Virus record (IMG/VR): IMGVR_UViG_3300031993_000049
Origin: a virus
Taxonomy: Duplodnaviria; Heunggongvirae; Uroviricota; Caudoviricetes
Length of the DNA: 64,000 nucleotides
Reading direction: 5' to 3' (one strand)
Notes under the pieces: model-generated
Databases searched by the model: none
What the model was told of the DNA's origin: nothing
Seen by the model: only the letters and a program-made list of their open reading frames with translations
Made by a program: the position numbers and the translations under genes
Shown here: positions 1 to 64,000 of the stretch, in pieces
How the letters are laid out: the number at the start of each line of letters is the position of its first letter
How positions within the stretch are numbered: the stretch's first letter is position 1

Positions 1-230
1 GAAAATGAAAATTTTTATCTGAAAAAGAATAATAATATTTTTGATGGAGATGACAAGAATGTGACCAAGAAGGTTTTGGATTTTATTATGGCTAATGAGG
101 CATTGATTTTAGATTATTTTTCATTCAATGTTTTTTTGAAACCATTAATTAAAAAACTAGGAAAGAAGTTATTTAATTATGGCATGATAACTGCTGATGA
201 TTGCTTGTATTATATAAATATTAGTTTGAG

Positions 231-632
231 ATGACACAGGAAGAAAAAGATTTATTGTTAAAAGACCTTTGTGCAAGGTTGCCATATGGTGTAATATGTG
301 ATAGATTAGAAAAGCCAAAGAAACTATTAGGGGTTTATCCAACTAAAAAATTCCCATTGGAGTTTGATAATGGGGAATATATGCCAAGTGACTATGAGTT
401 AGAGGACATTAAGCCATATCTTCGTCCAATGTCAAGTATGACTGAGGAAGAGAAAGAAGAGTATATTCATATTAAACAAGGGGAATGCAATGGCTGTGTT
501 CTTACAGGAAAAGGTGACCCAAATACAGAATTTTTATTGGTAGATTTTTTCAATACACACCATATAGATTATCGTGGTTTGATACCTATGGGACTTGCTC
601 TTCCTGCACCAGAAGGAATGTATAAAAATTAA
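231..632 (+). CDS. Family-A paralog (conserved blocks MTQEEKDLLLKDLCARLPYGV / KPYLRPMSSMTEEE / HHIDYRGLI..GLALPAPEGMYK), function unknown
   Basis: ATG ORF. Shares three conserved anchor blocks with the tandem array at 53608-55887. Confidence 0.8.
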   Translation: MTQEEKDLLLKDLCARLPYGVICDRLEKPKKLLGVYPTKKFPLEFDNGEYMPSDYELEDIKPYLRPMSSMTEEEKEEYIHIKQGECNGCVLTGKGDPNTEFLLVDFFNTHHIDYRGLIPMGLALPAPEGMYKN

Positions 633-643
633 AAAATTGGATT

Positions 644-928
644 ATGAAAGTATTTGGTTGTAGAATGCATGGAGGCTACAGAGGAGGTGTAATTCTTGTT
701 GCGGCCAATGATGTAAAGGAAGCATATATTACAGCATCAAAGAATAAAAAAATTAAATGGATGTTTGACTGCTATTCTGAAGATGGCATTTGGATTGACC
801 AAGATACACATCCTGATGTAATTCCTATATGTTATTTCTATCCTTTTAAAGAATGGCATGAGTATGAACATTTATCCACAGACTTTACAACACCTCATGT
901 AATTTTAGAAGAGAGTTATGTTGAATAA
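644..928 (+). CDS. hypothetical protein
   Basis: Co-oriented tightly packed ORF. No recognisable domain. Confidence 0.7.
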   Translation: MKVFGCRMHGGYRGGVILVAANDVKEAYITASKNKKIKWMFDCYSEDGIWIDQDTHPDVIPICYFYPFKEWHEYEHLSTDFTTPHVILEESYVE

Positions 929-1138
929 TTTCATCCTCCGCAATAGAATAATAAATAAAAACAATAAGAGTTAAACATCACGAAAAAGAAATATAATTAT
1001 GACACAAGAAGAAATTATTAGAAAAGAAGTCACCGAAGAAATTTATGCGTGGCTTAAAGGTTATGCCTGGGTTGATAGTGAAAGAGTAAACTATTCAACA
1101 CTTATGCACGATTTTTTTAAAGATTTTCGTAAATATAT

Positions 1139-1405
1139 GTGATTATGATTAAGAAAAGAAAAATAGTAAAAAATTACCATAAAAACGGTAGTGTTTCGTA
1201 CACAATCAAATACAGAGTATGGCCCTTCTGGTTCACAGAAGAAGAAGATATGGGCTATTATACCGTGGTTTGTAAGGAAATTGGAAACCTTAGTGACGCA
1301 ATCGCGATAATGGAACGATTGAATAAAAAAGAGGCTGAGTACGAGGCACAAAAAATCGTTAAAAGAGAACGAGTAACCATTAAAAAAGAAGACGTAAAAG
1401 TATGA
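1139..1405 (+). CDS. hypothetical protein (Lys/Glu-rich)
   Basis: + strand ORF in the gene train. A longer antisense ORF at 1091-1420 is judged spurious. Confidence 0.5.
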   Translation: MIMIKKRKIVKNYHKNGSVSYTIKYRVWPFWFTEEEDMGYYTVVCKEIGNLSDAIAIMERLNKKEAEYEAQKIVKRERVTIKKEDVKV

Positions 1406-1656
1406 AAACAAAAGAACCAAAATATAAAGTAGGGGATGTCGTTAAATATCAACGTGCATATGACGATGGTAACTCTTTTGGTATATTCCGAATAGACCGT
1501 ATTGAGAAAGACCAATATGGTAGGTTCGTTTATTATAGAGATTATTCAGAATCCGTTCATTGTTTTATCTATGATGAATATATCATTGGTAAGATGGACA
1601 ATGAAGAGGAGTATGAATTATATTTGAAACTAAAAGAAAAATACGGAGACTTGTAA
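1402..1656 (+). CDS. hypothetical small protein with KYKVGDVV motif (SH3/KOW-like)
   Basis: 4-nt overlap with upstream stop. The KVGD motif recurs in 7035 and in the 737-aa protein. Confidence 0.65.
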   Translation: MKTKEPKYKVGDVVKYQRAYDDGNSFGIFRIDRIEKDQYGRFVYYRDYSESVHCFIYDEYIIGKMDNEEEYELYLKLKEKYGDL

Positions 1657-1665
1657 TTATTAAAG

Positions 1666-1833
1666 ATGATCCATATGAAAACAAAAAGTAAACTCGGTCT
1701 GATTAATAAAATAAAACTTAATTGGTTTGGCATTTGTCCAGAATGTGGTGCCAATGTTACATCATCCTGGTACTCATTCTTGGATATGAAAGATGTGTGC
1801 AAATGTGATAAGTGTGGTTCTATGTATAAGTAA
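1666..1833 (+). CDS. small zinc-ribbon protein (CPECG...CKCDKCG)
   Basis: 55-aa ATG ORF filling the gap. Two CxxC pairs. Confidence 0.45.
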   Translation: MIHMKTKSKLGLINKIKLNWFGICPECGANVTSSWYSFLDMKDVCKCDKCGSMYK

Positions 1834-1842
1834 TTAGAAAAG

Positions 1843-2145
1843 ATGACGGTAAAAGAGAAAATAATTAAACGTCTTAACAAAGGTTTTGGGTTTGATATAC
1901 CATTGGATGCAAATTGGAAAACCCACGATGCCAGGGGATATTATCGAAGTGCTGGTGCACATTCGTGGTATTTTGTTGATACGAGATTACCACTCAATCA
2001 GCATATTGGAAGTGCAGATGCAGCGACGGAATGTCTCAAATGGAAACGTTGGCTTATTGACACGTCAGAACGAGAAATTTTCCAATACGTAGAAGGGGTA
2101 ACAACGTACGATAAGGAAAAAGATTTACTTGAAGAAATAGATTAA
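1843..2145 (+). CDS. hypothetical protein
   Basis: Co-oriented ORF. Confidence 0.7.
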   Translation: MTVKEKIIKRLNKGFGFDIPLDANWKTHDARGYYRSAGAHSWYFVDTRLPLNQHIGSADAATECLKWKRWLIDTSEREIFQYVEGVTTYDKEKDLLEEID

Positions 2146-2158
2146 TTTTTATATAATT

Positions 2159-2338
2159 ATGAAGGGTAAAACTTTAATAATGAAAAACTGCGGAGAAAAC
2201 TCCGAAGAATGGGAATATTTTGTTAAATCAAGAAACGCCCGTGGTAAAAAGGATTCATGGTGTAAAGCAGAAGCCAAACGCGCTTCTAGAAATATCCGTA
2301 GAAACAACAAAGTTAATTTAAACGATTATGGTAACTGA
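2159..2338 (+). CDS. small basic hypothetical protein
   Basis: 59-aa ATG ORF in the gap. Overlaps next start by 11 nt. Confidence 0.35.
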   Translation: MKGKTLIMKNCGENSEEWEYFVKSRNARGKKDSWCKAEAKRASRNIRRNNKVNLNDYGN

Positions 2339-2684
2339 AGATTATGTTAGCCTTGAAACAGCAAAAGTGCTGAAAGAAAAAGGTTTTGATAATAATGATG
2401 CTCAAGCATGGTATAATCCAAATTCTGATGATCCAAATTATCCATCACCTGTTGGATTAAAAGGATGTTTATCGGCAATCACTCTTCAAATGGCTAGAAA
2501 GTGGTTAAAGAAAGAACATAATTTGTTCATTGCTCCCCAAATTAGTAAATATTGCCAATATTATTGTTCGGTATTTGATTTAGAAAACGATGATTGGTGT
2601 TCTTGGGGTCTTGATGCAAAACTTTATGATACTGAAGAAGAAGCCATTGAAGAAACAATAAAAATCGCTTTAAAAAAAATTTAA
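2328..2684 (+). CDS. Family-B paralog (N-terminal YVSLETAKVLKEKGFD, central TLQMARKWL), function unknown
   Basis: Shares N-terminal and central motifs with 41925 and 42350. Confidence 0.75.
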   Translation: MVTEDYVSLETAKVLKEKGFDNNDAQAWYNPNSDDPNYPSPVGLKGCLSAITLQMARKWLKKEHNLFIAPQISKYCQYYCSVFDLENDDWCSWGLDAKLYDTEEEAIEETIKIALKKI

Positions 2685-2686
2685 TT

Positions 2687-3070
2687 ATGGTGACGAGTAT
2701 TGAACAAAGTAAAAAATTGATCGAGTTAGGTGTAGACCGCAAAACTTCAGATATGTGTTATCCGAAAGATGCATTTTCACCGCATTATGAGGAACCAAGA
2801 TGTGTTCGTTCACTTGCTGGCTTAGCCCTTTCAGCCTGGTCCCTGGATGCACTATTGAAACTAATGCCTAAATCAATAGATGATGGCCAAGTATATACTT
2901 TTTCATTGTTACCAACTTGGGATAAAACTTGGTGTGCGGTATATGGAACGGATGATTACGATGTAGCACACAGTGTGGAAGAAAAGGAGCCGCTTAATGC
3001 GGTTTATAAAATGTTACTTTGGGTAATTAAAAATGGATATTTAAAAGAAGAAGAAAATGACAAGAACTGA
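2687..3070 (+). CDS. Family-B-prime paralog (N-terminal SIEQSKKLIELGVD), function unknown
   Basis: N-terminus similar to 52932 (TIEQSKALLDAGLD). Adjacent to a Family-B gene, as at 41925/42350. Confidence 0.7.
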   Translation: MVTSIEQSKKLIELGVDRKTSDMCYPKDAFSPHYEEPRCVRSLAGLALSAWSLDALLKLMPKSIDDGQVYTFSLLPTWDKTWCAVYGTDDYDVAHSVEEKEPLNAVYKMLLWVIKNGYLKEEENDKN

Positions 3071-3290
3071 ATATTGGACCGCTATTGCAGCCCTGGGTGT
3101 TAAACCAGTTTATCATTTGACTGCCGATGTTTGGGAGTTTAAATATATGGATATGAACGGTGTATTTGTTAGCGCATTTGGTTCAACCATTGATGTTGCT
3201 GCTGAAAATTTTGGCGCTGCACTTCAAAACAAAGTTGAAGTATTAAGAAATAAAATTACAAAAAATGGAAAGTTTGAAAAAACGAGTTGA
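3057..3290 (+). CDS. hypothetical protein
   Basis: Co-oriented ORF. Confidence 0.6.
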   Translation: MTRTEYWTAIAALGVKPVYHLTADVWEFKYMDMNGVFVSAFGSTIDVAAENFGAALQNKVEVLRNKITKNGKFEKTS

Positions 3291-3456
3291 CGAAGTTTAT
3301 AAAGAATGGCTAGACTATAAAGTAAGATCCAAACAACGTGATATTCTTTATAAAGACAGTCTTGTTAAAAAAGCGTATAATGATTTATACATCAATTGGA
3401 ATGAAAGACATGCCGATTTCTTTATTTATGCTGTTGAAAAATTTATAAAACAATAA
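3265..3456 (+). CDS. hypothetical protein
   Basis: Co-oriented ORF. Confidence 0.5.
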   Translation: MESLKKRVDEVYKEWLDYKVRSKQRDILYKDSLVKKAYNDLYINWNERHADFFIYAVEKFIKQ

Positions 3457-3459
3457 TTT

Positions 3460-4191
3460 ATGGGAAGAGAATTAAGACGAGTGCCAATGGATTTTGATTG
3501 GCCGCAAGGACACATTTGGAAGGGTTATATCAATCCTTATCACGGAGTAAAATGCCCGTATTGTGAGCACGATGGTTGCAGTAACGGTGAAACTGTAGAG
3601 GCCCGCAAGTACGTAGATACTTTCTATGGTTTTGCAATGGGATATCGATACATTCCACATCCTTACATTCCAGGGCGTGATTACTGTCCGTATGCTAAAC
3701 CGTATAAGTGGGACCGTTGGGAATATGATTTCATTGTATCTAACCCAGAATTGTCAAAAAGTTTATTTGGTGATCAAGAGGTACCAGCGTTTGAGGATTT
3801 GAGAGAGTATTTCTTGACCCATGAATACCCAGTTGGGGTACCTTGTGAGATTCAATGGGCACTTACAAAGGAATACTGCAGACGTAACGGTTATGATTAT
3901 CAATGTCCGCATTGTGATGATGGTGTCGTATACATCAACGACGAGATAAAGAAACTACACGATGAGTGGGAGCCAGTGGATCCACCTGCAGGTGACGGTT
4001 ATCAGTTGTGGGAAACCACATCTGAAGGTAGCCCTAAGAGTCCAGTATTTGCTACCCTGGATGAACTTTGTGAGTGGTGTGAAACAAACGCAACCACGTT
4101 TGCTCATTTCAGAGCAACAAAGGAACAGTGGAAGAAAATGCTCGAAGATGACTTTGTTTACCACGAAGAAGGTAACGCAATATTTATTTGA
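3460..4191 (+). CDS. Cys/His-rich hypothetical protein (CPYCEHDGC, CPHCDDG)
   Basis: 243-aa ORF with several CxxC pairs. Confidence 0.8.
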   Translation: MGRELRRVPMDFDWPQGHIWKGYINPYHGVKCPYCEHDGCSNGETVEARKYVDTFYGFAMGYRYIPHPYIPGRDYCPYAKPYKWDRWEYDFIVSNPELSKSLFGDQEVPAFEDLREYFLTHEYPVGVPCEIQWALTKEYCRRNGYDYQCPHCDDGVVYINDEIKKLHDEWEPVDPPAGDGYQLWETTSEGSPKSPVFATLDELCEWCETNATTFAHFRATKEQWKKMLEDDFVYHEEGNAIFI

Positions 4192-4376
4192 TCATTATGA
4201 AAAAAACAGAATGGATTGAAGAACATAATGAAGAAATGAGACAATACGATAAGTCAATGCTGTCACATGATGATGGCACTGACTTACTCGCGGACTATGA
4301 AAGTAATCAATTCAAACATTGGGTTGAAGATAATAACGAAGATTGGTATGAACCAATGGGACATTTTAAAGATTAA
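4188..4376 (+). CDS. hypothetical protein
   Basis: 4-nt overlap with upstream stop. Confidence 0.6.
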   Translation: MIIMKKTEWIEEHNEEMRQYDKSMLSHDDGTDLLADYESNQFKHWVEDNNEDWYEPMGHFKD

Positions 4377-4381
4377 GAAGT

Positions 4382-4765
4382 ATGAAAAAAATAATGAAAA
4401 AACCTAACGACTTGAGTCGTTTAACTGTTAGTTATTTTACTGGCCAAGATGTAAAAAACAAATTTTATAGTCGGCAAATCGGATATGGTTCTTTTACGGT
4501 AGATAATATTCCACGGGAACTCAAAGACAAGAAGTGGGTTCCTGAGGATAATAAAAAATATGAATGTCATTGGTATTATACTAATCCAGCAGACCCTGCA
4601 GACCCAGGGGAAGATGTTTTGATATACATCGAAGAAATAGAAGAAGACGTAGCCGATAAAATGCGAACTGACTATATATCGAAAATAGATAAAATAGTAA
4701 ACAAATTATCATTAGATGATTTAAACGACTTATTAAAAGTTTTAAAAAGAAGATATTATATATGA
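4382..4765 (+). CDS. hypothetical protein
   Basis: Co-oriented ORF. Confidence 0.7.
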   Translation: MKKIMKKPNDLSRLTVSYFTGQDVKNKFYSRQIGYGSFTVDNIPRELKDKKWVPEDNKKYECHWYYTNPADPADPGEDVLIYIEEIEEDVADKMRTDYISKIDKIVNKLSLDDLNDLLKVLKRRYYI

Positions 4766-5268
4766 GAATAGCATTAGTAGCACACGATAGTAGAAAAAAG
4801 GAACTCGTTGAATGGGTTACCTATAATATGGAAGAGTTGAAGAAACACGAACTCTTCGCAACAGGTACAACTGGTAGATTACTCAAAGAAATTGAAGGTA
4901 AAATTAGATGGGAACCAACAGGAGGAAATGGTGATGGTTCAATATGGAGTAGATATTGCGAATATCCACTAGAGGATAAAGTTACCTGTTTGAAATCTGG
5001 ACCGCTTGGTGGCGATCAGGAAATTGGTGCAATGATTGCAGAAGGAAAACTAGATGTACTTATTTTCTTCTGTGATAACCTTATTCAACAAGGGCACCAA
5101 AATGATGTATCTGCATTAACAAGACTTGCGTCGCTTTATAATATTGCATTTGCAACAAACAGAACCACTGCCGATATGATCCTTACTTCATCATTATTCA
5201 ACAATGAAAAATACAAGAAGGTTATGCCTAATTGTATCCAGGAATACATTTCACGAAGTGTTTTCTAA
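4762..5268 (+). CDS. mgsA: methylglyoxal synthase
   Basis: IALVAHDSRK, HELFATGTTG, SGPLGGDQEIGAMIAEGKLDVLIFFCD, ATNRTTAD: near-complete match to MgsA motifs including the catalytic HD and GGDQ. One ~25-aa insertion. Confidence 0.8.
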   Translation: MRIALVAHDSRKKELVEWVTYNMEELKKHELFATGTTGRLLKEIEGKIRWEPTGGNGDGSIWSRYCEYPLEDKVTCLKSGPLGGDQEIGAMIAEGKLDVLIFFCDNLIQQGHQNDVSALTRLASLYNIAFATNRTTADMILTSSLFNNEKYKKVMPNCIQEYISRSVF

Positions 5269-5450
5269 TTTTTTTTATATATTTGTAATATGAATAATTT
5301 TAGATATACAGTAAAACTATGTAGCACAACAAATAAACCCGATTCAAACGGTAGGGTTTATCCGAAATCGGTAATAGAAGAAGCGATCGAAAAATACAAC
5401 GAAGAATTAAAAAACAATAAAAAAGAAAAAATATACGGAATTTTTTAAGT

Positions 5451-5633
5451 ATGATAACGTGTCAATTTAAAAAGGATGCAACAATTGATGAAGCAGTCAA
5501 TTTCTTGCACGAGCAAGCGAAAATTCAAAACGACATTTGCCGTGGACTATACGGCAATGTAATGTTCTATTCTACCGACGATTTCACAACTGCATGTGAA
5601 AGATTTTACGGGCATTATGGTGTAAATCAATGA
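5451..5633 (+). CDS. hypothetical protein
   Basis: Co-oriented ORF. Confidence 0.5.
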   Translation: MITCQFKKDATIDEAVNFLHEQAKIQNDICRGLYGNVMFYSTDDFTTACERFYGHYGVNQ

Positions 5634-5783
5634 CAGGAAAGAAGTATGAGGTATATGATAAAAGCGGTGGGTTACTGGCTTATGGCTGGCACTATGCACC
5701 TATTTCGTACAAAGCCCTGGAGAAGGAACTCAAGAGTAAAAACCCAGAGTCGGGTAAAATAATAATTGCAAAAATTTAAAGTT

Positions 5784-6845
5784 ATGGCAGTAAAAAGCGA
5801 TATATTAACAAACGACAACAAACACCTTTCCATTATGGAAAATGGTGACGGTATTGAAGTCGATAAATCTCTGTTGAAATACTCATCGATCAAAAAAGAA
5901 ATTGATGAGTTTAGAAAAGAACATTCTGGTGGTAATGCGTCTGAGTTCACTATTAACAATTCATTCGTAACGCCAGACGGAGTTAGTGACGCTTTCAAGG
6001 AGAAAGAGGAAATTAAGAATCTGGCTAAGAACTATGAGATTATCAAAGACAGTGATGTACACGGTGTAAACCTGTTTGTTAGCAAACACATTGCTAATAA
6101 TTTATTCTCATCTTTCAATGAGTTTGTTGTAACTAACAACGTTACCTGGAACGGTATTGGTAACGTTAACAACGCTCGTAATGTTGCGGACCAGAATGAG
6201 AAACCTGGTTTCTTCAAACGCCTTGCTGACCTGTTTAACTTTAAGTCAAAGGAAGCCGAGGAAATTTATACCTTGGACGTACTTGATTTCTTCTCCAATG
6301 TAAAGGGTCTCACCAAGGAGAATAAGGACCTGTATGTTAACCGTCTTACTGGTTACATTGTTGCTCTGAAGAACTGTGACGTTTCTGGCCAGGTAGCATT
6401 GAAGGAGAAACTTCTTCGTGATATGGTTGTTAACAAGTACGAGTCAGTTCTTTATGCTAACGGTATTTATTATGTAGTTACAGAAGATCAAATTGTTAAC
6501 TTCGTAAAGAAAACCCAGAAAGGTGTTCGTCTTACTTATGTTAAGAATTATCTTCGTGTAATTCCGCCTGAGGTGGTAGAGAAGATGAACAAGGCTAACG
6601 AACTTGAAATCTTTGATAATTACGCAATTCTGCATTATGATCCAGAAGCAAAGAGTTACGCTGAGACTATCAAAGAAACACAAAAACGTAGGGATCCTAT
6701 TCTATTTGGCTTGATTCGTGGGTCAAATAAACTATATTATATTACAGACTGGATTGACGAATACTGCGACTTGACGTTGGATAAATTCGTTGAGACTCTG
6801 CAGATTGACAAAGAAAATTTGAAGATTGAAAACATTAAAATGTAA
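5784..6845 (+). CDS. hypothetical protein (353 aa)
   Basis: ORF-track start 5766 is TTG. First in-frame ATG (MAVKSD) used. GC higher than flanks. Confidence 0.75.
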   Translation: MAVKSDILTNDNKHLSIMENGDGIEVDKSLLKYSSIKKEIDEFRKEHSGGNASEFTINNSFVTPDGVSDAFKEKEEIKNLAKNYEIIKDSDVHGVNLFVSKHIANNLFSSFNEFVVTNNVTWNGIGNVNNARNVADQNEKPGFFKRLADLFNFKSKEAEEIYTLDVLDFFSNVKGLTKENKDLYVNRLTGYIVALKNCDVSGQVALKEKLLRDMVVNKYESVLYANGIYYVVTEDQIVNFVKKTQKGVRLTYVKNYLRVIPPEVVEKMNKANELEIFDNYAILHYDPEAKSYAETIKETQKRRDPILFGLIRGSNKLYYITDWIDEYCDLTLDKFVETLQIDKENLKIENIKM

Positions 6846-6850
6846 TTATT

Positions 6851-7033
6851 ATGGAAAAATTAGTGAATTTAATTCTTGCGATTGGCATCGCACTGTTCAT
6901 TTTCATTTTGATTGGTGTAGTAATAGCCATTTTCTACTTCAGTAGAACATCAACAATGCTTGCACTCGGTCTTATGGGCGTGCTATTGTTTTGTTTCGTG
7001 GTATATCTTATTTACCAATCGCTAAAACGTTAA
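6851..7033 (+). CDS. small membrane protein (2 TM)
   Basis: Hydrophobic 60-aa ORF. Confidence 0.6.
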   Translation: MEKLVNLILAIGIALFIFILIGVVIAIFYFSRTSTMLALGLMGVLLFCFVVYLIYQSLKR

Positions 7034-7034
7034 A

Positions 7035-7256
7035 ATGGGAAAGAAAGAAGATTTCAAAGTTGGCGATATTGTTTGTTGGCAAGAGACACCAACATATATG
7101 GGTATTGGTAGAATAGATGGTTTATGTAAAACACAAGCCAGGATTGTACCTAAGAATATATATTTATATGAACCAGGCCAAGTGGTAATTTGGCGATCAT
7201 ATAAGAAACTTAAAATAATGAATGAAAATGATGTAAAACGTGAAGAAAGAAGTTAG
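7035..7256 (+). CDS. hypothetical small protein with FKVGDIV motif
   Basis: Co-oriented ORF. Confidence 0.6.
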   Translation: MGKKEDFKVGDIVCWQETPTYMGIGRIDGLCKTQARIVPKNIYLYEPGQVVIWRSYKKLKIMNENDVKREERS

Positions 7257-7824
7257 AGACATAATTAAAAAGTTGTTGGCTGGTAAGCAGCATGTAAAAA
7301 TTAGTGACGTACAAATATTAATGAAATGCTTGCTTGGTAATACTGGCCAATACGGTATTGCTGCGTCTGATATCATCGAACGCGCATTCAATGACGGTAT
7401 TATAACCGAAGATGATGTAATTACTTTGATTGAGGAAATGATTGACGATAACAACAATGACAGGATTACTTTTCCAACAATTCCAGTGGATCCAATTCAA
7501 ACACCTGTGAATCCATGGCGTGATAATATCACTGTAATGTATGGTGTGTCAATAGAGCCTTATACTTATGATAATAACAGCGTAACTGGTGTTCTTAACA
7601 GTGAGGATTCCAGTGCAATAACTGAGGCATACAACCAAGCGGATGTACAGACAGCACAATCACTTAGTGGTGCCCTGGATGATGAAGCAAGGCGTAAGGT
7701 AAAGTATGGTATTCCAAATTTCAATAAACAAGATAAGGAATACACACCGTACACACCGTTTTATGGGGAGAAGCCTAAGAAAAATAAAGTGAAAAAACCA
7801 AAATTAGGAAAAGGCGATGTATGA
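7240..7824 (+). CDS. hypothetical protein
   Basis: Co-oriented ORF. Followed by a 308-bp intergenic region. Confidence 0.7.
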   Translation: MKKEVRDIIKKLLAGKQHVKISDVQILMKCLLGNTGQYGIAASDIIERAFNDGIITEDDVITLIEEMIDDNNNDRITFPTIPVDPIQTPVNPWRDNITVMYGVSIEPYTYDNNSVTGVLNSEDSSAITEAYNQADVQTAQSLSGALDDEARRKVKYGIPNFNKQDKEYTPYTPFYGEKPKKNKVKKPKLGKGDV

Positions 7825-8009
7825 TTTTAAATATCTTGGTATAATCGATGGGGTTCCTACTGTAAGTTGTATGTTTTTGAAGCCTATTGATGAGATTGTT
7901 ATATATATGACAATTACTTCCTCAACAAATGGATAAACCAAAGAGTGTAGAGGATTAAGATTGCAATAACGAAACGTACATCGTAATCGTCAGCGGTATT
8001 ATTTATTAC

Positions 8010-8030
8010 TTCTAGAAACATATTCTAGAA
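8010..8030. promoter_or_regulatory. duplicated palindromic octamer TTCTAGAA-N5-TTCTAGAA (operator-like)
   Basis: Two copies of a self-complementary 8-mer 13 bp apart, in the 308-bp intergenic region. Confidence 0.4.
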
Positions 8031-8045
8031 TAAATACTGTTTTAA

Positions 8046-8078
8046 AATGGAAAGTGAGAAAACACCTTCCATTTTTTG
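8046..8078 (+). terminator. intrinsic terminator-like hairpin (AATGGAAAGTG/CACCTTCCATT) plus T6
   Basis: 11-bp stem with 1 mismatch, followed by TTTTTT, then TTGTAT boxes. Confidence 0.5.
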
Positions 8079-8132
8079 TATTTATATATGAGATATTTTT
8101 TGTATCTTTATAATAATGAAAATAAAAACTAA

Positions 8133-8786
8133 TTGAATATGAAACAAATTATAGACAACTTTGACTTAGTTCTTGAGAAGTTCTTTGATGAACCTTTAAC
8201 AGAAGATGAATTTTATTTTATTGACATAATACAACGAATAAAAGACGGTAATTTCAAAGGTAAAAAAACATTACATAAACTTATTGCTTATTACCCAATT
8301 ACAAGTAAACAGCAATTTATTGATTTGAAAGACGAATTGATTAGATTGAGTAGAGAAAATAATGCACGAGTATATTTTGATGTAAATAAACGAAGTTTTG
8401 CGCAAGTAAATAATTTTGTAACTTATATTGAAAATAAACATAAAAATAACGGGCATGTTCACAAATCAGCAAAAACTTTCCATTTGAAATTATCAGAACA
8501 TGACGAATTATTTTATCATGCTTGTGATTTTTTTGTTCCAGATACAGCAACAAAGTATCTTTTAGATCTCGACAATATTAAAATTGGTGACGAAAAATAT
8601 AACGAAATACTTTCATTTATAGGTGAAGATAATGTATTTCTTGCACTTCCAAGTAAAACTGGAACACATCTTGTGACTAAAAATGTTATAGATGAACACG
8701 AATTCAGAGAAAGATTTAAATTTGACATTAGTAAAACATGGCCGATTACCCTTTATTTTGAATGGGATGACGGTTTAAACGAATAA
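8133..8786 (+). CDS. paralog C1 (DNFDLVLEKFFDEPLTEDEFYF ... NNARVYFD..KRSF), function unknown
   Basis: Clear sequence similarity to 8798-9442 along the whole length. Confidence 0.8.
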   Translation: MNMKQIIDNFDLVLEKFFDEPLTEDEFYFIDIIQRIKDGNFKGKKTLHKLIAYYPITSKQQFIDLKDELIRLSRENNARVYFDVNKRSFAQVNNFVTYIENKHKNNGHVHKSAKTFHLKLSEHDELFYHACDFFVPDTATKYLLDLDNIKIGDEKYNEILSFIGEDNVFLALPSKTGTHLVTKNVIDEHEFRERFKFDISKTWPITLYFEWDDGLNE

Positions 8787-8797
8787 TAATAAACAAA

Positions 8798-9442
8798 ATG
8801 AAAAAAGTAGTAGACAATTTTGATCTATTTGGTCAAAAACTTTTCGAGAAAGAATTGAATGAGGATGAATTTTACTTCCTCCAGGTCCTTGTGCGTGGTA
8901 AAGACGGTAACGCTGTAAGCGGTAATAACAAGAACCGCCTGGTACGTTACTATACCATTACTAACAAAGATCAATTTTTTAGAATTAAGGATGAGGTTTT
9001 GGCATTGTGCCGAGTAAATAACGCACGTGCTTACATTCACCCAACTAAGCGTAGTTTCCAGGAAGTAGCAAACATTGTTTTGCAACTCACTGCTAAGACC
9101 TTTGTATCAAAGCAATGGAAGGGTCTTAAAAGCACGTATTCTACCGCTTGTGGACAAAGTTATATCACTGGTGATAAGAAGTTCATTGTGGACCTGGATG
9201 ACATTACAGATAAGGATGAGAAATTCAAGGAGATTGAAGAGTTCATCTTCAAACTTCGTGGACACGGTGGTGAGAACAGTGACAAGGTATTTATGAAGGT
9301 TCCAACAAAGAGTGGTTGGCACCTTATCACTTATCCGTTTGATCTTGGTACGTTCAGTGCTAAGTATCCAGACATTGATGTTCATAAGAACAATCCAACA
9401 TTACTTTATTACGAATGGGAGGTAGCAGATGAAAGCATTTAA
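8798..9442 (+). CDS. paralog C2, function unknown
   Basis: Tandem duplicate of 8133-8786. Confidence 0.8.
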   Translation: MKKVVDNFDLFGQKLFEKELNEDEFYFLQVLVRGKDGNAVSGNNKNRLVRYYTITNKDQFFRIKDEVLALCRVNNARAYIHPTKRSFQEVANIVLQLTAKTFVSKQWKGLKSTYSTACGQSYITGDKKFIVDLDDITDKDEKFKEIEEFIFKLRGHGGENSDKVFMKVPTKSGWHLITYPFDLGTFSAKYPDIDVHKNNPTLLYYEWEVADESI

Positions 9443-9842
9443 GGATCTACAAAAGGGCGATAAGATATATACGTTTGACAAAGACGATATCGGTATCGAA
9501 ACAGTAGTTGAGGTTGGAAAAAAGGAAATGTACAACCTTGACAATTCTAAAAAGGGTACATTTTGTATCACCACGAACAAGACAACATATCCGTTATATT
9601 ACCACGAGGAAAATGGGAATATTTACGTTGCTTGTAATTTCAGTACCGAGTTTGGATTGTCTATTATGGCTACGTCCGTTGATACCATAAAGAATTATAT
9701 TCTAAAACGTAGACAAGAAGAAATTGATGGGAAGAAAAAAGCAATGGAAAATTTTGAAAGAGGTATTAAGTTGTTTGAAGAGTTTCTTGATAACTTCTAT
9801 ACCGCCAGAGATAAAAATAAAGCATTGAAAAAAGTAAAATAA
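9429..9842 (+). CDS. hypothetical protein
   Basis: Co-oriented ORF. Confidence 0.7.
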   Translation: MKAFKDLQKGDKIYTFDKDDIGIETVVEVGKKEMYNLDNSKKGTFCITTNKTTYPLYYHEENGNIYVACNFSTEFGLSIMATSVDTIKNYILKRRQEEIDGKKKAMENFERGIKLFEEFLDNFYTARDKNKALKKVK

Positions 9843-10024
9843 AATGTCAGATGAATATTCAAGCGAAGTAGATTTGTCACAAATTGATCATATTATTTAT
9901 GAGACAGTAGATAAAGTTTGTGACGAACTAAGTTATTCGAAAGATTTATACTGGGGTGCTGGTTTTAATTCTTTAATGAACAGAATAAATGAATTACATA
10001 AAATGAGTATTAAAGGAAATTAAT

Positions 10025-10927
10025 ATGAAGTGTGAAGGAAAAATATTGATCATATTACAAGGTCCTCCTTGTTCTGGAAAGTCCACATGGGCAAAGGAAT
10101 ATCAGGAAAAGTATCCTGATACATTGGTTGCCAATCGTGATACTATTCGTTATACGCTTGGCGAAGGTAAGTATACAATGGACAGAGAAGATGAGGTCAC
10201 TGAGATTGAAATGGCCCAGGTAAAGGGTGCAATGGGTGCTGGTAGAACTGTTGTTATTGACGACACTAACCTTAATCCTAAGTATCTTAAGCCTTGGTTA
10301 GACCTTGCTGAAGAAAAAGGCTATGAGGTAAGATATGAGAAATTGTACATACCTTATGGCGAGGCAATGGAACGTTCTAAGAAGCGTAAGGAAGAAGGTG
10401 GTCTTTACATATCAAAAGATGTAATGCAGCGTTTCTATAAGAAATACTTCAAGGAAGAATTCGAGAAGGAAATGACTGATTATCGTGTATTCAATATGAA
10501 TAAGTATGACGATAAATTACCTAATTGTGTTATATGCGATTTAGACGGTACTATTGCTATGCATACGGGCCGAACACCATTCGAGTGGGACAGATTATTC
10601 GAAGACCAAATTGATTGGCGTATGAAGGATATTTTGCGTGCCCTGGCTGCTACTGGTGCTGAGATTATATTCTTGACTGGTAGACAGGAATCTGTAAGAG
10701 AGAAGACAGAGGAATGGCTTACAGCCAATTTCGGTTGGAAACATCAGTTGATTATGCGTCCAGACAGAGAGTTTGGTAAGGGTAATGCTGTTAAGAAGGA
10801 ACTATACGAAAAGTACGTTAAGGGTAAGTATAATGTAATCTGTGTGTTTGATGACGCAAATTATTGCGTTGATATGTGGCGCAATGAGGGATTGTTAACA
10901 TTACAGGTTCAAGATTCAGATTATTAA
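10025..10927 (+). CDS. pnk: bifunctional polynucleotide 5'-kinase / 3'-phosphatase (T4 Pnk-like)
   Basis: N-terminal Walker A: ILQGPPCSGKSTWAKEY. C-terminal HAD motif I: VICDLDGTIAMHTG. Late VFDDANY acidic motif. Confidence 0.85.
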   Translation: MKCEGKILIILQGPPCSGKSTWAKEYQEKYPDTLVANRDTIRYTLGEGKYTMDREDEVTEIEMAQVKGAMGAGRTVVIDDTNLNPKYLKPWLDLAEEKGYEVRYEKLYIPYGEAMERSKKRKEEGGLYISKDVMQRFYKKYFKEEFEKEMTDYRVFNMNKYDDKLPNCVICDLDGTIAMHTGRTPFEWDRLFEDQIDWRMKDILRALAATGAEIIFLTGRQESVREKTEEWLTANFGWKHQLIMRPDREFGKGNAVKKELYEKYVKGKYNVICVFDDANYCVDMWRNEGLLTLQVQDSDY

Positions 10928-10929
10928 TT

Positions 10930-11118
10930 ATGGGTAAGATTATTACATTGTCATTGTTCATCATTGTAACGGTTATTTTTGTGGTTGATATTGCTTCAAT
11001 TGTTTATAATTTATATCTCTCCGCAAAATATAAACATAATTACGAAAAACAGTTGTGGCCAGAATTGATATTACTGATTTTCTGGTCCATATTATTATCA
11101 ATTTTAATTGTGTATTAA
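10930..11118 (+). CDS. small membrane protein
   Basis: Hydrophobic ORF. Confidence 0.5.
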   Translation: MGKIITLSLFIIVTVIFVVDIASIVYNLYLSAKYKHNYEKQLWPELILLIFWSILLSILIVY

Positions 11119-11586
11119 ATGGAAAAAGAAGAATTACTGAAAACAGTGAACGGCAAAAACGTCACGTGTGCCGTTGTTATGATTGATAAGGAAGGTTCAA
11201 TCCTGGGATGTCACCCGACCAGCAGATCTGAGGTCTATGACTTCCCTAAGGGTTGTGCTGGATTTGCTGAGAAGGATGAGGATGCCGCAGTACGGGAACT
11301 ACAGGAAGAAACCAGTATTCTATTAACGCCTAATGAGTTGGCTCGACTTGTTGATGGTGGTATACACCCACATACTAAAGAGAAACTTATTCACATTTTT
11401 ATATTGAGGGTGGATGAATTACCAGATCCAGAATCATTGGTGTGTGAGTCATTCTATGAATACAAAGGGAAGACATATCCTGAGGTAGATAGATATGCAA
11501 TTATTACTAGGGATAAGAGAAATCTGTTCTTTGGGTGCCTGCAGGACAAATTTGAAATAATTGACAGTATAGCAAGTCTGATGTAA
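11119..11586 (+). CDS. NUDIX hydrolase
   Basis: Nudix box GCAGFAEKDEDAAVRELQEETSI (Gx5Ex5-7REUxEExxU). Confidence 0.75.
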   Translation: MEKEELLKTVNGKNVTCAVVMIDKEGSILGCHPTSRSEVYDFPKGCAGFAEKDEDAAVRELQEETSILLTPNELARLVDGGIHPHTKEKLIHIFILRVDELPDPESLVCESFYEYKGKTYPEVDRYAIITRDKRNLFFGCLQDKFEIIDSIASLM

Positions 11587-11590
11587 TATT

Positions 11591-11818
11591 ATGAATAAGT
11601 ATTTATTGTGTTTCATTATAATATATGCAATAGGCTGGATTGCGTTTACGATTGGATTTCTAGTAATATGTAATGATGCTAGACCAAAAAATCGTACTTT
11701 ATGGAATTATGTACCACGTTCAATGTTGTTCTCGCTTATATGGCCATACATTCTTTATGAATATATTGCTCTTTGGGTAATACCTGAAATTAAAGAAAAA
11801 AGAAAGAAAAAAGTATGA
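11591..11818 (+). CDS. small membrane protein
   Basis: Hydrophobic ORF. Confidence 0.55.
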   Translation: MNKYLLCFIIIYAIGWIAFTIGFLVICNDARPKNRTLWNYVPRSMLFSLIWPYILYEYIALWVIPEIKEKRKKKV

Positions 11819-12021
11819 AAAATGATCCAAAATATAACAAATGGCCATTTTGGAGTTATTGTGAAGACTGTATATATTTAAGAGAAGATTCATTATCTTG
11901 TGAAGAATATGGTTATTATAATTCTTGTGGTAATAGTGAATCTGAAAATTATTATGGCAGAGAAGATGATTTAAGTATACTCTATCCAGGAGAAAAATGT
12001 CCAGATAAAGAAATTGAATAA
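11815..12021 (+). CDS. Cys-rich small protein
   Basis: Co-oriented ORF. Confidence 0.5.
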   Translation: MKNDPKYNKWPFWSYCEDCIYLREDSLSCEEYGYYNSCGNSESENYYGREDDLSILYPGEKCPDKEIE

Positions 12022-12024
12022 AGT

Positions 12025-12426
12025 ATGAGAAAGAAAAAAGAAGAAGTAACAGAAGAGTTGGTACAGGAAGTTAAGTATCCAACAGTAGAAGAATTGGTAA
12101 TTGAGTGTATTAAACACGACATACCAGTAAACGGTGTTGACTATAATGGTAGAAACCTGGAGTATGAGATTGGCGGTTTCTCAAAGAGTGGTACTGGAAA
12201 ACTTACCACTGATGAGGACGGTAATACAATCTTAGTTACCAGATATAATACAGTAAACGAAGTAAGATCCTTTGAGGATATTGCTGACGTTGCATATGAT
12301 TGGTATTATAACTACCGAGACAGAGAACCATTTACACAGCCAGATTATAACTGGGCACCAATATTTGTTGAAATGGGTCTAATTGAGGAACGAATTGTTA
12401 AGACCTACGTCCCTGTAGTTCAATGA
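12025..12426 (+). CDS. hypothetical protein
   Basis: Co-oriented ORF. Confidence 0.7.
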   Translation: MRKKKEEVTEELVQEVKYPTVEELVIECIKHDIPVNGVDYNGRNLEYEIGGFSKSGTGKLTTDEDGNTILVTRYNTVNEVRSFEDIADVAYDWYYNYRDREPFTQPDYNWAPIFVEMGLIEERIVKTYVPVVQ

Positions 12427-12480
12427 ATAGAACGTGGGTTTCCTAAACCTAAGATCTGCGTTTGATTCGCAGCAGGGGTA
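12409..12480 (+). tRNA. candidate degenerate tRNA-Arg(CCU)-like cloverleaf
   Basis: Hand-folded 72-nt cloverleaf. Acceptor GTCCCTG/CAGGGGT (two terminal G.U). D-arm GTTC-AATGAATA-GAAC. Anticodon arm TGGGT-TTCCTAA-ACCTA with U33 and CCT at 34-36. T-arm CTGCG-TTTGATT-CGCAG. Lacks G18G19 and C56. Overlaps the last 18 nt of the upstream CDS. Confidence 0.3.
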
Positions 12481-12487
12481 CTTAAAA

Positions 12488-12513
12488 AGAGAGGATTAAT
12501 TCCTCTTTTTTTT
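12488..12513 (+). terminator. intrinsic terminator (AGAGGA-TTAAT-TCCTCT plus T8)
   Basis: Perfect 6-8 bp stem followed by a T-run. Immediately followed by TGTATAATTAC. Confidence 0.65.
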
Positions 12514-12545
12514 GTATAATTACTACACTTTCTTTCTGTTCGGAT

Positions 12546-12566
12546 CAGTTTGGCACGGTATTTGTA
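12546..12566 (+). promoter_or_regulatory. conserved 21-mer CAGTTTGGCACGGTATTTGTA (sigma-54-like TGGCACG-N4-TTGTA)
   Basis: One of five intergenic copies. Spacing matches -24 GG / -12 (GC to GT). Confidence 0.45.
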
Positions 12567-12679
12567 AGATAAAAATTGAGGCGCATAGTGAACAACTCAC
12601 TCTCGCAGTTTTGAAATTAAAAAAAAATGTGTTACCTTTGCGGTACGAAATTGAAAAAACAGATTAAAATTTTAGTAAT

Positions 12680-12931
12680 ATGAAAAAAGTAAAAACAGAG
12701 TATGTTGCAATTGTTAATGGCGATAAATACGTTATTTTTTCGCCAGATATTTCTAGAATTAATCCACATACCGTTTTGGGTTGCGTATTGTATGAGGGTA
12801 GTGCTCATAGTTCTTTGTATTACAACGAGGGTAACTATTCAAAAGAAGAACTAGAAAGTGCTGGTTATGGTATTGTCGATGAAATAGTTAAAGTTGACAC
12901 ATATACAGAAGAAACAACAATTTATAAATAA
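12680..12931 (+). CDS. hypothetical protein
   Basis: First ORF downstream of the conserved leader. Confidence 0.65.
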   Translation: MKKVKTEYVAIVNGDKYVIFSPDISRINPHTVLGCVLYEGSAHSSLYYNEGNYSKEELESAGYGIVDEIVKVDTYTEETTIYK

Positions 12932-12959
12932 TCTTTAATATAGAATTAAATTTATTGTT

Positions 12960-13775
12960 ATGGAAGAGAAATTTTTAACTAGAGAAATTGTACAACAAAA
13001 CGGCTGGGACGAACTAGAGGTTATAACAGCCGACATGCTTGATGGGTATACGGAAATTGGATATGCTGCTTTCGGTAATTGTTACAATATTACTTCAATT
13101 ACTATTCCAAATAGCGTAACATATATTGGCAATTCGGCTTTCGCTGGTTGCGACAGTCTTACATCTGTTATTGTTCCAAACAGCGTCATAACCATTGGTG
13201 CGAGTGCTTTTAGGGGTTGTTCAAATCTTAAATCAATTAATATTCCAGATAGTACAAAAGAAATTGGAGAATATGCTTTCCATAGATGCAAAAGTCTTAC
13301 TTCAATTACCATTCCAGATAGTGTAACACGTATGGAAAGCGGCGCTTTCGATGGTTGCTCCAGCCTTACATCTGTCACTATTCCCAACAGTGTAACATAC
13401 ATGGGATATTGGGTTTTCAACCATTGTTCATTCAAAACCCCAAAAAGATATGATGAACAAGGTCGTTTAATTGCCTATAAGGGATTTAATGCCGACATGT
13501 CATGTCGTGGTTTTCAATATGAGGAGGGTGAAACTTATGAAATGGATGGTGAGATTAAATTATGCGAACGAGGCTTTCATGCGTGCACAAACCCACTAGA
13601 TTGTTTGAATTTCTATGGTGGTGAAATATGCAAAGACGTTGTATACCACGAGGTTTACCTTGAAGATGTATCTGATGAGAGTGGTGATGATTCAAAGGTA
13701 GTTGCAAGGAAAATCACCATTGGGCACGAAATAACGCTATCCGAAATGGCAGATATTGCAAGTGGTAAAAAATAA
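12960..13775 (+). CDS. BspA-type leucine-rich-repeat protein with C-terminal Cys-containing domain
   Basis: Five-plus tandem ~22-aa repeats: ITSITIPNSVTYIGNSAFAGCDSLTSV / IVPNSVITIGASAFRGCSNLKSI etc. Confidence 0.8.
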   Translation: MEEKFLTREIVQQNGWDELEVITADMLDGYTEIGYAAFGNCYNITSITIPNSVTYIGNSAFAGCDSLTSVIVPNSVITIGASAFRGCSNLKSINIPDSTKEIGEYAFHRCKSLTSITIPDSVTRMESGAFDGCSSLTSVTIPNSVTYMGYWVFNHCSFKTPKRYDEQGRLIAYKGFNADMSCRGFQYEEGETYEMDGEIKLCERGFHACTNPLDCLNFYGGEICKDVVYHEVYLEDVSDESGDDSKVVARKITIGHEITLSEMADIASGKK

Positions 13776-13802
13776 AATTGTGTAATTACGATGTGCCCTT
13801 AT

Positions 13803-13823
13803 CAGTTTGGCACGGTATTTGTA
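13803..13823 (+). promoter_or_regulatory. conserved 21-mer CAGTTTGGCACGGTATTTGTA (copy 2)
   Basis: Exact copy. Followed by GTAC-loop-GTAC hairpin. Confidence 0.45.
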
Positions 13824-13897
13824 CTGAAAAAAGTACGACCGTATTTATTAGGTCTGTAAAGTAAAAGTAGAATATTAACTAAAACAAATAAAATAAA

Positions 13898-14317
13898 ATG
13901 AAAAGAATTAAGTATTGGAAAGTCGTTAAAGACGGAGTTGACATTGAAACCGCTAACAATATGCTTAAAGCACAGGCGGTTGAAGGACATTTGTATGACA
14001 GATTGGCCGTGCGCCTGAAAGGTGATGGTAACATCTACGAATACGGTACTGACCTTATGAGTCGCAACTTTACCGCTAAGGTTGTACTTCACGGAACCTG
14101 GGAGATACTGATCCCTGATGACGGAGAAGAGGAACGTCTGGATAAACTGCGTAAGATTGTTAAGGATGAAAATTTCCTTACGGTAAATCACGAGGCTATT
14201 GACAATATGAATATCGATGCTATCTGGAAAAAGGTCGTCGATCGTATTGACAGTAATAAAGCCAAGTACGTGGTTATCAAGGCTATTGTCGAAAACAAAT
14301 TGTATAAAGACAAGTAA
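13898..14317 (+). CDS. hypothetical protein
   Basis: + strand ORF. The 200-aa antisense ORF 13802-14404 is rejected. Confidence 0.7.
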   Translation: MKRIKYWKVVKDGVDIETANNMLKAQAVEGHLYDRLAVRLKGDGNIYEYGTDLMSRNFTAKVVLHGTWEILIPDDGEEERLDKLRKIVKDENFLTVNHEAIDNMNIDAIWKKVVDRIDSNKAKYVVIKAIVENKLYKDK

Positions 14318-14318
14318 T

Positions 14319-14558
14319 ATGTGGTTAAAAATTGATGATAACAAATTGATCAATCTTGATTTAGTCAAAGCGATTGATAAGGGATTTAACGATATGATTA
14401 TCATTCGTTATGAATTAGATCAAGATGTTATTAATTTCAGAAACGAATGGACTAGAGACGCTGCTTTCGATGACATTCAGAAGTATATTAAAAGTGGTCC
14501 GTTGATGACGGACATTAAAACAGGTAATGATGAAAAAGAAGATTTATCTAGCATCTAG
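14319..14558 (+). CDS. hypothetical protein
   Basis: Track ORF 14217 trimmed to the in-frame ATG just after the upstream stop. Confidence 0.55.
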   Translation: MWLKIDDNKLINLDLVKAIDKGFNDMIIIRYELDQDVINFRNEWTRDAAFDDIQKYIKSGPLMTDIKTGNDEKEDLSSI

Positions 14559-14961
14559 TATGAACAGCGATCGTAGGGATGAATACTACTTCGCTAAAAA
14601 GGCTCTTGAAGCCGCTGGCTTTGAAGTTTACTATCCAGTGGAACATTGCATTGACCACGCCTGGGATTATCCCAATCAAGAGTGGGGTCTGATGGTGTTC
14701 CAAAACGATATGTCCGCAATACTTGCTTGTGACTATATGGTTCTTCTTTCTTATGGAAGAAACTCCACTGCGGGTGCCAATTGGGAGGCTGGTTATGCTT
14801 TCGGTATTGGTAAAAAAGTGATCGTTGTTGAAATGACCGATGAGGTTATGTCTCTTATGGTCGCTAACGGTAGATATGCTACAGTTAAGGGCTTGGAAGG
14901 TCTTAAAAAGTATGATTGGGAGAATATGCCCATGAGTAGAACAAATACAGAACAAAAGTAA
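14527..14961 (+). CDS. nucleoside 2-deoxyribosyltransferase-like protein
   Basis: KKIYLASSM ... TAGANWEAGYAFGIGKKVIVV: Rossmann-like NDT/Rcl family signature. Confidence 0.65.
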   Translation: MMKKKIYLASSMNSDRRDEYYFAKKALEAAGFEVYYPVEHCIDHAWDYPNQEWGLMVFQNDMSAILACDYMVLLSYGRNSTAGANWEAGYAFGIGKKVIVVEMTDEVMSLMVANGRYATVKGLEGLKKYDWENMPMSRTNTEQK

Positions 14962-14974
14962 AATTTATGGAATT

Positions 14975-15400
14975 ATGAAACTAGAAAAAGATTATTTAGA
15001 CTATCTCGTGATCGAACTGGAAGAAACGATTGGTACTAGTCCTCATAGTCGAGAGGCCATTAAGGATATCCTGCAGAAGGCTGCTGATTTTGGTAAAGAC
15101 AAAAAAGAGCCTGTAAACGAGGACTTGGAGAAAGAAGTGAAAGAATGTTGGGATTATGTTTTTGCTCTTGGTTGGGATGAGAACTCTTTAATGACAATGA
15201 ATCACAAAGAGTTTGTAGCGTTTGCTCGTCACTTTGCTGAGTGGCAAAAAGAACAGATGATGAAAAATAGTACAGATGCATATATTCACAGAAACAGGTA
15301 CACCAAGACAAATGTGCTGCACCTTGACGTGACTTGTGATGCTGTCCAAGTTTTCAAAGACAATGATAAACTGAAAGTTATTTTCGTTAAAGAAGATTAA
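14975..15400 (+). CDS. hypothetical protein
   Basis: Co-oriented ORF. Confidence 0.7.
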   Translation: MKLEKDYLDYLVIELEETIGTSPHSREAIKDILQKAADFGKDKKEPVNEDLEKEVKECWDYVFALGWDENSLMTMNHKEFVAFARHFAEWQKEQMMKNSTDAYIHRNRYTKTNVLHLDVTCDAVQVFKDNDKLKVIFVKED

Positions 15401-15507
15401 TTATGGATCCCGTAATTGAAGTATTATCTTGTATCGTTATCTCGTGCGTTATTGTACTGATAATGGTTATATGGGATTATTTTACTCACGATAAAAGACA
15501 AAGATAA

Positions 15508-15690
15508 ATGGAAAAATTAGCAACAATAAACGAGGCTCTTGCTTTTGGAAAAAAGGAAATGCTTGAAAAAGCAATTAAGTGGTTATCGGAAAACGCTGGT
15601 TATTATACCTGGTATAACGAATTTGAAGGTGAATCGGGTATGATGGAAGAGTTCATTCCTGAGTTCCGTAAAGCAATGGAGAAAGAATGA
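15508..15690 (+). CDS. hypothetical protein
   Basis: Co-oriented ORF. Confidence 0.55.
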   Translation: MEKLATINEALAFGKKEMLEKAIKWLSENAGYYTWYNEFEGESGMMEEFIPEFRKAMEKE

Positions 15691-16166
15691 TAGTAGAGTA
15701 CGGCACATATATGAGTGAGCGGGAGAAAAAGAAATATTTGAAAAGGATTAAACGTCCTGTTCATTTATATCATATTTCTCTTAAAAATCACGATGGTGAG
15801 GTTTTCAAACCACGAGTTCCTGAGGATTTCGGAAACAACGAAGACTATACCATACCGCGAGTGTGCTTTTCTTCCACGATTTCTGGCGCGTACAGGGCGA
15901 TCACATTCGAAGATATACATGGGGAAGATTGCTATGTTCACGTGCCTGAGAACGCCGTTTCTTTGTTTAAGAACGGCAATGTATATAAACCAGGCGAGGA
16001 ACTTGTATGGGATACTTATTTCACCGACGAATATTGGGTGAAAAGACCAGTCAAAATGAAATGCATTGGTAAGGCTAGGTTCTATTATAAAGAATCACTT
16101 GGTTTATTTTGTTCTGGACCCTGGAGACCACCAGTGAAATTCAAATGGTTAGAAAAATATAATTAA
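15687..16166 (+). CDS. hypothetical protein
   Basis: Co-oriented ORF. Confidence 0.7.
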   Translation: MIVEYGTYMSEREKKKYLKRIKRPVHLYHISLKNHDGEVFKPRVPEDFGNNEDYTIPRVCFSSTISGAYRAITFEDIHGEDCYVHVPENAVSLFKNGNVYKPGEELVWDTYFTDEYWVKRPVKMKCIGKARFYYKESLGLFCSGPWRPPVKFKWLEKYN

Positions 16167-16315
16167 ATGGAAAAGAAACACGAGAAATTAAAGAAAAGAT
16201 GTTTTAATTGCAAATTTAGTGAAATGGGCTGTGAGGATCGGTTCAGAGTTAGAAATACATTTGGCTACACTGTTTGCAGTAAATGGAGAAATAATCAAAG
16301 TTTAATTGAAAAGAA

Positions 16316-16816
16316 ATGAGCGCAACAAATTCATTACATTACAATTTATGTCTGGAAGGTGCCAAGTGGCTTAAGAGAAAAAATAACCATGAGTATTATG
16401 AAACACCGTGGAAGTATATCGCGGTGGAGATCGTCGTATATGGTTGTGAGAACCCAGACATATGGGCTTTCAACGGCTGGAGTACTATAGTTGTTGAGGT
16501 TAAGACTTCTCATGCTGACTTTCTAAATGACAAGAAGAAGTGGTTTAGACAAGTTGGTAATGAATGTGGAGATCCAGGTAACTATAGGTACTATTTAACA
16601 CCTAAGGGCCTGTTAAAGCCAGAGGAACTACCAGAAGGCTTTGGATTGCTTGAGTGGGACGGTAAGAATATTGAACGTGTCATAAAGGCAACCAAGCGAA
16701 CAGTTACCAATCACGCTGACGGTATTATTATGGCAAGCATACTTAGACGCGAGCATTTCCCAGAAAAAATATATAATTATCGTGGGGAACCAACAACTAT
16801 ACATCCCCAAGAGTAA
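16316..16816 (+). CDS. hypothetical protein, possible PD-(D/E)xK nuclease
   Basis: ENPDIWAF ... TIVVEVKTSHADF resembles a D...(D/E)xK core. Weak. Confidence 0.6.
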   Translation: MSATNSLHYNLCLEGAKWLKRKNNHEYYETPWKYIAVEIVVYGCENPDIWAFNGWSTIVVEVKTSHADFLNDKKKWFRQVGNECGDPGNYRYYLTPKGLLKPEELPEGFGLLEWDGKNIERVIKATKRTVTNHADGIIMASILRREHFPEKIYNYRGEPTTIHPQE

Positions 16817-16829
16817 ATTATTTTAGCGT

Positions 16830-17012
16830 ATGAGATATGTAGAATATGAGGAAATGGAAAAGTTTCTGTTAGAAAAAGTAGATGACATTGATAAAAGAAT
16901 GGAAGAATGTACAGAAGATGACCTAACTTACAGATCACATTTATATGGTGTGAAAATAGGTTATCTGAATGCACTTGGTTATTTAATTGCAAGACAAAAA
17001 ATAAGAATTTAA
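16830..17012 (+). CDS. hypothetical protein
   Basis: Co-oriented ORF. Confidence 0.55.
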   Translation: MRYVEYEEMEKFLLEKVDDIDKRMEECTEDDLTYRSHLYGVKIGYLNALGYLIARQKIRI

Positions 17013-17016
17013 AGTT

Positions 17017-17286
17017 ATGTTTGAAAGACTTGGTAAAAAGGTTGCGTACATCGTTGAGAACTATATGGAGTTCATCTTTGCCCTTGCTGCACTAGCAATA
17101 ATCTTTGCTGTGATTGGGCACTATGGTACGTGTGGTTTTAACTGGAAATGGTTCCTGTTCTTTGAACTTCCGTTGTATCTGTTCTTAGCCTGGGCTATAT
17201 ATGCTTCATGTCAGTTGTATGTAGAAGCCAAAAAGATACAGGAAGCAATGACAAAGAAAGAGAAAAAAGAGGAAGAAAATAAATAA
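17017..17286 (+). CDS. small membrane protein
   Basis: Two hydrophobic segments. Confidence 0.6.
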   Translation: MFERLGKKVAYIVENYMEFIFALAALAIIFAVIGHYGTCGFNWKWFLFFELPLYLFLAWAIYASCQLYVEAKKIQEAMTKKEKKEEENK

Positions 17287-17292
17287 AAAGAT

Positions 17293-17661
17293 ATGGAAAA
17301 AGAAATAATCAAAACGATCAAATTAAAACCAATTAAATGTATCCGTCAATCAAAAAACAATCCATATATGCGTGGATTGGTAATGAAAAGAGGATTAACA
17401 ACAAGGGAAGCCTGTCATATTTACAGAGAAATATTCTTGTTTAATCTTGATCTATCGCTAGATGATTTCGAAGATAGAGAAGAAAAGAACTATTTCTATA
17501 ATGATATTACTGAGAAGATGAATGATTATATCAAAGGAGACGTTGCATGGAATGATTTGTGTGACGCAACTTACTGTTATGATGAAGACGATGATAGCGG
17601 TCCTTCTATCGCTTCTCATTTAAAATTAGTAGAGTATCTACAAAAAAGAGAGGTTATTTAA
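17293..17661 (+). CDS. hypothetical protein
   Basis: Co-oriented ORF. Confidence 0.65.
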   Translation: MEKEIIKTIKLKPIKCIRQSKNNPYMRGLVMKRGLTTREACHIYREIFLFNLDLSLDDFEDREEKNYFYNDITEKMNDYIKGDVAWNDLCDATYCYDEDDDSGPSIASHLKLVEYLQKREVI

Positions 17662-17826
17662 GTATGATAATGTTTAAGGATTACCCGAAGGATTCGAGAT
17701 ATTCGAGTAGCAAGCGGTGGTTAAAAGTAAAAAAGAGAATTAAGAAAATTTTCCATACGAAATTACGTAGGGGAGAATGTGATAAACCATATTCACAAGG
17801 AGAAGTAATATTATAATTGATCAAAA

Positions 17827-18045
17827 ATGAGTAAGAAAAGATTAACGTACGAAGAAGCATCCCAAATTGAATGGGACAATGTTGAACCAATTCCGTGTGG
17901 TAATAGAGTAATCGTCGGTCAAAGTAAAGACGGTAAGTATTACTACGAGGATGACACCAGAACTGCTGATCATCGAATCCTGGACGCGGAGACAGGAGAG
18001 GAACTGTATAGTTATTATGAAGATTTTTATAACGGAAGAAGATGA
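17827..18045 (+). CDS. hypothetical protein
   Basis: Co-oriented ORF. Confidence 0.6.
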   Translation: MSKKRLTYEEASQIEWDNVEPIPCGNRVIVGQSKDGKYYYEDDTRTADHRILDAETGEELYSYYEDFYNGRR

Positions 18046-18278
18046 GTAGAAAAGACGAAATAATTGCTAAAGCGAAGGATAAACTTTCGTATTCTTCTAT
18101 CCAGCAGAGTGGTTTTATCCAAGGTGCTGAATGGGCTGATCAATCAATGCTTGAAAAAGTAATCAAGTGGGCCAAAAAGAATGCAAGAAAATATGCTTGG
18201 CACGATGATGCCAATGATACTTGCGGTTTTTCAGTTAACATATTTATTAAAGATTTAAAAAAAGCAATGGAGGAATAA
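18042..18278 (+). CDS. hypothetical protein
   Basis: 4-nt overlap. Confidence 0.6.
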   Translation: MSRKDEIIAKAKDKLSYSSIQQSGFIQGAEWADQSMLEKVIKWAKKNARKYAWHDDANDTCGFSVNIFIKDLKKAMEE

Positions 18279-18281
18279 ACT

Positions 18282-18467
18282 ATGGAAGAAATGACTCACG
18301 ATCTTAAAATGTTACTAACATTTTTGTTGGTTATGATTGCAACTAGTCTTATTGGACTTATTGGTGCAATGTCTGATAAAAAAATGGTATACGGTGGTGC
18401 TGGTATAGCATTATTCGTTGAAATGTTTATTCTTATCGGCTATCTAATTTATAGCCTTTGGACTTAG
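18282..18467 (+). CDS. small membrane protein
   Basis: Hydrophobic ORF. Confidence 0.6.
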   Translation: MEEMTHDLKMLLTFLLVMIATSLIGLIGAMSDKKMVYGGAGIALFVEMFILIGYLIYSLWT

Positions 18468-18471
18468 AATT

Positions 18472-18840
18472 ATGGAAACTAAAGAATTAAAAGAATATTT
18501 GGAGAAACGAATCCAAAAGTACGAAAAGAAAGCATTGCGTTATAAAGATATAGGTAGCGCAGGAATTGCTACAGAAGATAAAGCAATCCTTAGATATATC
18601 AAGTCTAAGGAAAAGAAAGGTGTTGATTACGAACTGTTAAAGAAACAACTTGACGAGGCCCTGGCTAAAGAAACCAAGGAGTCTTGGAATTCGTTTATAG
18701 ATGGCACTATCGATTGTAAAGTGTCATGGTATGATGGATTTATGCTGGATTATACCCAGGAACAATTGGACAATGCTTTGTTAAAGATTGGTGCCGAAGT
18801 TGGAGACAAAGTAAAAGTAATTGTTTTAAAAGATGATTAA
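18472..18840 (+). CDS. hypothetical protein
   Basis: Co-oriented ORF. Confidence 0.65.
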   Translation: METKELKEYLEKRIQKYEKKALRYKDIGSAGIATEDKAILRYIKSKEKKGVDYELLKKQLDEALAKETKESWNSFIDGTIDCKVSWYDGFMLDYTQEQLDNALLKIGAEVGDKVKVIVLKDD

Positions 18841-18855
18841 AAAGAAAATACAATT

Positions 18856-19059
18856 ATGAATACAAAAGAAAAGAAAGAAATAGAAAGTGTAATCAAGAAA
18901 TTTGAAAATTGGGAGACTGGTTGTATGACCCAAATGGCGTGGTGTCATGAACACAATTTCCTGTTGGAAAATATGGCTATGGATTACAAACGAAAAGCAT
19001 ACAGTGACTGTAGAATGGAATTAAGGTATGTGTTAAATCAACTTATTAAAAAAGATTAG
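18856..19059 (+). CDS. hypothetical protein
   Basis: Co-oriented ORF. Confidence 0.6.
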   Translation: MNTKEKKEIESVIKKFENWETGCMTQMAWCHEHNFLLENMAMDYKRKAYSDCRMELRYVLNQLIKKD

Positions 19060-19061
19060 TT

Positions 19062-19331
19062 ATGAGTAAAGGTAAATCAAGAACAGCAACATATAGGCGT
19101 GTTAATGATATGTTAGCCACTCGTGGTACGGAATGTGAATGGTGGGATGGAGGTTATCCAGAATGCATGTTACCTTGGGCTAAAAAAGGTCCAAAAGGAT
19201 GTAATGGGAATCCATTTGTTTGTAAAAAATTATATTTACACCACCTTGCAGCGGCAAAAAAAATCGATAAATACGCAAAATTAGATTTTGAAGAACGAGA
19301 AAAAAACACTTACAAGATAAAACCAATTTAA
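19062..19331 (+). CDS. hypothetical basic protein
   Basis: Co-oriented ORF. Confidence 0.6.
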   Translation: MSKGKSRTATYRRVNDMLATRGTECEWWDGGYPECMLPWAKKGPKGCNGNPFVCKKLYLHHLAAAKKIDKYAKLDFEEREKNTYKIKPI

Positions 19332-19341
19332 TTAAATAATT

Positions 19342-21555
19342 ATGGATTACGAGAAAGCATATAAAGAATTAGAAACAAAAGCGAAGTCATTTATTGCTAG
19401 ATGGGAAGGCATCGAAGCAATTAATTCTGAACTTGCATTGAAAGAACTAAAGGATATGTTCAATGAATTCACAGAGAGTGAGGATGAGAAAATAAGGAAA
19501 GAACTGATTTACTTTTTTCAAAATAGAAGAAAGCAACAAGAAGAAGATAAGTACTATCAAGGCGTAGAGATTCTTGACAGATGGATTTCTTGGCTTGAAA
19601 AGCAAGGTGAACAGAAACCTATCTCTAAATTTAAGGTCGGAGACCGCATATACGACAAAAGAGATAGTTACAACAGAAATGTTATTAGAGAGGTAGGTAA
19701 GGATTACTACATAAATGCTTTTGGCCAGAAGATGGATATGGCTTATACCAATGCCAACTTTGAATTTCTAGAGCATTTAGAGGACGACCATATCGATAGT
19801 AAGCCTGCCGAGTGGAGTAAAGAGGATGAAGAAATATGTCAAGGAATAATAAACACACTTGAAGGCTTGTACGAATCTGCATCAAGCGACACGGTTAAGG
19901 CTTTATATGCTGCGAAAGCAGATTGGCTCAAACACCTCAAACCGAAACCGAGACCAGAGTGGAGTGAAGAGGATGAAAGTGTAGATACTAGATTTGCGTT
20001 TTACACATACAAAGACGAACCTAATGTATTGTATTTGTCAAATGTTTTTGTTGAAGAATCTAGTCGAAACGAAGGTAAAGGTACCGAAATACTCAAAGTT
20101 GCCGAGCAAGTCGCTAAATCACTCAATAAGACTACAATTCGTCTGAAAGTTAAAAAGGAATCTGAAGCAAACGAGTGGTATTATAAGCATGGGTATTCAC
20201 TTATACAATGTGAAGATGAATATAATTGGCTTGAAAAGAAAATAGAGCAGAAGCCTATTATGATTCAATGGACTGGAGATAATCTCAAAGACGTAACTGA
20301 GTTTACTGGTTATTCTCCTAAATTCAGCGAGTGGTTTAAGAATTGGGAAGAATATGAAACTTATGTTCATTCTCACAACAATATCTTTAAGATGTTTAAT
20401 GAAGATGGTTCTCACTACGAAGTTCCTGTCGGTGCATGGATTGTAAAAACTCCAGACGGACATAATGTTGCTTCAAAAGCAACTTATATTCAGAAGCCTG
20501 CTTCCAAGGTTGAACCAATGTTTAAGGTTGGTGATTGGATTATATCTGACAAGGCACATGAGGATTATCGTATCTGTAAAATTATTGAGGTTGGTAACGG
20601 AAATTATAAAATAGAGTCGATACACGGATATTGTGGTTATAACGAATATAAGTATTTTGACAATATATATAGACTTTGGACCATTGAGGATGCAAAACCA
20701 GGTGATGTACTTGTAGATAATCATCCGTTTATTTTTGAAAAAGTTGATACTTCTGGCCACTGTTATGCTTATTGCGGTTTAAATCCGTTTGATGAGTTTA
20801 TGATAGAGTCTGAGGGAGAATCGGGAGAATGGACGTGGCATCCTAATGTACATCCTGCAACAAATGAACAGATTAACTTGTTATTTCAGAAAATGGAAGA
20901 AGCAGGTTATGAGTGGGATTCCGAAAAGTTAAAGTTGGTCAAAATTGATCAAGAAGAAGAGGACACCCCAAAGTTTAAGGTAAAAAAAGGTGAATGGTAC
21001 GTTTGTACTAATACTTTTGTATTAAAAGGTAAAATTATTGCAATTAAGGGACAAACATATCAATCAAAACAACAAGATAATACTATAACTTGTGAAGATA
21101 ATTGTCTTTTTATTGATAGACATGATGGTAAGGCATCAGACTATTTTCGTCTTTGGACTATCCAAGACGCAAAGCCTGGTGATATCCTTACTGACAAAGA
21201 TGGTTGTACCTTCATCTTTAGAGAATTAGACGCTGATTTTGACGAAACTATGGCTATGGCTTATTGCGGCATTAACAGTGATGGTTATTTTATTCTTTGC
21301 GAAAAAGGTAGAGTTTGGACAGATCCAGAAGAGGTATATCCAGCAGATTCAGACGATCGTAATCATTTGTTTGACAAAATGAGGGACGCTGGTTATGAAT
21401 GGGATTCCACAAAACTTGAGTTAAAAGTGGTCAAACAGGAACCACCAGTTGTAAAAAATGAAAATAAAGAACGTTTTGAACGTATTGTTGGATTTCTAAG
21501 ATATAAAGGGTTTGAAGATGATGCTGACTGGCTCGAATCATCGAAATTTCATTAA
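19342..21555 (+). CDS. large multidomain protein: central GNAT-like acetyltransferase segment plus internally duplicated ~95-aa C-terminal modules
   Basis: FAFYTYKDEPNVLYLSNVFVEESSRNEGKGTEILKV is GNAT-like. Repeats: YRLWTIEDAKPGDVLVD..YAYCGLN..LFQKMEEAGYEWDSEKLKLV versus FRLWTIQDAKPGDILTD..MAYCGIN..LFDKMRDAGYEWDSTKLELK. Three KFKVGD motifs. Confidence 0.8.
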   Translation: MDYEKAYKELETKAKSFIARWEGIEAINSELALKELKDMFNEFTESEDEKIRKELIYFFQNRRKQQEEDKYYQGVEILDRWISWLEKQGEQKPISKFKVGDRIYDKRDSYNRNVIREVGKDYYINAFGQKMDMAYTNANFEFLEHLEDDHIDSKPAEWSKEDEEICQGIINTLEGLYESASSDTVKALYAAKADWLKHLKPKPRPEWSEEDESVDTRFAFYTYKDEPNVLYLSNVFVEESSRNEGKGTEILKVAEQVAKSLNKTTIRLKVKKESEANEWYYKHGYSLIQCEDEYNWLEKKIEQKPIMIQWTGDNLKDVTEFTGYSPKFSEWFKNWEEYETYVHSHNNIFKMFNEDGSHYEVPVGAWIVKTPDGHNVASKATYIQKPASKVEPMFKVGDWIISDKAHEDYRICKIIEVGNGNYKIESIHGYCGYNEYKYFDNIYRLWTIEDAKPGDVLVDNHPFIFEKVDTSGHCYAYCGLNPFDEFMIESEGESGEWTWHPNVHPATNEQINLLFQKMEEAGYEWDSEKLKLVKIDQEEEDTPKFKVKKGEWYVCTNTFVLKGKIIAIKGQTYQSKQQDNTITCEDNCLFIDRHDGKASDYFRLWTIQDAKPGDILTDKDGCTFIFRELDADFDETMAMAYCGINSDGYFILCEKGRVWTDPEEVYPADSDDRNHLFDKMRDAGYEWDSTKLELKVVKQEPPVVKNENKERFERIVGFLRYKGFEDDADWLESSKFH

Positions 21556-21571
21556 AAAAATTTTTAAGCAA

Positions 21572-21814
21572 ATGAAAGTAGGACGAGATTATTCTTGGTG
21601 GGTTCAATACTCCTGGAAGTATAAATGGTATGACAAAGATGAAGAAGTTTGGGAAATCGACGACTTCGGCTCTGGAAGATTTACGTGTACCAAAAAGGAA
21701 ATAAAAAAGGCTGTTACCGAACATATTGAAAAATATGAACTAGCGGATACACAATATTGTGATTTGGAAGTTAGTATTGATGACGCTTATATGACAACTA
21801 CGGAAGAAGTATGA
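21572..21814 (+). CDS. hypothetical protein
   Basis: Track ORF starts at TTG inside upstream gene. Moved to ATG after upstream stop. Confidence 0.55.
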   Translation: MKVGRDYSWWVQYSWKYKWYDKDEEVWEIDDFGSGRFTCTKKEIKKAVTEHIEKYELADTQYCDLEVSIDDAYMTTTEEV

Positions 21815-21919
21815 CCACAGAAGAAGAATTATTGGAATGGACCTTGGATGAATTAAAACAACATCCAAGGCACTACAATTCAGCGATTGATTTTGTAAAT
21901 GAGTTAAAAGATTTAATGT

Positions 21920-22159
21920 ATGGACCAGGATGTAATTATAAACCCAAGAGAAGGGCTAGAAAGAGTAAAAAGCGGTAGTTCGTTAGATACCGAAACTAAA
22001 CTACGCTTGGCTGAAGAAATGATTCAACAGGCAAAGAAACTACTTTGGGATGAATGGAACGACTATGCCGATGTCCAAATGTGGATGCACGACATGGAAA
22101 TGGCAAGAATGAAAACCTCAATCTTGTTGAGTAGTTATCTACACGGACAATGGAAATAA
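21920..22159 (+). CDS. hypothetical protein
   Basis: ORF. An alternative 56-aa ORF at 21811-21978 in another frame is also possible. Confidence 0.5.
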   Translation: MDQDVIINPREGLERVKSGSSLDTETKLRLAEEMIQQAKKLLWDEWNDYADVQMWMHDMEMARMKTSILLSSYLHGQWK

Positions 22160-22173
22160 TTGATCAATAAACA

Positions 22174-22431
22174 ATGAATGATATGAAAACAAAAAAAATT
22201 TGGATTACCAGAGACAAGGAAGGTGATTTATTTGTGTTCGATGCCAAACCCATTCGAAACAAGGAATACGGTATATTCGTATGTGATAAACATGAAGATA
22301 ATTGCCGTGAAATAGAAGAAGAACCATCAGAACGTTTTGACCCCTTCTATGGATTATTCCCAGATTTAACCTGGGAGAATAGCCCAATTGAATTTGTATT
22401 AAAAGAAAACGAAGATGAAGGAGTTTTATAA
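22174..22431 (+). CDS. hypothetical protein
   Basis: Co-oriented ORF. Confidence 0.6.
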   Translation: MNDMKTKKIWITRDKEGDLFVFDAKPIRNKEYGIFVCDKHEDNCREIEEEPSERFDPFYGLFPDLTWENSPIEFVLKENEDEGVL

Positions 22432-22708
22432 AGCACTACTTTCCGTCGCCAATAAAACGGAAGACGGTATGTTCCACGTCAATCTGGATGATGTCACACA
22501 GAAGTTTAAAGAGGCTGGATGGCACATTTATGATTTTGGTGGTGAACAGATATGGTCTAAGAGAGAACTCACACCAGAAGAATATGCTGCATATAAACAA
22601 AAATATGACGATGGAATTAATGCAATGGTTGAGGGTCTAACCAAAGACATTGACAAGAAAATACTCGAAAAAATATTAAAAGAACATAAGTATGATACTG
22701 TTAAGTAA
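22415..22708 (+). CDS. hypothetical protein
   Basis: Co-oriented ORF. Confidence 0.6.
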   Translation: MKEFYKALLSVANKTEDGMFHVNLDDVTQKFKEAGWHIYDFGGEQIWSKRELTPEEYAAYKQKYDDGINAMVEGLTKDIDKKILEKILKEHKYDTVK

Positions 22709-22961
22709 AAAAGACATTCAAGCAAGGGCGGATAAATTATATCCAATTGTGCCTCTTAAAACCAGGACAGACGAGGATCCGAGTGTAGTTGTTAATGACA
22801 GCGAGTTACTTGAGAATTTCCGTCTCACTATTCAATCGACCTGTTCCAATATGGCGTATGTACGTGGTTATAACGACGCTGCTAATGATTGGTTCACTAC
22901 AGTTATTTCTGTTTTAATCGGTTTACTTATTGGCTTTTTCGCGTGTGTAATATTTTTTTAA
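22692..22961 (+). CDS. hypothetical protein with C-terminal TM helix
   Basis: Co-oriented ORF. Confidence 0.6.
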   Translation: MILLSKKDIQARADKLYPIVPLKTRTDEDPSVVVNDSELLENFRLTIQSTCSNMAYVRGYNDAANDWFTTVISVLIGLLIGFFACVIFF

Positions 22962-22973
22962 TATATTTGTAAT

Positions 22974-23441
22974 ATGTTAATAACTGAATTAAACATAGGA
23001 GATTACGTATATTCCAAAAAGAATATAACAAACGAACCATATATTGTCGATGGGATACTTAAACATTCAATCATAACAACAGAAGGCAAATCAATTGAAG
23101 TTGACGATCTTGAACCAGTTAAAATGAATCAAAGTGTATTATTATCTAACGGTTTTACACAAGATGGTACATTAAAAAACTGGTATTCAAGGATGTACGG
23201 CAAAAAACATGTAACTGTTTGTCTGCACGTTGTGGAAGATAATGTTTACGGTTACGACTTTTGGATTAATCAACCTTGGGGTGTTTCTATCCAAACTAAG
23301 ATATCTAATGTTTGGAATAAAATGGACGGATTTACATATAAACTTGGCGCTCGTCCAACTTGTGCTGATGCAATTGGCGTTCACATACTTCAGCACGCAT
23401 ATACATTCGCTGAAATTGAAGAAAAATTAATAATTAAATAA
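22974..23441 (+). CDS. hypothetical protein
   Basis: Preceded by TATATTTG box. Confidence 0.7.
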   Translation: MLITELNIGDYVYSKKNITNEPYIVDGILKHSIITTEGKSIEVDDLEPVKMNQSVLLSNGFTQDGTLKNWYSRMYGKKHVTVCLHVVEDNVYGYDFWINQPWGVSIQTKISNVWNKMDGFTYKLGARPTCADAIGVHILQHAYTFAEIEEKLIIK

Positions 23442-23442
23442 T

Positions 23443-23688
23443 ATGGATACAACAGGAATTATAGTATTAATAGTTTATGTTATCGGGTATTTTCTTAGTT
23501 TCTTTCTGACAATCAAATACTGCAGAAATAATAAGGAGTATCTGACACTCTCAGAATTTGCTTGGATGTCGTTTATGTCACTTGCGTCATGGATTAGTGC
23601 AATTACACTTTATATCTTTACGCACGAGGACAAACCCGTGATGAGATTCAAGGATAAATCAATCTTTACTGAGAAAGACGATTTTTAA
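23443..23688 (+). CDS. 2-TM membrane protein, paralog D1
   Basis: Similar to 47942-48163 (ITLSEFAWMSFMSLASWI versus ITLSELVWMSFLSLFSWI). Confidence 0.7.
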   Translation: MDTTGIIVLIVYVIGYFLSFFLTIKYCRNNKEYLTLSEFAWMSFMSLASWISAITLYIFTHEDKPVMRFKDKSIFTEKDDF

Positions 23689-23788
23689 TTATGGAAAATA
23701 AAAATATATTAGATGGAGTAACCTGGAAATACGAAACTGGAGAGTTGGCGTTTTACAGTTGGTTACACAGTTATGACGACGATTAATT

Positions 23789-24628
23789 ATGATACATTTT
23801 AGACTTAGATGTAAACATTGTCAAAAGGAATATACGTATTGTACCTACGGTAACGGTCAAGAATATGGTACCGAAGAAGGGTGCAGTATGGAGTATTGTG
23901 CCGAATGTCAAAAAGCAATCGACAAGGCCCTGGGTAAAATACCAGTAAAGTTTGAGTCAAGACAAATGGAGATAAAAGAAGATAGATTATTTCCATTGTT
24001 TGAAAAGATCAAAACTGAGGTAGAAGAAGAACGAAAGAAATCTATTTACTTCAATGCTTGTATATGTGTTGGTCATCCAGAAGCATCTAATTACGACATT
24101 ATAGAGGAATATCACCACGATGGTATTCATTACTTTGTGAAATGGTTAGATGAAAGTCCAGAGGATAAACATATCTTTGTTGATATGGAATATGATATCA
24201 AGAAGAAGAAATTCACTGGACAACCTTGGAAATACGATGATAAGGGTAAAGATTATTATTCTTCACATCGGAATATGGCAAAGGATTTCGTAAAACGAAT
24301 GCAGGCACTAGATGTTGTGGATCCAATGCCAATGCCAATGTCTGAACCACAAGGATTATTGTTTTATTCAGAACCAGTAATCGATTGGGAACTTACTGGT
24401 CCAAAGACGCAACCACGTCAGAGATCACATGAACTAAGACAATTTGATCTTCCTTATACTGGAGGACAGATTCCGTCTGTAATAGAACACGGTTGGTATC
24501 AGACCACAGTAAAGGTTGCTCAAGGTGTAGATGTAGAGCATTTGATCAATTTCTTAAATTATAATTGTATATTTGTTCAGTACGACGACGAAGACGTTGC
24601 TACATTGATCAAAATAGAATGTGTTTAA
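23789..24628 (+). CDS. hypothetical protein with N-terminal zinc-finger-like Cys cluster
   Basis: CKHCQKEY..C..CSMEYCAECQKAI. Confidence 0.7.
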   Translation: MIHFRLRCKHCQKEYTYCTYGNGQEYGTEEGCSMEYCAECQKAIDKALGKIPVKFESRQMEIKEDRLFPLFEKIKTEVEEERKKSIYFNACICVGHPEASNYDIIEEYHHDGIHYFVKWLDESPEDKHIFVDMEYDIKKKKFTGQPWKYDDKGKDYYSSHRNMAKDFVKRMQALDVVDPMPMPMSEPQGLLFYSEPVIDWELTGPKTQPRQRSHELRQFDLPYTGGQIPSVIEHGWYQTTVKVAQGVDVEHLINFLNYNCIFVQYDDEDVATLIKIECV

Positions 24629-24646
24629 TTTAAAGATTTAATCATT

Positions 24647-24907
24647 ATGGAAGGTGATATGAAACTTTTAAAATTTTTGTGTATATTTAACACTGTCGCA
24701 ACTGTACTGCTTTGGGTTTTCGTCTTGGTGACCAGCGACCTTAAAGGTATCGCTATGGATAGAACCGAGGAACTTGCAAGAAAACAGAAACAACTTGAAG
24801 AAAAGGTTGAATTTATCCAGGAATCCGCCAAAGTAGATACTCTTGTAGTTAGAATGACTATTGATGAAATTAAACAAGTAAAAAACAATATTAAAAAAAC
24901 AAAGTAA
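24647..24907 (+). CDS. hypothetical protein (N-terminal TM, coiled coil)
   Basis: Co-oriented ORF. Confidence 0.55.
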   Translation: MEGDMKLLKFLCIFNTVATVLLWVFVLVTSDLKGIAMDRTEELARKQKQLEEKVEFIQESAKVDTLVVRMTIDEIKQVKNNIKKTK

Positions 24908-25123
24908 GAAATTATGAGATTCTTTTTATTGATTCTTTTTGCAGTACTGTTCCTGGTACTGTTGTATTATGTAACGGTGATTATCCACCTGTTTACTGGG
25001 ATGTTCGGTAAAGACATCAAATTTAGCAGAACCCTTATTCCGTTCTACGGATGGACGAAATGGTTCCAAGATCTAGACTAATCAAAAAAAATGTTAAACA
25101 ATATTAATTAAAAAAAGTACAAA

Positions 25124-26287
25124 ATGGAAAGTAAAAAAATTGTTATTACCAGCGTCATCGCTGTGTTTGTAATCATTGTTCTCTGCTGCATTGGCAGTCT
25201 TGTTGAGGACGTAAAGAATGAAACTATCGTCGTTAACCAGGTACCTATTACAGGTACGATGGAAGTATGGAGCCAGCCTGGTATGTATGTCCAGAAGTTC
25301 GGCCACACCACGACCTATCACAAGACCGAGCAACTTTGGTTCGGTGCCCAGGAAAATGGTGAACCTATCAAGGTAATTTTTAACGACGCTTCTAATGGTT
25401 TGATTTATGGCTCACTTCGAGTAAAGTTGCCGACAGACCGAGAGCATATGCTTCGTATTCAAACCGATTACAACGGTACGGACCGACTTATGAATGACCT
25501 TATCCGTCCTACTGTTACCAAGGTTGTATACGCTTCAGGCCCGCTTATGAGTGCATTCGAATCTTATGCAGAGAAGAAAAACAACTTGATCGAATACATT
25601 ACGGACCAGTTGAACAACGGTGTTTACACTACCACAGTTCGCACAGTTGATGTTGTTGACCCGATTACAGGCGAGACCAAGACACAGAAAGTAGCCGCAC
25701 TTATCCCCGACAGTTTGTCAGCAGGTGGATTCCGCCGTTCCGAGAGTTCTCCGTTTGAGTTCTACGGAATTGAGATTGGCCAGGTATCCGTTTCTGAGAT
25801 TGACTATGAGGACAAAGTTAAACAGCAAATCGCACAGCAACAGGAGGCAAACATGTTGATCCAGACCTCTAAGTCCAAGGCTGCTGCAGCACAACAGGAA
25901 GCCATTCGTGCAGAGCAAGAAGGTAAGGCATCTGCAGCAAAGGCTAAGTGGGAGCAGGAGAAGATTAAGGCTATCGAGGTTACAAAGGCTGAGCAGGAGC
26001 GTGAGGTTTCTCGACTTGCAGCAGAAAAGGCTGAGTTCGATAAGAAACGTATCATTGCCGAAGGTGAGGCAGAGGCTGCTGCTAACCGTGCAAAGGTTGC
26101 CGCAGGTTTGACCCCGCAGGAACGTGCCGAATGGGATTACAAGACCAGAGTTGGTGTTGCAGAGGCCGTTGCTAAGGTTACACTTCCGAAGGTTGTTATG
26201 GGCGGAAATGGACAGGGTGGAAACGCAACTATGGACATCATGAGTCTCAAGTTTGCTACCGACCTTGTTGAGAAACTTAGCAAGTAA
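25124..26287 (+). CDS. SPFH/band-7 (prohibitin/flotillin-like) membrane protein
   Basis: N-terminal TM helix, then an SPFH-like core and a long Ala/Glu/Lys coiled coil. GC clearly higher than surroundings. Confidence 0.7.
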   Translation: MESKKIVITSVIAVFVIIVLCCIGSLVEDVKNETIVVNQVPITGTMEVWSQPGMYVQKFGHTTTYHKTEQLWFGAQENGEPIKVIFNDASNGLIYGSLRVKLPTDREHMLRIQTDYNGTDRLMNDLIRPTVTKVVYASGPLMSAFESYAEKKNNLIEYITDQLNNGVYTTTVRTVDVVDPITGETKTQKVAALIPDSLSAGGFRRSESSPFEFYGIEIGQVSVSEIDYEDKVKQQIAQQQEANMLIQTSKSKAAAAQQEAIRAEQEGKASAAKAKWEQEKIKAIEVTKAEQEREVSRLAAEKAEFDKKRIIAEGEAEAAANRAKVAAGLTPQERAEWDYKTRVGVAEAVAKVTLPKVVMGGNGQGGNATMDIMSLKFATDLVEKLSK

Positions 26288-26308
26288 ATAACAATGAAAC
26301 AACAAAAA

Positions 26309-26340
26309 TGCGTGCTAAGGGCCACTTTGGCACGCTTTTT
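26309..26340 (+). terminator. possible terminator hairpin (GCGTGC...GCACGC) plus T5. Loop contains TTTGGCACG.
   Basis: 6-bp GC stem followed by T-run. Weaker than the others. Confidence 0.35.
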
Positions 26341-26371
26341 GTTTGACTTTTAATAAAAAATTTGTATAATT

Positions 26372-26821
26372 ATGATACATGAAAAAATCAATGGGCTGAT
26401 CATGGAATCAATGAAAGCCCGCAACGATATACGTACGGAATCACTCCGTGCAATCAAGACCGCTTTCCTTAACTGGAAAACGGAAAAAGAAAACGTTGGC
26501 AAGGAACCTGACGAGGCTTCAGAGTTGCAGATGCTTAGGAAACTCGTTAAACAGCGCCAGGAGTCAATTGAAATGTACAATGCTGCTGGCAGAACCGATT
26601 TGGCTGAAGCAGAGGCCGCACAGATTAACGTTATCAAAGAATTTCTTCCTGCTGAAGCAACAGAGGAAGACGTTCTTAAGGCTTTCAACGAGGTTCTTAC
26701 TGATCTGGACATTGAGCCAGTAAAGAAGAATATGGGTGCCTTTGTAAAGAACATCAAGACTATCTTGCCTAACGCAGACGGTAAGTTGGTAGCAAGTGTT
26801 GTACAAAAACAATTGCATTAA
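26372..26821 (+). CDS. YqeY / GatB C-terminal-domain-like protein
   Basis: Length and motifs (RTESLRAIKTAF, LVKQRQESIEMYNAAGRTDLAEAEAAQINVIKEFLP, KNMGAFVK) match the YqeY family end to end. Confidence 0.85.
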   Translation: MIHEKINGLIMESMKARNDIRTESLRAIKTAFLNWKTEKENVGKEPDEASELQMLRKLVKQRQESIEMYNAAGRTDLAEAEAAQINVIKEFLPAEATEEDVLKAFNEVLTDLDIEPVKKNMGAFVKNIKTILPNADGKLVASVVQKQLH

Positions 26822-27063
26822 TGGATATAATAGAACGCGGAATACGATCTCACTTGACAATGGACGGTAGGCCGAAGAAGGGTTTATCCGAAAACGATGC
26901 AGTGAAACTGTGTTATCGGTTAAACTGTAACCCTTTTTCCATTCATCAAGTAGTGGCATACAAATGTGTGTCCTGTGGTAAATTCCATATCGGCCACACC
27001 CGCGTTGTATTAACCGACGAAAAAAAGGAAACTTATAAGAAAAAATTACTTAAATTGGAATAA
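26821..27063 (+). CDS. hypothetical protein
   Basis: Co-oriented ORF. Confidence 0.6.
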   Translation: MDIIERGIRSHLTMDGRPKKGLSENDAVKLCYRLNCNPFSIHQVVAYKCVSCGKFHIGHTRVVLTDEKKETYKKKLLKLE

Positions 27064-27064
27064 A

Positions 27065-27406
27065 ATGTCAAACATATTTTTTAGTACTGATAAAAAAATA
27101 TCAGATTATCTACATGGAAAATTCTTCAGATGTGTTGGCCGATTTCTTCCCTGGTTGAAAATAGGTGAAACATACTGGTTTGAATATCATGGAAATGGAG
27201 AATATGAGGTAAGAAGTGATAATAATCTTGGTAAAAGATTTAATATGAGTCAATTACAACTTATCACTAAATTTGTTCCAACAGAAGTTGAAGATGATAT
27301 ATCATTTGCTTTAACATATGGATTTTGGTTGTCAGACAGAGGAGTTCATCACACAAATCTTGACAATATGATAAATTATTATCACAACAAAAAAGAGAAA
27401 TTATAG
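27065..27406 (+). CDS. hypothetical protein
   Basis: Co-oriented ORF. Confidence 0.65.
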   Translation: MSNIFFSTDKKISDYLHGKFFRCVGRFLPWLKIGETYWFEYHGNGEYEVRSDNNLGKRFNMSQLQLITKFVPTEVEDDISFALTYGFWLSDRGVHHTNLDNMINYYHNKKEKL

Positions 27407-27423
27407 GAAAAAATTACTTAAAT

Positions 27424-27981
27424 ATGGATAAATTACGTTGGAATAGATTTAAATGGAAAATGCGTGAACTACGAGACAAAGTGGTTTACTATGTTACTAT
27501 GCCGTATGTCAGACTACGTAATTATGTGCTTGTCAAGAAATTTCCTTTTTTGAAACCACAGTGTGGATGGGGTGTTGATATGGAATACCATAAACCAGGG
27601 TATAAATACCGTTATGAGGAAACCTGGCTTGACGGAATGCCTAAAGCCTGGAGACGCAGTTTTGGTATTCAGTTATGTATAAACCTGAAACATATCATTG
27701 AACGCGATGGTTTAACTGATTACAAAGTACGTCAGGTAAAAGAGAAATTTGGCGGTTTACGTTGGTATGACGAAGGTGGTAACAAATACACCGCTATGCT
27801 AATTGAGAGTTACGAACATCTTAGTATGACAATGTGCTTTTACTGTGGTAGAAAAGCAGAATATGTTGGTACCGAATGGATTGTTTTCTATTGTCCGAAA
27901 TGTGCAAAAAAAGCGATGAAACGCGGAAGACAATGTGTGCCACTTAAAAATGGAATTGGAGTAATAAGAACAGAATTATGA
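27424..27981 (+). CDS. hypothetical protein with C-terminal zinc ribbon (CFYCG...CPKC)
   Basis: Co-oriented ORF. Confidence 0.7.
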   Translation: MDKLRWNRFKWKMRELRDKVVYYVTMPYVRLRNYVLVKKFPFLKPQCGWGVDMEYHKPGYKYRYEETWLDGMPKAWRRSFGIQLCINLKHIIERDGLTDYKVRQVKEKFGGLRWYDEGGNKYTAMLIESYEHLSMTMCFYCGRKAEYVGTEWIVFYCPKCAKKAMKRGRQCVPLKNGIGVIRTEL

Positions 27982-28238
27982 AAATATTTGGAATATTAAT
28001 ACTTGTGGTATTGTACCTGCTTATGGGTGTTTTGATTTTGAGCATGTATTCACTGGTTAAAGATTACGACATACCATTTAGTAAAGATAACGATGATGAA
28101 ACAAGTGCAAAACAAATGTTAGTTTGGTCATTCTGGCCATTTTACCTTTTGTATTTGATCATTTACTGTATTGCATGGTATATCAATAAAATGTGTTTTT
28201 CTATAAAATACATATTAAACAAATTCAAAAATAGTTAA
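27978..28238 (+). CDS. small membrane protein
   Basis: Two hydrophobic segments. Confidence 0.6.
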   Translation: MKIFGILILVVLYLLMGVLILSMYSLVKDYDIPFSKDNDDETSAKQMLVWSFWPFYLLYLIIYCIAWYINKMCFSIKYILNKFKNS

Positions 28239-28241
28239 GAT

Positions 28242-28658
28242 ATGGAAGAAAAAGAATTTATTGTAAATGAAAAAAGAATCCCTATGATTCTAAAGGACAT
28301 TAAATATGTTCTGCAAGAGGTTTATGATAATTTTAGGGCTGTTGGAGATACAAATGAATACTTGGAAAAAGAAAATAAGAGATTGAAATCTGAGCAATAC
28401 AAAGACGAGGAACTTTCAAGACTGAAAGAAGAAAACGAAAGGCTCAAAGCAGATTATTACAGAGGATTTCCAATTTCTGAAGAAGAGAAAAAGAAAATTG
28501 ACGAGTGGAAAGATTCACTACCAGAAGTTCCTATTTCAAAATTGGGATCAATTGGTGGAAGGTATACTTACGAATTTACCCCAACATCAATTGGTATTTC
28601 TGGAACAATTCGTGACTCAATATCTGGTAGAAGTTTTGAATTTCAAGAACTTAGTTAA
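28242..28658 (+). CDS. hypothetical coiled-coil protein
   Basis: Co-oriented ORF. Confidence 0.65.
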   Translation: MEEKEFIVNEKRIPMILKDIKYVLQEVYDNFRAVGDTNEYLEKENKRLKSEQYKDEELSRLKEENERLKADYYRGFPISEEEKKKIDEWKDSLPEVPISKLGSIGGRYTYEFTPTSIGISGTIRDSISGRSFEFQELS

Positions 28659-28659
28659 T

Positions 28660-28854
28660 ATGGAAAAGAAACCGTTGAAAGAATTAACAGATGAAGAATT
28701 GGATGTTAGAATCATCTATTCTGGCCTGGATGATATTGTTGAAAACTTGGAACGTATGACAAGTGGAAACTTTATGCATAACAAGATGAACTGTATCTAT
28801 ATGGCAAAACAAGTTAGACAAGCAGTTGAACGTTTAGGAATTAAAGAAGTATGA
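28660..28854 (+). CDS. hypothetical protein
   Basis: Track ORF 28498 trimmed to the ATG 2 nt after upstream stop. Confidence 0.55.
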   Translation: MEKKPLKELTDEELDVRIIYSGLDDIVENLERMTSGNFMHNKMNCIYMAKQVRQAVERLGIKEV

Positions 28855-29255
28855 CGGATTATATGCACCTGTCAATCGAAGAGATTGATAAAAAAATAGC
28901 AGAAAACGACAAAGTTCTCAAGAAGTACTGGGAAATGGAGACTGGTTCATGGGAAGAGTATCGTGAATTGTGTCAACCTTATTGGGATGATAACAGCGAT
29001 TTGGAGGCAGCAAAGACATTGAAGACACCCCGCGAAGAAATCGAACTAAGGCCATTTTCAGAACTTGATAAAGAATGTCTAATGGACATTAAGGACTTTA
29101 CCGAATGCTGCAAAGAAGGATTTTTAACGTCCTGGGATGGCGTTGGTTATTATGCAACAGAGGATTCAGTTTCTTGGCTTATTGCTAGTACGTACGCATT
29201 CAAGCACGGTATGATCCGTCCAGACTTTGATTATGTTTGTTGGTACAATAAATGA
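28851..29255 (+). CDS. hypothetical protein
   Basis: 4-nt overlap. Confidence 0.65.
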   Translation: MTDYMHLSIEEIDKKIAENDKVLKKYWEMETGSWEEYRELCQPYWDDNSDLEAAKTLKTPREEIELRPFSELDKECLMDIKDFTECCKEGFLTSWDGVGYYATEDSVSWLIASTYAFKHGMIRPDFDYVCWYNK

Positions 29256-29355
29256 ATACAGAAAAAGTAATTGAGATTATATACGTATTACTGGTGGCAG
29301 GTGGATTATTCTATCTTCTAAAAGATGCGTATGACACTTTATTCAAAAAATAATT

Positions 29356-29922
29356 ATGACAGTAATATACGGAAATCGTGGAGATATGGACACCCTTATG
29401 CTACCTAGCATATGGGAGAGATTAGACAATGTAAATGTTGTTGAAATCGGTCTTAGAACGTTTCACTTCGAAGATAGAGTAGCAGAGGCAATAGCCAATG
29501 AGGATGATACTCTTATTCTTTGCGGCCACGGAACGTCCTGGGGCCTTCTACACCCCAATTTCCATACTGGACAGTATATTATTCACGAGAACAATTATCG
29601 TGACATACACGCAAGAAATTTGATATGTGTATGGTGCCATGCTGCTGACTTTGCTGAGAGATATCACGTAAACGGTTTTTTTAGTTCAATGTTCATATCG
29701 AACGTTAATGAAGCACAAGAGCACCTTGGTAATGGTACAGACCTTACACAAGATCAGATTGGAGACTCGGAATTGATATTCTGCAGAAGACTTAATGCAC
29801 TTCTTAGGGATGGTACACCACTTAACGAGTGGGTGCCTACTTTGAAGAGTTTAATGAATGAAAATAATATGGTGGAGAGATATAATTATAATGGTTTAAA
29901 ATTTTTTGAGAATTATGAATGA
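29356..29922 (+). CDS. hypothetical protein
   Basis: Co-oriented ORF. Confidence 0.7.
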   Translation: MTVIYGNRGDMDTLMLPSIWERLDNVNVVEIGLRTFHFEDRVAEAIANEDDTLILCGHGTSWGLLHPNFHTGQYIIHENNYRDIHARNLICVWCHAADFAERYHVNGFFSSMFISNVNEAQEHLGNGTDLTQDQIGDSELIFCRRLNALLRDGTPLNEWVPTLKSLMNENNMVERYNYNGLKFFENYE

Positions 29923-31384
29923 GATTTTTACACAAAGTGAAAACATCAAGCACGAGTACTGTTGTACTATCGTGCGCATCGGCGAGATCAAGCCAATCGA
30001 GGGCAGGGATCGAATTGTACAGACACTGGTAAACGGTTTGTCTATGGTAATTCGTAAGGACCAGGTAAAAGAGGGTGACCTTATGATTTACGCGATGAAC
30101 GAAACACAGTTGTCCGAGAAGTTCCTTGCTGCTAATAACCTGTATGCTATCGACTGTTACGAAAAGAACAGTAATGCCCCAGAGGTGGGTCAATTACTAT
30201 TCGACGGTAAGAACGATGAGGCAAAGGAACACGTTGGTTTCTTCAATAAGTATGGCCGAGTGAAATTGATTAGACTTGGTGGTGTACCTTCATTCGGATA
30301 CCTCTTCACTGTTAACGAACTTGCAAAGGTATATCCTGAGGTTCTTAATGTTAACCTTGAGGAACTGGTAGACACCGACTTCGATACCGTATGCGGTGAG
30401 GAATTTGTAAAGGTATATATGCCACCTGTAAAGGAAGCAACACCTCGTGGTTCAAAGGAAGCAAAAATGCAGCGTAAACTCGCTAAGTTTGATCGTATGC
30501 TTCCAGGCCAGTTTGCTTTCCACTATGAGACAAAGCAACTCGCAAGGTACATTTCTTACATCAAGCCTACCGACGTGGTAACCATTTCTGTTAAGATGGA
30601 CGGTACTTCATTTATTGTTGGTAATATCCTTGTTAAGTTCCCTAAGTGGGATGGTTTCTACAAGAAGATATTCCCATATCTTCCTAAGTTCCTACAATTC
30701 ACTCGCGAGGATTATGATATTGTTTATTCTTCACGTAAGGTGATTATCAATAAGGATATTAATCCTAACAAGGGTGAAGGATGGGATGGTGGTTCTGTAC
30801 AGAAGGCCATTACTGTAGTTGCCGATCTTATCAGGGACTATGTTCCTAAGGATATGACTATCTACGGTGAGATTGTTGGTTATTACAATCAGACTAACAA
30901 GGCTATCCAAACTCGTGGTGGTAAGGATTATGACTATGGTTGCCCAGTGGGTACCAACAGGTTTATGCCTTATCGAATTGTTACAAAGAACGAGGATGGT
31001 ACAAATCACGAATGGAACGTTTGTGAGGTTTACGATTGGACTATCAATTTCATGAAGGAACATGAGGACCTTGCTAAGTACGTACAACCAATCGTTATCG
31101 TTTACCACGGTACGCTTGCTGACCTTTATCCACAACTTGACGTTGAGAATCATTGGCACGAGAATGTTCTTGAGGCTATGAAGAACGACAAGAAGACACT
31201 TGGTCTTGAGGTATATGAGCCAATGTGTAAGGATAAGGTATGGCGTGAAGGTGTAGTACTCCGTGTTGACGACGATATGGTTAACGAAGCCTTCAAGTTG
31301 AAGAGTGTTAAATACTCTGAGAAGGAACGTGAGGATTACGACAAGGGTGTCATTGACCAGGAAGCAATGGAAGGATACCTTTAA
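29915..31384 (+). CDS. ATP-dependent RNA ligase-like nucleotidyltransferase with N-terminal OB-fold (tRNA-binding-domain-like) extension
   Basis: Motif I VKMDGTS (KxDG), motif III IYGEIVGYY, motif IV REGVVLRV, motif V FKLKSVKY. N-terminal EYCCTIVRIGEIKPIEGRDRIVQTLVNG resembles an OB domain. Track start 29906 is TTG; ATG used. Confidence 0.75.
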   Translation: MNEIFTQSENIKHEYCCTIVRIGEIKPIEGRDRIVQTLVNGLSMVIRKDQVKEGDLMIYAMNETQLSEKFLAANNLYAIDCYEKNSNAPEVGQLLFDGKNDEAKEHVGFFNKYGRVKLIRLGGVPSFGYLFTVNELAKVYPEVLNVNLEELVDTDFDTVCGEEFVKVYMPPVKEATPRGSKEAKMQRKLAKFDRMLPGQFAFHYETKQLARYISYIKPTDVVTISVKMDGTSFIVGNILVKFPKWDGFYKKIFPYLPKFLQFTREDYDIVYSSRKVIINKDINPNKGEGWDGGSVQKAITVVADLIRDYVPKDMTIYGEIVGYYNQTNKAIQTRGGKDYDYGCPVGTNRFMPYRIVTKNEDGTNHEWNVCEVYDWTINFMKEHEDLAKYVQPIVIVYHGTLADLYPQLDVENHWHENVLEAMKNDKKTLGLEVYEPMCKDKVWREGVVLRVDDDMVNEAFKLKSVKYSEKEREDYDKGVIDQEAMEGYL

Positions 31385-31391
31385 CATTCGA

Positions 31392-31428
31392 AAGGCAGGC
31401 TGAAAGGCTTGCCTTTTTAATTTTTTTT
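31392..31428 (+). terminator. intrinsic terminator (AAGGCAGGC-TGAAAG-GCTTGCCTT plus T-run)
   Basis: 9-bp stem with one G.U. Followed by TTTTTAATTTTTTTT, then GTATATTTAAAC. Confidence 0.65.
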
Positions 31429-31458
31429 GTATATTTAAACAATAAAAGATAATTAACT

Positions 31459-31986
31459 ATGGGATACGAAATTTCATTTAAACCTACAGAAGAGGCGATG
31501 GCTAAATTAAAGCCCTGGGGTGATTCATACCAATCATCAACCAAGAAACAACGAATTGAGTTGATTGCATATTGTATGAGAAAGTCGGATGAACCGACAA
31601 TAAAAATATATGATAACATTAATTTCTATCTTAGATTTTTGAAAGAAAGTGTTAGAACCGACGAACGCGCATTTGCTTATAAAAGATGGAAAGAAAACGA
31701 AGAAAAAGAAATATGGTATTGCGGTTGGGAATTTTCCCGTCCTTCCAGTGTCGACATTGATGAGGTTATTGAATTTACAACACAGGAATTAACAATTTTA
31801 ACCGCTGTGGTTGAAACACCAGACTATTTTGAAAATAACGATAAATTCTACGAAAAGTATCGTGAAGTGATAAAAAGAATTGACGATTTCATTGACACAA
31901 TGGAAGAAGTTACTATACATGAAATAATTGAAGAACTTGACGAATTTAAAGAGAAATACGAAGAAGAAAATGATCAAGAAGTATAG
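31459..31986 (+). CDS. hypothetical acidic protein
   Basis: Co-oriented ORF. Confidence 0.65.
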   Translation: MGYEISFKPTEEAMAKLKPWGDSYQSSTKKQRIELIAYCMRKSDEPTIKIYDNINFYLRFLKESVRTDERAFAYKRWKENEEKEIWYCGWEFSRPSSVDIDEVIEFTTQELTILTAVVETPDYFENNDKFYEKYREVIKRIDDFIDTMEEVTIHEIIEELDEFKEKYEEENDQEV

Positions 31987-32884
31987 AATAATAGGGGATA
32001 TTCATGGTAGAACTAATTGGCATAAGTTAGTAGAACCATTTGACGAAGAAACAATGTACATCTTCGTCGGGGATTATGTGGACCCATACTATCATCTGGA
32101 AGATGTTACATTTGATCAAATGTTTTCTGAAATGGAATCTATCTTCAAAATGAAACAGGAACATCCTGATAATGTAATTATTCTGCTTGGTAACCACGAT
32201 CTTCAATATATTATAAAATATGGAGAAACAAGTCGTTATGAAATAAGCATCAGTAAAAGGAACAAATTGTTCAACTTTTTTGACGAGAATTTGAAATATA
32301 CAGATGGTGTTGCGTATCAAATTAACAACAAATATCTTATCACGCACGCTGGTGTTACTAAAGAGTGGTATGAAACATACTTTGGCGAATTTAAAAAAGA
32401 CACAACGCTTGAAGAAATAGTTAAAAACATAAATGAACTGTGGGAAAACAACAAGTCTGCATTTTATTTTTGTGGTAAATTCTCAGATTCTTACGGTGTA
32501 TCGGAATCTCAAGGACCATTATGGATACGACCTGAAACATTATGGTATGCAAATTTATTTGGCTTTGACAGTGGTATAATTCAAATTGTTGGACATACAC
32601 CATATGAATCAGATTTCCCTGGTTTGGCACCTAATGATGATAATCGTATAGCAACAATTGGCACCGTAAAAATACCAGCAGACAAAGAAGAAATCGAAAA
32701 TGATTTATATTTTAATGACGGTACAAATATTTGTCAACGAATTGATAATAAACCATTACATGTAGATATTATACTCGTTGATTGTTTACGTCGGGAAACC
32801 GCTTGTCTCGACATTGGTGCTGAAACTAACGGTTGGAAACAAGTATATTTTGGTGATGTTGAAAATAAAAAAATTAAATGGTAA
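31970..32884 (+). CDS. calcineurin-like metallophosphoesterase 1
   Basis: IIGDIHGR, VGDYVD, GNHD, HAGV motifs. Track start 31928 is TTG; ATG at 31970 used. Confidence 0.8.
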   Translation: MIKKYRIIGDIHGRTNWHKLVEPFDEETMYIFVGDYVDPYYHLEDVTFDQMFSEMESIFKMKQEHPDNVIILLGNHDLQYIIKYGETSRYEISISKRNKLFNFFDENLKYTDGVAYQINNKYLITHAGVTKEWYETYFGEFKKDTTLEEIVKNINELWENNKSAFYFCGKFSDSYGVSESQGPLWIRPETLWYANLFGFDSGIIQIVGHTPYESDFPGLAPNDDNRIATIGTVKIPADKEEIENDLYFNDGTNICQRIDNKPLHVDIILVDCLRRETACLDIGAETNGWKQVYFGDVENKKIKW

Positions 32885-33498
32885 ATATGGAATATAATTA
32901 TAAATTTACAAGTGGTAAGAATATTTGGTTTACATCTGATATTCATTTTAATCATAAAAACATAATTAAGTACTGCCAACGTCCCTGGGAAACAGTAGAC
33001 GAAATGAATGAGGCGTTAATTGCCAACTGGAATTCGGTTGTTAAAAAAGACGACACGGTATTTATACTCGGAGACATTGGATTTGGAAGTGTTACTAAGA
33101 CAGTAGAATTGGTGTCACGATTAAACGGGCATAAAATTCTATTACCTGGTAATCATGATAGGGAATTCATTCATAAAGAAGAGGTTAGAGCGTTATTTGA
33201 CGACATCCTACCATTGGCATATATTAAAATTGAAGAATTTCATATATATTTATGTCACTTCCCATTCTTATGTTTCGACGGTGCATACAGTGGTGAAAAA
33301 GCAACTTGGCAATTGTTTGGCCACTGCCACTCAAAGAAAGGTTCATTTGGATTGGATTCACAAAGATTGATTCATTGTTATCCTACACAATATGATGTAG
33401 GTGTTGACAATAACAATTATTTTCCAATCTCATTTGAAACGGTTAAGGAAAAAATTTATGATCAGCAACAAAGTTTAAATTTGATTAGAGAATGTTAA
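32878..33498 (+). CDS. calcineurin-like metallophosphoesterase 2
   Basis: FTSDIHFNH, LGDIGFG, GNHD, GHCH motifs. Confidence 0.8.
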   Translation: MVNMEYNYKFTSGKNIWFTSDIHFNHKNIIKYCQRPWETVDEMNEALIANWNSVVKKDDTVFILGDIGFGSVTKTVELVSRLNGHKILLPGNHDREFIHKEEVRALFDDILPLAYIKIEEFHIYLCHFPFLCFDGAYSGEKATWQLFGHCHSKKGSFGLDSQRLIHCYPTQYDVGVDNNNYFPISFETVKEKIYDQQQSLNLIREC

Positions 33499-33734
33499 TA
33501 GAATTTAAGAAAGAGGTAAACTTCTGCAGTTTATGTCCTCATGGATTTACAGATGGCCCGTACTGGAACCCTGATTTTGAAGAGGAAGATTATAAGGTTT
33601 ATTGCATGATATTGGACAAAGTAGTTCACGAAGATTTACATTGGACTGAATGCGCAGCCAAGACTTCAAAAAGAACTGGGCTTGATGTACCTGGAGATTT
33701 TTGCCCGTTTAGTGAAAATAACAAACAACAATAA
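33492..33734 (+). CDS. hypothetical Cys-containing protein
   Basis: Co-oriented ORF. Confidence 0.55.
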   Translation: MLIEFKKEVNFCSLCPHGFTDGPYWNPDFEEEDYKVYCMILDKVVHEDLHWTECAAKTSKRTGLDVPGDFCPFSENNKQQ

Positions 33735-33753
33735 TAATTAAAAATTAAAAAGT

Positions 33754-34629
33754 ATGAAGAAATTATTTTATTTATTTGCATTAGTTGGTTCGCTAATGCT
33801 TGCAAGTTGCAATCCAGAACCAAAGCCAGCAGAGGTAACATTTGCAATTGGTGTTAGTGACATTACTGCTACTAGCGCACTTGTTACAGTTACTCCTTCT
33901 GACACAAACGCACTTTATTACTTCGACCTTTTCTCACAGGAAGTATATGATGAGTTCGAGACACCTACACAGGCTGCTGAGGACCTTCTACAATACATTC
34001 TTGATGGTGTTGAGGAATATCAAGAGTATGGTTATGACGTAGAACTTGTAGACTGGTTGTCTCAAGGCCAAGATCACTATGAATTCAGTACCCTAAGTCC
34101 TGAGACTTCATATGTAGTTGTTGCATTTAGAGTTGACACAGCAACAAGTGCAGTTGTAGGTACTGTTTATCACGAGGCTTTCACAACACATCCAGTTGAA
34201 CAGGTCGATCTTACATTTAATACCGAAGTAACTGATACAGCAATTTGGTTTGTACCAAATCTTGATGAGGTTGAATATTTCGCCACATTTATTGATGCAG
34301 ATACACTACAGGCATATGGTGTTACCGCTACTGAATATTTTGAGTATTTGGTAACTTACTACGGCGAATACATTGAATACTTCACAATGCACGGACCTAT
34401 CTATGTGGAACTTAGTGAGTTGAATCCTGGCTCTGATTACGTTTTCTTAGCACAGGCATACACAGGTGGTGTATGGAACTCAGATTTGTTCGCTGGATAT
34501 TTTAGCGCACCTACTGATGAACCAGCAGAAATTGCTCCTTCACGTCAGAAGATGTCATTCAATCACAAGGTCTATAAGAAGATGGCCAAGAGATTGACTA
34601 TTGAAAATAACAAAATTCAAAAACTCTAA
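33754..34629 (+). CDS. putative lipoprotein
   Basis: Signal peptide MKKLFYLFALVGSLMLASC with lipobox. Confidence 0.75.
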   Translation: MKKLFYLFALVGSLMLASCNPEPKPAEVTFAIGVSDITATSALVTVTPSDTNALYYFDLFSQEVYDEFETPTQAAEDLLQYILDGVEEYQEYGYDVELVDWLSQGQDHYEFSTLSPETSYVVVAFRVDTATSAVVGTVYHEAFTTHPVEQVDLTFNTEVTDTAIWFVPNLDEVEYFATFIDADTLQAYGVTATEYFEYLVTYYGEYIEYFTMHGPIYVELSELNPGSDYVFLAQAYTGGVWNSDLFAGYFSAPTDEPAEIAPSRQKMSFNHKVYKKMAKRLTIENNKIQKL

Positions 34630-34635
34630 TTAATT

Positions 34636-34854
34636 ATGAAGAATTGGACATGGCAACAGTGGACTGCACTTGGTATCATCGCTGCAGTCATTATCGCAGC
34701 AGTTGTACTTCACTTGGTACAACCTGAGGTATCATTTGCCTTCTTCGAGATTGGTGCCCTTGTAATGTTCGCCGTAGGCGTTGTTGCAGGATATCTTTTG
34801 AAGAAGAAGAACATTGTTAACGAAGAACCCGCAAAGCAACTTCTAAAAGACTAA
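34636..34854 (+). CDS. small membrane protein
   Basis: Hydrophobic ORF. Confidence 0.6.
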   Translation: MKNWTWQQWTALGIIAAVIIAAVVLHLVQPEVSFAFFEIGALVMFAVGVVAGYLLKKKNIVNEEPAKQLLKD

Positions 34855-34858
34855 AAGT

Positions 34859-35599
34859 ATGAAGATTTGCGCTATATCTGATTTACACGGAACGCTCCCC
34901 AGTATTGGGGAGTGCGACGTGGTTTTCATTTGCGGTGATATCTTTCCGACCAGGATTGATACGATGACAAAAGAATGCCACGAGTGGTTCAACGGTCCAT
35001 TTGCCGATTGGATCAATGAGTTACCTTGCAAACAAGTTTTTCTTATTGCTGGTAATCACGATTTTTATTTGGAAAGCGAATTGTCATACTTCGGTGAAAA
35101 TGAACAACACTATACTGAATTAAGCCGAATTAAAAGAATTATTCGTGAAAACGAGAAAATGAAGGATAAACTTGTGTACCTTCAAGATGAAAGTTATACA
35201 CTTGAAAACGGTATGAAAGTTTATGGTACACCTTGGTGTATTAGTCCTAAAGGATTTGCTTTCATTGATAGTTCAGGAAAACCATATGAAGAAATTCCAA
35301 TGGATTGTGACATCTTGTTAGTACATCAGCCACCAAGGGTAGGTAAATTAGGGTGTTCAAATCCTAATACACAATATGAAGTTAACTATGCAAGTAAATC
35401 ACTTGCAAATGCAATTGCTGACAGACATATCAAGTATGTGTTCTGTGGGCATATTCATAGTGGAATTCACGGTGGTATATACGTAGATGATACAAAAGAA
35501 ACATTATATCCGTTCTACAAGGATACTTTGTATTATAACGTATCAATTAAAGATGAAGAATATAAGGTTCGTTATGAACCAACTTTTGTAATGATATAA
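34859..35599 (+). CDS. calcineurin-like metallophosphoesterase 3
   Basis: ISDLHG, CGDIF, AGNHDF, GHIH motifs. Confidence 0.8.
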   Translation: MKICAISDLHGTLPSIGECDVVFICGDIFPTRIDTMTKECHEWFNGPFADWINELPCKQVFLIAGNHDFYLESELSYFGENEQHYTELSRIKRIIRENEKMKDKLVYLQDESYTLENGMKVYGTPWCISPKGFAFIDSSGKPYEEIPMDCDILLVHQPPRVGKLGCSNPNTQYEVNYASKSLANAIADRHIKYVFCGHIHSGIHGGIYVDDTKETLYPFYKDTLYYNVSIKDEEYKVRYEPTFVMI

Positions 35600-36109
35600 A
35601 TGGAAACACTTAAATTTAAAAAAGTAGATGAACGTGCGGTAATACCGTTCTATGCACATCCAGGGGATATCGGGATGGATGTTGTAGGTATTGACCTCAC
35701 TTATGATTTGGAACACGATATGTATATTTATCGCACTGGACTTGCGTGTGAAATGGCACCTGGCTTTGCTATGTTCTGCCTCCCACAGAGTCGTAACACC
35801 AAGACTGAGGGTTATATTCCTAACTCACCTGGTCTTGTGGATCCAGCAACCTATCGTGGAGAGATACAATTCCGATATAAAAACCGTGATAAACTCAACG
35901 TTTGTTGGTTAACCAAAAAGTTGTATGATAAGTTTGACTTTATAAAGGCCAGAATTGACCGTTACGCGCTTTCTAAGGCACCTTATGCCGTCGGTGAACG
36001 AATTGGTCAATTCGTAATAGTTAAGGTCCCAGAAGTCGAAATTATTGAGACTAATGAATTATCCGAAACAAGTCGTGGTACTGGCGGATTTGGTAGCACA
36101 GGTAAATAA
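35600..36109 (+). CDS. dut: dUTP diphosphatase
   Basis: dUTPase motifs: PGDIGMDV, VDPATYRGEIQF, RGTGGFGSTGK. Confidence 0.9.
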   Translation: METLKFKKVDERAVIPFYAHPGDIGMDVVGIDLTYDLEHDMYIYRTGLACEMAPGFAMFCLPQSRNTKTEGYIPNSPGLVDPATYRGEIQFRYKNRDKLNVCWLTKKLYDKFDFIKARIDRYALSKAPYAVGERIGQFVIVKVPEVEIIETNELSETSRGTGGFGSTGK

Positions 36110-36110
36110 T

Positions 36111-36467
36111 ATGAAAATCGCAATTGTAGGTAGCAGGATATTTAACGATTATGACAAGTTGGAATCGTTCATAACGAACACTTGTCAGGACAACGACTAC
36201 GAAGTTACCGAAGTTATATCTGGTGGTGCCAGGGGTGCTGATTCACTTGGAGAATTGTACGCAAAAAAATACGGACTGAAAACTACGATCTTCAAACCTG
36301 ATTGGGAAAAATACGGTAAGAGTGCTGGATTTAGAAGAAACGTAGATATTATCAAAGCCTGTGACATTTGCTTTGCATTCTGGGATGGTGAATCTCACGG
36401 CACCAAACACGACATTGAGTTGTGTAAACAATACGATAAACCTTGTTATATTTGTTATTTTAAATAA
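36111..36467 (+). CDS. SLOG-family (DUF2493/YspA-like) Rossmann protein
   Basis: MKIAIVGSR ... ISGGARGADSLGELYAKKYG ... GFRRN. Track start 36045 is TTG inside dut. Confidence 0.8.
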   Translation: MKIAIVGSRIFNDYDKLESFITNTCQDNDYEVTEVISGGARGADSLGELYAKKYGLKTTIFKPDWEKYGKSAGFRRNVDIIKACDICFAFWDGESHGTKHDIELCKQYDKPCYICYFK

Positions 36468-36469
36468 TT

Positions 36470-36880
36470 ATGAGAATAATTGATTCATTTAGAGAGTTTC
36501 ATAAAATCGTACGTAAGTACTTTAAGAGACATTGTGTGAAACGTGTTGATTATTTCAGCACTGGAAGATGTGTTTCTTATTGGGAGAAGGAAGATTGGAT
36601 TGGCATTGCAATCACGAAACCAGAACAATTGGAAGATATTGGCATTGTCAGGTCCGTTGAATTAATGGTTGATCCAATGGTACGTGCTGAATTTATTCAC
36701 GATTTTAGAAAATATCTCAAGGAACCTCATCAGTTATTTGATGAAGGTGGTATTGTTTACAACCTACTTGGTTTGATGTTAACAAATCGAGACGTATATT
36801 ACCTGGTAGAAAAAGACGGACAACAATACTTGCGTCCTATTTACGATTATAAAGAAAAACATTTAATTCAAAAAGTATGA
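36470..36880 (+). CDS. hypothetical protein
   Basis: Co-oriented ORF. Confidence 0.65.
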   Translation: MRIIDSFREFHKIVRKYFKRHCVKRVDYFSTGRCVSYWEKEDWIGIAITKPEQLEDIGIVRSVELMVDPMVRAEFIHDFRKYLKEPHQLFDEGGIVYNLLGLMLTNRDVYYLVEKDGQQYLRPIYDYKEKHLIQKV

Positions 36881-37302
36881 GTGAACCAAAAGAAATAAAA
36901 ATGGGTGTTATTGCTGACTTATGGCGTGATATCTGTAATGACTATTTGTACTTTTTTTGTGAAAAGCATAAATTCAGATATGACGATACAATGTGGGTTG
37001 CAGACAACCCAGGTACAGTTGTTATGGTTGCTGACATGTACATTGATATGGAAGATATTCGTTACGACATCGATAACAAAGTGAGAGAAGATAAGTTCGA
37101 AAAGTGGTACTGGAAAAATCTAGAACTCCACGAACTTGGTGTAAAACACTGGATGAATTATTCCAGTTATTGTAAAGGTGCTCCAGACGAATGGACCGAG
37201 GAACGTATGAACAAGGCACGTGAAATGCGTAAAGGCATTCATGAACTTGAGGAAAATTTAAGAGAACTAATTGAAGAAACAGGACATGAACCAGAATTTT
37301 AA
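36877..37302 (+). CDS. hypothetical protein
   Basis: 4-nt overlap. Confidence 0.65.
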   Translation: MSEPKEIKMGVIADLWRDICNDYLYFFCEKHKFRYDDTMWVADNPGTVVMVADMYIDMEDIRYDIDNKVREDKFEKWYWKNLELHELGVKHWMNYSSYCKGAPDEWTEERMNKAREMRKGIHELEENLRELIEETGHEPEF

Positions 37303-37304
37303 TT

Positions 37305-38033
37305 ATGGAAAAAGATGTTAAGATAGTAAAGGAATACGATGTTCCACGCAGTAAACAAATAGATGTATTGTGTGGAATGGCAGACGAAAAGGATAGTTTC
37401 GGTATCTGGTTTGCTGCTCATATTAAAACACCAATCCTGGTATGGTGGAATGATCTAATCAATTGTATTAAAAACCATATTCTTTTCCACCAGGAATTGA
37501 AGAAATGGAGAAGTTGGGATTACCATTATCAAGTGGAAATGTTTTCCTTCTGTTTAAGACAGATGTCTGATTATCTTTTTAATAATGGTCACGAGATTTA
37601 TGATACCAGAATTAAAAAAATTAAGGCGATCAATGAACTTGCCAAAGAAATTGAGCGTGACTATGAGGCTGATGTACGTGAACAATTACGTAAGGAAACA
37701 AAGGACCTTGAAGAAAAGGCTACAACTCATGTAACAGAATACGAAGATGGTAGTATTGGTTTCGAAGAAGTTGAAAACGAATACAGTAAAGCAATCCGTG
37801 AGCGGTATAAGAGATACTTTGACGAAATTAAAGAGGCGCGTGAAAAACACTATGATAAGATATTCAAACTTATCAAGGGGCAGGATAAAGATGAAATAAA
37901 TCAACGTATTGAGAATTTCGTTGAACATACCGTTTTTCCAGAAAAAGCAGATAAATGGTCTGTTGAAAAATATCGGCAAGAATTATACAACAGGCTATAC
38001 GACGGTAGTGGTATAGAAAATTGGTGGGATTAA
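37305..38033 (+). CDS. hypothetical protein
   Basis: Followed by terminator. Confidence 0.7.
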   Translation: MEKDVKIVKEYDVPRSKQIDVLCGMADEKDSFGIWFAAHIKTPILVWWNDLINCIKNHILFHQELKKWRSWDYHYQVEMFSFCLRQMSDYLFNNGHEIYDTRIKKIKAINELAKEIERDYEADVREQLRKETKDLEEKATTHVTEYEDGSIGFEEVENEYSKAIRERYKRYFDEIKEAREKHYDKIFKLIKGQDKDEINQRIENFVEHTVFPEKADKWSVEKYRQELYNRLYDGSGIENWWD

Positions 38034-38037
38034 AATT

Positions 38038-38070
38038 ATTGGTTCTCGTTTGGGAACCAATTTTTTTTTT
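38038..38070 (+). terminator. intrinsic terminator (TTGGTTC-loop-GAACCAA plus T10)
   Basis: 7-bp stem, 10 T. Followed by GTATAATTAC. Confidence 0.7.
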
Positions 38071-38096
38071 GTATAATTACTAAAAATATTGATAAT

Positions 38097-38324
38097 ATGA
38101 CAAAAGATGAGTTAATAGAAAAACTAACGTATAGTGCCAACACGTATACATATGGTAAACTGTACAAGAAAACTATCTTCGGTGTTAAAGAAATTGTTGA
38201 TGCTTATTGGAAAGGTATTGACGATACATTGTTAGCGCTTGGTTTAATTGATAAGCCAGGCGGTGAATACGTGGAAGGTAAGAAAATAATTGAATTTGTA
38301 AACGAAGAACAAAATGGAAATTGA
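38097..38324 (+). CDS. hypothetical protein
   Basis: Co-oriented ORF. Confidence 0.6.
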   Translation: MTKDELIEKLTYSANTYTYGKLYKKTIFGVKEIVDAYWKGIDDTLLALGLIDKPGGEYVEGKKIIEFVNEEQNGN

Positions 38325-38739
38325 TCAAAAAGAATGGTTCAATTTAACAGAGGAGGAAAAAAGAAGAATAATTGACGATGCGCGTTGGATAATTGAAACC
38401 AATGAAAGACTTTCAACCGAAATACTTGAATCTGACGTAGAAAACAATCGAATCATTATTCATCTTCCAAAAGAAGTTGCTGCATTTATCGAAATGGAAG
38501 AGGGTCGTAGAAAAGCAGTCGAAGAAATGCGTAAGAAAAAAGAGGGGCTTGAAAGATTTCCAGAAGGTTCTGTTGCTGTATTGAATTTACAAAAGTTTTT
38601 CGACGACATATCAGATGTTGAAAAAATGTATTTATTCGAACAATATAGTTCAATAACATTCCAAATGGTTGAAAACACATTGAAAATGATTTTTGAACGT
38701 TTACAATATAGACACCCAGATTACATAAAATACATTTAA
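38314..38739 (+). CDS. hypothetical protein
   Basis: Co-oriented ORF. Confidence 0.65.
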   Translation: MEIDQKEWFNLTEEEKRRIIDDARWIIETNERLSTEILESDVENNRIIIHLPKEVAAFIEMEEGRRKAVEEMRKKKEGLERFPEGSVAVLNLQKFFDDISDVEKMYLFEQYSSITFQMVENTLKMIFERLQYRHPDYIKYI

Positions 38740-38871
38740 TATGGAACAAAATAAATTAATGGAAGAAACACCACAGTATAAAGCCTGGGTGGAATGGTGG
38801 ACAGAAATGAATAAAAAACTAATTCAAGAAATAAACAAAAATAATTCATTTGATAATAATAAACCAATAAG

Positions 38872-39420
38872 ATGTTAAAGATTAACGAAGAAAACAAAAA
38901 ATTCTGGGACGATACATTTGCTCAAGTCCCACCTACTCGCGACGAAGATTGTTGCTGTGAATGTTCAGGTAAAGACGATAGTGACGACGAAGTAGAATGT
39001 TGCTGTGGATGCTGCTGCGAAGACGAAGACGGTAATTGGAAGCCTGCAGTACCACTTGGCTACGATGACGACATGAAAGAATATAGTGCCGTTAAGGACC
39101 TTACAGAAGACGCAATTAAAAACAGGACTTACAGGTGCTGGAAAGTTGGTAGTTATCTTGTAGAATCATACTGTGAAAATCCTGAGGAACTACGTCTGTA
39201 CGACGTATTGTTCTTATTTACCGAAAGTTGGGAAGAACCACTGTTTACGGTATTACTCACTGGCATTGATGAAGAAAACCACAAACTTAAAGTGATGTAT
39301 ATTGATAACAATAAAGACAAAGTTATCAAGGCTGATGCTAAATACACACCTCCAGTAAATCTTACTTTCAATGATAAAAGAACTCTTCCAAAGGAAAATA
39401 ATTTAGATCCAAGAGGATAA
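38872..39420 (+). CDS. hypothetical protein with N-terminal poly-cysteine cluster
   Basis: DEDCCCECSGKDDSDDEVECCCGCCCEDEDGNW: 12 Cys in 30 aa flanked by acidic residues. Confidence 0.7.
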   Translation: MLKINEENKKFWDDTFAQVPPTRDEDCCCECSGKDDSDDEVECCCGCCCEDEDGNWKPAVPLGYDDDMKEYSAVKDLTEDAIKNRTYRCWKVGSYLVESYCENPEELRLYDVLFLFTESWEEPLFTVLLTGIDEENHKLKVMYIDNNKDKVIKADAKYTPPVNLTFNDKRTLPKENNLDPRG

Positions 39421-39425
39421 TAATT

Positions 39426-39788
39426 ATGGTAATAGCATTAGAATATAAAGGATACGCATTATTCGATATTGAATGGTGGGTCCACAAGGAAGATTCGTGC
39501 AAGACTGAATATTGCTGGTATTCAAAGATTAAATCTCTTCCTTGTGTAGAAGGTATTACACGTTTCCTTCAGGATAAATTGAAAGACGATAATTTCAACG
39601 TAGAAGAGTTTATTACACTTTCTGAAGGAATTAGTGAACTCGCTGGTTGGTTATGGGAACTTCACAAGAATCACCCTGTGGATTTAAAACACGCTGAACA
39701 ACGTCATTATCATGAGTTTGAACCAGAACTAATGAAAATAATTAATCAGTACTGTGACAAGTACGGATTGGAAAAACACGTAGATTAA
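39426..39788 (+). CDS. hypothetical protein
   Basis: Co-oriented ORF. Confidence 0.65.
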   Translation: MVIALEYKGYALFDIEWWVHKEDSCKTEYCWYSKIKSLPCVEGITRFLQDKLKDDNFNVEEFITLSEGISELAGWLWELHKNHPVDLKHAEQRHYHEFEPELMKIINQYCDKYGLEKHVD

Positions 39789-39790
39789 AT

Positions 39791-40348
39791 ATGAAAGTAT
39801 TTTTTGATACAGAATTTACTGGTTTACACAAAAATACAACGCTTATTAGCCTTGGTTGTGTAGACGAAGACGGTAGATCTTTTTATGCTGAGTTTGCCGA
39901 TTATGACAGGAACCAATGCGATGACTGGATTAAGAAACACGTATTGAAAAACCTCAAGTTTGACCGTGGTGATAGTATTGTAGGTCAACTTAATTCTGAT
40001 GAAGTAACTGAAATTTACGATGACAAGGAACACGTAAAAGAGGCCCTTGCAGAATGGTTGTCAGTATATGACGAAGTTCAATTAGTTTCTGACGTATGCC
40101 ATTACGATATGGTATTGTTAATTGACTTGTTTGGTAGTGCATTTGATTTACCAAAGAACGTTTGTCCGTCCTGTCACGATATTAACCAGGACATTGCTGA
40201 ACATTACGGTTGTTCTGAAAGAGAGGCGTTTGATAAGTCTCGTGAAGGTATCTTGGCTGATTATGAATTGGAAATTAGTGGGGACAAACATAATGCATTG
40301 TATGATGCGAAAGTAATTAAACGTTTGTACTTATACGTTTTAAAATAA
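39791..40348 (+). CDS. DEDDh 3'-5' exonuclease (DnaQ/oligoribonuclease-like)
   Basis: Exo I FFDTEFTG. Exo III HNALYDA near C-terminus. Confidence 0.8.
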   Translation: MKVFFDTEFTGLHKNTTLISLGCVDEDGRSFYAEFADYDRNQCDDWIKKHVLKNLKFDRGDSIVGQLNSDEVTEIYDDKEHVKEALAEWLSVYDEVQLVSDVCHYDMVLLIDLFGSAFDLPKNVCPSCHDINQDIAEHYGCSEREAFDKSREGILADYELEISGDKHNALYDAKVIKRLYLYVLK

Positions 40349-40368
40349 TTAATATAAAAAAGTAAGAA

Positions 40369-40866
40369 ATGCAAGTAAATGTTAGTATTGACATCGATGA
40401 GGCTTACGACAACCTACTCGGTGAACAAAAAAGAAATTTCCTAAGAAGTCATATTGTTGAATTAGGCTTTGAAGAACTAATGGAAGCAGCACAAGACGCA
40501 GACAGACTTCCAGATGTTAAAGTTATAATTAAAAGTGATCATAACAGAACACTCAAGAATGGCCCTGTATATGTTGCTGATAGTGAAAATAAAAAAGAAG
40601 CCGATCAAGGTGTTGAAGGTGAGGGTGAATACGCACCTGGAAAAGTAACAGAGCGTAATTTCACTCGTCCATACAAGAAGATGGGTACCGTTGAACCACG
40701 CTATACTGATAAATATAACATCGTAGGAGGTGAAATCAAAGACACAGCACTTGGTTTCATTTATGGTGCCATTAAGAAATATGGCGGTGATCTTCAATAT
40801 GTTGATGATCTTAAGATTTATATTAAGATGATGGCCGATAGAATCGGTGACGAAACAATTAATTAA
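40369..40866 (+). CDS. hypothetical protein
   Basis: Co-oriented ORF. Confidence 0.65.
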   Translation: MQVNVSIDIDEAYDNLLGEQKRNFLRSHIVELGFEELMEAAQDADRLPDVKVIIKSDHNRTLKNGPVYVADSENKKEADQGVEGEGEYAPGKVTERNFTRPYKKMGTVEPRYTDKYNIVGGEIKDTALGFIYGAIKKYGGDLQYVDDLKIYIKMMADRIGDETIN

Positions 40867-40867
40867 T

Positions 40868-41077
40868 ATGGAACTATTAGAAAATAACTATGGTAAGGTA
40901 CGGTGTCGCACATGTGACTCCGTACTAAAACCTGGTAAAGAGGATATACACTCAAACTATGATAATGAATATTATGTAATTTGTCCAGTTTGTGGTCAAG
41001 ATATTTGGTTTGATGGAAAGCCAAGTACTAATCCAGTTCTTAAACATATAATTCATGGTGGATTACCACATAGATAA
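40868..41077 (+). CDS. small zinc-ribbon protein (CRTCD...CPVCG)
   Basis: Trimmed to ATG after upstream stop. Confidence 0.55.
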   Translation: MELLENNYGKVRCRTCDSVLKPGKEDIHSNYDNEYYVICPVCGQDIWFDGKPSTNPVLKHIIHGGLPHR

Positions 41078-41096
41078 GTTTGGCACAGTTTTTGTA
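41078..41096 (+). promoter_or_regulatory. variant of the conserved element: GTTTGGCACAGTTTTTGTA (TGGCAC-N5-TTGTA)
   Basis: Keeps TGGCAC and TTGTA with the same spacing. Followed by TATATTTG box. Confidence 0.35.
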
Positions 41097-41128
41097 TATT
41101 TGTTGTAGTAACTTAAAAATTTAAAATA

Positions 41129-41353
41129 ATGAAACATTTGACAGAAAAAGAACTTTTTCCAGGTAAAGCGGTTAGATACTATCCTTTCATTGATGGCGAC
41201 GGTAATCCAGATAGCGAACCTAAACTTGGTATTGTAGCCAGTGGTCCTTACTATATATGTGGTAGTGTATGCTACAAACTCGCTGAGGTAAGTGCTGTAG
41301 TAGACATTGAAAATCTATTTGATGTATGGGACGAAGACAAAGTTAGTGAATAA
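41129..41353 (+). CDS. hypothetical protein
   Basis: Co-oriented ORF. Confidence 0.6.
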   Translation: MKHLTEKELFPGKAVRYYPFIDGDGNPDSEPKLGIVASGPYYICGSVCYKLAEVSAVVDIENLFDVWDEDKVSE

Positions 41354-41354
41354 T

Positions 41355-41561
41355 ATGAAACAAATTAAAGTAACAACAACCGCATCTGCAGTAGTAACCT
41401 TAGATGGTTTGGATATTGACGATGTAATTCAGCAAGCAGCAGACCTGGCACACGAGGTCCTGGAGGAACTGTCAATCTATAGACAGGAACACGATTTGGA
41501 TCCACTTACATTCAGTTGTGAGGGAAGTTGCTGTGCATTTTTGGACTTAATAGATGATTAA
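41355..41561 (+). CDS. hypothetical acidic protein
   Basis: Trimmed to ATG after upstream stop. Confidence 0.5.
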   Translation: MKQIKVTTTASAVVTLDGLDIDDVIQQAADLAHEVLEELSIYRQEHDLDPLTFSCEGSCCAFLDLIDD

Positions 41562-41563
41562 TT

Positions 41564-41935
41564 ATGACAAAGACAGCAGTAATGCAATCGGATTTTAACA
41601 TCACTGGAGAAATAGGTGGTGTTAAATATAAATATATAAAGATTCCATGGGTTGAACATCTAGAGATATATAAGTATTATCATGATAGTCAATCTGCGGA
41701 AAGAATTAATGAACGTGGTGGTTTTGGTGTAAGAGAAGCCGCTTATATGGGTTATAATCCTCTAGTTATTTGGGTAATTTATGATTACAGCGAAAAAGAT
41801 AGTGATTGGACAAAAGTAGCACTCCTTTTTGATAAAGACTCTGATTTTAGATCATACCGTTACAGGGTTTTAACTGAAGAAGAATACAAAAGTCTTGATA
41901 TATTTGAAAAAATTAAAGATACGTATGATAATTGA
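41564..41935 (+). CDS. hypothetical protein
   Basis: Co-oriented ORF. Confidence 0.65.
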   Translation: MTKTAVMQSDFNITGEIGGVKYKYIKIPWVEHLEIYKYYHDSQSAERINERGGFGVREAAYMGYNPLVIWVIYDYSEKDSDWTKVALLFDKDSDFRSYRYRVLTEEEYKSLDIFEKIKDTYDN

Positions 41936-42353
41936 AAATGAAAATTATGTTAGTTTTGAAACAGCAAAACTATTGAAAGATAATGGATTTGATTGGTCTT
42001 GCCGAGCAAGATACGGAAGTGCTGGTTCTTTCTGTTATGAAAAATATCCGATTGAAGCAAGTGGATGTGAAATGCACAATTGTATACTTTGTCCAACTCT
42101 TCAAATGGCTAAGAAATGGTTAGAAGAAGTTCACAATCTTTTCATTACTATTGAAATAAAAGGTGATCCACGAAAAGAGGATTTCATTTATTATAAATGG
42201 TCTGTTGCAAAATTTTGTTGTGTTAAAATTGAAAGAATTGATAACGGTTTAAACACACCAGAAGATTATTGGCTTGCACCTGAGGAAGAGGATGAAAAAC
42301 CTGAATATGCGTGTGAAGCAGCAATTAAATATTGTCTTGAAAATTTGATTTGA
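41925..42353 (+). CDS. Family-B paralog (YVSFETAKLLKDNGFD ... PTLQMAKKWL ... ACEAAIKYCLENLI)
   Basis: Shares N-terminus with 2328. Identical C-terminal 14 aa with 42350. Confidence 0.7.
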   Translation: MIIENENYVSFETAKLLKDNGFDWSCRARYGSAGSFCYEKYPIEASGCEMHNCILCPTLQMAKKWLEEVHNLFITIEIKGDPRKEDFIYYKWSVAKFCCVKIERIDNGLNTPEDYWLAPEEEDEKPEYACEAAIKYCLENLI

Positions 42354-42775
42354 TTATGATAGAAGAAGCATACGTTAGTTTTGAAGTGGCAAAACTTCTG
42401 AAAGAGAAGGGTTTTGATGTTGATACTCCAACAAGATATGCTATTGAAAAGGTAACAGAATCTTGGTATGATGATTATCGGGAAAGAGTTGTTAAATTCG
42501 ATTGGGATAGCGGTTATTTTTTAGGCATAAATGATATAAAACACGATATTAGTGGAGATACTATATCTGCTCCTACCCAACAGATGGCAATGCAATGGTT
42601 GAGAAAAATGGGTTGGTTTATTCATATTGATGTCATTCGAGAGGTGTCCTGCTGGACAGCAGATATTCAAGATATAAAGAATGATGTTGCCATTTATGCG
42701 GTTGAAAAAGAATTTCCCAACTATGAACAAGCATGTGAAGCAGCAATTAAATATTGCCTTGAAAATTTGATCTAA
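42350..42775 (+). CDS. Family-B paralog (YVSFEVAKLLKEKGFD ... ACEAAIKYCLENLI)
   Basis: Tandem with 41925. Confidence 0.7.
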   Translation: MIMIEEAYVSFEVAKLLKEKGFDVDTPTRYAIEKVTESWYDDYRERVVKFDWDSGYFLGINDIKHDISGDTISAPTQQMAMQWLRKMGWFIHIDVIREVSCWTADIQDIKNDVAIYAVEKEFPNYEQACEAAIKYCLENLI

Positions 42776-42777
42776 TT

Positions 42778-42975
42778 ATGACTAAGGAAGATAGAGTAGA
42801 ATTACAAAAGGCTGTATCTAATTTTCTTTACTCGTTTTCGAGCGAGGAAACACGAATGTATGCGCCGTGGGCATTTGATTCAACTGGTTTTCAAAAGCCA
42901 CTTTCAATTGCTGAATTTGCGGCTACATGGATGGAAAGACGTTTGTTAAACAAAATTAAAAATAAAATAAAATGA
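42778..42975 (+). CDS. hypothetical protein
   Basis: Co-oriented ORF. Confidence 0.55.
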   Translation: MTKEDRVELQKAVSNFLYSFSSEETRMYAPWAFDSTGFQKPLSIAEFAATWMERRLLNKIKNKIK

Positions 42976-43796
42976 AATTTAAAAGTCTAGAAGAAAAGTG
43001 TTTGTATTACAGAGGTTTAACTGATTATAAACTTCTGCCTAACAGTAATATTCTTGTCATGCTTGACGGTAAAAACTTTAGTCGTCTCATCAAGAATAAC
43101 TTTAAGAAACCGTTTGATGATGATTTTATCAGAATGATGAACAACACGGCTAAGTTCCTGTGTGAAAACGTACAGGGATGTAAGTTTGCATATGTTCAGT
43201 CTGATGAGATCTCATTGCTCATTACCGATTATGACACACCAGAGACCGACTTGCTGTTTGGTGGTAGACTTTGCAAGATTGAATCTATTCTTGCTTCCCT
43301 GGCTACGTCAGAGTTCAATCGCCAATTCATTAAGTATCACTTGTTTGAGAAGAGAGAAAATTGGTCTGGTGTTGGTTTCGCAGGCCTTTCTGATCAACTT
43401 GATAAAATGAAGATGGCTCAGTTTGACTGCAAGGCTTGGACTGTACCTAATTTTAACGATGCATTTGCTTGGTTCCTATATCGTCAGATTGACTGTATCC
43501 GTAACTCAAAGCAGCAGACTGCTCAAACCTATGTTCCACACAAAGAACTGGTTAAAAAAGATACTGATCAACAAATTGCAATTTGTAGAGAAAAAACCGA
43601 TATTGATTGGAATGATTTTGCCAACCAATACAAATATGGTAGATTTGTTTACAAGGTAGAAAAGGAACTTACTACTACTCTTCCTGACGGTAAGGAAATC
43701 ACTTATTTCAGAAACAAATTCGAGGCTGTACCAGCGTTTGAATTGACGAAGGAAGGAAATAAAGACAAGTTTATCAATCTTATTTTCGAATCATGA
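42972..43796 (+). CDS. Thg1-like protein (tRNA-His guanylyltransferase family 3'-5' nucleotidyltransferase)
   Basis: ILVMLDGKNFSRL (RLDGRNF), FKKPFDDDFIRMMNNTAKFL, AYVQSDEISLLI (YGQSDEYSF), ILASLATSEF: matches the Thg1 core motifs. Confidence 0.85.
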   Translation: MKFKSLEEKCLYYRGLTDYKLLPNSNILVMLDGKNFSRLIKNNFKKPFDDDFIRMMNNTAKFLCENVQGCKFAYVQSDEISLLITDYDTPETDLLFGGRLCKIESILASLATSEFNRQFIKYHLFEKRENWSGVGFAGLSDQLDKMKMAQFDCKAWTVPNFNDAFAWFLYRQIDCIRNSKQQTAQTYVPHKELVKKDTDQQIAICREKTDIDWNDFANQYKYGRFVYKVEKELTTTLPDGKEITYFRNKFEAVPAFELTKEGNKDKFINLIFES

Positions 43797-44077
43797 ACAG
43801 TGAACAACCAACATATTATCAACCGCTGACGCTTGAAAAATTGAATCAAGCGGTTGCAGAACTCGCTAGGCACCAGGCTATTCAAGAAAGAAACTTTGAG
43901 GCCTGGTACCAAAAAGCGTGTCAGATGAACCCAGACTTAAGAAAACAAGTTGAGGCAGAAATTCGAAGAGAGGTTAGTAAGTGGCGTAATGATAACTGTG
44001 ATTTTGAAGTCACTGAAAATCAAATAAGATCTTATTTAAAAACTAAACTAAGAGAACTTAGTGTATTTACAAGTTAA
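43793..44077 (+). CDS. hypothetical protein
   Basis: 4-nt overlap. Confidence 0.6.
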   Translation: MNSEQPTYYQPLTLEKLNQAVAELARHQAIQERNFEAWYQKACQMNPDLRKQVEAEIRREVSKWRNDNCDFEVTENQIRSYLKTKLRELSVFTS

Positions 44078-44079
44078 TT

Positions 44080-44913
44080 ATGGAAAACGAACACGTTGAA
44101 TTTTTTAAGAAATTATCAGAATATAGGAAAGAATGTGATGAACATTCTCCTGATTCATTTAGTATAGTTGCTCAGGAACTATACGGTATGAGTGTAAAAG
44201 AAGCCCAAATGCTTTTTACGAAGTATAAGAGGATCCTTGCTGGTTGGTGGGATTGGGAAGAAAATGAAGATGAAGGTATTGAAGTTGCCACAAAGGGTAA
44301 AGCAGTACTTGAGCATTCATTTAAACTAACTCCTTCCAAAAAGTGGGATGGTATTAAATCATACCTTGATAGTGACGAATACGGATATAAAAACCACATT
44401 GCTGTATGGGTTAAATATACCGATAAAGAGCAGCCACAAATGCTTGAATTAAAGATTGATTCGGTAAAGAACCTTGCTATGATTCACGATTTAGCCGAAA
44501 GGGAAGACGTTGAGGTTTTATGTATTGTACCTAGTGTTGATAGTATTTCAAATTTACAAGATTGTGAAAATGACGTTGATACCAGGAATGGTAGAATGCG
44601 TGTATATGATGGAGACATTTTTGTTCTTTCCAATCATGGTGCTGATGACTATTGGAATAGACCGAAAGAGAACGGTGTATATGTATGTATGCACGGTGCA
44701 TATCGCAGATTGCTTTACACTATTGGTAGAGGTTATGTTAATACCAGTAAGCAGCCTAACATAGCAAATAATAGTAGTCGTGATGACGATTATGGTGAGG
44801 TATTCACATATCACGAGGGTAAATGGAACCAGCATTTGCTTACTATGGATCACAAATGGAAACGAATTGGTAATATCCACGCAGATATAAGCCTGTTAAT
44901 GGAAAAAAATTAG
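44080..44913 (+). CDS. hypothetical protein
   Basis: Co-oriented ORF. Confidence 0.7.
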   Translation: MENEHVEFFKKLSEYRKECDEHSPDSFSIVAQELYGMSVKEAQMLFTKYKRILAGWWDWEENEDEGIEVATKGKAVLEHSFKLTPSKKWDGIKSYLDSDEYGYKNHIAVWVKYTDKEQPQMLELKIDSVKNLAMIHDLAEREDVEVLCIVPSVDSISNLQDCENDVDTRNGRMRVYDGDIFVLSNHGADDYWNRPKENGVYVCMHGAYRRLLYTIGRGYVNTSKQPNIANNSSRDDDYGEVFTYHEGKWNQHLLTMDHKWKRIGNIHADISLLMEKN

Positions 44914-44920
44914 TATAATT

Positions 44921-45316
44921 ATGACAAGAGAAGAATTTAAAGAACTTGCCGAGAAGAAATATCCAGTACAGAATGTAACTGTCAAAAGTAATGTAGGTGA
45001 TTTTTATACAACGCATGATGTTAATGAATTACCTAGAAAGGCTTTTATGGAGGCTTACGAGATATTGTTACTGGAACATATGGCTGACATAGACAAGACC
45101 ATTGACGAGACCAAGAAGTATATGCTTGGTAAATTGCCAAAATGGCACAAGGCTGATAGAGATATTGACACTGACATATTGGAGTATGCAATATTATTTA
45201 GACAGGATGGCGGAGATTATCCTGATTATGACACTGTTGAAGTAACCAACAGGTTACACAAAGGTGAATGGTATTTTGAATTATCTGATTTACAGAAACT
45301 ATTAAAAGAAGAATAA
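44921..45316 (+). CDS. hypothetical protein
   Basis: Co-oriented ORF. Confidence 0.65.
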   Translation: MTREEFKELAEKKYPVQNVTVKSNVGDFYTTHDVNELPRKAFMEAYEILLLEHMADIDKTIDETKKYMLGKLPKWHKADRDIDTDILEYAILFRQDGGDYPDYDTVEVTNRLHKGEWYFELSDLQKLLKEE

Positions 45317-45320
45317 GAAT

Positions 45321-45506
45321 ATGGATGATATAGACTGGGGAAGAATAATTACCGCTTTAGTCCTTACAGTATTAATAATCGGTTTAATTTGTTTGCTATT
45401 ATGGTTAGCAAAATATCATCCAGTTATTTTAGGCTGGTTACTTGGAGCAGTTTTTGTATTTAGTTTATTTATAATAATTTACGAAGAACTTGACGATTTA
45501 TGGTAA
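45321..45506 (+). CDS. small membrane protein
   Basis: Hydrophobic ORF. Confidence 0.55.
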   Translation: MDDIDWGRIITALVLTVLIIGLICLLLWLAKYHPVILGWLLGAVFVFSLFIIIYEELDDLW

Positions 45507-45871
45507 GAGTATTTTGGTTTTGTGTAGATAGTAACGGTGATGAGAAAATAACATCAAACCGTGATGGTTGGCAAAGGTTTTCACCATCTTTGTATTATGG
45601 AATATACAATGGTACTGTTGCTGATTTAGAAGAATTCCATAGGAAACAGCGTGCTGAAAAGAAGAAAGTAATTTCTTGGTATGATACACGAATGAAATAT
45701 GACCATTGGGTCGAACTTCATGATGAAATTGATATTGAGGCACCACGTGAAGGTTATCATCCAGATTGGAACTATCTACCTAAGGGTAGTATTGAAAAAA
45801 TAACAGGAAAGAAAATAACATGGGCCGATGAGCCTATTAAAATAGAAGAAGAATATGATAGCGAGAATTAA
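45500..45871 (+). CDS. hypothetical protein
   Basis: ATG overlapping upstream stop. Confidence 0.6.
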   Translation: MVRVFWFCVDSNGDEKITSNRDGWQRFSPSLYYGIYNGTVADLEEFHRKQRAEKKKVISWYDTRMKYDHWVELHDEIDIEAPREGYHPDWNYLPKGSIEKITGKKITWADEPIKIEEEYDSEN

Positions 45872-46292
45872 AAAAGAATTATGTGACCCAGTAAATGGGG
45901 AAGTAGTAGGTCCTTACTATCACTTGTATAAAGTAAAGGACGATGGAACCGAAGAATTGATCGAATCATTCAATGGCGATATAAAAGCAGCAGCACGCAG
46001 AGCAGAACAAATTGTGGACCTTGAGGCCTTGGATATAGCATATGAACAAAATCCAAATTGCTTTAGTTCCGTTGCATTTCCTCCTAATTATTATAATGTT
46101 AGAAGTAATGCGCCTGGGGCATTTAAACCAATTGAAGTTGATTCATACGAAGGTAAAGTAACTCGTGTAAACGAGGATTTCGTAGCGGTCAATTACAAGG
46201 ATGAAACTGGTGAGAACCAGATATTCTATGCAAACCCAGGTAAATACAAAATGGGAGATAAAGTACAAATTTTAGTTTGGCCAACAGAATAA
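45855..46292 (+). CDS. hypothetical protein
   Basis: Co-oriented ORF. Confidence 0.65.
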   Translation: MIARIKKELCDPVNGEVVGPYYHLYKVKDDGTEELIESFNGDIKAAARRAEQIVDLEALDIAYEQNPNCFSSVAFPPNYYNVRSNAPGAFKPIEVDSYEGKVTRVNEDFVAVNYKDETGENQIFYANPGKYKMGDKVQILVWPTE

Positions 46293-46301
46293 TAAAAAGT
46301 T

Positions 46302-46583
46302 ATGAGAAAGTACACATTATTTGAAGGTGAACTGTTAGACGGTTCGATTAATGAAGTAATTCCAGGATTAATTCAAACAGCAAAGTTGAAAAACGAAGAC
46401 GTATTTCTTCGCTGGAATGGTGCAACTGTAAGAATTATGCCAGACTCTACCGCAGAATCTGTTCATCGTGATTATCAATACCTGTTACATGAACAAGATT
46501 TGTTTACTAAAGAACGAAATGGAGAACTTATTTCCGTTCAAGATTTAGCACAAAAAATAGCAAAAACATTAGTGAATTTATGA
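46302..46583 (+). CDS. hypothetical protein
   Basis: Co-oriented ORF. Confidence 0.6.
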   Translation: MRKYTLFEGELLDGSINEVIPGLIQTAKLKNEDVFLRWNGATVRIMPDSTAESVHRDYQYLLHEQDLFTKERNGELISVQDLAQKIAKTLVNL

Positions 46584-46792
46584 AAAAACGAAAACTTGAA
46601 TACGATATTTGGGATTTAAATGCCGCTAAGAGAAGGGCGGTTGAAGAAACCGAAGAACGTCTTGCGTTGGATTGGAAAGATATCGAATTGATCGATTGTA
46701 TTTTGAAAGAACTCAGGAAATATCACAAATATAAACACCCTTATTATGAGGATGTTTTAAGTGAATTTAATAGATACAGAAGAAAAAAATGA
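46580..46792 (+). CDS. hypothetical protein
   Basis: 4-nt overlap. Confidence 0.55.
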   Translation: MKKRKLEYDIWDLNAAKRRAVEETEERLALDWKDIELIDCILKELRKYHKYKHPYYEDVLSEFNRYRRKK

Positions 46793-46835
46793 TAGAAAAT
46801 TTTTATATTATGACAAAATATAAAATTATAGAGCA

Positions 46836-47324
46836 ATGAAGAAAGATGCATTGGAATATCTCGAAAGAGTTAAAGAGACAACACAGAAATCTCATTATGT
46901 ACCTCACGGTTGGGGTATTGATGATATGATGGTACGTGAAAGTTATGATGTTCAATCAGTGCCATATGATAAGGCTGTATATGCTGTAGAAATTGCTAAT
47001 AAAGGTATGACTGCACGACCAAAACCAGAATGGATTGACTACAAGAAGCAGAAACCTCCATATGGCGAAGAAGTATTAGCATATCATCACTTATGGGTCA
47101 GAGAAGATTCTACCCCTGATGGTATTCGTGTAGGATTTCGTTCAGAAGGAGTTGTTGATGATAATGATGATTTTATATCATCGTATTGGTGGAATTATCA
47201 AGAGTGTTATGTCACTATCAGTAGATTTGAAGTAAAAGACAATCTTTCATTCGACCAAAAACTTCTTGAATGTATAGAGCCAGAGTATTGGATGAAAAAA
47301 CCGAAATTCTCTAAGAGTAAATAA
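46836..47324 (+). CDS. hypothetical protein
   Basis: Co-oriented ORF. Confidence 0.7.
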   Translation: MKKDALEYLERVKETTQKSHYVPHGWGIDDMMVRESYDVQSVPYDKAVYAVEIANKGMTARPKPEWIDYKKQKPPYGEEVLAYHHLWVREDSTPDGIRVGFRSEGVVDDNDDFISSYWWNYQECYVTISRFEVKDNLSFDQKLLECIEPEYWMKKPKFSKSK

Positions 47325-47385
47325 TTACCTAAAATATAAGATAAACTAATTTAATTTGAGATTATACGGAAACAAAATATAGATT

Positions 47386-47517
47386 ATGAATTGTAAAATA
47401 TGCAATAAAACAGAATATTGTGAGTACAAAAAAAGCGGTACTTTATGTCCTTACATTGGATTAGGATTAGATGACGATTATATAAATAGTCTGAGTACTT
47501 CGTCAGGTGATTTATAA
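47386..47517 (+). CDS. possible 43-aa Cys-containing peptide (MNCKICNKTEYCEYKKSGTLCPY...)
   Basis: Short ATG ORF in the 357-bp gap. Ends 6 nt before the large inverted repeat. Confidence 0.3.
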   Translation: MNCKICNKTEYCEYKKSGTLCPYIGLGLDDDYINSLSTSSGDL

Positions 47518-47523
47518 TCGTAT

Positions 47524-47616
47524 AGTCAGTGGGAGAGCATACTCTAATATATTTTATCCAACTTAGCTTGGTGGAGTATGTGAATATTTTACCAAGCGAT
47601 GCTCTCGCCACTGACT
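47524..47616. repeat. large nested inverted repeat: outer 17-bp stem AGTCAGTGGGAGAGCAT / ATGCTCTCGCCACTGACT (one bulge), inner 7-bp stem GCTTGGT/ACCAAGC
   Basis: Read directly. Lies in a 357-bp gene-free gap. Confidence 0.7.
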
Positions 47617-47681
47617 TTCTAAAGATAACAATTAATTAAAGATATAGCCAACATGTATATCGTTACCAAAAATTTTATATT

Positions 47682-47945
47682 ATGACAAAAGATAAACTTG
47701 AAATACTAAATAGTTTAAAAAAACGTATTGAAGAATACGAACGTGCGCTTAAAAAACTCGCATTGAACGGTAGTAATCGTGAACATGGAATACATGATTA
47801 TCAATTTGGGTTGCTTTGGGAAAATCCAGTTTCATTTGATTATGAGCGTTCCATCGTATTTGTTGATGATAAATTAACAAAAGAATTCACTGTAATATTA
47901 GAAAAACGGCTTGAAGAATTGAAAAAACAATTTAATGAATTATGA
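47682..47945 (+). CDS. hypothetical protein
   Basis: Co-oriented ORF. Confidence 0.6.
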   Translation: MTKDKLEILNSLKKRIEEYERALKKLALNGSNREHGIHDYQFGLLWENPVSFDYERSIVFVDDKLTKEFTVILEKRLEELKKQFNEL

Positions 47946-48163
47946 GTATAACTGGAATAATTATTTTATTTGTATACCTTTTTGGGTTTGCAATTTCTTT
48001 TTGGATATTAGCAGCATATATAAGAAATAATGCTGATTACATAACCTTGTCAGAATTAGTGTGGATGTCGTTTTTGTCATTATTTTCTTGGATTGTTGCG
48101 TTTTCATTGTATATGGCTATATATAGTGACAAACCAATTATTAAATTTAAGAAAAAACATTAA
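47942..48163 (+). CDS. 2-TM membrane protein, paralog D2
   Basis: Similar to 23443-23688. Confidence 0.7.
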   Translation: MSITGIIILFVYLFGFAISFWILAAYIRNNADYITLSELVWMSFLSLFSWIVAFSLYMAIYSDKPIIKFKKKH

Positions 48164-48166
48164 AAT

Positions 48167-48934
48167 ATGGTAGAAAAATTACAACATATTACGTTTACTG
48201 GTGTCGACGGTAAAACCGACCTTGGTAGAATGTATGAAATTCAGGAAAAGTATCCACTTGTAGAGTGGGGCGTTCTCGTTGCCAAGAATTGGAGAGAGAA
48301 CGGTAATCGTTATTTCAATCCAAGTTATCTTAGTGCATTAGACGGCACTGGATTAAAACTATCTGCACATATGTGTGGTAGTATTGCCCGCGCTGCAGTA
48401 CAAGGTGATCTTAACCCATTCTTTGATTGGAGTAGAGGATATTGTCATATGTTTAATCGTTGTCAATTGAACATTTCAACTTCAAAAGAAAACCCTGCAA
48501 TTTTCAAGTATGAAGGTGATATATCAAATTATTTCAATGAAGTAATTCTTCAGCAAAAATCAGTACGTGACTGTGAATTATATGTTAAAAGTAAACTACA
48601 CAGAATCGACGAAGCAAGGAAAGATGGAATCACCTGTCTTATTGGTGCCGTAGCATTTGACAGGATTACTATGCTGCTTGATGCGTCTGGTGGTCTTGGT
48701 ATTGATACACCTGTTGAAGTATATCCTAATATAGATAAAGTTGGATATGCTGGCGGTATGAATGCATATAACGTTGCTGATAAGTTGGAATATCTTCTTA
48801 CCAATGACGACGTTCATGATTTCTGGATTGATATGGAATCTGGCGTACGTACAGATGATTGGTTCGATCTTGACAAGGTTGAAGAGGTCCTTGAAATATG
48901 CCAGGGTGTAATAAATAAACACAGTAATAAATAA
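48167..48934 (+). CDS. TIM-barrel protein with phosphoribosylanthranilate-isomerase-like (TrpF-fold) motifs
   Basis: N-terminal ITFTGVDGKTD. C-terminal MLLDASGGLGID..VGYAGGMNAYNV, resembling PRAI LLDSGGGTG / LAGGLNPENV. Weak call. Confidence 0.65.
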   Translation: MVEKLQHITFTGVDGKTDLGRMYEIQEKYPLVEWGVLVAKNWRENGNRYFNPSYLSALDGTGLKLSAHMCGSIARAAVQGDLNPFFDWSRGYCHMFNRCQLNISTSKENPAIFKYEGDISNYFNEVILQQKSVRDCELYVKSKLHRIDEARKDGITCLIGAVAFDRITMLLDASGGLGIDTPVEVYPNIDKVGYAGGMNAYNVADKLEYLLTNDDVHDFWIDMESGVRTDDWFDLDKVEEVLEICQGVINKHSNK

Positions 48935-48938
48935 AGAT

Positions 48939-49202
48939 ATGAACGAGAAACTGGATATTAAAAAGGCTCTTGAATTATCTTGTGAGATATTTTTAAATCT
49001 TGCCAGTCCTAAGATGTGGGGTTTAAAACCCGAAAAGGGTTGGTGTAGACCTTGTGTAATTGAACACGAGGGTGAATATTACTGTTTAAGAAACCCGAAC
49101 GAAGAGGTTTATTTCGAAGAGGCTTATTCTGATTTTACAGAAGATATAAAAAACGGAGTTTATGTTCCGACTGGAATAAAAGTAAATGAATCATATTTAT
49201 AA
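48939..49202 (+). CDS. hypothetical protein
   Basis: Co-oriented ORF. Confidence 0.6.
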   Translation: MNEKLDIKKALELSCEIFLNLASPKMWGLKPEKGWCRPCVIEHEGEYYCLRNPNEEVYFEEAYSDFTEDIKNGVYVPTGIKVNESYL

Positions 49203-49450
49203 TGGAAAAACCAATAGATAGACTATACAAATTTCTCCAAGATAACCACCCTGGTTATGACGAGTGTATGGTATGCAAATGTAAAGAAAAAGATTATGAA
49301 GGAAACGATAAAATTGAATACCTAATAATCGAAAAACATGAATGTGCTAGTGGAGATTTATTTCTCATTAACACACGTTTGTGGTATGATTACGATTTCA
49401 AGTGGAGAGACGGAGATCCTAATTGGGAAATAATTTTTAAAAGTAAATAA
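49202..49450 (+). CDS. hypothetical protein
   Basis: Co-oriented ORF. Confidence 0.6.
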   Translation: MEKPIDRLYKFLQDNHPGYDECMVCKCKEKDYEGNDKIEYLIIEKHECASGDLFLINTRLWYDYDFKWRDGDPNWEIIFKSK

Positions 49451-49451
49451 T

Positions 49452-49658
49452 ATGAAAGTAAGAGTAATTACAAGAGGTCCATTATTTTATTCTCAGTATT
49501 ACAATGAGGATAAATCAAAATGGTGTGAAACACATAGGCACGATGGTGCTTCTATTCAAAATCAGTTTAGTACGATACAGGAGGCTATTGAAGAATGCAA
49601 ATGGTTTGCAGAAAATAGTAACCAACCTAAAGTTGTTTGGGAAGGAGTAGTAGCATGA
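49452..49658 (+). CDS. hypothetical protein
   Basis: Co-oriented ORF. Confidence 0.55.
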   Translation: MKVRVITRGPLFYSQYYNEDKSKWCETHRHDGASIQNQFSTIQEAIEECKWFAENSNQPKVVWEGVVA

Positions 49659-49942
49659 AATATACAACATTTGAAATAAAAGAAGTGGAGATAGACGTTG
49701 ATTTTCAAAAGATATACGACTATATCTCCAGTGAAGATCACACAGATGATATTAATATCATAGGCGAAGATTTCGGTGATAATTTCCAACACTATATGTG
49801 GCAAGCCCTTGGCATTGAAATGGATAATGGATTCCTTGGTAGAGTACCGTCTGAATTTGATGGTCGTTATCTTGAACTCAATGATTTGGAAGATAAAATC
49901 TGTGACGATTTCTACGAGTGGTTAAAAGAAAACAAGAAGTAA
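49637..49942 (+). CDS. hypothetical acidic protein
   Basis: Co-oriented ORF. Confidence 0.6.
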   Translation: MGRSSSMKYTTFEIKEVEIDVDFQKIYDYISSEDHTDDINIIGEDFGDNFQHYMWQALGIEMDNGFLGRVPSEFDGRYLELNDLEDKICDDFYEWLKENKK

Positions 49943-49943
49943 T

Positions 49944-50294
49944 ATGGAACGAGTAATAGCAGCAGCATATAAGGTAAAACCTGAATTTGTATGCCATAAA
50001 AAACATGGCATAGCCAAGGTTGGTACTAATAGAACTGAGGTGGATGATATCTATCAGTGCAGAATTGGTCGGCACCACGCAGAGATACTTCATATATTTG
50101 GTAAAGAAGTTGATCATCATACAGATGGATTCTATACTTCTTATGGTAGATATGTAGACAGAGAAGAAGCGGCAAAGATTGCTATTGCTGCAGGACAAAT
50201 AAAAGAATGTCACTATTGGGGTCATAACAAACTTGATTCCAGTGACCTTTTTGATTTAGATTACGATGGTTATCCAATAGAATTTGATGAATAA
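49944..50294 (+). CDS. hypothetical protein
   Basis: Co-oriented ORF. Confidence 0.65.
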   Translation: MERVIAAAYKVKPEFVCHKKHGIAKVGTNRTEVDDIYQCRIGRHHAEILHIFGKEVDHHTDGFYTSYGRYVDREEAAKIAIAAGQIKECHYWGHNKLDSSDLFDLDYDGYPIEFDE

Positions 50295-50301
50295 ATGAAT
50301 T

Positions 50302-50736
50302 ATGAAAACAAGTGAACTTCAAAACGAAACCAGTTCTTTGATAAAAGAACATAGCAAATTGTATAAATTAATTGACGAAAAAGAAGAAGCCATTACAGTT
50401 AAAGCAAGGGAATTACTAAATGAATTGCGTAAACTGGATAATTGGGAGGTAATGATTGACGAGTGTAAAGACCACTATGAACGATTTCCTGACGAATTCT
50501 TTGATTGGTGTCATGTAGAATTTGAAAAAAATAAGGTTTATTTTGTGAAGAATTATAGTGATGACGATGACGATTATTATGTTCTTACTATTGATTTGTC
50601 TAAGCCTTTAGAAGATCAAATAAAGGAAAAACAAGAAAAGATAAAAAAAGACGAGGAAAAAGAAAAAGAAAAAATTAAGGCAAAAGAACTTGCCGAATTA
50701 AACCGTTTAAAAGAAAAATATGAAACATTACGATAG
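50302..50736 (+). CDS. hypothetical coiled-coil protein
   Basis: Co-oriented ORF. Confidence 0.6.
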   Translation: MKTSELQNETSSLIKEHSKLYKLIDEKEEAITVKARELLNELRKLDNWEVMIDECKDHYERFPDEFFDWCHVEFEKNKVYFVKNYSDDDDDYYVLTIDLSKPLEDQIKEKQEKIKKDEEKEKEKIKAKELAELNRLKEKYETLR

Positions 50737-51397
50737 TATACCGAGAATACAAGATGATGGCACTTTGAAAGGTGAAATGGTTGTAGGTTATAACAAACTG
50801 GATGGCCAAAACTTTTGTGTAGCATATAATTGTAGAAAGAAAACCTGGGGTCCTTACGGTTCCAGGACAGTGACTGTAGATGAAAACTCTGAACAGTTTG
50901 GAGAAACTGTAAAGTTCTTTAACAACTCTGATTACAAGGAGATTCTGGAAAGAATTGTGAAGGAGTTTTCTGGAAAGGGTGACGTGTTTAACGGTGTTGA
51001 TGAAATCACATTCATATTTGAATGGTATGGATGGAATTCATTTGCTGGGAAGCATAAAGAAGGTGATACGATGAACCTGGCTCTTATTGATGTATTCCTC
51101 AAAAAGAGAGGTTATATTGAACCAAAGAATTATGAAATGTGTTTCAGATATTGTGGTATTGAACTTCCCGATCTAATTTATTCAGGGCCGCTAAATAGCG
51201 AAATTATTGAAAAAGTTCAGAACAACGACTGGACACAACCTGATTGTTGGAATCCACACGTTCACGAAGGTGTTGTATTTAAAAGAACAACATTGCTTAA
51301 GGGTCAGCGTAGACCGTCTGTAAAGGTAAAAACAAAGTGGTGGATAGATAAACTTCATTCAATGTATAGTGAAGAGGAATGTAAAAAACTTGAGTAA
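50720..51397 (+). CDS. minimal Rnl2-like nucleotidyltransferase (second KxDG ligase)
   Basis: Motif I VGYNKLDGQNF (K ~ residue 26), motif IV HEGVVFK, motif V VKVKTKWW. No C-terminal domain. Confidence 0.65.
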   Translation: MKHYDSIPRIQDDGTLKGEMVVGYNKLDGQNFCVAYNCRKKTWGPYGSRTVTVDENSEQFGETVKFFNNSDYKEILERIVKEFSGKGDVFNGVDEITFIFEWYGWNSFAGKHKEGDTMNLALIDVFLKKRGYIEPKNYEMCFRYCGIELPDLIYSGPLNSEIIEKVQNNDWTQPDCWNPHVHEGVVFKRTTLLKGQRRPSVKVKTKWWIDKLHSMYSEEECKKLE

Positions 51398-51398
51398 T

Positions 51399-51791
51399 AT
51401 GACACCTGAAGAATTTAATACTAAAGTAGACTCTTTGAAAAAAGAATTTGACGATGTGGTTTATGAATATATAGATTCCAATAAAAAATATAGTATTGGT
51501 GATATTTTGAGGATATCATTCACTAAACGTGAAAAGAAATATTCATACAATTGTAAGATTGTAAACGTATATCTTAAACCAAATATGGTCGCATTATCAT
51601 TAACACAATGGCCAACATCAACCATACACTATTTTGCAAGATATTGTTGGAAAGATAAAGAATCTGGAGATATTGTAATTGGTGACCATTGTCCGATTGG
51701 TTATCTTGAAGGTGGGCATATTATTTGTGGCCATTTAGGAATAGATATGGATACATTAAAAATAGAAGTTATTGGAGTAAAAGATTTGTAA
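51399..51791 (+). CDS. hypothetical protein
   Basis: Trimmed to ATG after upstream stop. Confidence 0.6.
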   Translation: MTPEEFNTKVDSLKKEFDDVVYEYIDSNKKYSIGDILRISFTKREKKYSYNCKIVNVYLKPNMVALSLTQWPTSTIHYFARYCWKDKESGDIVIGDHCPIGYLEGGHIICGHLGIDMDTLKIEVIGVKDL

Positions 51792-51792
51792 T

Positions 51793-52080
51793 ATGGAAAC
51801 ACAAACTAGAACAAAGACTGTAGATTATACAGTGTACGTCGCAGAAGACGGTAAAGAATTTGATAAGAAGTCAGATTGCGAACTCCACGAGAAGTTCCTA
51901 CATGGAGACGCAAAAGAATGCCCTGAATGTCACGGAAAGGGTGAATTATGGGAAGAGTATGAAGATACCAATTACCACACAGGAGCACCTGAGACATATA
52001 CACGTTTTTATAAATGTCCTAAGTGCCAGGGTAAAGGTTATTTAATTAAGAAAGTTAAAACACAAACTTTTTGGGTATAA
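51793..52080 (+). CDS. zinc-ribbon protein (CPECHGKG ... CPKCQGKG)
   Basis: Two CxxCxGKG motifs. Confidence 0.6.
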   Translation: METQTRTKTVDYTVYVAEDGKEFDKKSDCELHEKFLHGDAKECPECHGKGELWEEYEDTNYHTGAPETYTRFYKCPKCQGKGYLIKKVKTQTFWV

Positions 52081-52081
52081 T

Positions 52082-52738
52082 ATGGATAAAGATTTTGAAC
52101 AATACAAACAAGAGGCAAAGGACCGACTATTGAAAGCAATAGAGGAACAGGACAAACTTATCAAAGCAAAGGAAGAACTTATTAAGGAACTTCAGACTGA
52201 CTTTGATAGGATTGCTCGTTTTCAGCCTGGTAGTTTTATTGTTAATGAATATGGGCGTGGTTTAGAACCAACTTATTTTCTAATTGTTGGTATGCCGATA
52301 ATTGAGGCGGGTAAGATAAAAATACCAATTAGACACCATATTTATCCAATCTTTCATGGGACATCCATTTCTCTGAATATGTCTGGTGTTATTGATATGG
52401 TAGTGGCACCACTGGATAAGATGGATAAAATTAAAATTATCACCGCCCAAGAGTATTTTGAATTACAGAAGTCTAAATTAAAAGATGATTTCGAAAAAAG
52501 TATTCCTGCCTATGAAAAACGTATTGAAAACTGCAGAGAAGAAATCAACGAAATTAAGAAAGATATAAAACACTATCAAGATATAATTAAGGAATATAAA
52601 TCGATTGATTTTGACACGGTGTATTCCGAATATATTGATAAATATTTGAAAACTGATAGATACAATGATGCGGTGTTCAAAACTAAAAAATCAAACTATT
52701 GTGATTCATATAGATATAATATAGATTTAAATGTATAA
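52082..52738 (+). CDS. hypothetical coiled-coil protein
   Basis: Co-oriented ORF. Confidence 0.65.
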   Translation: MDKDFEQYKQEAKDRLLKAIEEQDKLIKAKEELIKELQTDFDRIARFQPGSFIVNEYGRGLEPTYFLIVGMPIIEAGKIKIPIRHHIYPIFHGTSISLNMSGVIDMVVAPLDKMDKIKIITAQEYFELQKSKLKDDFEKSIPAYEKRIENCREEINEIKKDIKHYQDIIKEYKSIDFDTVYSEYIDKYLKTDRYNDAVFKTKKSNYCDSYRYNIDLNV

Positions 52739-52740
52739 CT

Positions 52741-52929
52741 ATGATAATCGTTAAAGATTTAAGAGTACACAACAAGTACAGATTCACACATTTGGGCTGT
52801 TGTGAGTTCATTGCAGAAGGTAATGAATTTAAATGGACAACTGTAGGATATAATGAAACAGTTGCCGATGTTATTTGTCCACAGTGTGGTAAACAATTTT
52901 ATGATAGTCCAACAGTAATACCAGAATAA
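52741..52929 (+). CDS. small zinc-ribbon-like protein
   Basis: Co-oriented ORF. Confidence 0.55.
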   Translation: MIIVKDLRVHNKYRFTHLGCCEFIAEGNEFKWTTVGYNETVADVICPQCGKQFYDSPTVIPE

Positions 52930-52931
52930 TT

Positions 52932-53324
52932 ATGGAACAGTTTGTTTGTACAACAATAGAACAGAGTAAGGCATTGCTTGACGCAGGCCTGGACATTGAA
53001 TCTGCAGATATGTATTATCGTTACGATTATAACGAACATACCTGTGAAAACAGTGTACCAAAAATACTTGAAGTATCAGTATGGGATGATCCTAATTGTA
53101 AAGATATACCAGCCTGGAGTGTTGGTAAATTGATCAATCTTATGCCTGATACAATGTATGGGCCATATCCGCCCGATCATTCAACGGACCTTATGATAAA
53201 TAATAAGGTAGTTAATTACTTTGACTGGACTGGAATGCAACATGGTCCCGATTTTACTGGCGGCAGTTTACGAGATAACTGTGTAGAAACAATAAAATGG
53301 CTATTAAAAAACGAAATCATATGA
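52932..53324 (+). CDS. Family-B-prime paralog (TIEQSKALLDAGLD)
   Basis: N-terminus similar to 2687. Confidence 0.65.
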   Translation: MEQFVCTTIEQSKALLDAGLDIESADMYYRYDYNEHTCENSVPKILEVSVWDDPNCKDIPAWSVGKLINLMPDTMYGPYPPDHSTDLMINNKVVNYFDWTGMQHGPDFTGGSLRDNCVETIKWLLKNEII

Positions 53325-53611
53325 CAAAGACATTTAGACAATTAGAACGAGGTGATAAGATTTTAGTTAAAAACATAACAAAACATGTACCTTGCAATGT
53401 TACAATAGACGACCATCATTACATAACGGAAGTTGTTAGTGAAGATAAAACAATGACTATTGACACATTCTCTCATTATGATAATGGTCTTGGAGGTAAG
53501 TTGGTAGAGTTTTATGCATATCCTTATTTAGGTGTAACTCTCAGATTTGAAATGGCTGTAGACGACTTAGATAAAACAGAAACAGAAAAATATAAAATAT
53601 TAGACATATGA
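53297..53611 (+). CDS. hypothetical protein
   Basis: Co-oriented ORF. True start may be the internal ATG at 53321. Confidence 0.5.
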   Translation: MAIKKRNHMTKTFRQLERGDKILVKNITKHVPCNVTIDDHHYITEVVSEDKTMTIDTFSHYDNGLGGKLVEFYAYPYLGVTLRFEMAVDDLDKTETEKYKILDI

Positions 53612-54006
53612 CAAATCAAGATAAAGAACTATTATTGAAAGACCTTTGTGGAAGGTTGTATTATGGCGTTAAATTTCACTATTTCTCAGAATTTGCTGAT
53701 GGTGAAGACCCAGAATTTGATAATACTATCGTAATGATAGATATGGCTGATGAGCAAATCCTTGACGAAGACCATGAAGATTATATTCCAATCAGACAGA
53801 TAGTGCCGTATCTCCGTCCATTATCTAGTATGACTGATGAAGAAGATAAAGAATTTGCTCTTCTTCAAACTGACTTTTATGTTGATGGGTTTCTTTATCC
53901 AATTGCAGCAGTAAATATGATTAATTGGCTTAATAAACATCATTTTGACTACAATGGATTAATTGAAAAAGGCTTAGCATTGGAGGCACCTAAAGATATG
54001 TATTAA
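53608..54006 (+). CDS. Family-A paralog 1 of tandem array
   Basis: MTNQDKELLLKDLCGRLYYGV ... VPYLRPLSSMTDEE ... HHFDYNGLIEKGLALEAPKDMY. Confidence 0.8.
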   Translation: MTNQDKELLLKDLCGRLYYGVKFHYFSEFADGEDPEFDNTIVMIDMADEQILDEDHEDYIPIRQIVPYLRPLSSMTDEEDKEFALLQTDFYVDGFLYPIAAVNMINWLNKHHFDYNGLIEKGLALEAPKDMY

Positions 54007-54008
54007 TT

Positions 54009-54413
54009 ATGGAAAAAGAAAAACAATATTTTAAGACTCAGATTACACGCAATGGATTAGATCTTATCGTTAAAGATATGTCTGCTCGTATAGCATACGG
54101 AGTAATGGTTTCCGATGTACATATGGATGGAGATGTATTAACCTCGCCATATAAATTGTGGGATATTATTATTGATGACTGGTACGATGAAAATTTTGAT
54201 AATTACCAAATGTGCTATCTTCGTCCCATGTCAAGTATGACAAAAAAAGAAAAAGAAGAGTTTGAAAAAACTTGTTTCTTTTCCAATGAGATTGGTACTA
54301 TTCAAACTATAGAAAGTGCTGATTGGTTAAATGCACATCACTTTGATTACCGTGGTTTAATTGAATTAGGTTTAGCATTTAAGGCCCCTAAAGATATGTA
54401 TAAATTCGAATAA
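54009..54413 (+). CDS. Family-A paralog 2 (divergent N-terminus)
   Basis: CYLRPMSSMTKKEKEE ... HHFDYRGLIELGLAFKAPKDMYKFE. Confidence 0.8.
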   Translation: MEKEKQYFKTQITRNGLDLIVKDMSARIAYGVMVSDVHMDGDVLTSPYKLWDIIIDDWYDENFDNYQMCYLRPMSSMTKKEKEEFEKTCFFSNEIGTIQTIESADWLNAHHFDYRGLIELGLAFKAPKDMYKFE

Positions 54414-54415
54414 TT

Positions 54416-54850
54416 ATGACACAAGAAGAAAAAGAATTATTAGCAAAAGATATTTTTAGTCGTGCAATGTGTGGATTAAAGGTACAATATCATGGAGAAA
54501 TATATACTTTGGGATATAACCTTTATCTGGAAGAAAGTTCAACAGCGTTTGAAAGTTATCCAATGAAATGTTTTCTAAGTAAGATTGAGGAAATTAAACC
54601 CTATCTTCGCCCAATGTCAAGTATGACTGAGGAAGAACGTAATGATTTTGAAGATGAATCTCATGGCTGGTTTTATGTTAATGATGATGGTGAAATATAT
54701 CCTATTGGTCAATTTACTGATAGTGGTGAATTTGAAGATGGAATATTAGGTGGTATAGAATATTTAAATAAAAACCATTTTGATTACCGTGGTTTAATTC
54801 ATAGAGAACTTGCTCTTGAAGCACCTGAAGATATGTATAAAACAAAATAA
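54416..54850 (+). CDS. Family-A paralog 3
   Basis: MTQEEKELLAKDIFSR ... KPYLRPMSSMTEEE ... NHFDYRGLIHRELALEAPEDMYK. Confidence 0.8.
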   Translation: MTQEEKELLAKDIFSRAMCGLKVQYHGEIYTLGYNLYLEESSTAFESYPMKCFLSKIEEIKPYLRPMSSMTEEERNDFEDESHGWFYVNDDGEIYPIGQFTDSGEFEDGILGGIEYLNKNHFDYRGLIHRELALEAPEDMYKTK

Positions 54851-54852
54851 CT

Positions 54853-55302
54853 ATGACACAAGAAGATAAAGAACTATTATTGACAGACATTTGTGCAAGA
54901 CTACCTTATGGTGTTAAAGTAGAAAATACAAGTTTTTCAGAATCACAAATACATACACTGTTCGGTAGAGTTTCTGATGATGAATTTCTGATGTTAGAAA
55001 CATATAAAAGTGTTGGTGGTGAAGATTATAGAAGAGTTACCGATGATATACATTATACAGGTTATTTAGAAAACATTAAACCTTATCTCCGTCCTATGTC
55101 AAGTATGACTGAAAAGGAATGTTATGAATTGCATTTCATTAGAAGCAATTTTACGGATAATTGGAAGTACATCAAGACTCCGATTCCGTTGAGTATCGCT
55201 AACTATAATCAAGTCGATTGGCTCAACAGTCATCACTTTGATTATCGAGGTTTAATTGAAAAAGGGCTTGCACTTGAAGCACCTGCAGATATGTATAAAT
55301 AA
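54853..55302 (+). CDS. Family-A paralog 4
   Basis: MTQEDKELLLTDICARLPYGV ... KPYLRPMSSMTEKE ... HHFDYRGLIEKGLALEAPADMYK. Confidence 0.8.
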   Translation: MTQEDKELLLTDICARLPYGVKVENTSFSESQIHTLFGRVSDDEFLMLETYKSVGGEDYRRVTDDIHYTGYLENIKPYLRPMSSMTEKECYELHFIRSNFTDNWKYIKTPIPLSIANYNQVDWLNSHHFDYRGLIEKGLALEAPADMYK

Positions 55303-55313
55303 CTTTTATTGAT

Positions 55314-55514
55314 ATGATAAAGACATGTTACTATGCTATTATAGATAAATGGTATGATACGTATATTGGCAATGACAACAAGAAACACCGTAAATACTAT
55401 ACTAATATAATACATTATATGGAAGGTGGATATCCAATGAAATACATAGAAAATATTAATAAACTACCTAGACATCAATATAGTTATATTTGGAGTTTTT
55501 GTCCAATTAAGTAA
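55314..55514 (+). CDS. hypothetical protein interrupting the array
   Basis: Co-oriented ORF. Confidence 0.5.
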   Translation: MIKTCYYAIIDKWYDTYIGNDNKKHRKYYTNIIHYMEGGYPMKYIENINKLPRHQYSYIWSFCPIK

Positions 55515-55527
55515 ATAATAGATAGAT

Positions 55528-55887
55528 ATGACACAGGAAGATAAAGAATTATTATTGAAAGATCTTTGTGCAAGGTTACCTTATGGCGTAATGTTATATG
55601 TTGAAGGTATAAAGAAAAATATTAAGTTATTTGCAGTTGAAGATACTGGAATAAACGGTTTTCAATTTCAGTTTGTTAAACCATATCTCCGTTCAATGTC
55701 TTCGATGACAGAAGATGAAATAGAAGAATATAATAATATAACTCTTATTCATACTCCTTGGGGCATTATGACAGACAGAATAATCGAATTAATCAATTTT
55801 CTCAACTCTCGCCACTTTGACTACAGAGGACTCATAGATAAAGGTATTGCACTTGAAGCACCTAAAGATATGTATAAATTTGATTAA
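55528..55887 (+). CDS. Family-A paralog 5
   Basis: MTQEDKELLLKDLCARLPYGV ... KPYLRSMSSMTEDE ... RHFDYRGLIDKGIALEAPKDMYKFD. Confidence 0.8.
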   Translation: MTQEDKELLLKDLCARLPYGVMLYVEGIKKNIKLFAVEDTGINGFQFQFVKPYLRSMSSMTEDEIEEYNNITLIHTPWGIMTDRIIELINFLNSRHFDYRGLIDKGIALEAPKDMYKFD

Positions 55888-55889
55888 TT

Positions 55890-56051
55890 ATGAAAAAATA
55901 TCACTCAAAAGGTACATGTTCTCAATGTCTTTTTGGTCCATATTATAAAAATGGTAAGAATTGGTGTACTGAGCATAATAGAGAAATTAAAAATCCAAAT
56001 ATAGAACATTGTAATCAATTTTGGAGAGGTGATTTTGCAAAAAGAAAATAA
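55890..56051 (+). CDS. small Cys-containing protein
   Basis: 53-aa ATG ORF (CSQC...CTEH...HC). Confidence 0.4.
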   Translation: MKKYHSKGTCSQCLFGPYYKNGKNWCTEHNREIKNPNIEHCNQFWRGDFAKRK

Positions 56052-56061
56052 TTTAAAAATT

Positions 56062-56217
56062 ATGACACAAGAAGAAATTAAACAATATCTTAAAGACAAT
56101 TTGAAATTGGGATATTTTAAATATAGATCGTGCGGTCAAAATTACATAGGTTTTAAACTTACGTTAGGCGAAGAAATAATCAGTGAAATTAGACCAAGTA
56201 TAAAATCCTTTTTTTAA
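56062..56217 (+). CDS. short ORF with the Family-A MTQEE N-terminal start (possible truncated family member)
   Basis: MTQEEIKQYLKDNLKLGYFKY. Same atgacacaagaagaa start sequence as the array genes. Confidence 0.4.
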   Translation: MTQEEIKQYLKDNLKLGYFKYRSCGQNYIGFKLTLGEEIISEIRPSIKSFF

Positions 56218-56401
56218 TTATGATCACAGTAATAAATAATTACATACAGTGTGACGAATGTGGTAGGGATTTGGCATATGACAATAGTGATACCTATGAA
56301 TCCTGGAACTGGAACCATAGATATAGAGTAATATATTTGGATTGCCCTAAATGTGGTAATTCTATTGCAATAAGACGATTAGAAGAAAAAAATGTATAAT
56401 T

Positions 56402-56728
56402 ATGTACAGAAAGTATGGAATAGCAATTTTACCTTGGAGAGGGGACCCAAAAACATTAATCGAATGGAGAAGTGAAGATGATGCATTCGTTAATGTAAGT
56501 GATGAACATTTTGGAGGTATACCAGAAGACAAGGTTGATTTTGATATTGATCACGTCGTAGATTTTCTATTAGGTGAAGGAAGATACCAAATGGGATTAT
56601 ACTTACCTGATGAAATATTAAAATTAATGAAACAAAGATGCCCAGAATCGGAAACTTGGTTGATGGGACAAATTGATTATATGATTAGGCAAAACAGAAG
56701 ATATTATGACACAAGAAGAATTATTTGA
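56402..56728 (+). CDS. hypothetical protein
   Basis: Co-oriented ORF. Confidence 0.6.
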   Translation: MYRKYGIAILPWRGDPKTLIEWRSEDDAFVNVSDEHFGGIPEDKVDFDIDHVVDFLLGEGRYQMGLYLPDEILKLMKQRCPESETWLMGQIDYMIRQNRRYYDTRRII

Positions 56729-56912
56729 AATAGTAGCAAAAGGATATGAAGCAGCATTAAGTTCATGTTTTGACGGTGGAGCATTATATGCAAGAGGATT
56801 TGTCGACGGAATGGCATTTCAAAAAGATGGAACCATTCCAATGAGCAAACTAGATAGAATACTTAAAGAAATAGAAGATAAAAAGAAAAATGAAAAGACC
56901 GAAGAAAATTGA
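56706..56912 (+). CDS. hypothetical protein (MTQEE start)
   Basis: Co-oriented ORF. Confidence 0.55.
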   Translation: MTQEELFEIVAKGYEAALSSCFDGGALYARGFVDGMAFQKDGTIPMSKLDRILKEIEDKKKNEKTEEN

Positions 56913-57144
56913 AATTGGAGACACTGTTACGTGGATTAAAGAAAAAAGACACGTTGTATCATTCCTGGAAGATAATAAAGAGCCATTAGTTGTTTTTAAA
57001 ATTTGGTACCCGTCTAGAGGGTGGAAATATTATTGTGAATATCTTAAGTTGTTCCTTTATAATATTTGCCTGCAGGAAGAATACACTAAAGCAAAAAGAA
57101 ATAAACTTTACAAATTAAATGGATTAGTATATGGAGAATGGTAA
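56890..57144 (+). CDS. hypothetical protein
   Basis: Co-oriented ORF. Confidence 0.55.
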   Translation: MKRPKKIEIGDTVTWIKEKRHVVSFLEDNKEPLVVFKIWYPSRGWKYYCEYLKLFLYNICLQEEYTKAKRNKLYKLNGLVYGEW

Positions 57145-57463
57145 TGTAAACATAATGATCCCAGTACCAACAAAAGAATTTACTGAGGAATTGAAAGAAA
57201 AAAAAGGCGTTGATATTAATGACGTATTAGCCAGACTTGTGTATGACTTTCTGGATAACGTTAAAAAAGACAACCCAACTGAAATAATACAAATTAGTGT
57301 TACTGTAAAACAACTTGCCGAACTGGACGTTTATAATATAAATGCTCCAGCAATGATAACATCCGCATTTAAAAAAGAATTAGAGGCTTTATTAGATAGT
57401 TGTGAAAAAACTGATAAAAATATACATCAACCAAACGGTCAAGTAAGGTTTGACAAATTATAA
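57131..57463 (+). CDS. hypothetical protein
   Basis: Co-oriented ORF. Confidence 0.6.
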   Translation: MENGNVNIMIPVPTKEFTEELKEKKGVDINDVLARLVYDFLDNVKKDNPTEIIQISVTVKQLAELDVYNINAPAMITSAFKKELEALLDSCEKTDKNIHQPNGQVRFDKL

Positions 57464-57505
57464 AATGATCAAAATTTTTATAAATCATTTAAAACATTAT
57501 AATAT

Positions 57506-57796
57506 ATGAATACATTTGAATTAATTATTATTACATTAGCACTTGTTTATGTTGTTTCTTCACTGTATTTTGCCATATCTGGTAGAGTACTTGCAAGAAA
57601 AAAAGAAAAGAAAGATGACGAAAGGTATGAAAATCAACATAACATTGAAGACCAAATTACTGTCCTTACTCAAAGACTGGGTGCAGTCCTAGCAGAGAAT
57701 GAAAGACTAAATGGTGTAGTAAGAAGTTGGATGGCACAGGCAAATGATTACAAAATTAGACTTGATGCTGCATTAAAAGAAAAAGAAGGTAATTAA
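57506..57796 (+). CDS. hypothetical protein with N-terminal TM helix
   Basis: Co-oriented ORF. Confidence 0.6.
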   Translation: MNTFELIIITLALVYVVSSLYFAISGRVLARKKEKKDDERYENQHNIEDQITVLTQRLGAVLAENERLNGVVRSWMAQANDYKIRLDAALKEKEGN

Positions 57797-57799
57797 ACA

Positions 57800-58096
57800 A
57801 TGATCAAAGAAAGTGACTTCATAATTGAAGAATTAAAAAAGTGGGATAAGAAATTTGATGGCATTCATATTCGTTATGGATATGATAAACCTTCAGCGTA
57901 TCACGTTATAGAAATATCACCCGAATCAATAAGACGTGGTGATATTGACTATATGAATACTGAATATAAGTTCTGGGAGAGGTTTTCTAAAATCTATCCT
58001 AAATCAGACTTGTTAATATCTAACCCTAATTATAATACGGAATGTATTAGTGAAAATTTATTATACGATAATTATTATGGTAGAGTTTACAATTAA
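57800..58096 (+). CDS. hypothetical protein
   Basis: Co-oriented ORF. Confidence 0.6.
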   Translation: MIKESDFIIEELKKWDKKFDGIHIRYGYDKPSAYHVIEISPESIRRGDIDYMNTEYKFWERFSKIYPKSDLLISNPNYNTECISENLLYDNYYGRVYN

Positions 58097-58238
58097 ATAC
58101 GGGGAACAATGCCCGAACATTAAAGAAGTGAAAGTTACTTCAAGAGAAATATGCAATAAATGTAAACACAAAAAATATTCAACCAAATGTTTTGTTGTGT
58201 GTAATGAAGACAAGGATAGTAAATTTTTTTATTTATAA
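58077..58238 (+). CDS. small Cys-rich protein
   Basis: Trimmed to internal ATG. Confidence 0.45.
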   Translation: MVEFTIKYGEQCPNIKEVKVTSREICNKCKHKKYSTKCFVVCNEDKDSKFFYL

Positions 58239-58374
58239 TTATGATAGGTGTTTTATTTAAAGGTAATTGGCATCAGGGTTTCAATTCATTAATCGAGGCT
58301 GAAAAATATGTCCATGATAAGATTGAAAATCAAGGATATAAAGAAGAAGATTGGAGTTATATGTTTTATTAATT

Positions 58375-58617
58375 ATGGGAAAAGCAACAAATCAAGAAGA
58401 TTATATCAAGGGATATAAAAAAGGTGTAGAGGATGGTAAAAAAGACGCAATGATCAAATTGCAGGAAATGAATTTCAACGAAGGATTGCCTTCTAATGAG
58501 ACTCTGTATAAGATATTCGAACTATTGGAAAAAGTAAAGAAACAGGATGCTGATTCTCATAGTTTGTATATGAACGCGTGGGAACATTATGCCAATTATA
58601 TTACACAAAATTGGTAA
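58375..58617 (+). CDS. hypothetical protein
   Basis: Trimmed to ATG. Confidence 0.55.
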   Translation: MGKATNQEDYIKGYKKGVEDGKKDAMIKLQEMNFNEGLPSNETLYKIFELLEKVKKQDADSHSLYMNAWEHYANYITQNW

Positions 58618-58645
58618 AAAATACTAGTAAAATGAATACTTGGAT

Positions 58646-58666
58646 CAGTTTGGCACGGTATTTGTA
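58646..58666 (+). promoter_or_regulatory. conserved 21-mer CAGTTTGGCACGGTATTTGTA (copy 4) heading a ~120-bp leader paralogous to 12546-12679
   Basis: Exact 21-mer. Downstream leader shares CACTCTCGCA, CTTTGC, AAATTGAAAAA and AAAATT blocks with the 12.5-kb copy. Confidence 0.45.
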
Positions 58667-58768
58667 GGATAAAAGATGTGGGGTTGAATATACATTTCAC
58701 TCTCGCATCTTTTGATTTAAAAAATATGTATTATCTTTGCAACAGAAAATTGAAAAAGGAATAAAATT

Positions 58769-59605
58769 ATGAAATTTGGAAATGTAGTATTGTACAGTAA
58801 AGGTTGGTATCAACGTCGTGGTGATTCTGATAAGATATGGATGGATCTCATCCATTGTATCTCTGCAGACGGTTGGACATTGTTTAGTAAAAAGGATGTT
58901 GTTGCCTGGTGTCTCCATCGTCTAGACGAAATGAAAGAAGATGAGTTGCTTCGTAATAACAAGAATATGCTAAGTCTTTCACGTTTGTACGAGGAAGTAA
59001 ACCGTTGTAAGAGTTTCTGGAACTACTGGCACCACGACGAGGAACTTTCTACTGATGATGCAATTATCGCTGTATTCCTTAGTACTGTTTCTTGCCTTGA
59101 GAAAACCTGTTTCAGTGAAGGTGTTCGTCCTAGCGAACTGGTTCTTCCTTTGACATACCAAGATGCGTATTACGACGATGGAAGATATAACACGGATCAT
59201 AAACCGTCATTTAAGTTTGCACAAATGCATTGTGACGTTATGAAACGCATTGAAGAGTTTTTCCCTGACTTCAAAGAACAGGACCCGAAGAGTATCTATC
59301 TTATTGAAGATTTCGAGACTGTTGAGGGTAATATTCGCGGTAAAAAAATTGAGGACGTACTTGTTCTCAACGGTAGCGACAATCTTAACGATTGCATCGA
59401 GGTAACAGTCGGCGGTGATGATATCATACACAACAGTTTTGTTTTCATCAATAGAAAAAAGGCATATCTTGACAAAGGTATCTACGACCACTGTATTGAT
59501 ATTGATAACAATACTCAATATACTGTTAGAATACAGAAAAAAGAATCCATATGGGAGGATGATGAACCAGAATATATCATTCGTTCAATTAAAAAAGTAA
59601 AATAA
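58769..59605 (+). CDS. hypothetical protein (278 aa)
   Basis: First ORF after the conserved leader. Confidence 0.75.
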   Translation: MKFGNVVLYSKGWYQRRGDSDKIWMDLIHCISADGWTLFSKKDVVAWCLHRLDEMKEDELLRNNKNMLSLSRLYEEVNRCKSFWNYWHHDEELSTDDAIIAVFLSTVSCLEKTCFSEGVRPSELVLPLTYQDAYYDDGRYNTDHKPSFKFAQMHCDVMKRIEEFFPDFKEQDPKSIYLIEDFETVEGNIRGKKIEDVLVLNGSDNLNDCIEVTVGGDDIIHNSFVFINRKKAYLDKGIYDHCIDIDNNTQYTVRIQKKESIWEDDEPEYIIRSIKKVK

Positions 59606-59607
59606 TT

Positions 59608-59913
59608 ATGGCAAAGAAAAGAAAAAATAATTTAAACGAAGAGGTAGAAGAATATCTCAAGAAACATTGGACCAGAGTTCCTGACGAGCATTTGGTAGAC
59701 GAACCTGTATATTTCGTCCTGGAAGACGATCTTAAGGCACTTGCAAAACACTTTGCTAACTGGGGTCGTAAACATGTCGAAATGGAAGGTGAGATTCTGG
59801 AAAACTTTGATGGCCCTGTTCTCGATTTCGATGAAAACGAAATGGCAGAGAAACTTGAAGTCTGCGGGTTTAAAACGTTTGATAAAGTAAAAATCACAAT
59901 CGATAAGATATGA
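59608..59913 (+). CDS. hypothetical protein
   Basis: Co-oriented ORF. Confidence 0.65.
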   Translation: MAKKRKNNLNEEVEEYLKKHWTRVPDEHLVDEPVYFVLEDDLKALAKHFANWGRKHVEMEGEILENFDGPVLDFDENEMAEKLEVCGFKTFDKVKITIDKI

Positions 59914-60260
59914 TGGTAGACGAAGAAAGGCAAGAAATTGTAAATAAAAAAGCCGAAGAGGAAAACAACTTTTTTCTTCGTGCAGCCGCTGGATTAATTC
60001 CACAAGAGGAACACTTCAAGGAAGGTTTCATAAAGGGCGTAGAATGGCAAAAAAACGGCATTTGGAGGAAATGTGCCAAAGAGGTACCCACGCATATGGG
60101 CGAAGAAATAATCGTTCTGTGCCGAAACAAGAATAAACCCGATGGTATTTGGCTTTCTGACCTTATCCAATGTTGGGAAGGAAAGTGGGAACCGCGAGTT
60201 AACTATGAGACTCCAGTTTACTGGACATATGTTAACGACATACTCCCCGATGTTGATTAA
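59910..60260 (+). CDS. hypothetical protein
   Basis: 4-nt overlap. Confidence 0.65.
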   Translation: MMVDEERQEIVNKKAEEENNFFLRAAAGLIPQEEHFKEGFIKGVEWQKNGIWRKCAKEVPTHMGEEIIVLCRNKNKPDGIWLSDLIQCWEGKWEPRVNYETPVYWTYVNDILPDVD

Positions 60261-60286
60261 TTTTTGTATATTTAGATTGTCAAGAT

Positions 60287-60307
60287 CAGTTTGGCACGGT
60301 ATTTGTA
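60287..60307 (+). promoter_or_regulatory. conserved 21-mer CAGTTTGGCACGGTATTTGTA (copy 5)
   Basis: Exact copy, 14 nt upstream of the ATG of 60321. Confidence 0.45.
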
Positions 60308-60320
60308 GAATAAAAATAGT

Positions 60321-60542
60321 ATGACATACGAAGAATACATATCATTTATTTGGGAATGTGTTGCACAATGTCCTAAGTACTGGCGGAAAGGTCAGTCAGT
60401 GTTCAATATAATTGACAAAAAGTTTGGTGATGTTGCCAGGAATGTTCAATACATTGACGGTATTGACTGCTTCCACCAAGACGAAATGATTGAACCATTT
60501 ATTGCTAAATGTTGGGAACGAATAAATAAAAAACAATTATGA
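60321..60542 (+). CDS. hypothetical protein
   Basis: Co-oriented ORF. Confidence 0.6.
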   Translation: MTYEEYISFIWECVAQCPKYWRKGQSVFNIIDKKFGDVARNVQYIDGIDCFHQDEMIEPFIAKCWERINKKQL

Positions 60543-60748
60543 AACACGTTTATGTTGTTGTAAATAAAAGTATGATGATGCTTGGTGTCTTTACTACTTG
60601 GAAAAATCTACAGATGGCAATGGCCGCTCTTAAGGAAAGTGGAGAATCTAAAGCATACTATGCCAAAGTTGAAGTTGATACTTTCGATAAGTTGCTTCCT
60701 AACTTCTGGACAATGCACTATGAGAAATTAGAAGAGGTTGTATTTTAA
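60539..60748 (+). CDS. hypothetical protein
   Basis: 4-nt overlap. Confidence 0.6.
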   Translation: MKHVYVVVNKSMMMLGVFTTWKNLQMAMAALKESGESKAYYAKVEVDTFDKLLPNFWTMHYEKLEEVVF

Positions 60749-60763
60749 ATAAAGAATAAAACA

Positions 60764-61384
60764 ATGATAACATTAGAAGAAATAAAGAAACTTAACGGTT
60801 TGTATAGCCTGCCGAAGTATATCCACGTTAACAAACATATACTTCTGGACTACCGACTGTTCTATGCACTTGCAGAACCCGATCCTGAAAGGGACTTCGT
60901 GTACGACTGTGATGTGTACCTCAATAAGTATGGTATCAATCTTCAGAGACCGTACGTATGGGAGCATTATCAGCAGAAGGAGTTCATTATGGCTATCCTT
61001 ACCGAAAAGGAACTGGACCCTTTGATAATAATTACACACTATAAGGGTCCTATTGAAAGAGACCACTGCATCAATTACGTTATTGACGGCAAACAAAGAT
61101 TAACAACGATCAAAAAATTTGCTCATAACGAATTTCCAATTCAAGTAGATGGTAAAGATTACTATTTCAAAGATTTTGATGCGGAATTGAGGAAGTTTTT
61201 TATCTCACGTGTAAACTATATGGTTGCCACCGTGTATTATTCTTATGATGATATGCCAATTACCGACGATATGAAGATTACTCTCTTCAATTTCTACAAT
61301 TTCTCTGGCACACCACAGACGGAGGAACATAAAAATAAGTTAATCAAATTAATGAAAAAAGAAGATGAACCAGGATGTAATTAA
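60764..61384 (+). CDS. DUF262 / ParB-like nuclease-domain protein
   Basis: VIDGKQRLTTIKKF matches the DGQQR motif of the DUF262 (GmrSD N-terminal) family. Confidence 0.65.
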   Translation: MITLEEIKKLNGLYSLPKYIHVNKHILLDYRLFYALAEPDPERDFVYDCDVYLNKYGINLQRPYVWEHYQQKEFIMAILTEKELDPLIIITHYKGPIERDHCINYVIDGKQRLTTIKKFAHNEFPIQVDGKDYYFKDFDAELRKFFISRVNYMVATVYYSYDDMPITDDMKITLFNFYNFSGTPQTEEHKNKLIKLMKKEDEPGCN

Positions 61385-61673
61385 AGTTACAGATAATCTG
61401 TATTTTGACAGTTCTTTCGTTGCCAGGAAAGTGGTCCTGGACTTACTAGAACGTCTCACGGCACATAATCAAGTTCGATTGAATGATCTCAACGGAAACG
61501 CTTCTTGTACGTCCGTTAGCGTAACTGACGAAGGTGTAATGAGAAATACTTGGGAGGAAAGTTATCACAATGGTGACATTTGGGATTTCAAATCCACCCT
61601 TATTACAAATGATGAAAACGATGTAAAAATCGTTCAAACAGCAATTAACTTAATTAAAATATATAAACTGTAA
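61365..61673 (+). CDS. hypothetical protein
   Basis: Co-oriented ORF. Confidence 0.6.
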   Translation: MNQDVIKVTDNLYFDSSFVARKVVLDLLERLTAHNQVRLNDLNGNASCTSVSVTDEGVMRNTWEESYHNGDIWDFKSTLITNDENDVKIVQTAINLIKIYKL

Positions 61674-61687
61674 AATATAAATTTATT

Positions 61688-61939
61688 ATGATTTATCTTA
61701 TATTATATTTAGTTGGAAGTTTAGTTTCACTAATATGGATGTTAAAAATCACCAAAGAAGTTGAGGATGTTTTAACAATTAAAGACTTATTAGGCTTAAT
61801 TTTAATATCTATTGCTTCGTGGCTGTCTGTTTTTATCATTATCAGGGAAGAATTAATAAGTAGAGGTGTTATTGATAAAATGCTTGAAAAATTAGACAAC
61901 TGGTTAAATAAAGAAATTTATGAGTTCGATAAAAAATGA
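61688..61939 (+). CDS. small membrane protein
   Basis: Hydrophobic ORF. Confidence 0.55.
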   Translation: MIYLILYLVGSLVSLIWMLKITKEVEDVLTIKDLLGLILISIASWLSVFIIIREELISRGVIDKMLEKLDNWLNKEIYEFDKK

Positions 61940-61950
61940 AAATGTAGCAT

Positions 61951-62271
61951 ATGACATTGAATGAATTACCAAAAGAAATAGTTATTGACGGAATTACGTA
62001 CACGTTAAAAGGTGAAATTAATAATGATGCACAACTGGGTAAATTGTATTTTGTAGGGTATTATCCTCCAGAAGAAAATGGAGTACCCCCATTTGTTAAA
62101 TCTGACAAAGCAAAACTCTATTTGATTTCTGTGGGTGGTTTTCGCGGTACTTTTAACACACCAGAAGAAACACTGGTTGATGAAGCGTGTAACGATATGT
62201 TAGAAAGGTTGCAAGGTGCCAGAATACATTATCCGTCGATAGACGAAGCATTAAAAGAAAAATTATTATAA
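61951..62271 (+). CDS. hypothetical protein
   Basis: Co-oriented ORF. Confidence 0.6.
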   Translation: MTLNELPKEIVIDGITYTLKGEINNDAQLGKLYFVGYYPPEENGVPPFVKSDKAKLYLISVGGFRGTFNTPEETLVDEACNDMLERLQGARIHYPSIDEALKEKLL

Positions 62272-62295
62272 AACAATTTAAAACTTATACAAATT

Positions 62296-62571
62296 ATGAT
62301 TTTTTGGGAATATTTTTTAGCCATGTTCTATGCAGCATGGGCTGGCGTTTGCATTCACTGGGCAATTGAAATGTTTGATAGTGAATCCTACGGATTTGGG
62401 GTATTAATGATTCTGTTAGCCTCTTTAACTCTTGCGTTATCTACAAACACACTGAATAGTGCTGTTAATCGAGCAATCGTTGAAAGTGTAGAAAACACAC
62501 CTGTTGAACTCACGGATCCAGTACAGGTTACTGACACAGTTTATGACTCAACAAATGATTTTAAATTATGA
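62296..62571 (+). CDS. small membrane protein
   Basis: Hydrophobic ORF. Confidence 0.55.
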   Translation: MIFWEYFLAMFYAAWAGVCIHWAIEMFDSESYGFGVLMILLASLTLALSTNTLNSAVNRAIVESVENTPVELTDPVQVTDTVYDSTNDFKL

Positions 62572-63179
62572 AAACATTAATAATCGTTGATTTTCAATAT
62601 GATTTCTGCAATCCCAATGGTACACTGTATGTACCTGGTGCAGAAGAAGCAGAGGAAGCAATTGTAAAACACATCAATTCTGATGAAGAAATCGGTGAGG
62701 TTGTGTTTACTCTTGACTGGCACCCAATCAATCACTGTTCGTTTAAAATAAACGGTGGTGAATGGCCTACTCACTGTCTCCAGTATTCTCAAGGTGCTGG
62801 TATATCTCAGAAAATTATGAATGCCTGTCTCGATCAAGGAATACCTGTTAAGTTTTTCTTGAAAGGTGATTTGTATAACGTTGAAGAATACGCCGCTTTT
62901 ATTCATTCAACTCATTACCCATTTTCTTATCTACTTCAGGGAGTTAAGCAAACAGCATTTGTAAATCAAAGTGGAAGTTCTTACATCCGTTTTGAAAATA
63001 AAGAAATTGAAGTCTGTGGCCTTGCTGGAGACTATTGTGTGCGTGAAACTATCGACGCAATCAATGGCAAAAAACCAATAGAAAAACTGTCGGTTTTTAT
63101 GGACGGTATCAAATCCATTGACGGTGGTAAAACATTTAATGAATTTTTGAACGAACATCCAGAAATTAAAAAAGTATAA
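62568..63179 (+). CDS. pncA: nicotinamidase (isochorismatase-fold PncA)
   Basis: LIIVDFQYDFCNPNGTLYVPGA, LDWHPINHCSF, WPTHCLQYSQGAGI, GLAGDYCVRETI: matches the PncA catalytic D/K/C triad context. Confidence 0.8.
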   Translation: MKTLIIVDFQYDFCNPNGTLYVPGAEEAEEAIVKHINSDEEIGEVVFTLDWHPINHCSFKINGGEWPTHCLQYSQGAGISQKIMNACLDQGIPVKFFLKGDLYNVEEYAAFIHSTHYPFSYLLQGVKQTAFVNQSGSSYIRFENKEIEVCGLAGDYCVRETIDAINGKKPIEKLSVFMDGIKSIDGGKTFNEFLNEHPEIKKV

Positions 63180-63181
63180 TT

Positions 63182-64000
63182 ATGTTGACAAGAAACATTT
63201 ATAATTACGAAACAGTCTTCAATGTAATGGTTGAAGAGACAGCCAAATATCTCAAAAAGAATGGCTTAAAAACTATGGTCCTTGGTATATCTGGTGGACT
63301 TGATTCTACTGTATGTGCGGCAATCTGTCACGAGGTAACTAAACGCTATCCTGAATTCCGTTTCATTGGTGTTAGTCTGCCTTGCACCAGTAATACCGAA
63401 CGCGAAAATGACAGCGCAGAAATGGCAATGAAAGCGTTTTGCAATGAACGTCACACTGCTAATCTGCAGGGTCAGTACGAATCAATGAAATCTCTTTGTG
63501 AGACTTACTTCCAGTCCACCAATATTTCCCAGGGTAATATCAAGGCACGCCTTCGTATGATTTACCTGTACAACATCGCTTCTGTAACAAGAGGCCTTGT
63601 AATTGATACAGATAATCTTACCGAACACTATCTTGGGTTCTTCACGTTGCATGGAGACCAGGGAGACTTCAATCCGATTGGTGGACTTTGGAAACACGAA
63701 GTATATGCGTTGTGCCATTACTTGTTTACTGCTTATTATAAATCAGCAAGTTCACAGTACTATGCACTGAAAGCGGCATACGACATCACACCTACTGACG
63801 GTAATGGTGTTGCTGATGGTGGTGATATGGCACAGATTGCTCCAGGACATACCTACTTTGACGTAGATGATATTCTCGATACTTATCTTGAATATCGTGG
63901 GCACCACCCAGAGGAATACAATATTGCAATGGAAGAACTGAATAAAAAATACGGTGCAGATACCGTTGATAAGGTTCTTCGCAGATGCGATAATTCTGAA
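63182..64000 (+). CDS. nadE: NH3-dependent NAD+ synthetase, 3' end outside window
   Basis: PP-loop LGISGGLDSTV. NIKARLRMIYLYNIA, VIDTDNLTEHYLGFFTLHGDQGDFNPI match NadE. No stop before window end. Confidence 0.85.
   Translation, partial: MLTRNIYNYETVFNVMVEETAKYLKKNGLKTMVLGISGGLDSTVCAAICHEVTKRYPEFRFIGVSLPCTSNTERENDSAEMAMKAFCNERHTANLQGQYESMKSLCETYFQSTNISQGNIKARLRMIYLYNIASVTRGLVIDTDNLTEHYLGFFTLHGDQGDFNPIGGLWKHEVYALCHYLFTAYYKSASSQYYALKAAYDITPTDGNGVADGGDMAQIAPGHTYFDVDDILDTYLEYRGHHPEEYNIAMEELNKKYGADTVDKVLRRCDNSE

Follow-up and report, generated by a model that had tools for sequence, protein, structure and literature searches.

A phage Thg1-like protein with a rewired incoming-NTP site: a probable tRNA 5'-end repair enzyme related to those of Lak megaphages

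T4 Pnkp and Rnl are the paradigm of a phage RNA-repair module. Thg1-like proteins (TLPs) of the bacterial type repair 5'-truncated tRNAs in vitro, and to our knowledge such damage has yet to be traced to a natural source. [quoted passage not shown] TLPs of phages are not new, the category having been documented in 2010 and 2021: comparative genomics includes Thg1 among the RNA-repair functions of jumbo phages, and cooperation with a polynucleotide kinase has been predicted (PMC7824862, PMC2904730). A 2019 review does not mention viruses (PMC6471195), and our literature search found no paper linking megaphages with guanylyltransferase, Thg1-like proteins in phages being mentioned only incidentally; in the literature searched, we found no measured activity, substrate or phenotype for any phage TLP. 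The enzyme had been called rare in viruses by the original prediction for the locus described here, a statement that is only partly right: a homologue is present in 157 of 50,697 GenBank phage records (0.3%), many of these are already annotated and the family has a PHROG of its own.

Family, fold and catalytic residues

The TLP gene lies on the plus strand of a 64,000-nucleotide stretch of viral DNA (the window; IMG/VR record IMGVR_UViG_3300031993_000049) at positions 42972..43796 and encodes 274 aa from ATG to TGA. ATGA start/stop overlaps join it to small ORFs on either side, which indicates translational coupling with both. Its product had been proposed to be Thg1-like on the basis of four motifs, all of which occur exactly as quoted (VMLDGKNFSR at residues 29-38, FKKPFDDDF at 44-52, AYVQSDEISLLI at 73-84 and ILASLATSEF at 106-115), and the profile searches concur: the ORF is matched by Pfam PF04446 at 97.5 bits (cutoff 29.2; E=7.5e-28), by PHROG 4717, 'tRNA-His guanylyltransferase', at E=2.8e-53, and by BtTLP (PDB 4KGK) at E=1.7e-26 in a single-sequence search and E=2.2e-38 with a profile from the clade alignment. 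An NCBIfam search of the ORF gave no match, and neither did the Pfam Thg1C model at E<=1, a model that is sub-threshold in canonical phage TLPs as well. The methionine of the first quoted motif (VMLDG) stands in place of the nucleotidyl-transfer arginine of VRxDG, a replacement that the motif-based reading had missed.

The AF2 monomer model (pLDDT 89.7, pTM 0.88) has the RRM-like palm fold and the C-terminal domain of Thg1/TLP enzymes, and among its Foldseek matches in the PDB, ranks 1-32 are solely Thg1/TLP palm-domain proteins (E from 4e-20 to 1e-12), the best being 4KGM (BtTLP) with E=4e-20 and a target-normalised TM of 0.86. Judged by profiles and predicted fold together, the ORF product is confidently a member of the Thg1 superfamily.

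Within that superfamily the protein is a TLP, since HINNLYN is missing while the arginine of the β-hairpin is kept. In the alignment, the segment from R171 to Q182 (RQIDCIRNSKQQ; 43482..43517, plus strand) occupies the place of the eukaryotic RQxDCHINNLYN, with R171 corresponding to the strictly conserved BtTLP R147 and RNSKQQ standing at the position of HINNLYN; because the protein has RQIDCIRNSKQQT where human and Candida Thg1 have RQxDCHINNLYNT, we do not file it as a bona fide eukaryote-type Thg1, a type marked by HINNLYN and N161 in the C-terminal domain and by non-templated addition of G-1 opposite A73. The hairpin is predicted at residues 224-254 (43641..43733, plus strand; AF2), with strands at 224-236 and 242-254, and carries a conserved R247 which, by its place in the hairpin rather than by superposition, is presumed to be the equivalent of MaTLP R215; an arginine occupies this position in 60 of the 67 rewired representatives and in 49 of the 69 canonical ones. 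Similarity points the same way: BtTLP is matched at E=1.7e-26, the eukaryotic Thg1s and the archaeal TLP 5AXK only at 2e-8 to 2e-6, and the Foldseek ranking follows the same order. The description of the protein as Thg1-like is thus borne out for superfamily and TLP type, and does not extend to a bona fide tRNA-His-specific Thg1; by analogy with its characterised relatives, its most likely activity is the templated repair of tRNA 5' ends.

The catalytic residues are conserved to a degree that, as far as an alignment can tell, indicates purifying selection. D32 (43065..43067, plus strand), the first metal-binding carboxylate (human D29, BtTLP D30), is Asp in 134 of 140 representatives, and S77-D78-E79 (43200..43208, plus strand), i.e. 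the activation serine with the second and third carboxylates (human S75/D76/E77; BtTLP D75/E76), is found in 139 of 140. D32, G33, F36, S77, D78, E79, K102, D152, R171, D174 and N178 are each present in 134-139 of the 140, and the same set, including the metal site, is invariant or nearly so in 59 clade members. All three metal-site carboxylates expected of the family align with the human and BtTLP metal residues and are invariant within the clade. The activation-step residues K46 and S77 align with K44 and S75/S76; S77 is invariant, and position 46, Lys in the phage protein, is K, R or L across the rewired class. Profile search, carboxylate alignment and structure prediction had been the checks suggested for the Thg1-like assignment, and it came through all three.

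The rewired incoming-NTP site

A markedly different situation is encountered at the residues that, in BtTLP, form the cluster holding the triphosphate of the incoming NTP (PMC3701042), where five clade-wide changes co-vary (E→R14, R→M30, R→K154, R→D18 and N→R99; all assigned by alignment, plus strand). M30 (43059..43061) replaces the conserved arginine (ScThg1 R27, BtTLP R28) that is an α-phosphate ligand of the incoming NTP, and R14 (43011..43013), which co-varies with it, replaces the conserved glutamate (BtTLP E12, ScThg1 E13) that in BtTLP forms salt bridges to R28 and R131; D18 (43023..43025) replaces R16', the γ-phosphate ligand from the partner subunit, and K154 (43431..43433) replaces R131 (ScThg1 R133), itself a γ-phosphate ligand (PMC3701042). 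In the segment R99 to K102 (43266..43277), R99 replaces BtTLP N96 whereas K102 corresponds to the conserved K99 (ScK96). In the dimer-of-dimers arrangement of the superfamily, in which the active site lies at a dimer interface, R16' and K99' belong to that interface; their counterparts in the phage protein are D18 and K102. At the activation site, position 182 is Gln in the phage protein and Met in TLPs (BtTLP M158).

These five residues switch jointly, dividing the TLP family in a near-clean bipartition. The pairs at positions 14 and 30 are E-R (68), R-M (45) and Q-H (10), with RMR, QHK and EKR as combinations intermediate between E/R/R and R/M/K; Met30 is at least 90% conserved in the clade and paired with a conserved R14, R99 is present in 59 of 59 M/H-type representatives, and the mutual information with class amounts to 0.96, 0.82, 0.66 and 0.65 for positions 14, 154, 18 and 99, respectively. 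The rewired clade comprises about 64 of 135 family representatives (50% clustering) and is found on 53 IMG/VR contigs, the largest of 673 kb; all of its members of known context are on huge-phage contigs. Rewired-type matches in 185,579 species-representative cellular genomes were short and partial only, which is weak negative evidence on cellular origin given that the pattern method reaches close relatives only. The longer rewired homologues (344-476 aa) contain no extra Pfam domain; we therefore discarded a domain fusion, their extensions being uninformative and possibly artefacts of gene calling.

Of the nucleotidyl-transfer trio of ScThg1 (R27/K96/R133), K96 is kept as K102, R133 is conservatively replaced by K154 and R27 is lost to M30. 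As these residues lie outside the Pfam definition, superfamily membership is retained and the protein is flagged, from its sequence, as belonging to a divergent Thg1 subfamily. R14, standing for E13, and R99 may compensate for the lost arginine; homology to the BtTLP contacts, together with the covariation, suggests that they take over phosphate binding, in which case the NTP triphosphate would be held by R14, K154, R99 and K102 instead of the canonical R28, R131, R16' and K99. By our own count, the formal charge over the six positions is +3 in both configurations. In yeast Thg1, on the other hand, nucleotidyl transfer depends on R27, the R27A change impairing it strongly (PMC3701042, PMC6471195), and hence loss of the arginine could mean altered chemistry or reduced activity instead of a compensated site.

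The joint switch of five nucleotidyl-transfer-site residues, with its near-clean bipartition, is also what might be expected if the rebuilt NTP site served a different reaction, be it another nucleotide preference, a non-tRNA RNA substrate or the 5'-end modification or capping of phage RNAs. Such a change would be in keeping with the confinement of rewired members of known context to huge phages, with Gln rather than the TLP Met at position 182, and with K154, which by motif position would be the equivalent of MaTLP R136, a residue that contacts the 5'-terminal base and the template C72 (PMC4820378); some eukaryotic TLPs are described as having distinct and partly non-tRNA-His roles (PMC5041481). 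However, the conserved net charge (again by our own count) and the retention of K102 and R171 suggest that the ligand is still an NTP triphosphate, the tRNA-elbow hairpin with R247 is predicted to be retained, the overall fold stays at TM ~0.86 to BtTLP, and no fused domain or conserved partner gene suggests another substrate. We accordingly regard a different reaction as rather unlikely.

Genomic context, proposed function and its competitors

The original prediction placed the gene among RNA-repair enzymes in a genome with a possible tRNA. The tRNA is real, a tRNA-Arg(CCT) at 12409..12481 (plus strand), 30.5 kb upstream of the TLP gene, and is the sole tRNA of the window, an Rfam scan of which found nothing besides it. 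As to the enzymes, three metallophosphoesterases are present in the window, which also contains, on the plus strand, a polynucleotide kinase-phosphatase (Pnkp; P-loop kinase plus HAD_PNKP; 10025..10927, 33 kb from the TLP gene), two RNA ligases (489 aa, PHA02142 OB domain plus RNA_ligase, 29915..31384; 225 aa, 50720..51397) and an Rv2179c-like/RNase T-type 3'-5' exoribonuclease (39791..40348, 2.6 kb upstream of the TLP gene); but these last four lie 3-33 kb away (7.7-33 kb for the kinase-phosphatase and ligase genes), and the word "among" is too strong for a gene whose ten flanking genes had no match in a Pfam search. The PHROG matches of the latter are limited to 12005/25117 and 31233, all of unknown function, and no homologues of them were found in six relative loci (L001-L006), for which reasons we rejected the notion of conserved partner genes. 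A promoter/terminator scan near the TLP gene gave 43 hits versus 39.8 ± 6.5 expected, which is chance level, with a sigma-70 consensus that is probably inappropriate for a Bacteroidota-type host.

Relatives present a similarly diffuse arrangement. The best homologue of the 489-aa ligase (34% identity) is in Lak-B2, about 2.6 kb downstream of the TLP gene, and the 225-aa ligase has homologues at 70-76% identity located 2-5 kb from the TLP gene in loci L003 and L004. An RNA ligase homologue occurs within 10 kb of the TLP gene in 17 of 57 related loci, a raw count that takes no account of background gene density, Tpt1 within the same distance in 3 and Pnkp-like kinases in 4, and many relatives' TLP genes adjoin SSB and MazG instead. 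On these counts, the association of the TLP gene with RNA-repair genes appears loose, and no constant arrangement is seen.

Our favoured reading, which we hold to be probable, is that of a catalytically competent TLP of a huge Lak-related phage which, by analogy with characterised TLPs, most likely repairs 5'-truncated tRNAs during infection independently of the anticodon. From homology we infer both the activity and the tRNA substrate: the enzyme would add nucleotides to the RNA 5' end in the 3'-to-5' direction, the first step being activation of the 5'-monophosphate by ATP or GTP at the two-metal site (D32, D78 and E79, with K46 and S77). The 3'-OH of an NTP that forms a Watson-Crick pair with the 3' strand of the acceptor stem would then attack the activated 5' end. 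The C-terminal β-hairpin (R247) would grip the tRNA elbow, and addition would end once the stem is complete. The substrates would be truncated tRNAs of host or phage, and the TLP would belong, together with Pnkp, the two RNA ligases, phosphoesterases and the exoribonuclease, to a dispersed set of phage RNA-repair tools that would sustain translation when tRNAs are damaged, with Pnkp as a component that could supply the 5'-phosphate ends needed by the TLP.

The family is named after G-1 addition, and it might accordingly be argued that the phage enzyme matures or maintains tRNA-His, adding or restoring G-1 opposite C73 of the phage or host tRNA and thereby enabling charging by HisRS. On C73-tRNA-His, BtTLP equals yeast Thg1 in the efficiency of G-1 addition (kcat/KM ~5500 M-1 s-1; PMC3061083), MaTLP can bind tRNA-His in a second mode that depends on the anticodon (PMC4820378), and two related phages carry a tRNA-His(GTG) with C73 in tRNA arrays 4.7 and 7.9 kb upstream of the TLP gene. 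Both of these phage genes, however, encode G at -1 (ACATG/G...), as bacterial genes do, so that the residue need not be added after transcription; this speaks against maturation, which we disfavour as the main role. In addition, HINNLYN is absent and the best matches are repair-type TLPs, there is no tRNA-His in the window, and tRNA genes are missing from the 10 kb around the TLP gene in most related loci. A tRNA-His role is, in our estimation, unlikely.

That the gene is a decaying or impaired passenger, devoid of current function after the loss of an essential arginine, could be entertained in view of the importance of R27 in yeast Thg1 (PMC3701042, PMC6471195) and its replacement by Met here, but this is very improbable for an intact ORF with 61 positions, the whole metal site included, invariant among 59 homologues at 56-90% identity, with a Met30 maintained alongside R14, and in a clade as large and old as its 64 representatives and 53 contigs imply. 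Finally, although the palm domain of Thg1 shares ancestry with GGDEF and Cas10 (PMC2904730, PMC11974786) and GGDEF/adenylyl cyclase structures appear as weak Foldseek matches from rank 33, a nucleotide-signal synthase or cyclase-like palm enzyme (GGDEF, mCpol or Cas10 kin) in place of an RNA 5'-end polymerase is extremely improbable, those matches having E>=0.02 and TM<=0.28 versus E<=1e-12 for Thg1/TLP structures and the full two-domain TLP architecture with its tRNA-binding hairpin being predicted.

Beyond tRNA 5'-end repair as such, a more specific proposal may be put forward tentatively, and we consider it doubtful: that the R14/M30/K154/D18/R99 clade consists of functionally distinct, huge-phage-restricted 3'-5' polymerases whose rebuilt NTP site gives them a nucleotide or substrate specificity other than that of cellular TLPs, and which megaphages use to reverse a specific host attack on tRNA 5'/acceptor ends. 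A point against the favoured reading as well is that this analysis identified no defence nuclease with a specific action on the terminal nucleotides at tRNA 5' ends, and the cleavage sites in the Retron-Eco7 paper were not described in a way usable for a 5'-end lesion. If true, the proposal would, for the first time, give a TLP of the prokaryotic type a part in counter-defence and a clear function in vivo; the presence of a TLP lineage across many huge gut and rumen phages with Pnkp, RNA ligases and sometimes Tpt1 offers a concrete setting for a test, namely infection under tRNA-targeting defence pressure. The exchange of Glu-Arg-Arg for Arg-Met-Lys, together with that of Arg/Asn for Asp/Arg, is moreover a natural experiment on how a reverse polymerase holds its nucleotide, and rewired TLPs could give enzymes of other NTP preference for 5'-end RNA labelling, a use for which canonical TLPs are already being explored (PMC11404450). 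Should the changes do no more than compensate one another, the protein would simply add one more member to a phage gene family that is already known.

Comparison with known Thg1-superfamily proteins

The closest GenBank relatives are those of the Prevotella-infecting Lak megaphages (Lak-A1 and Lak-B2/B5/B9; ~540-550 kb), with 52-54% identity over 97-99% of the protein and the same R14/M30/K154/D18/R99/Q182 configuration. Homologues of two further genes of the window, the 489-aa RNA ligase and a metallophosphoesterase, lie 2.6-7 kb downstream of the TLP gene in Lak genomes, but their DNA is dissimilar and the immediate neighbours differ; megablast against GenBank phages, Lak megaphages included, found no near-identical DNA, and the source phage is therefore absent from that collection. 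As the Lak records are unannotated, the TLP gene is not described there. The TLPs of cultured phages (PHROG 4717; ~245-270 aa, mostly of jumbo phages and annotated as tRNA-His guanylyltransferase) are more distant: those of Bacillus phage G (gp378), Pseudomonas phage 201phi2-1 (gp319), Yersinia phage fHe-Yen9-04 (g142) and Fusobacterium phage FNU3_59 share 25-33% identity with the present protein and have the canonical E/R/R where it has R/M/K, and none of the four has an annotated RNA-repair gene within 5 kb of the TLP gene or an operonic link to such genes.

Eukaryotic Thg1 (human 3OTB, yeast 5XOX, Candida 3WBZ; identity ~18-21%) has in common with the phage protein the palm fold, the three carboxylates, K44, S75 and the K96/R147 equivalents, but in the phage protein HINNLYN is absent, the R27/E13 equivalents are replaced and there is no evidence for tRNA-His anticodon specificity. 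MaTLP (PDB 5AXK-5AXN; identity ~21%) likewise performs templated repair and possesses an elbow-binding hairpin arginine resembling the predicted 224-254/R247 element, whereas, unlike the phage protein, it keeps the canonical 'LRADG' arginine and R136. BtTLP (PDB 4KGK/4KGM), bacterial where the present enzyme is phage-encoded, has ~25% identity in the structural alignment and shares the two-domain fold, the D/SDE metal site, K43, K99, R147 and the lack of HINNLYN; the phage protein differs by an extra helix-loop-helix of ~20 residues (around 122-147), a longer C-terminal tail and the exchange of E12/R28/R131/R16'/N96 for R14/M30/K154/D18/R99 and of M158 for Q182. By analogy, the chemistry to be expected of the phage enzyme would nonetheless be that of BtTLP, activation with ATP or GTP followed by templated 3'-5' addition on 5'-truncated tRNAs.

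Family membership of the Thg1-like protein

The open reading frame (ORF) at 42972-43796 on the plus strand, which runs from ATG to TGA and encodes 274 amino acids, is real and contains all four strings (residues 29-38, 44-52, 73-84 and 106-115) quoted when the original prediction identified it as a phage Thg1-like 3'-5' nucleotidyltransferase. At its 5' end the start codon shares an ATGA (42972-42975) with the stop codon of a 65-aa ORF upstream, and at its 3' end a second ATGA (43793-43796) joins its stop codon to the start codon of a 94-aa ORF downstream; the gene therefore lies within a tightly packed, co-directional and probably translationally coupled string, in a window of 35% GC whose roughly 150 genes are mostly small, 147 of them on the plus strand.

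That the protein belongs to the Thg1-like family is a near-certainty. The Pfam model PF04446 (Thg1) matches residues 17-159 with 97.5 bits (cutoff 29.2, E=7.5e-28) and PHROG 4717, 'tRNA-His guanylyltransferase', matches residues 14-239 (E=2.8e-53); a search of NCBIfam returned no matching model. The top PDB sequence match is the Thg1-like protein (TLP) of Bacillus thuringiensis (BtTLP, 4KGK; E=1.7e-26, improving to 2.2e-38 with a profile of 59 clade members), followed by an archaeal TLP (5AXK, 1.9e-8) and eukaryotic Thg1s (2e-8 to 2e-6). An AlphaFold2 model built from the 59-member clade alignment is confident (pLDDT 89.7, pTM 0.88), and its first 32 Foldseek matches in the PDB are exclusively Thg1/TLP chains (E 4e-20 to 1e-12), headed by BtTLP at a target-normalised TM of 0.86, with GGDEF and cyclase palm domains found from rank 33 onward only (E>=0.02).

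The catalytic carboxylates are likewise retained at the known sites, since the alignments equate D32 with human D29 and BtTLP D30, and S77-D78-E79 with S75-D76-E77 and BtTLP S74-D75-E76; K46 corresponds to K44/K43, K102 to K96 of yeast Thg1 (ScThg1) and K99 of BtTLP, and R171 to BtTLP R147. Within the clade alignment D32, S77, D78, E79, K102 and R171 are invariant but K46 is not, and D32, S77, D78, E79, K102, D152, R171, D174 and N178 are kept in 134-139 of 140 diverse representatives. Profile, structure and catalytic residues all support the Thg1-like interpretation, and neither outcome named beforehand as refuting it, an absent profile match or lost catalytic carboxylates, was observed.

The incoming-NTP site and the lineage that carries it

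The methionine of the VMLDG motif occupies the place of the conserved arginine of VRxDG (ScThg1 R27, BtTLP R28), and several positions change together across the 140 aligned representatives, clustered at 50% identity. Between the canonical class and the class of our protein, referred to here as rewired, position 14 changes from E to R, 18 from R/K to D/E, 30 from R to M, 99 from N to R, 154 from R to K and 182 from M to Q; one side branch has Q at 14 and H at 30 instead. The pairs at positions 14 and 30 are E-R (68), R-M (45) and Q-H (10), every other combination occurring at most twice, and mutual information with class reaches 0.96 bits at position 14, 0.82 at 154, 0.66 at 18 and 0.65 at 99.

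Positions 14, 30, 154 and 18 correspond to E12, R28, R131 and R16' of BtTLP. In the BtTLP-GTP structure these residues, with K99', belong to the NTP site for nucleotidyl transfer, whereby E12 forms salt bridges to R28 and R131, the alpha-phosphate is bound by R28 and K99', and the gamma-phosphate by R131, R16' and K99' (PMC3701042). The TLP of Methanosarcina acetivorans (MaTLP) uses R136 to contact the 5'-terminal base and template C72 (PMC4820378), and this residue we take, from its motif position, to be the equivalent of BtTLP R131. By our count the formal charge over positions 14, 18, 30, 99, 102 and 154 is +3 in both configurations, which suggests that the positive groups have been relocated (R14 for R28, R99' for R16') and the site not lost.

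A neighbour-joining tree separates 69 canonical sequences and 2 intermediates from 64 rewired ones, an almost clean split indicating one old divergence with a few intermediates (RMR, QHR, EKR). The TLPs of four cultured phages (phage G, fHe-Yen9-04, 201phi2-1 and FNU3) are canonical, and that of the Prevotella megaphage Lak-B2 is of the rewired type. A 2019 review lists R27, K96 and R133 as conserved transfer residues without mention of viruses (PMC6471195), viruses are likewise unmentioned in a 2024 tools paper on TLPs, and we found no description of the rewired subgroup in the searchable literature.

A phage Thg1 homologue was flagged as early as 2010 in Pseudomonas phage 201phi2-1 (PMC2904730). 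By tblastn, 157 of 50,697 phage records in GenBank contain a homologue, among them phages of Bacillus, Caulobacter, Mycobacterium, Erwinia and Vibrio, and many of these homologues carry the annotation tRNA-His guanylyltransferase. The claim that the enzyme is rare in viruses thus holds as a frequency (0.3%) but not as a category, which is already established; the enzyme class and its occurrence in large phages being known, ours is on that basis alone an ordinary new member. Its nearest GenBank relatives are unannotated proteins of Prevotella Lak megaphages (52-54% identity), and no near-identical DNA was found in GenBank phages. In metagenomes the family is a sizeable one, with 2,237 word-index matches and, at E<=1e-3, 4,606 representatives. 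Contigs of 300-470 kb carry close relatives (57-75% identity), clade signature peptides occur in 53 IMG/VR contigs of up to 673 kb, and no close relative turned up when 185,579 cellular genomes, each representing a species, were scanned. What the analysis adds is a large TLP lineage, apparently restricted to huge phages, whose nucleotidyl-transfer site is coherently rewired in a manner absent from the searchable literature.

Genomic surroundings and tRNA genes

The TLP gene was also placed among RNA-repair enzymes, and such genes are indeed present in the window, but 2.6-33 kb away, and the ten genes immediately flanking it (40369-46292) have no Pfam match and match only PHROG families of unknown function. 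Upstream lie a T4-like polynucleotide kinase-phosphatase (Pnkp; kinase plus HAD phosphatase, 10025-10927, 33 kb), a NUDIX gene (11119-11586, about 31 kb), a 489-aa RNA ligase (PHA02142 OB domain plus RNA_ligase, 29915-31384, about 12 kb), three calcineurin-like metallophosphoesterases (31970-32884, 32878-33498 and 34859-35599, 7-11 kb) and an Rv2179c-like 3'-5' exoribonuclease (39791-40348, 2.6 kb); a 225-aa RNA ligase lies 6.9 kb downstream (50720-51397). The 489-aa ligase and the three phosphoesterases form a cluster (29915-35599) that might work as a module for healing and sealing ends, and homologues of this ligase and of one phosphoesterase also lie near the TLP gene in Lak-B2, the ligase 2.6 kb downstream.

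Among relatives the neighbourhoods vary: one sub-lineage has MazG, then TLP, then SSB and thioredoxin, and another carries two RNA ligases, an ATP-grasp protein and a Tpt1/KptA RNA 2'-phosphotransferase 0.3-9 kb upstream. In raw counts, 17 of 57 loci have a homologue of an RNA ligase no more than 10 kb from the TLP gene and 13 have SSB within 5 kb, so that the link to RNA repair recurs but is loose. In the cultured phages, the 5 kb on either side of the TLP contain no gene annotated for RNA repair. Tpt1/KptA stands close upstream of TLP, with two RNA ligases, in three related loci (L003, 7251-7799; L004, 9149-9721; L017, about 1.4 kb upstream), and seeds of this type detected no Tpt1 homologue in the window. 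A further relative, L005, a 394-kb phage contig, has an IS605 OrfB/TnpB (Cas12f-like) gene 7.5 kb from TLP (1373-2524).

Several other window genes deserve mention. Tandem copies matching PHROG 12005 (unknown function; only these two were scanned) lie directly upstream of TLP (41925-42353 and 42356-42775), share the C-terminal motif ACEAAIKYCLENLI and form a three-member paralogous family with 2328-2684; the tandem copies have no homologues in six compared TLP loci (L001-L006). Another paralogous family comprises six members that share 34-47% identity and an N-terminus resembling MTQE(E/D)KELLLKDLCARLPYGV, with five near-tandem copies (53608-54006, 54009-54413, 54416-54850, 54853-55302 and 55528-55887) and one at the window's other end (231-632). 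Just upstream of Pnkp, tandem paralogues of 214-215 aa (8139-8786 and 8798-9442) share 39% identity; the one member scanned has no Pfam match. The largest ORF (19342-21555, 737 aa) contains only a small GNAT acetyltransferase domain (residues 222-296), and 25124-26287 encodes a 387-aa protein with an SPFH/Band 7 domain. The protein encoded at 12960-13775 joins BspA-type leucine-rich repeats to DUF7666 (E=3.5e-43 and 8e-32) and fits a Prevotella-like host, such repeats being typical of Bacteroidota and of oral or gut anaerobes.

The suspected tRNA proved to be a single tRNA-Arg(CCT) at 12409-12481, whose 5' end runs into ORF 12025-12426 and shares its final 18 nt; two related IMG/VR loci (L065 and L066) also have a tRNA with this anticodon, 2.7 kb upstream of TLP. 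Dense arrays occur within 10 kb upstream of TLP on two other related huge-phage contigs, L020 (19 genes, 426-8394) and L038 (14 genes, 64-5329), each including tRNA-His(GTG). Both of these genes already encode G-1 (ACATG|G..., with C73), as in bacteria, where G-1 comes with the transcript and is kept. Adding it after transcription is thus not obligatory in this phage lineage, which makes a role of the TLP in tRNA-His maintenance less likely. The pentamer ACATG precedes both genes. In another relative, L061, a CTA-anticodon, amber-reading tRNA ('Pyl' by ARAGORN, 17276-17348) 6.5 kb downstream of TLP suggests TAG reassignment in that phage; TAG is the stop codon of 8 of the roughly 150 window ORFs.

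Proposed role and comparison with known enzymes

We consider tRNA 5'-end repair moderately probable, by a mechanism modelled on BtTLP and MaTLP (PMC3061083, PMC4820378, PMC3701042). A tRNA whose first one or two nucleotides are missing would bind across a dimer, its 5' end in the active site of one subunit and its elbow on the hairpin of the other (R247), and its 5'-phosphate, which phage Pnkp could make if the break leaves a 5'-OH, would be adenylylated or guanylylated at the two-metal site (D32/D78/E79) with K46 and S77. The incoming NTP would base-pair on the 3' strand, at N72 or N73, with R14, K154, R99' and K102' gripping its triphosphate, and its 3'-OH would attack the activated 5' end, addition stopping at a full-length acceptor stem. 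Overall, with somewhat better than even confidence, the TLP would act with ligases and end-healing enzymes to keep tRNAs usable during infection. RNA repair against host defences, together with polynucleotide kinase, was the 2010 suggestion for phage Thg1 (PMC2904730); a counter-defence role appears less probable to us than end repair itself.

Comparison with the known enzymes is in line with this assignment to the TLPs. Whereas eukaryotic Thg1 has RQxDCHINNLYN, our protein has RQIDCIRNSKQQ at that place and resembles BtTLP, which has RQQDASKNSISM at the HINNLYN position; it is therefore a TLP and not a tRNA-His-specific Thg1. The model also predicts a long C-terminal beta-hairpin (strands 224-236 and 242-254) whose R247 is conserved in both classes of the family. 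This agrees with MaTLP, in which such a hairpin and the 'completely conserved R215' on it attach to the elbow of the tRNA and gauge how long the acceptor stem is (PMC4820378).

What the first reader, a model, noticed from the sequence alone, without database searches (positions are those of the whole stretch)
53608..55887. Tandem array of five diversified Family-A paralogs with three conserved anchors and two hypervariable cassettes
Five adjacent genes (53608, 54009, 54416, 54853, 55528) and a sixth copy at 231-632 share three blocks. There is an N-terminal block MTQEDKELLLKDLCARLPYGV, a central KPYLRPMSSMTEEE block and a C-terminal HHFDYRGLIEKGLALEAPKDMYK block. The two segments between the anchors differ completely in length and sequence. 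Short ORFs at 999, 56062 and 56706 reuse the same atgacacaagaagaa start, like N-terminal remnants. The conserved blocks differ at synonymous positions, so the family is old and under selection rather than a recent duplication. This scaffold-plus-variable-loop layout is what would be expected for a set of binders or inhibitors, each targeting a different host factor. An example would be an anti-defence or host-takeover repertoire. I recognise no known domain.
Basis: seen in the sequence. Interest (0 to 1): 0.8.

Follow-up and report, generated by a model that had tools for sequence, protein, structure and literature searches.

The report
Cassette-shuffling phage protein family array
Five neighbouring genes in a giant rumen phage belong to a very large, unnamed family of small acidic phage proteins. 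Each protein has a fixed three-part frame holding two interchangeable modules, and these modules have been swapped between genes and between phages. What the proteins do is still unknown.

Summary
Six ORFs in the window (five in tandem at 53608-55887, one at 231-632) share three conserved blocks separated by two unalignable segments. Three more copies lie on the same 254-kb contig outside the window. The family has at least 5,966 clusters at 50% identity. It has no Pfam model and no solved relative. I found it only in phage-like contigs from rumen, gut and marine samples, and in cultured Cellulophaga (Bacteroidota) phages, where it is PHROG 10841, function unknown.

Two AlphaFold models (pLDDT 81 and 86) give one fold: an N-terminal helix, a small SH3-like barrel and helices. 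The cassettes encode core strands and helices as well as loops.

The main new result is that the two cassettes are discrete, old module types. Within a type they are under purifying selection (dN/dS about 0.15, the same as the anchors). They reassort independently. Of 483 pairs sharing cassette 1, 436 have an unrelated cassette 2. DNA identity drops from about 90% to random exactly at the anchor edges.

Arrays hold 1 to 27 copies per 20 kb and show no sign of recent duplication.

The binder or anti-defence reading fits the data (acidic, non-virion, accessory-gene region) but is untested. The short "MTQEE" ORFs are not family members.

The parts
53608..54006 (+). Family member 1 (132 aa)
   Evidence: ORF. 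HMM E 2.4e-47. Its V2 type recurs in 17 other proteins, all with a different V1.
54009..54413 (+). Family member 2 (134 aa). It has an 11-residue N-terminal extension and a degenerate N anchor.
   Evidence: HMM E 2.2e-38.
54416..54850 (+). Family member 3 (144 aa), with the longest V2 in the window (36 aa, net charge -10)
   Evidence: Its V1 type is shared with 14 other proteins, none of which has the same V2.
54853..55302 (+). Family member 4 (149 aa), the protein used for the first structure model
   Evidence: AlphaFold model pLDDT 80.7, pTM 0.75. Its V1 type is seen in 21 other proteins and its V2 type in 4, never both together.
54853..54915 (+). N anchor of member 4 (residues 1-21, MTQEDKELLLTDICARLPYGV): helix 1 and the start of strand 1
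   Evidence: Entropy 0-1.5 bits. Helix 3-19 with pLDDT 95.
54916..55074 (+). Cassette V1 of member 4 (residues 22-74): strands of the SH3-like barrel plus a low-confidence loop
   Evidence: Entropy about 3-3.9 bits. Strands 22-25, 32-41, 44-47 and 68-71. About 90% nt identity to L035:10001-10489.
55075..55128 (+). Central anchor of member 4 (residues 75-92, IKPYLRPMSSMTEKECYE): last barrel strand plus the N-cap of helix 2. The DNA identity breakpoint lies at its 3' edge.
55129..55212 (+). Cassette V2 of member 4 (residues 93-120): end of helix 2, a variable loop and the start of helix 3
   Evidence: Unalignable with L035, although both flanks are 88-90% identical at the DNA level. pLDDT is low at residues 101-103.
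55213..55302 (+). C anchor of member 4 (residues 121-149, VDWLNSHHFDYRGLIEKGLALEAPADMYK) plus the stop codon
   Evidence: Entropy 0-0.8 bits for most columns. pLDDT 96. Direct-repeat family D2.
55314..55514 (+). Unrelated 66-aa ORF that interrupts the array between members 4 and 5
   Evidence: ORF. Called as a gene in the ENA record. No HMM or PHROG match.
55528..55887 (+). Family member 5 (119 aa, the shortest cassettes in the window)
   Evidence: E 9.2e-45.
231..632 (+). Family member 6 (133 aa), a lone copy 53 kb upstream and the protein used for the second structure model
   Evidence: E 1.7e-61. Model pLDDT 86, pTM 0.81. Its V1 type is seen in 24 other proteins and its V2 type in 22, never both together.
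56062..56217 (+). 51-aa ORF that shares only the MTQEE start (weak resemblance up to about residue 12). It is not a family member.
   Evidence: HMM E 1.5. No PHROG match.

Best explanation
**What it is (shown).** The genes are members of a very large, unannotated protein family that I found only in phage or phage-like sequences. Each protein is about 120-150 aa, acidic, and has no signal peptide or transmembrane feature that I could see. A conserved three-piece frame holds two exchangeable modules.
- The frame is: the N-terminal helix; the strand plus helix cap 'KPYLRPMSSMTEEE'; and the end of helix 3 plus the extended tail 'DWLNxHHFDYRGLIxxGLALEAP'.
- V1 (22-75 aa) supplies most strands of a small SH3-like barrel.
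- V2 (9-56 aa) is a helix-loop-helix insert.

**How it evolves (shown).** V1 and V2 exist as hundreds of discrete, old types. Each type is kept by purifying selection. The types reassort independently, because exchange happens at the anchor-coding DNA. In a tandem array that DNA forms alternating conserved blocks: the C anchor of one gene, 2 nt, then the N anchor of the next gene (about 150 nt), and the central anchor (about 54 nt). Arrays in jumbo phages are collections of unrelated cassette combinations, not recent local duplications.

**What it probably does (inferred).** The proteins are non-virion accessory proteins. The frame provides a common fold and possibly a common docking site, built from the universally conserved polar residues K76, R80, S83, H128 and D130. 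The two modules each recognise a different partner. The most likely use is binding and neutralising variable host proteins, such as defence or other conflict effectors. A phage with more copies would then cover more host variants.
For: **Family size and distribution.**
- The word-indexed search saturated at 8,000 hits, none with a Pfam domain or a name.
- The exhaustive search found 5,966 clusters at 50% identity with E<=1e-3.
- Loci lie on viral contigs of up to 413 kb and on rumen or gut MAG contigs.
- Among cultured phages, only Cellulophaga phages from several genera carry it; these proteins are phrog_10841.

**Independent assortment of the cassettes.**
- Member 4 against L035: about 90% nt identity through the N anchor, V1 and central anchor; random in V2; about 88% again in the C anchor.
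- phi10:1 gp046 and phi13:1 gp097 have the same N-terminal half and C motif but unrelated V2.
- Across 483 domains, 436 of 483 pairs that share V1 have an unrelated V2, and 453 of 533 pairs that share V2 have an unrelated V1.
- Clustering gives 322 V1 types, 309 V2 types and 462 combinations. 67 of 73 multi-member V1 types occur with at least two V2 types.
- In the subset with DNA in hand: 32 pairs share V1 only, 37 share V2 only, and 3 share both. Identity steps sharply at the anchor edges.

**Selection.** Within-type dN/dS is 0.154 for V1 and 0.163 for V2, against 0.135-0.171 for the anchors.

**Arrays.**
- There are 1 to 27 copies per locus of up to 20 kb.
- Within-locus cassette sharing is 0 or 1 of 531 pairs.
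- The contig carrying the window has at least 9 copies in three clusters.

**Hints to function.**
- Mean net charge is -8.5, and 98% of domains are net negative.
- gp046 lies in the non-structural region of phi10:1 and is not among the proteins marked as virion components by MS/MS.
- The window is a one-strand block of small genes carrying T4-type accessory functions (PNKP, RNA ligases, GmrSD_N-like, NAD salvage).
- The signature shared by the rumen and marine branches includes polar K, R, S, H and D residues.
Against: - No experiment, fusion or neighbour points to a target. The flanking genes are all unknown.
- No anti-defence library was available. PADLOC, which covers defence systems, gave nothing.
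- Acidic charge and an accessory-region position are common among phage proteins of many functions.
- So many invariant polar residues could equally mean a conserved ligand or catalytic site rather than a passive scaffold.
- I could not inspect model coordinates. That the anchors pack together, or form one surface, is inferred from secondary structure and confidence values only.
- The protein sets were partly chosen by similarity to the window copies and partly thinned by clustering at 50% or 90% identity. The ratio of discordant to concordant pairs is therefore inflated. The locus-derived subset shows the same trend, but on fewer pairs.
- Non-redundancy within arrays is not statistically different from random draws.
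Confidence: 0.45

Rival explanations
1. **Adaptor model.** The conserved anchors dock every member onto one common partner, such as a host hub (RNA polymerase, a protease) or a phage enzyme. The cassettes recruit different substrates to that partner. This would resemble substrate-receptor families such as the poxvirus ankyrin/F-box proteins.
For: About half of the near-invariant anchor residues are polar (K6, D12, R16, K76, R80, S83, S84, T86, E89, N125, H127, H128, D130, R132). Five of them are kept even in the distant marine branch. That is more than a fold alone usually needs. The family seems limited to phages of Bacteroidota-type hosts, which would fit a lineage-specific hub.
Against: No partner is known, and there is no conserved neighbouring gene. 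Several of the polar residues can be explained structurally; for example S/T-x-x-E is a helix cap at the start of helix 2. The host restriction rests on MAG bin labels and on one cultured host genus.
Confidence: 0.2
2. **Small enzyme or ligand-binding protein.** The conserved K/R/S/H/D residues form an active or ligand site, for example a metal, nucleotide or signalling-molecule pocket. The cassettes only tune specificity or oligomerisation.
For: There is an invariant HFD motif plus conserved R and S in both branches. The conserved Ser sits at a strand-to-helix turn.
Against: There is no sequence or fold match to any enzyme or sponge family. A single-function enzyme or sponge does not explain up to 27 non-redundant copies per genome. 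It also does not explain purifying selection on hundreds of distinct cassette types.
Confidence: 0.12
3. **Nucleic-acid-binding regulators.** The proteins use an SH3-like barrel of the KOW, Tudor, PAZ or Hfq kind, and each paralog controls different transcripts or DNA sites.
Confidence: 0.06
4. **Packaged internal proteins of the T4 IPI-III kind.** The conserved N-terminus would be a capsid-targeting sequence, and the variable remainder would be injected to block host restriction.
For: The setting is a T4-like accessory region. The members sit in tandem, are diverse and share an N-terminus. Other small ORFs nearby share the same MTQEE start.
Against: The N anchor is a 17-residue helix that is part of the fold, with pLDDT 95. 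It has no (L/I)-x-E cleavage motif (sequence; the motif is from established T4 knowledge). The family also occurs in non-T4 siphoviruses. gp046 of phi10:1 is not among the virion proteins detected by MS/MS. Conservation is not limited to the N-terminus.
Confidence: 0.04
5. **Little or no function.** The cassettes would be relaxed spacers in a selfishly duplicating gene, or they would be diversified by a dedicated mutator such as a diversity-generating retroelement.
For: Cassettes of different types cannot be aligned, with pN about equal to pS between paralogs.
Against: Within a cassette type dN/dS is about 0.15. All ORFs are intact. Neighbours in an array are no more alike than random members, so there is no recent duplication. 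The cassettes differ in length and are not adenine-specific variants of a template. The only repeats in the region are the anchors. None of the six window ORFs of 300 aa or more is a reverse transcriptase.
Confidence: 0.03

Closest known systems
PHROG phrog_10841 (Cellulophaga phage phi10:1 gp046, phi13:1 gp097 and relatives; function unknown)
   Same: All three anchors are recognisable: L.LKDL..LPY, KPxLRPxS and HFDxxGLIxxGLA. The size is the same. The two-cassette layout is the same, and the same cassette swapping is seen between phi10:1 and phi13:1.
   Different: It is a distant branch. The window proteins match the PHROG profile only weakly and partially (E from 5e-8 to 6e-3). The marine branch lacks the MTQEEKE start and the AP..MY tail. 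It occurs as one or two copies per 50-146-kb genome rather than in arrays.
T4-superfamily gp38 adhesins (conserved glycine-rich motifs flanking hypervariable segments; Trojet et al. 2011, PMC3157838)
   Same: The evolutionary logic is the same. Short conserved motifs delimit variable segments and act as sites of recombination that reshuffle the segments between phages.
   Different: There is no homology. gp38 is a single-copy virion adhesin with a polyglycine-sandwich fold. Here the proteins are small, acidic, non-virion and multi-copy, and the exchanged units are whole structural modules.
Lineage-specific gene expansions in jumbo phages (for example about 35 copies of a zinc ribbon in Bacillus phage G; Iyer et al. 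2021, PMC7824862) and multigene families of large eukaryotic DNA viruses (poxvirus, ASFV MGFs; from general knowledge)
   Same: Many paralogs of a small protein sit in accessory regions of a large viral genome, and copy number varies between relatives.
   Different: These arrays show no sign of recent local duplication. Members are mosaics of two independently assorting modules drawn from a pool shared across many phages.
SH3-like small beta-barrel domains (KOW, Tudor, PAZ, Hfq, PsaE, integrase C-terminal domain)
   Different: This is only a generic fold resemblance over 45-75 residues at under 15% identity. The barrel is embedded between an N-terminal helix and a helical/extended C-terminal part that has no solved counterpart. 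The proteins are acidic, not basic.
T4 internal proteins IPI/IPII/IPIII and the hyperplastic Ip loci of T4-like phages (established knowledge: Black and colleagues; Comeau & Krisch)
   Same: Diverse small proteins that share an N-terminus and are clustered in plastic regions of T4-like genomes.
   Different: Conservation is not limited to a cleavable roughly 10-residue targeting peptide. There is no L/I-x-E site. The family is present in siphoviruses and was not detected in the phi10:1 virion.

Membership tests
Family A / phrog_10841 superfamily | Three anchors in order: N helix (L.LKDL..LPY), KPxLRPxS, and HFDxxGLIxxGLA | tested here: met
   All six window ORFs match the HMM with E from 1e-38 to 1e-61. 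The Cellulophaga proteins hit the same HMM at 1e-14 to 1e-15. All 120 marine-branch proteins match at 1e-3 or better.
Family A / phrog_10841 superfamily | Significant full-length match to the PHROG 10841 profile itself | tested here: inconclusive
   The window copies hit phrog_10841 only partially, with E from 4.6e-8 to 6.3e-3. The Cellulophaga proteins hit it at about 1e-49. The window copies therefore belong to a related but distinct branch.
KOW / PAZ / Tudor / Hfq nucleic-acid or peptide-binding SH3-like barrels | Significant structural match to the domain plus its family sequence motifs and a basic or aromatic binding surface | tested here: not met
T4-type internal proteins (capsid-targeted) | An N-terminal targeting peptide of about 10 residues ending in an (L/I)-x-E prohead-protease site; the protein is present in the virion | tested here: not met
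   There is no L/I-x-E in residues 1-21. The N anchor is a structured helix. phi10:1 gp046 is not annotated as detected by MS/MS in the virion.
Diversity-generating retroelement targets | A reverse transcriptase, plus a template repeat nearly identical to the variable region except at adenines | tested here: not met
   None of the six window ORFs of 300 aa or more is a reverse transcriptase. The only repeats are the anchors, at 60-82% identity. The cassettes differ in length and cannot be aligned. The rest of the 254-kb contig was not scanned.
Known anti-phage defence system components (PADLOC) | A match to a PADLOC-DB model | tested here: not met
   There was only one chance-level hit, E 0.007 at 14 bits.
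Known anti-defence proteins (Acr, Ocr, ArdA, Tad, Gad, Acb and others) | Sequence or fold match to a characterised anti-defence family | not testable with these tools
   No anti-defence library was available. Pfam, which includes Ocr, ArdA and Tad2-like models, gave no hit. BFVD fold hits are all to uncharacterised proteins. The AFDB library was unavailable.
Recombination-shuffled modular phage proteins (gp38-like logic) | Variable segments bounded by conserved motifs, with discordant ancestry of adjacent segments and breakpoints at the motifs | tested here: met
   This is membership of a mode of evolution, not of a homologous family.

The most novel reading that the evidence does not exclude
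The family would be a combinatorial two-module recognition system of Bacteroidota phages. The conserved frame docks on a common host or phage effector site. V1 and V2 are independently exchangeable specificity modules, drawn from a pool of hundreds of types shared across phages. Jumbo phages assemble up to dozens of non-redundant combinations as a repertoire against variable host defence or conflict proteins. Recombination at the anchor-coding DNA would be the diversity generator, making this a phage counterpart of cassette-based repertoires such as pilin or VSG mini-cassettes.
Probability: 0.25. Interest if true: 0.85.

Novelty: new variant of a known kind. Interest (0 to 1): 0.62.

Why it matters
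The family is one of the larger blocks of phage 'dark matter', with about 6,000 clusters at 50% identity and up to 27 copies in 20 kb of a 413-kb phage. To my knowledge, and in the literature I could search, it has never been described.

Its evolution can be read clearly. Two structural modules are kept by selection but exchanged freely at conserved joints. This gives a natural system for studying how phages build and reshuffle protein repertoires. If the modules are binding units, the family would also be a ready-made scaffold with two swappable specificity modules.

It is experimentally tractable, because distant members exist in cultured Cellulophaga baltica phages (phi10:1, phi13:1/phiST, phi4:1, Nekkels). 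Deletion, expression timing and pull-down experiments could be done now.

If the proteins turn out to neutralise host defences, array content could help predict host range in rumen and gut jumbo phages.

Tried and rejected
**Searches that found nothing.**
- Megablast of 53000-57000 against GenBank phages gave no match.
- tblastn of member 4 against GenBank phages gave no match. Only a consensus query reached the Cellulophaga phages.
- Pfam, NCBIfam and PADLOC scans of the six proteins gave only chance-level hits.
- PDB sequence searches with two profiles gave nothing significant. The best hit is a 26-residue motif resemblance to 9mlu_C (E 0.03-0.07) and I could find no paper on that entry.
- The BFVD fold search returned only uncharacterised phage proteins. 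AFDB50 was not available.
- A Pfam scan of longer family proteins showed that most are read-through tandem fusions. One architecture carries a C-terminal DUF6794, also of unknown function.
- Literature searches for the PHROG id, for jumbo-phage paralog families and for anti-defence arrays found nothing on this family.
- The promoter and terminator scan of the array was no different from shuffled sequence.
- PHROG scans of the ten flanking genes were uninformative.

**Ideas rejected.**
- PAZ or KOW homology: the match is not reproducible.
- Capsid-targeting peptide.
- DGR.
- Assembly chimeras.
- Recent tandem duplication.
- Active avoidance of redundant cassettes within an array: not significant, with 0-1 shared pairs observed against 1.2 expected.
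- A close syntenic relative of the array, to look for gain and loss: none was found among 114 fetched loci.


Full report
**1. The observation**

ORF listing shows five + strand genes at 53608-54006, 54009-54413, 54416-54850, 54853-55302 and 55528-55887, and a sixth at 231-632.
- The first four are separated by only 2 nt.
- An unrelated 66-aa ORF (55314-55514) sits between the fourth and fifth.
- The six proteins align with 25 invariant columns grouped into an N-terminal, a central and a C-terminal block.
- They hit each other at BLASTP E from 1e-17 to 1e-32.
- A family HMM run over every window ORF of 40 aa or more finds exactly these six.

The short ORFs at 999, 56062 and 56706 do share the 14-15-nt start ATGACACAAGAAGA(A). 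That motif occurs 7 times in the window against 0.01 expected. But they are not members (E above 1), and their similarity stops after codon 5, or about codon 12 for 56062.

Among the six copies, synonymous sites in the anchors are near saturation (pS 0.54-0.64) while pN is 0.20-0.25. In the cassettes pN (0.56-0.61) is about equal to pS. The longest exact nucleotide match between any two copies is 11-26 nt.

**2. Where the window comes from**

The proteins are encoded on ENA contig ERZ27257203:k141_2048293, which is 253,946 bp. The window corresponds to about 59,394-123,393 of that contig.

The whole window is coded on one strand, at about 35% GC. It contains one tRNA-Arg(CCT) and T4-type accessory genes:
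- polynucleotide kinase-phosphatase;
- two RNA ligases;
- T4_Y16D;
- a GmrSD_N-like protein;
- NAD synthase and NAPRTase.

This looks like the accessory region of a T4-like jumbo phage from a rumen or gut sample. A near-identical fragment occurs in JGI sample 3300028887.

Three further family members lie 9-12 kb beyond the window end, at contig positions of about 132.4-135.4 kb. The contig therefore has at least nine copies in three clusters.

**3. Size and range of the family**

- A profile search of 5.8 billion proteins saturated at 8,000 hits. The top 120 are all 120-170 aa, with no Pfam domain and no name.
- An exhaustive HMMER scan of 1.84 billion cluster representatives found 5,966 clusters with E<=1e-3 and 3,603 with E<=1e-10.
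- Related loci are on IMG/VR contigs of up to 413 kb. They are also on contigs of rumen or gut MAGs labelled Prevotella, Bacteroidales, Paludibacteraceae and others, some of them 286-410 kb and probably phage genomes binned with bacteria.
- In GenBank phages the only relatives are hypothetical proteins of Cellulophaga (Bacteroidota) phages from several genera: phi10:1, phi13:1/phiST/phi19:2, Nekkels, phi4:1 and phi19:3. These constitute phrog_10841, function unknown, and they match the window-family HMM at about 1e-15.
- The two branches share the signature LPY ... KPxLRPxS ... L..HFDxxGLIxxGLA.

I found no paper that describes the family.

**4. Structure**

AlphaFold2 models of member 4 (pLDDT 80.7, pTM 0.75) and member 6 (pLDDT 86.0, pTM 0.81) have different cassettes but the same topology. 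In order along the chain:
- helix 1 (N anchor);
- four or five short strands (V1 plus the central-anchor strand IKPYLR);
- helix 2, which starts at the SMTEEE cap of the central anchor and continues into V2;
- a variable loop;
- helix 3 (end of V2 plus DWLNxHH);
- a high-confidence extended tail (FDYRGLIxxGLALEAP).

Low confidence is confined to one loop in each cassette.

So the cassettes are integral secondary-structure modules, not merely loops, and the complete fold has no solved counterpart.

**5. The cassettes are discrete, conserved and independently assorting**

This is the main result. Three lines of evidence support it.

*Explicit examples.*
- Member 4 and its best relative (L035:10001-10489) are about 90% identical at the DNA level through the N anchor, V1 and the central anchor. 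They become unalignable exactly after ...AGTATGACTGA (SMTE). They return to about 88% identity at GATTGGCTCAA (DWLN).
- In two unrelated cultured phages, phi10:1 gp046 and phi13:1 gp097 are near-identical in the N-terminal half and the C motif but have unrelated V2.

*A survey of the family.* I cut 483 full-length domains into segments by HMM state.
- Mean pairwise identity is 0.18 for V1, 0.15 for V2 and 0.71 for the anchors.
- Of 483 pairs with V1 at 60% identity or more, 436 have V2 at 25% or less, and only 27 share V2.
- Of 533 pairs sharing V2, 453 have an unrelated V1.
- Single-linkage clustering gives 322 V1 types, 309 V2 types and 462 combinations.
- 67 of 73 multi-member V1 types occur with at least two V2 types.
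- The V1 of member 6 is seen in 24 other proteins and its V2 in 22, never both together.

*Controls for bias and artefact.*
- These sets are partly biased by how they were retrieved and clustered. I therefore repeated the count on the 214 domains for which I hold DNA from fetched loci. There, 32 pairs share V1 only, 37 share V2 only and 3 share both. Nucleotide identity steps from about 0.75 to about 0.3 at the anchor edges.
- Assembly chimeras are unlikely. Exact repeats are at most 26 nt, and genomes of isolated phages show the same pattern.

*Selection within types.* Within a cassette type the pooled dN/dS is 0.154 for V1 (37 pairs) and 0.163 for V2 (39 pairs). This is indistinguishable from the anchors at 0.135-0.171. 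The cassettes are functional modules, not fast-evolving or junk sequence.

**6. Arrays**

- Per locus of up to 20 kb the copy number is 1 (50 loci), 2 (29), 3 (11), 4 (9), 5 (4), 6 (2), 16 (L040, on a 353-kb contig) and 27 (L083, on a 413-kb contig).
- Within arrays no two members share a cassette type. In L083, across 325 pairs, the maximum V1 identity is 0.33 and the maximum V2 identity is 0.38.
- Over all loci, 0 (V1) and 1 (V2) of 531 within-locus pairs share a type, against 1.2 expected.
- Arrays are therefore not recent local duplications. Equally, there is no significant evidence that redundancy is actively avoided.
- At the DNA level a tandem array is a chain of conserved blocks alternating with V1 and V2. 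The blocks are the C anchor, 2 nt and the next N anchor (about 150 nt), and the central anchor (about 54 nt). That layout offers recombination sites for swapping single cassettes or whole genes.

**7. Function (inferred)**

- The proteins are strongly acidic, with a mean net charge of -8.5 and 98% net negative. This argues against nucleic-acid binding despite the barrel fold.
- In phi10:1 the member lies in the non-structural region and is not among the virion proteins detected by MS/MS. This argues against a packaged internal protein.
- No enzyme family matches.
- The large non-redundant arrays, the purifying selection on hundreds of module types and the accessory-region setting fit a repertoire of binding proteins aimed at variable partners. 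Host defence or other conflict proteins are the most plausible targets.
- The many invariant polar anchor residues leave two other options open: a common docking partner (the adaptor model) or a conserved ligand or catalytic site.
- I put about 0.9 on the architecture and shuffling claims and about 0.35-0.4 on the binder or inhibitor function. The overall figure is 0.45.

**8. Comparison with known systems, and novelty**

- The nearest homologous family is phrog_10841 (unknown function).
- The nearest mechanistic analogue is T4-type gp38, where conserved glycine-rich motifs bound hypervariable segments and mediate their exchange (PMC3157838).
- Lineage-specific expansions in jumbo phages are also known, for example the phage G zinc ribbons (PMC7824862).
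- What is new here is the combination: a very large non-virion family, two independently assorting structural modules, and arrays of up to dozens of copies.
- I rate it a new variant of a known kind, with interest 0.62.

Noticed in passing
window 2328-2684, 41895-42353, 42350-42775; L035 11344-14024: A second paralog family begins M[IV]TEDYVS.ETAK.LKEKGF and ends ...A.E..IKY.L..LI, with a variable middle. In the related phage locus L035 it is interleaved with family A genes. It may follow the same anchors-plus-variable-centre logic.
   Followed up: partly
window 2687-3070 / 52932-53324; 23443-23688 / 47942-48163 / 61688-61939; 8133-8786 / 8798-9442; 15508-15690 / 18042-18278; 12512-12667 / 60142-60324: All-against-all BLASTP detected five further small paralog groups in the window. 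The accessory region is rich in multi-copy dark-matter genes.
   Followed up: no
window 999-1142, 56062-56217, 56706-56912, and the central anchors (for example 54230-54277): The start ATGACACAAGAAGA (MTQEE) is reused by three non-family ORFs, 7 occurrences in total against 0.01 expected. The central anchor of family A encodes a near-copy of it (ATGACTGAAGAAGA, SMTEEE), also at the start of a helix. This may be a favoured helix-cap or translation-start motif, or a trace of an ancient fusion of two ORFs.
   Followed up: partly
window 10025-10927, 29906-31384, 50720-51397, 12409-12481: There is a T4-type RNA repair set: polynucleotide kinase-phosphatase plus two RNA ligases, one with a PHA02142 OB domain. 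A phage tRNA-Arg(CCT) is also present. Together these suggest counter-measures against host anticodon nucleases.
   Followed up: no
window 60764-61384 and about 63182-64000 (cut by the window end): A GmrSD_N (DUF262)-like protein is encoded by the phage. An NAD synthase gene follows, and an NAPRTase gene lies just beyond the window. NAD synthesis genes are a reported feature of gastrointestinal jumbo phages (PMC11662467, title and abstract only).
   Followed up: no
L112 5322-5534 (about 4.5 kb upstream of the window start on the same contig): A 70-aa gene has a weak Tad2-like (PF11195) hit. It may be an anti-Thoeris sponge relative lying in the same accessory region.
   Followed up: no
window 19342-21555; 25124-26287: A 737-aa ORF has a GNAT acetyltransferase domain at residues 222-296 and is otherwise unknown. 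A 387-aa ORF is an SPFH/Band 7 protein.
   Followed up: no
L035 10637-11347; protein P0136: Some family A members carry a C-terminal DUF6794 domain (E 3e-23). This was the only recurrent fusion partner I saw, and its function is also unknown.
   Followed up: partly
PDB 9mlu chain C, residues 5-30: A 78-residue chain named 'fibronectin-binding protein' contains [26 protein letters not shown], which resembles the C anchor (NxHHFDYRGLIxxGLALEAP). The E-value is 0.03-0.07, which is not significant, and I found no paper on the entry.
   Followed up: partly
L083 (IMGVR_UViG_3300031994_000001, 413 kb) 692-18299; L040 (IMGVR_UViG_3300031992_000005, 353 kb): These are the largest arrays seen: 27 and 16 family A genes within 20 kb, all on one strand, with no repeated cassette type.
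   Followed up: partly

Follow-up and report, generated by a model that had tools for sequence, protein, structure and literature searches.

Gene organization of the locus

The window, a 64,000-nucleotide stretch of phage DNA, is part of a 253,946-bp source contig, and the retrieved contig is 100% identical to the window. The sequence that was read comprises 83 kb of the 254 kb, namely the window, 9.2 kb downstream and 9.8 kb upstream of it. Positions past 64000 are window-equivalent coordinates on the source contig. The window ends in two genes of the plus strand that are separated by 2 bp. The first, pncA (62568–63179), encodes a nicotinamidase of 203 residues, and the second, nadE (63182–64054), encodes an NH3-dependent NAD+ synthetase of 290 residues. 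The window holds nadE up to position 64000, which is 273 of its 290 codons, and the other 17 lie past the edge. The original prediction had placed these two enzymes at 62568–64000, and both their identities and the coordinates were exact.

The nicotinate phosphoribosyltransferase gene pncB (64061–65275) starts 7 bp past the end of nadE. It is followed by genes for a 60-residue Zn-ribbon protein (65279–65461), a 275-residue protein referred to here as p275 (65474–66301), a Nudix hydrolase (66304–66858), and a GH43 protein (66855–67814). The local gene order is pncA-nadE-pncB-Zn-ribbon-p275-Nudix-GH43, in which the phage pncA, pncB, and nadE together with the Nudix gene form a single co-directional block. 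The gene pair in the window is the 5′ end of a Preiss–Handler salvage module. The neighbors of the module are metabolic and include GH43 and an F420-ligase-like gene. A terminator-like hairpin 3′ of GH43 (67821–67846) was the sole element that looked meaningful in a scan for promoters and terminators; the sigma-70 promoter scan yielded 43 matches against 38.5 ± 6.7 in shuffled sequence, which is no excess. A megablast search of positions 61900–64000 against GenBank phages did not find a near relative.

Nicotinamidase and NAD+ synthetase

The 203-residue protein is a divergent member of the nicotinamidase family. It matches the NCBIfam nicotinamidase/pyrazinamidase model PRK11609 with an E-value of 2.9e-17 and 63.2 bits, short of the curated cut-off of 174, and its 24.2 bits against Pfam PF00857 lie under the 27-bit cut-off. 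These sub-threshold scores would be compatible with another amidase of the isochorismatase family, for example of the carbamoylsarcosine or maleamate amidase type. However, the best matches in both sequence and structure are all nicotinamidases, with other amidases ranking lower. The PDB nicotinamidases 1ilw, 3r2j, and 2h0r were matched with E-values of 2e-18 to 5e-15, and a Foldseek search of the PDB with the AlphaFold (AF2) model of PncA (pLDDT 88) returned nicotinamidases at ranks 1–11 (E-values 8e-12 to 1e-7). Across 26 homologues, the catalytic triad D8/K99/C157 is invariant, and so are the metal ligands D50/H52/H69, which form the Asp/His/His site typical of nicotinamidases and align with the DWHP...HC motif of 1ilw. 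Residues D8 and C157 match D10 and C133 of P. horikoshii PncA within the aligned blocks of the PDB search. We take the whole triad to be equivalent to D10/K94/C133 of that enzyme, where the position of K94 comes from residue count. Moreover, pncA is linked to pncB in phages and bacteria alike. A different amidase is therefore very unlikely, and the product of 62568–63179 is a nicotinamidase, which is predicted to convert nicotinamide and H2O to nicotinate and NH3.

The open reading frame starting at 63182 is an NH3-dependent NadE, predicted to form NAD+ from NaAD, ATP, and NH3. It matches the Pfam family NAD_synthase (PF02540) with an E-value of 3.7e-40 and scores 129 bits against TIGR00552, above the cut-off of 63.65. 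The top PDB matches are NH3-dependent enzymes, including 4xfd (E-value 1.2e-21). The protein consists of a single N-type ATP pyrophosphatase domain with an SGGLDS P-loop of the SGGxDS type, and the full 290 residues contain no glutaminase domain.

Conservation of the module and the intermediate steps

PncB is composed of the NAPRTase N-terminal and catalytic domains (Pfam PF17767 and PF04095), exceeds the cut-off of the equivalog model TIGR01514 (341.3 against 269.55 bits), and matches PDB entry 2im5 with an E-value of 5e-74. Relatives of PncA are carried by 215 IMG/VR contigs, and 80 phage loci were examined. Within 10 kb of the related PncA, PncB was present in 77 of the 80 loci, the same Nudix in 61, NadD in 59, and NadE in 56, and the usual order was PncA-PncB-NadE-NadD-Nudix. 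The full gene set is annotated in the cultivated Bacillus phage G (gp273–gp283) and in Sinorhizobium phage Phosso, and Pfam matches to called genes identify it in a Lak megaphage. A 181-residue protein follows the Nudix in 50 of the 80 loci, and a copy of it is missing here; its assignment as SLOG/YpsA-like was dropped, as it had no support from Pfam.

PncA and NadE catalyze the first and last steps of the Preiss–Handler route, as originally proposed. The adjacency of their genes, 2 bp apart, had been read as a pathway variant of its own, in which the two enzymes alone would constitute a new phage NAD+ reconstitution pathway comparable to Adps + Namat and Nampt + Nmnat. The conversion of nicotinate to NaAD requires a phosphoribosyltransferase and an adenylyltransferase. 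A two-enzyme pathway is ruled against because nicotinate cannot reach NaAD without them. Furthermore, PncB directly follows NadE here, and the relatives usually place it between PncA and NadE. The two-enzyme reading is thus extremely improbable, and the genes belong to the usual route of four steps, with pncB alongside. The search past position 64000 that had been suggested for both missing genes succeeded for pncB and failed for nadD.

NadD was absent from the window and the 9.2 kb downstream in searches by tblastn, phmmer, two HMMs built from 3 and 13 phage NadDs, and a scan for the HxGH motif. In the 9.8 kb upstream, none of the called genes gave a Pfam match to a cytidylyltransferase-like protein. 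Neither NadD nor NMNAT was detected in the 83 kb covered of the 254-kb contig. The source contig was also absent among the best 120 matches of a global NadD profile search. A NadD match on a 392,218-bp contig belongs to a different phage. The NaMN adenylyltransferase step is probably performed by the host NadD or by a phage gene elsewhere.

The protein p275, with or without the 60-residue Zn ribbon, was considered as a non-homologous NaMN adenylyltransferase. Its gene takes the position, flanked by pncB and the Nudix gene, that nadD has in the relatives, and the block PncA-NadE-PncB-Zn-ribbon-p275 is kept in the closest relative. However, p275 has no matches in Pfam or NCBIfam and lacks the (H/T)xGH motif, and its AF2 model is poor (pLDDT 54), beta-rich, and not Rossmann-like. 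Its homologues form only 6 clusters, and the more distant ones are not located beside NAD genes. We rejected p275 as a replacement of NadD on account of the missing family match, the small number of clusters, the distant homologues unlinked to NAD genes, and the poor model, and we give this assignment next to no credence.

Nudix hydrolase

The conserved Nudix partner of the module is the gene just downstream of the window. Its product is 43% identical to the Nudix of MT835470 and contains an intact Nudix box, GX5EX7REUXEEXGU, with a proline at position +16. Thirty relatives have a strict box, and 26 of them also show this proline. A downstream proline reportedly marks Nudix hydrolases of the ADPRase type. 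The nearest NCBIfam and PDB relatives, at weak E-values, are the Nudix domains of bifunctional NMN adenylyltransferase/Nudix proteins of the NadM type. They also include NCBIfam NtrR, a Nudix-type ADP-ribose-responsive repressor, likewise at a weak E-value, and the unnamed MutT/nudix chains 2fml, 3gz8, and 3gz5, the last two of which we take to be the Shewanella ADP-ribose-binding regulator NrtR. On this weak similarity, the module Nudix is a putative ADP-ribose hydrolase, ADP-ribose being its most likely substrate. In the closest relative, the Nudix is absent at the equivalent position.

A different NUDIX hydrolase, at 11119, had originally been suggested to contribute to the pathway. It aligns with the module Nudix over only 35 residues, at the Nudix box, its weak best matches are RNA pyrophosphohydrolases, and its gene is located two genes downstream of that of a polynucleotide kinase-phosphatase. 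We rejected it as a module partner because of the short alignment and the RNA pyrophosphohydrolase-like best matches.

Relationship to bacterial genes and likely host

The phage PncB is 60–65% identical to PncB of Bacteroidales, and the phage PncA is 36–42% identical to those Bacteroidales PncA proteins that are encoded beside pncB. The G+C content of the phage copies is 36–40%, compared with about 54% in the four most similar bacterial pncB genes examined. Bacteroidales is the likely host order because the bacterial genes nearest to the phage pncB are those of gut and rumen Bacteroidales. The pncA and pncB salvage genes of Bacteroidales are homologous to those of the phage and adjoin each other in 14 of 80 Bacteroidales loci, but the bacterial genes lack the co-directional linkage to nadE and the Nudix gene that is seen in the phage. 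Members of this order have their own pncB and often pncA, and the phage copies are therefore not strictly needed for the chemistry.

Proposed role of the module

A mechanism of NAD+ salvage can be proposed from the predicted activities. PncA would deamidate nicotinamide to nicotinate, which PncB would combine with PRPP to give NaMN. The conversion of NaMN to NaAD would be provided by the essential NadD of the host or by a gene elsewhere in the phage genome, and the phage NadE would amidate NaAD to NAD+ with NH3. The NH3 released by PncA may offset that used by NadE. The downstream Nudix would cleave ADP-ribose to AMP and ribose-5-phosphate, the latter feeding PRPP synthesis. Overall, infected cells would restore NAD+ more quickly from the products of its degradation. 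The selective driver is presumably the loss of NAD+ during infection, including its cleavage by NADase defenses of the host. We consider it likely that the genes constitute a Preiss–Handler salvage module with which this approximately 254-kb phage rebuilds NAD+ in infection, most likely in response to NAD+ loss of which NADase defenses are a part.

The genes may alternatively belong to a general auxiliary metabolic module that makes NAD+ from environmental niacin or nicotinamide to serve replication and enzymes that use NAD+, and that is not specifically connected with anti-phage defense. The metabolic neighbors of the module, among them GH43 and the F420-ligase-like gene, would suit such a role, as would the fact that the genes derive from hosts and duplicate a housekeeping pathway. 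Li et al. 2024 (Microbiome, PMC11662467) likewise framed phage NAD+ genes mainly as an independent synthesis-and-use system. However, PncA and a Nudix of the putative ADP-ribose type would act on the products of NAD+ cleavage, not on an imported vitamin, and there is no transporter beside the module. Nor is there an obvious NAD+-consuming enzyme among the 25 listed of the 33 Pfam families of the window. A Tad2-like anti-Thoeris homologue (PF11195; 30.7 bits, cut-off 25) is encoded in this genome at a distance of 4.2 kb upstream of the window and lends weak circumstantial backing to a counter-defense role. A purely metabolic function is the less likely explanation, though one to be taken seriously, and we favor the rebuilding of NAD+ lost during infection.

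More tentatively, and with somewhat less than even confidence, we speculate that PncA-PncB-NadE(-NadD)-Nudix represents a fourth, deamidated NAD+ reconstitution pathway that recycles both products of NADases: nicotinamide would re-enter by way of PncA, and the Nudix would channel ADP-ribose into PRPP. It might enable large phages of Bacteroidales and Bacillus to escape immunity of the Thoeris, DSR, and SIR2 types, in the present phage with the help of the host NadD. Should the module indeed protect against immunity that depletes NAD+, the four-step deamidated route would join the three demonstrated phage pathways and would show how phages of the dominant gut Bacteroidales handle TIR and SIR2 defenses. 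The cultivated Bacillus phage G, with its full module, offers a system in which this can be tested.

Comparison with known NAD+ pathways of phages

The original prediction held that the phage NAD+ pathways described so far use Adps + Namat or Nampt + Nmnat, a view that is outdated given the clusters described by Li et al. 2024 (PMC11662467), the pathway NARP3, which consists of PnuC and NadR (PMC13464706), and the modules of phage G, Phosso, and Lak. A publication on PA5oct was discarded as a phage precedent, since it concerns an up-regulated pncA-pncB1-nadE operon of the host and not phage genes.

The module resembles NARP2 (Nampt + Nmnat; Osterman et al. 2024) in that nicotinamide and PRPP enter and NAD+ leaves, and Nampt and the phage PncB belong to the same phosphoribosyltransferase superfamily. 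NARP2 proceeds in two steps via amidated NMN, and its counter-defense function was shown experimentally, whereas the route proposed here from the genes is deamidated, passing through nicotinate, NaMN, and NaAD in four steps that include NadE. Neither Nampt nor a cytidylyltransferase-like protein was found in the 83 kb. The likeness to NARP1 (Adps + Namat) and NARP3 lies in the overall purpose of rebuilding NAD+ in the infected cell. ADP-ribose would here be recycled at most indirectly, through the Nudix. The only phosphoribosyltransferase found is the NaPRT equivalog and hence not a Namat, and the 25 listed of the window's 33 Pfam families include neither a PRPS-like (Adps) family nor PnuC or NadR; the latter two were also absent from the Pfam matches of the flanking loci.

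Li et al. 2024 (PMC11662467) described Preiss–Handler clusters in gut jumbo phages, termed NAD-jumbo phages, and proposed that they offset NAD+ depletion as a counter-defense. The present phage shares with them the large genome, the gut-type metagenomic source, the clustered pncB and nadE, and a phage-encoded pncA. Their example Kuafu_71 has a pncB-nadD-nadE cluster, whereas the order here is pncA-nadE-pncB and the cluster is without nadD. NAD-jumbo phages are defined by encoding every step, including NadD, which was not found here in 83 kb. The main text of that survey does not mention a Nudix, and the conserved Nudix is probably a fifth component of the module.

The closest counterparts are the five-gene modules of human-gut phage contigs (MT835470, MT839920, IMG/VR), Lak, phage G, and Phosso, with which the present locus shares PncA (34–49% identity), NadE (about 40%), PncB, and the Nudix family (43%). 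It differs from them in its rearranged gene order, in having no NadD nearby, and in two lineage-specific inserts, the Zn-ribbon protein and p275. This type of cluster is already recorded in other large phages, and the locus is another instance of it; the window alone contributes mainly the correct annotation of a described phage metabolic cluster.

A nicotinamidase and an NAD+ synthetase at the end of the window

Two co-directional genes separated by a 2-bp gap occupy the final 1.4 kb of the window. The product of the first, pncA (62568–63179, plus strand, 203 residues), is convincingly predicted from its sequence and model to be a divergent nicotinamidase. It matches NCBIfam PRK11609 (E 2.9e-17) and the solved nicotinamidases of Pyrococcus, Leishmania and yeast (E 2e-18 to 5e-15). 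The Asp-Lys-Cys triad (D8, K99 and C157) and the Asp/His/His metal site (D50, H52 and H69) are invariant among 26 homologues. The AlphaFold model built on these homologues has a pLDDT of 88, and its PDB matches 1–11 are all nicotinamidases. The score is under the curated cut-offs of both Pfam and NCBIfam, and the protein was therefore classed as divergent. The second gene, nadE, starts at 63182 on the plus strand, runs to the window end, and has its stop at 64054 in window numbering continued past 64000, which is used below for all downstream positions. It encodes a 290-residue NH3-dependent NAD+ synthetase that matches Pfam (3.7e-40) and TIGR00552 (129 bits, cut-off 63.65), contains the SGGLDS loop, and lacks a glutaminase domain. 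The original prediction placed both genes correctly, and its enzyme names agree with the family and PDB matches, the PncA active-site residues and the NadE loop.

The middle of pncA (62827–63138) has diverged from that of the closest relative (locus L087), although the flanks are approximately 90% identical in DNA; the whole protein is 60% identical. This pattern points to recombination or fast divergence inside the gene. A 206-residue protein encoded 1.2 kb upstream of pncA (60764–61384) contains only DUF262 (Pfam PF03235, E 3e-12), the N-terminal domain of GmrSD-type restriction enzymes, the rest of which is absent from this protein.

The pair is the front of a Preiss-Handler module

The sequence past the window was read from the source contig, ENA ERZ27257203:k141_2048293 (253,946 bp), which was identified by an exact protein match. 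Its locus L004 matches window positions 52568–64000 with 100% identity and continues for 9.2 kb further downstream. Directly 3′ of nadE lies pncB (64061–65275; TIGR01514, 341 bits, cut-off 269.55), whose best solved relative is the nicotinate phosphoribosyltransferase PDB 2im5 (E 5e-74). It is followed by genes for a 60-residue zinc ribbon, a 275-residue protein without a family match (p275), a 184-residue Nudix hydrolase (66304–66858), and a GH43 arabinanase-like glycosidase (66855–67814, L004 14288–15247) overlapping the Nudix stop codon. A good terminator-like hairpin is located just past the GH43 gene. Since PncB and the Nudix hydrolase are encoded downstream, PncA and NadE form the front of a Preiss-Handler module of PncA, PncB and NadE with a Nudix hydrolase. 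The assignment to this route was thus right, whereas the idea that PncA and NadE constitute a novel two-enzyme pathway is contradicted by the position of pncB. An F420-0:gamma-glutamyl ligase-like protein is encoded 1.5 kb beyond the GH43 gene (69348–70463, L004 16781–17896); both genes are unusual as phage cargo.

In the Preiss-Handler route, PncA converts nicotinamide to nicotinate and NH3, PncB forms NaMN from nicotinate and PRPP, NadD forms NaAD from NaMN and ATP, and NadE produces NAD+ from NaAD, ATP and NH3. The check proposed with the original prediction was to look for pncB and nadD homologues beyond position 64000; pncB is present, and nadD was not found in the 9.2 kb downstream. The search for nadD covered the window, the 9.2 kb downstream of it and the 9.8 kb upstream of it, altogether 83 kb of the 253,946-bp contig. 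No NaMN adenylyltransferase was found in the window and downstream sequence by tblastn, two HMMs from phage NadDs, phmmer or a motif scan. No cytidylyltransferase-like protein occurs among the Pfam matches of genes called in the upstream 9.8 kb, and the source contig was not among the top 120 matches of a global NadD profile search. The simplest reading is that the essential NadD of the host would perform this step; a nadD at a more distant site on the contig would be an alternative. The slot held by NadD in relatives is occupied by p275, which was rejected as a NadD substitute: it has only six homologue clusters, its far homologues lack neighbouring NAD genes, and its structure prediction is of poor quality and does not resemble a Rossmann fold.

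Two Nudix hydrolases and their probable activities

The NUDIX protein encoded at 11119–11586 had been proposed to assist the NAD pathway. Its alignment to the module Nudix is limited to 35 residues at the Nudix box, and its best matches, which are weak, are RNA pyrophosphohydrolases. A polynucleotide kinase-phosphatase gene (10025–10927) is located two genes upstream of it, and tRNA-Arg(CCT) (12409–12481) is nearby. Elsewhere in the window, Pfam identified two RNA ligases, YqeY and a homologue of the tRNA-His guanylyltransferase Thg1; all these genes together resemble a set for RNA or tRNA repair. Given its short alignment and its best matches, the NUDIX protein at 11119 was rejected as the partner of the NAD module.

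The module Nudix is 43% identical to its counterpart in the human-gut phage contig MT835470. Its Nudix box is intact and is followed 16 residues later by a proline, a combination shared by 26 of the 30 relatives with a strict box. Its nearest relatives, all with weak E-values, comprise Nudix domains from bifunctional NMN adenylyltransferase/Nudix enzymes, an ADP-ribose-responsive repressor of the Nudix type (NCBIfam NtrR) and the unnamed MutT/nudix chains 2fml, 3gz8 and 3gz5; 3gz5 and 3gz8 are the Shewanella regulator NrtR. Judged from these similarities, the module Nudix is most likely an ADP-ribose pyrophosphatase.

Origin of the module

The closest bacterial PncB proteins (60–65% identity) come from metagenomes of rumen and hindgut and belong to Prevotella, Cryptobacteroides and other Bacteroidales. 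A PncA gene adjoins pncB in 14 of these 80 bacterial loci, and the encoded proteins are 36–42% identical to the phage PncA. The G+C content is 36–40% in the module genes, 35% in the window, and approximately 54% in the four closest bacterial pncB genes checked. Acquisition from Bacteroidales, followed by a partial adjustment of base composition, is therefore the most likely origin. The pathway is already encoded in the likely host lineage.

Upstream of the window, locus L174 of the source contig encodes a short adenylosuccinate-synthetase homologue (557–1642, 361 residues; PF00709, E 1e-18), and a Lak megaphage has a comparable gene 2 kb upstream of its own NAD module (L171 5690–6823). In phages, a short PurA homologue can represent PurZ, the enzyme that serves 2-aminoadenine genomes. 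The window also encodes a paralogous family of approximately 130–150-residue proteins (231–632 and 52932–55302), in which five consecutive genes at 52.9–55.3 kb are 43–53% identical to that at 231–632; the member scanned had no Pfam match.

Putative role of the module

If the module Nudix splits ADP-ribose, it would release AMP and ribose-5-phosphate, feeding PRPP synthesis, so that neither product of NAD+ glycohydrolysis would be lost. The module may provide either a general NAD+ supply or a specific offset of NADase defence. Recycling is favoured over vitamin uptake on circumstantial grounds, because the phage has PncA, a Nudix of probable ADP-ribose type and a Tad2-like (Thoeris anti-defence 2) protein. 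This 70-residue protein (L174 5322–5534, 4.2–4.4 kb upstream of window position 1) covers the full profile of Pfam PF11195 (30.7 bits, cut-off 25, E 4.7e-07), so that sequestration of Thoeris signalling nucleotides may be a further capability of this phage.

A counter-defence role of the module is plausible and has already been proposed by others. Li et al. 2024 (Microbiome, PMC11662467) surveyed 668 animal-gut jumbo phages wholly in silico and reported a complete salvage or Preiss-Handler pathway in 174 of them, including clusters of the pncB-nadD-nadE kind. They mention phage pncA and state that NAD+ synthesis by phages may offset its depletion by the host. For phage G, a 2025 paper pointed out the PncA-like gene and a possible recycling of NAD+. 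NARP1 (Adps and Namat) and NARP2 (Nampt and Nmnat) were defined by Osterman et al. 2024, whose preprint is silent on PncA, PncB, NadE and the Preiss-Handler route; NARP3 (PnuC and NadR) was reported in 2026 (PMC13464706). Our literature search revealed no experiment testing a phage nicotinamidase or Preiss-Handler module.

Comparison with related phage modules

The NAD+ module is widespread in phages. Scanning IMG/VR with the PncA alignment identified a relative on 215 viral contigs, from which 80 loci were retrieved. Within 10 kb of PncA, these loci encode PncB (77/80), the same Nudix (61/80), NadD (59/80) and NadE (56/80), most commonly in the order PncA-PncB-NadE-NadD-Nudix. This arrangement is also present in the human-gut phage contigs MT835470 and MT839920 from GenBank. 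A conserved 181-residue cysteine-rich protein is encoded near the Nudix in 50 of the 80 loci and directly after it in MT835470 (L001 13424–13969), without a significant Pfam match; the present phage lacks this protein, which is a possible sixth member of the module.

A curated 660-kb Lak megaphage has the order PncA-NadD-PncB-NadE-Nudix, with an IS605 insertion between pncB and nadE (OrfB/TnpB-type gene on the opposite strand, L171 10560–11846). Every module gene is annotated in Sinorhizobium phage Phosso, and the cultivated Bacillus phage G encodes Nudix gp273, PncA-like gp275, NaPRT gp277, NadD gp281 and NadE gp283. In a different phage from a related ENA metagenome assembly (L090, 392,218-bp contig), a NADAR domain protein and a PARG-like ADP-ribose glycohydrolase are encoded among PncB and NadD; thus, NAD+ synthesis genes there adjoin enzymes reversing ADP-ribosylation.

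The closest relative, a 392,767-bp contig, is approximately 89% identical in DNA from NadE to p275. It retains the order PncA-NadE-PncB-zinc ribbon-p275, whereas a deoxyribosyltransferase-like/phosphoesterase gene replaces the Nudix and GH43 genes. The present phage differs from the usual module in gene order, in having no NadD nearby, and in two lineage-specific inserts. The cluster is a slightly rearranged version of an already known phage metabolic module.
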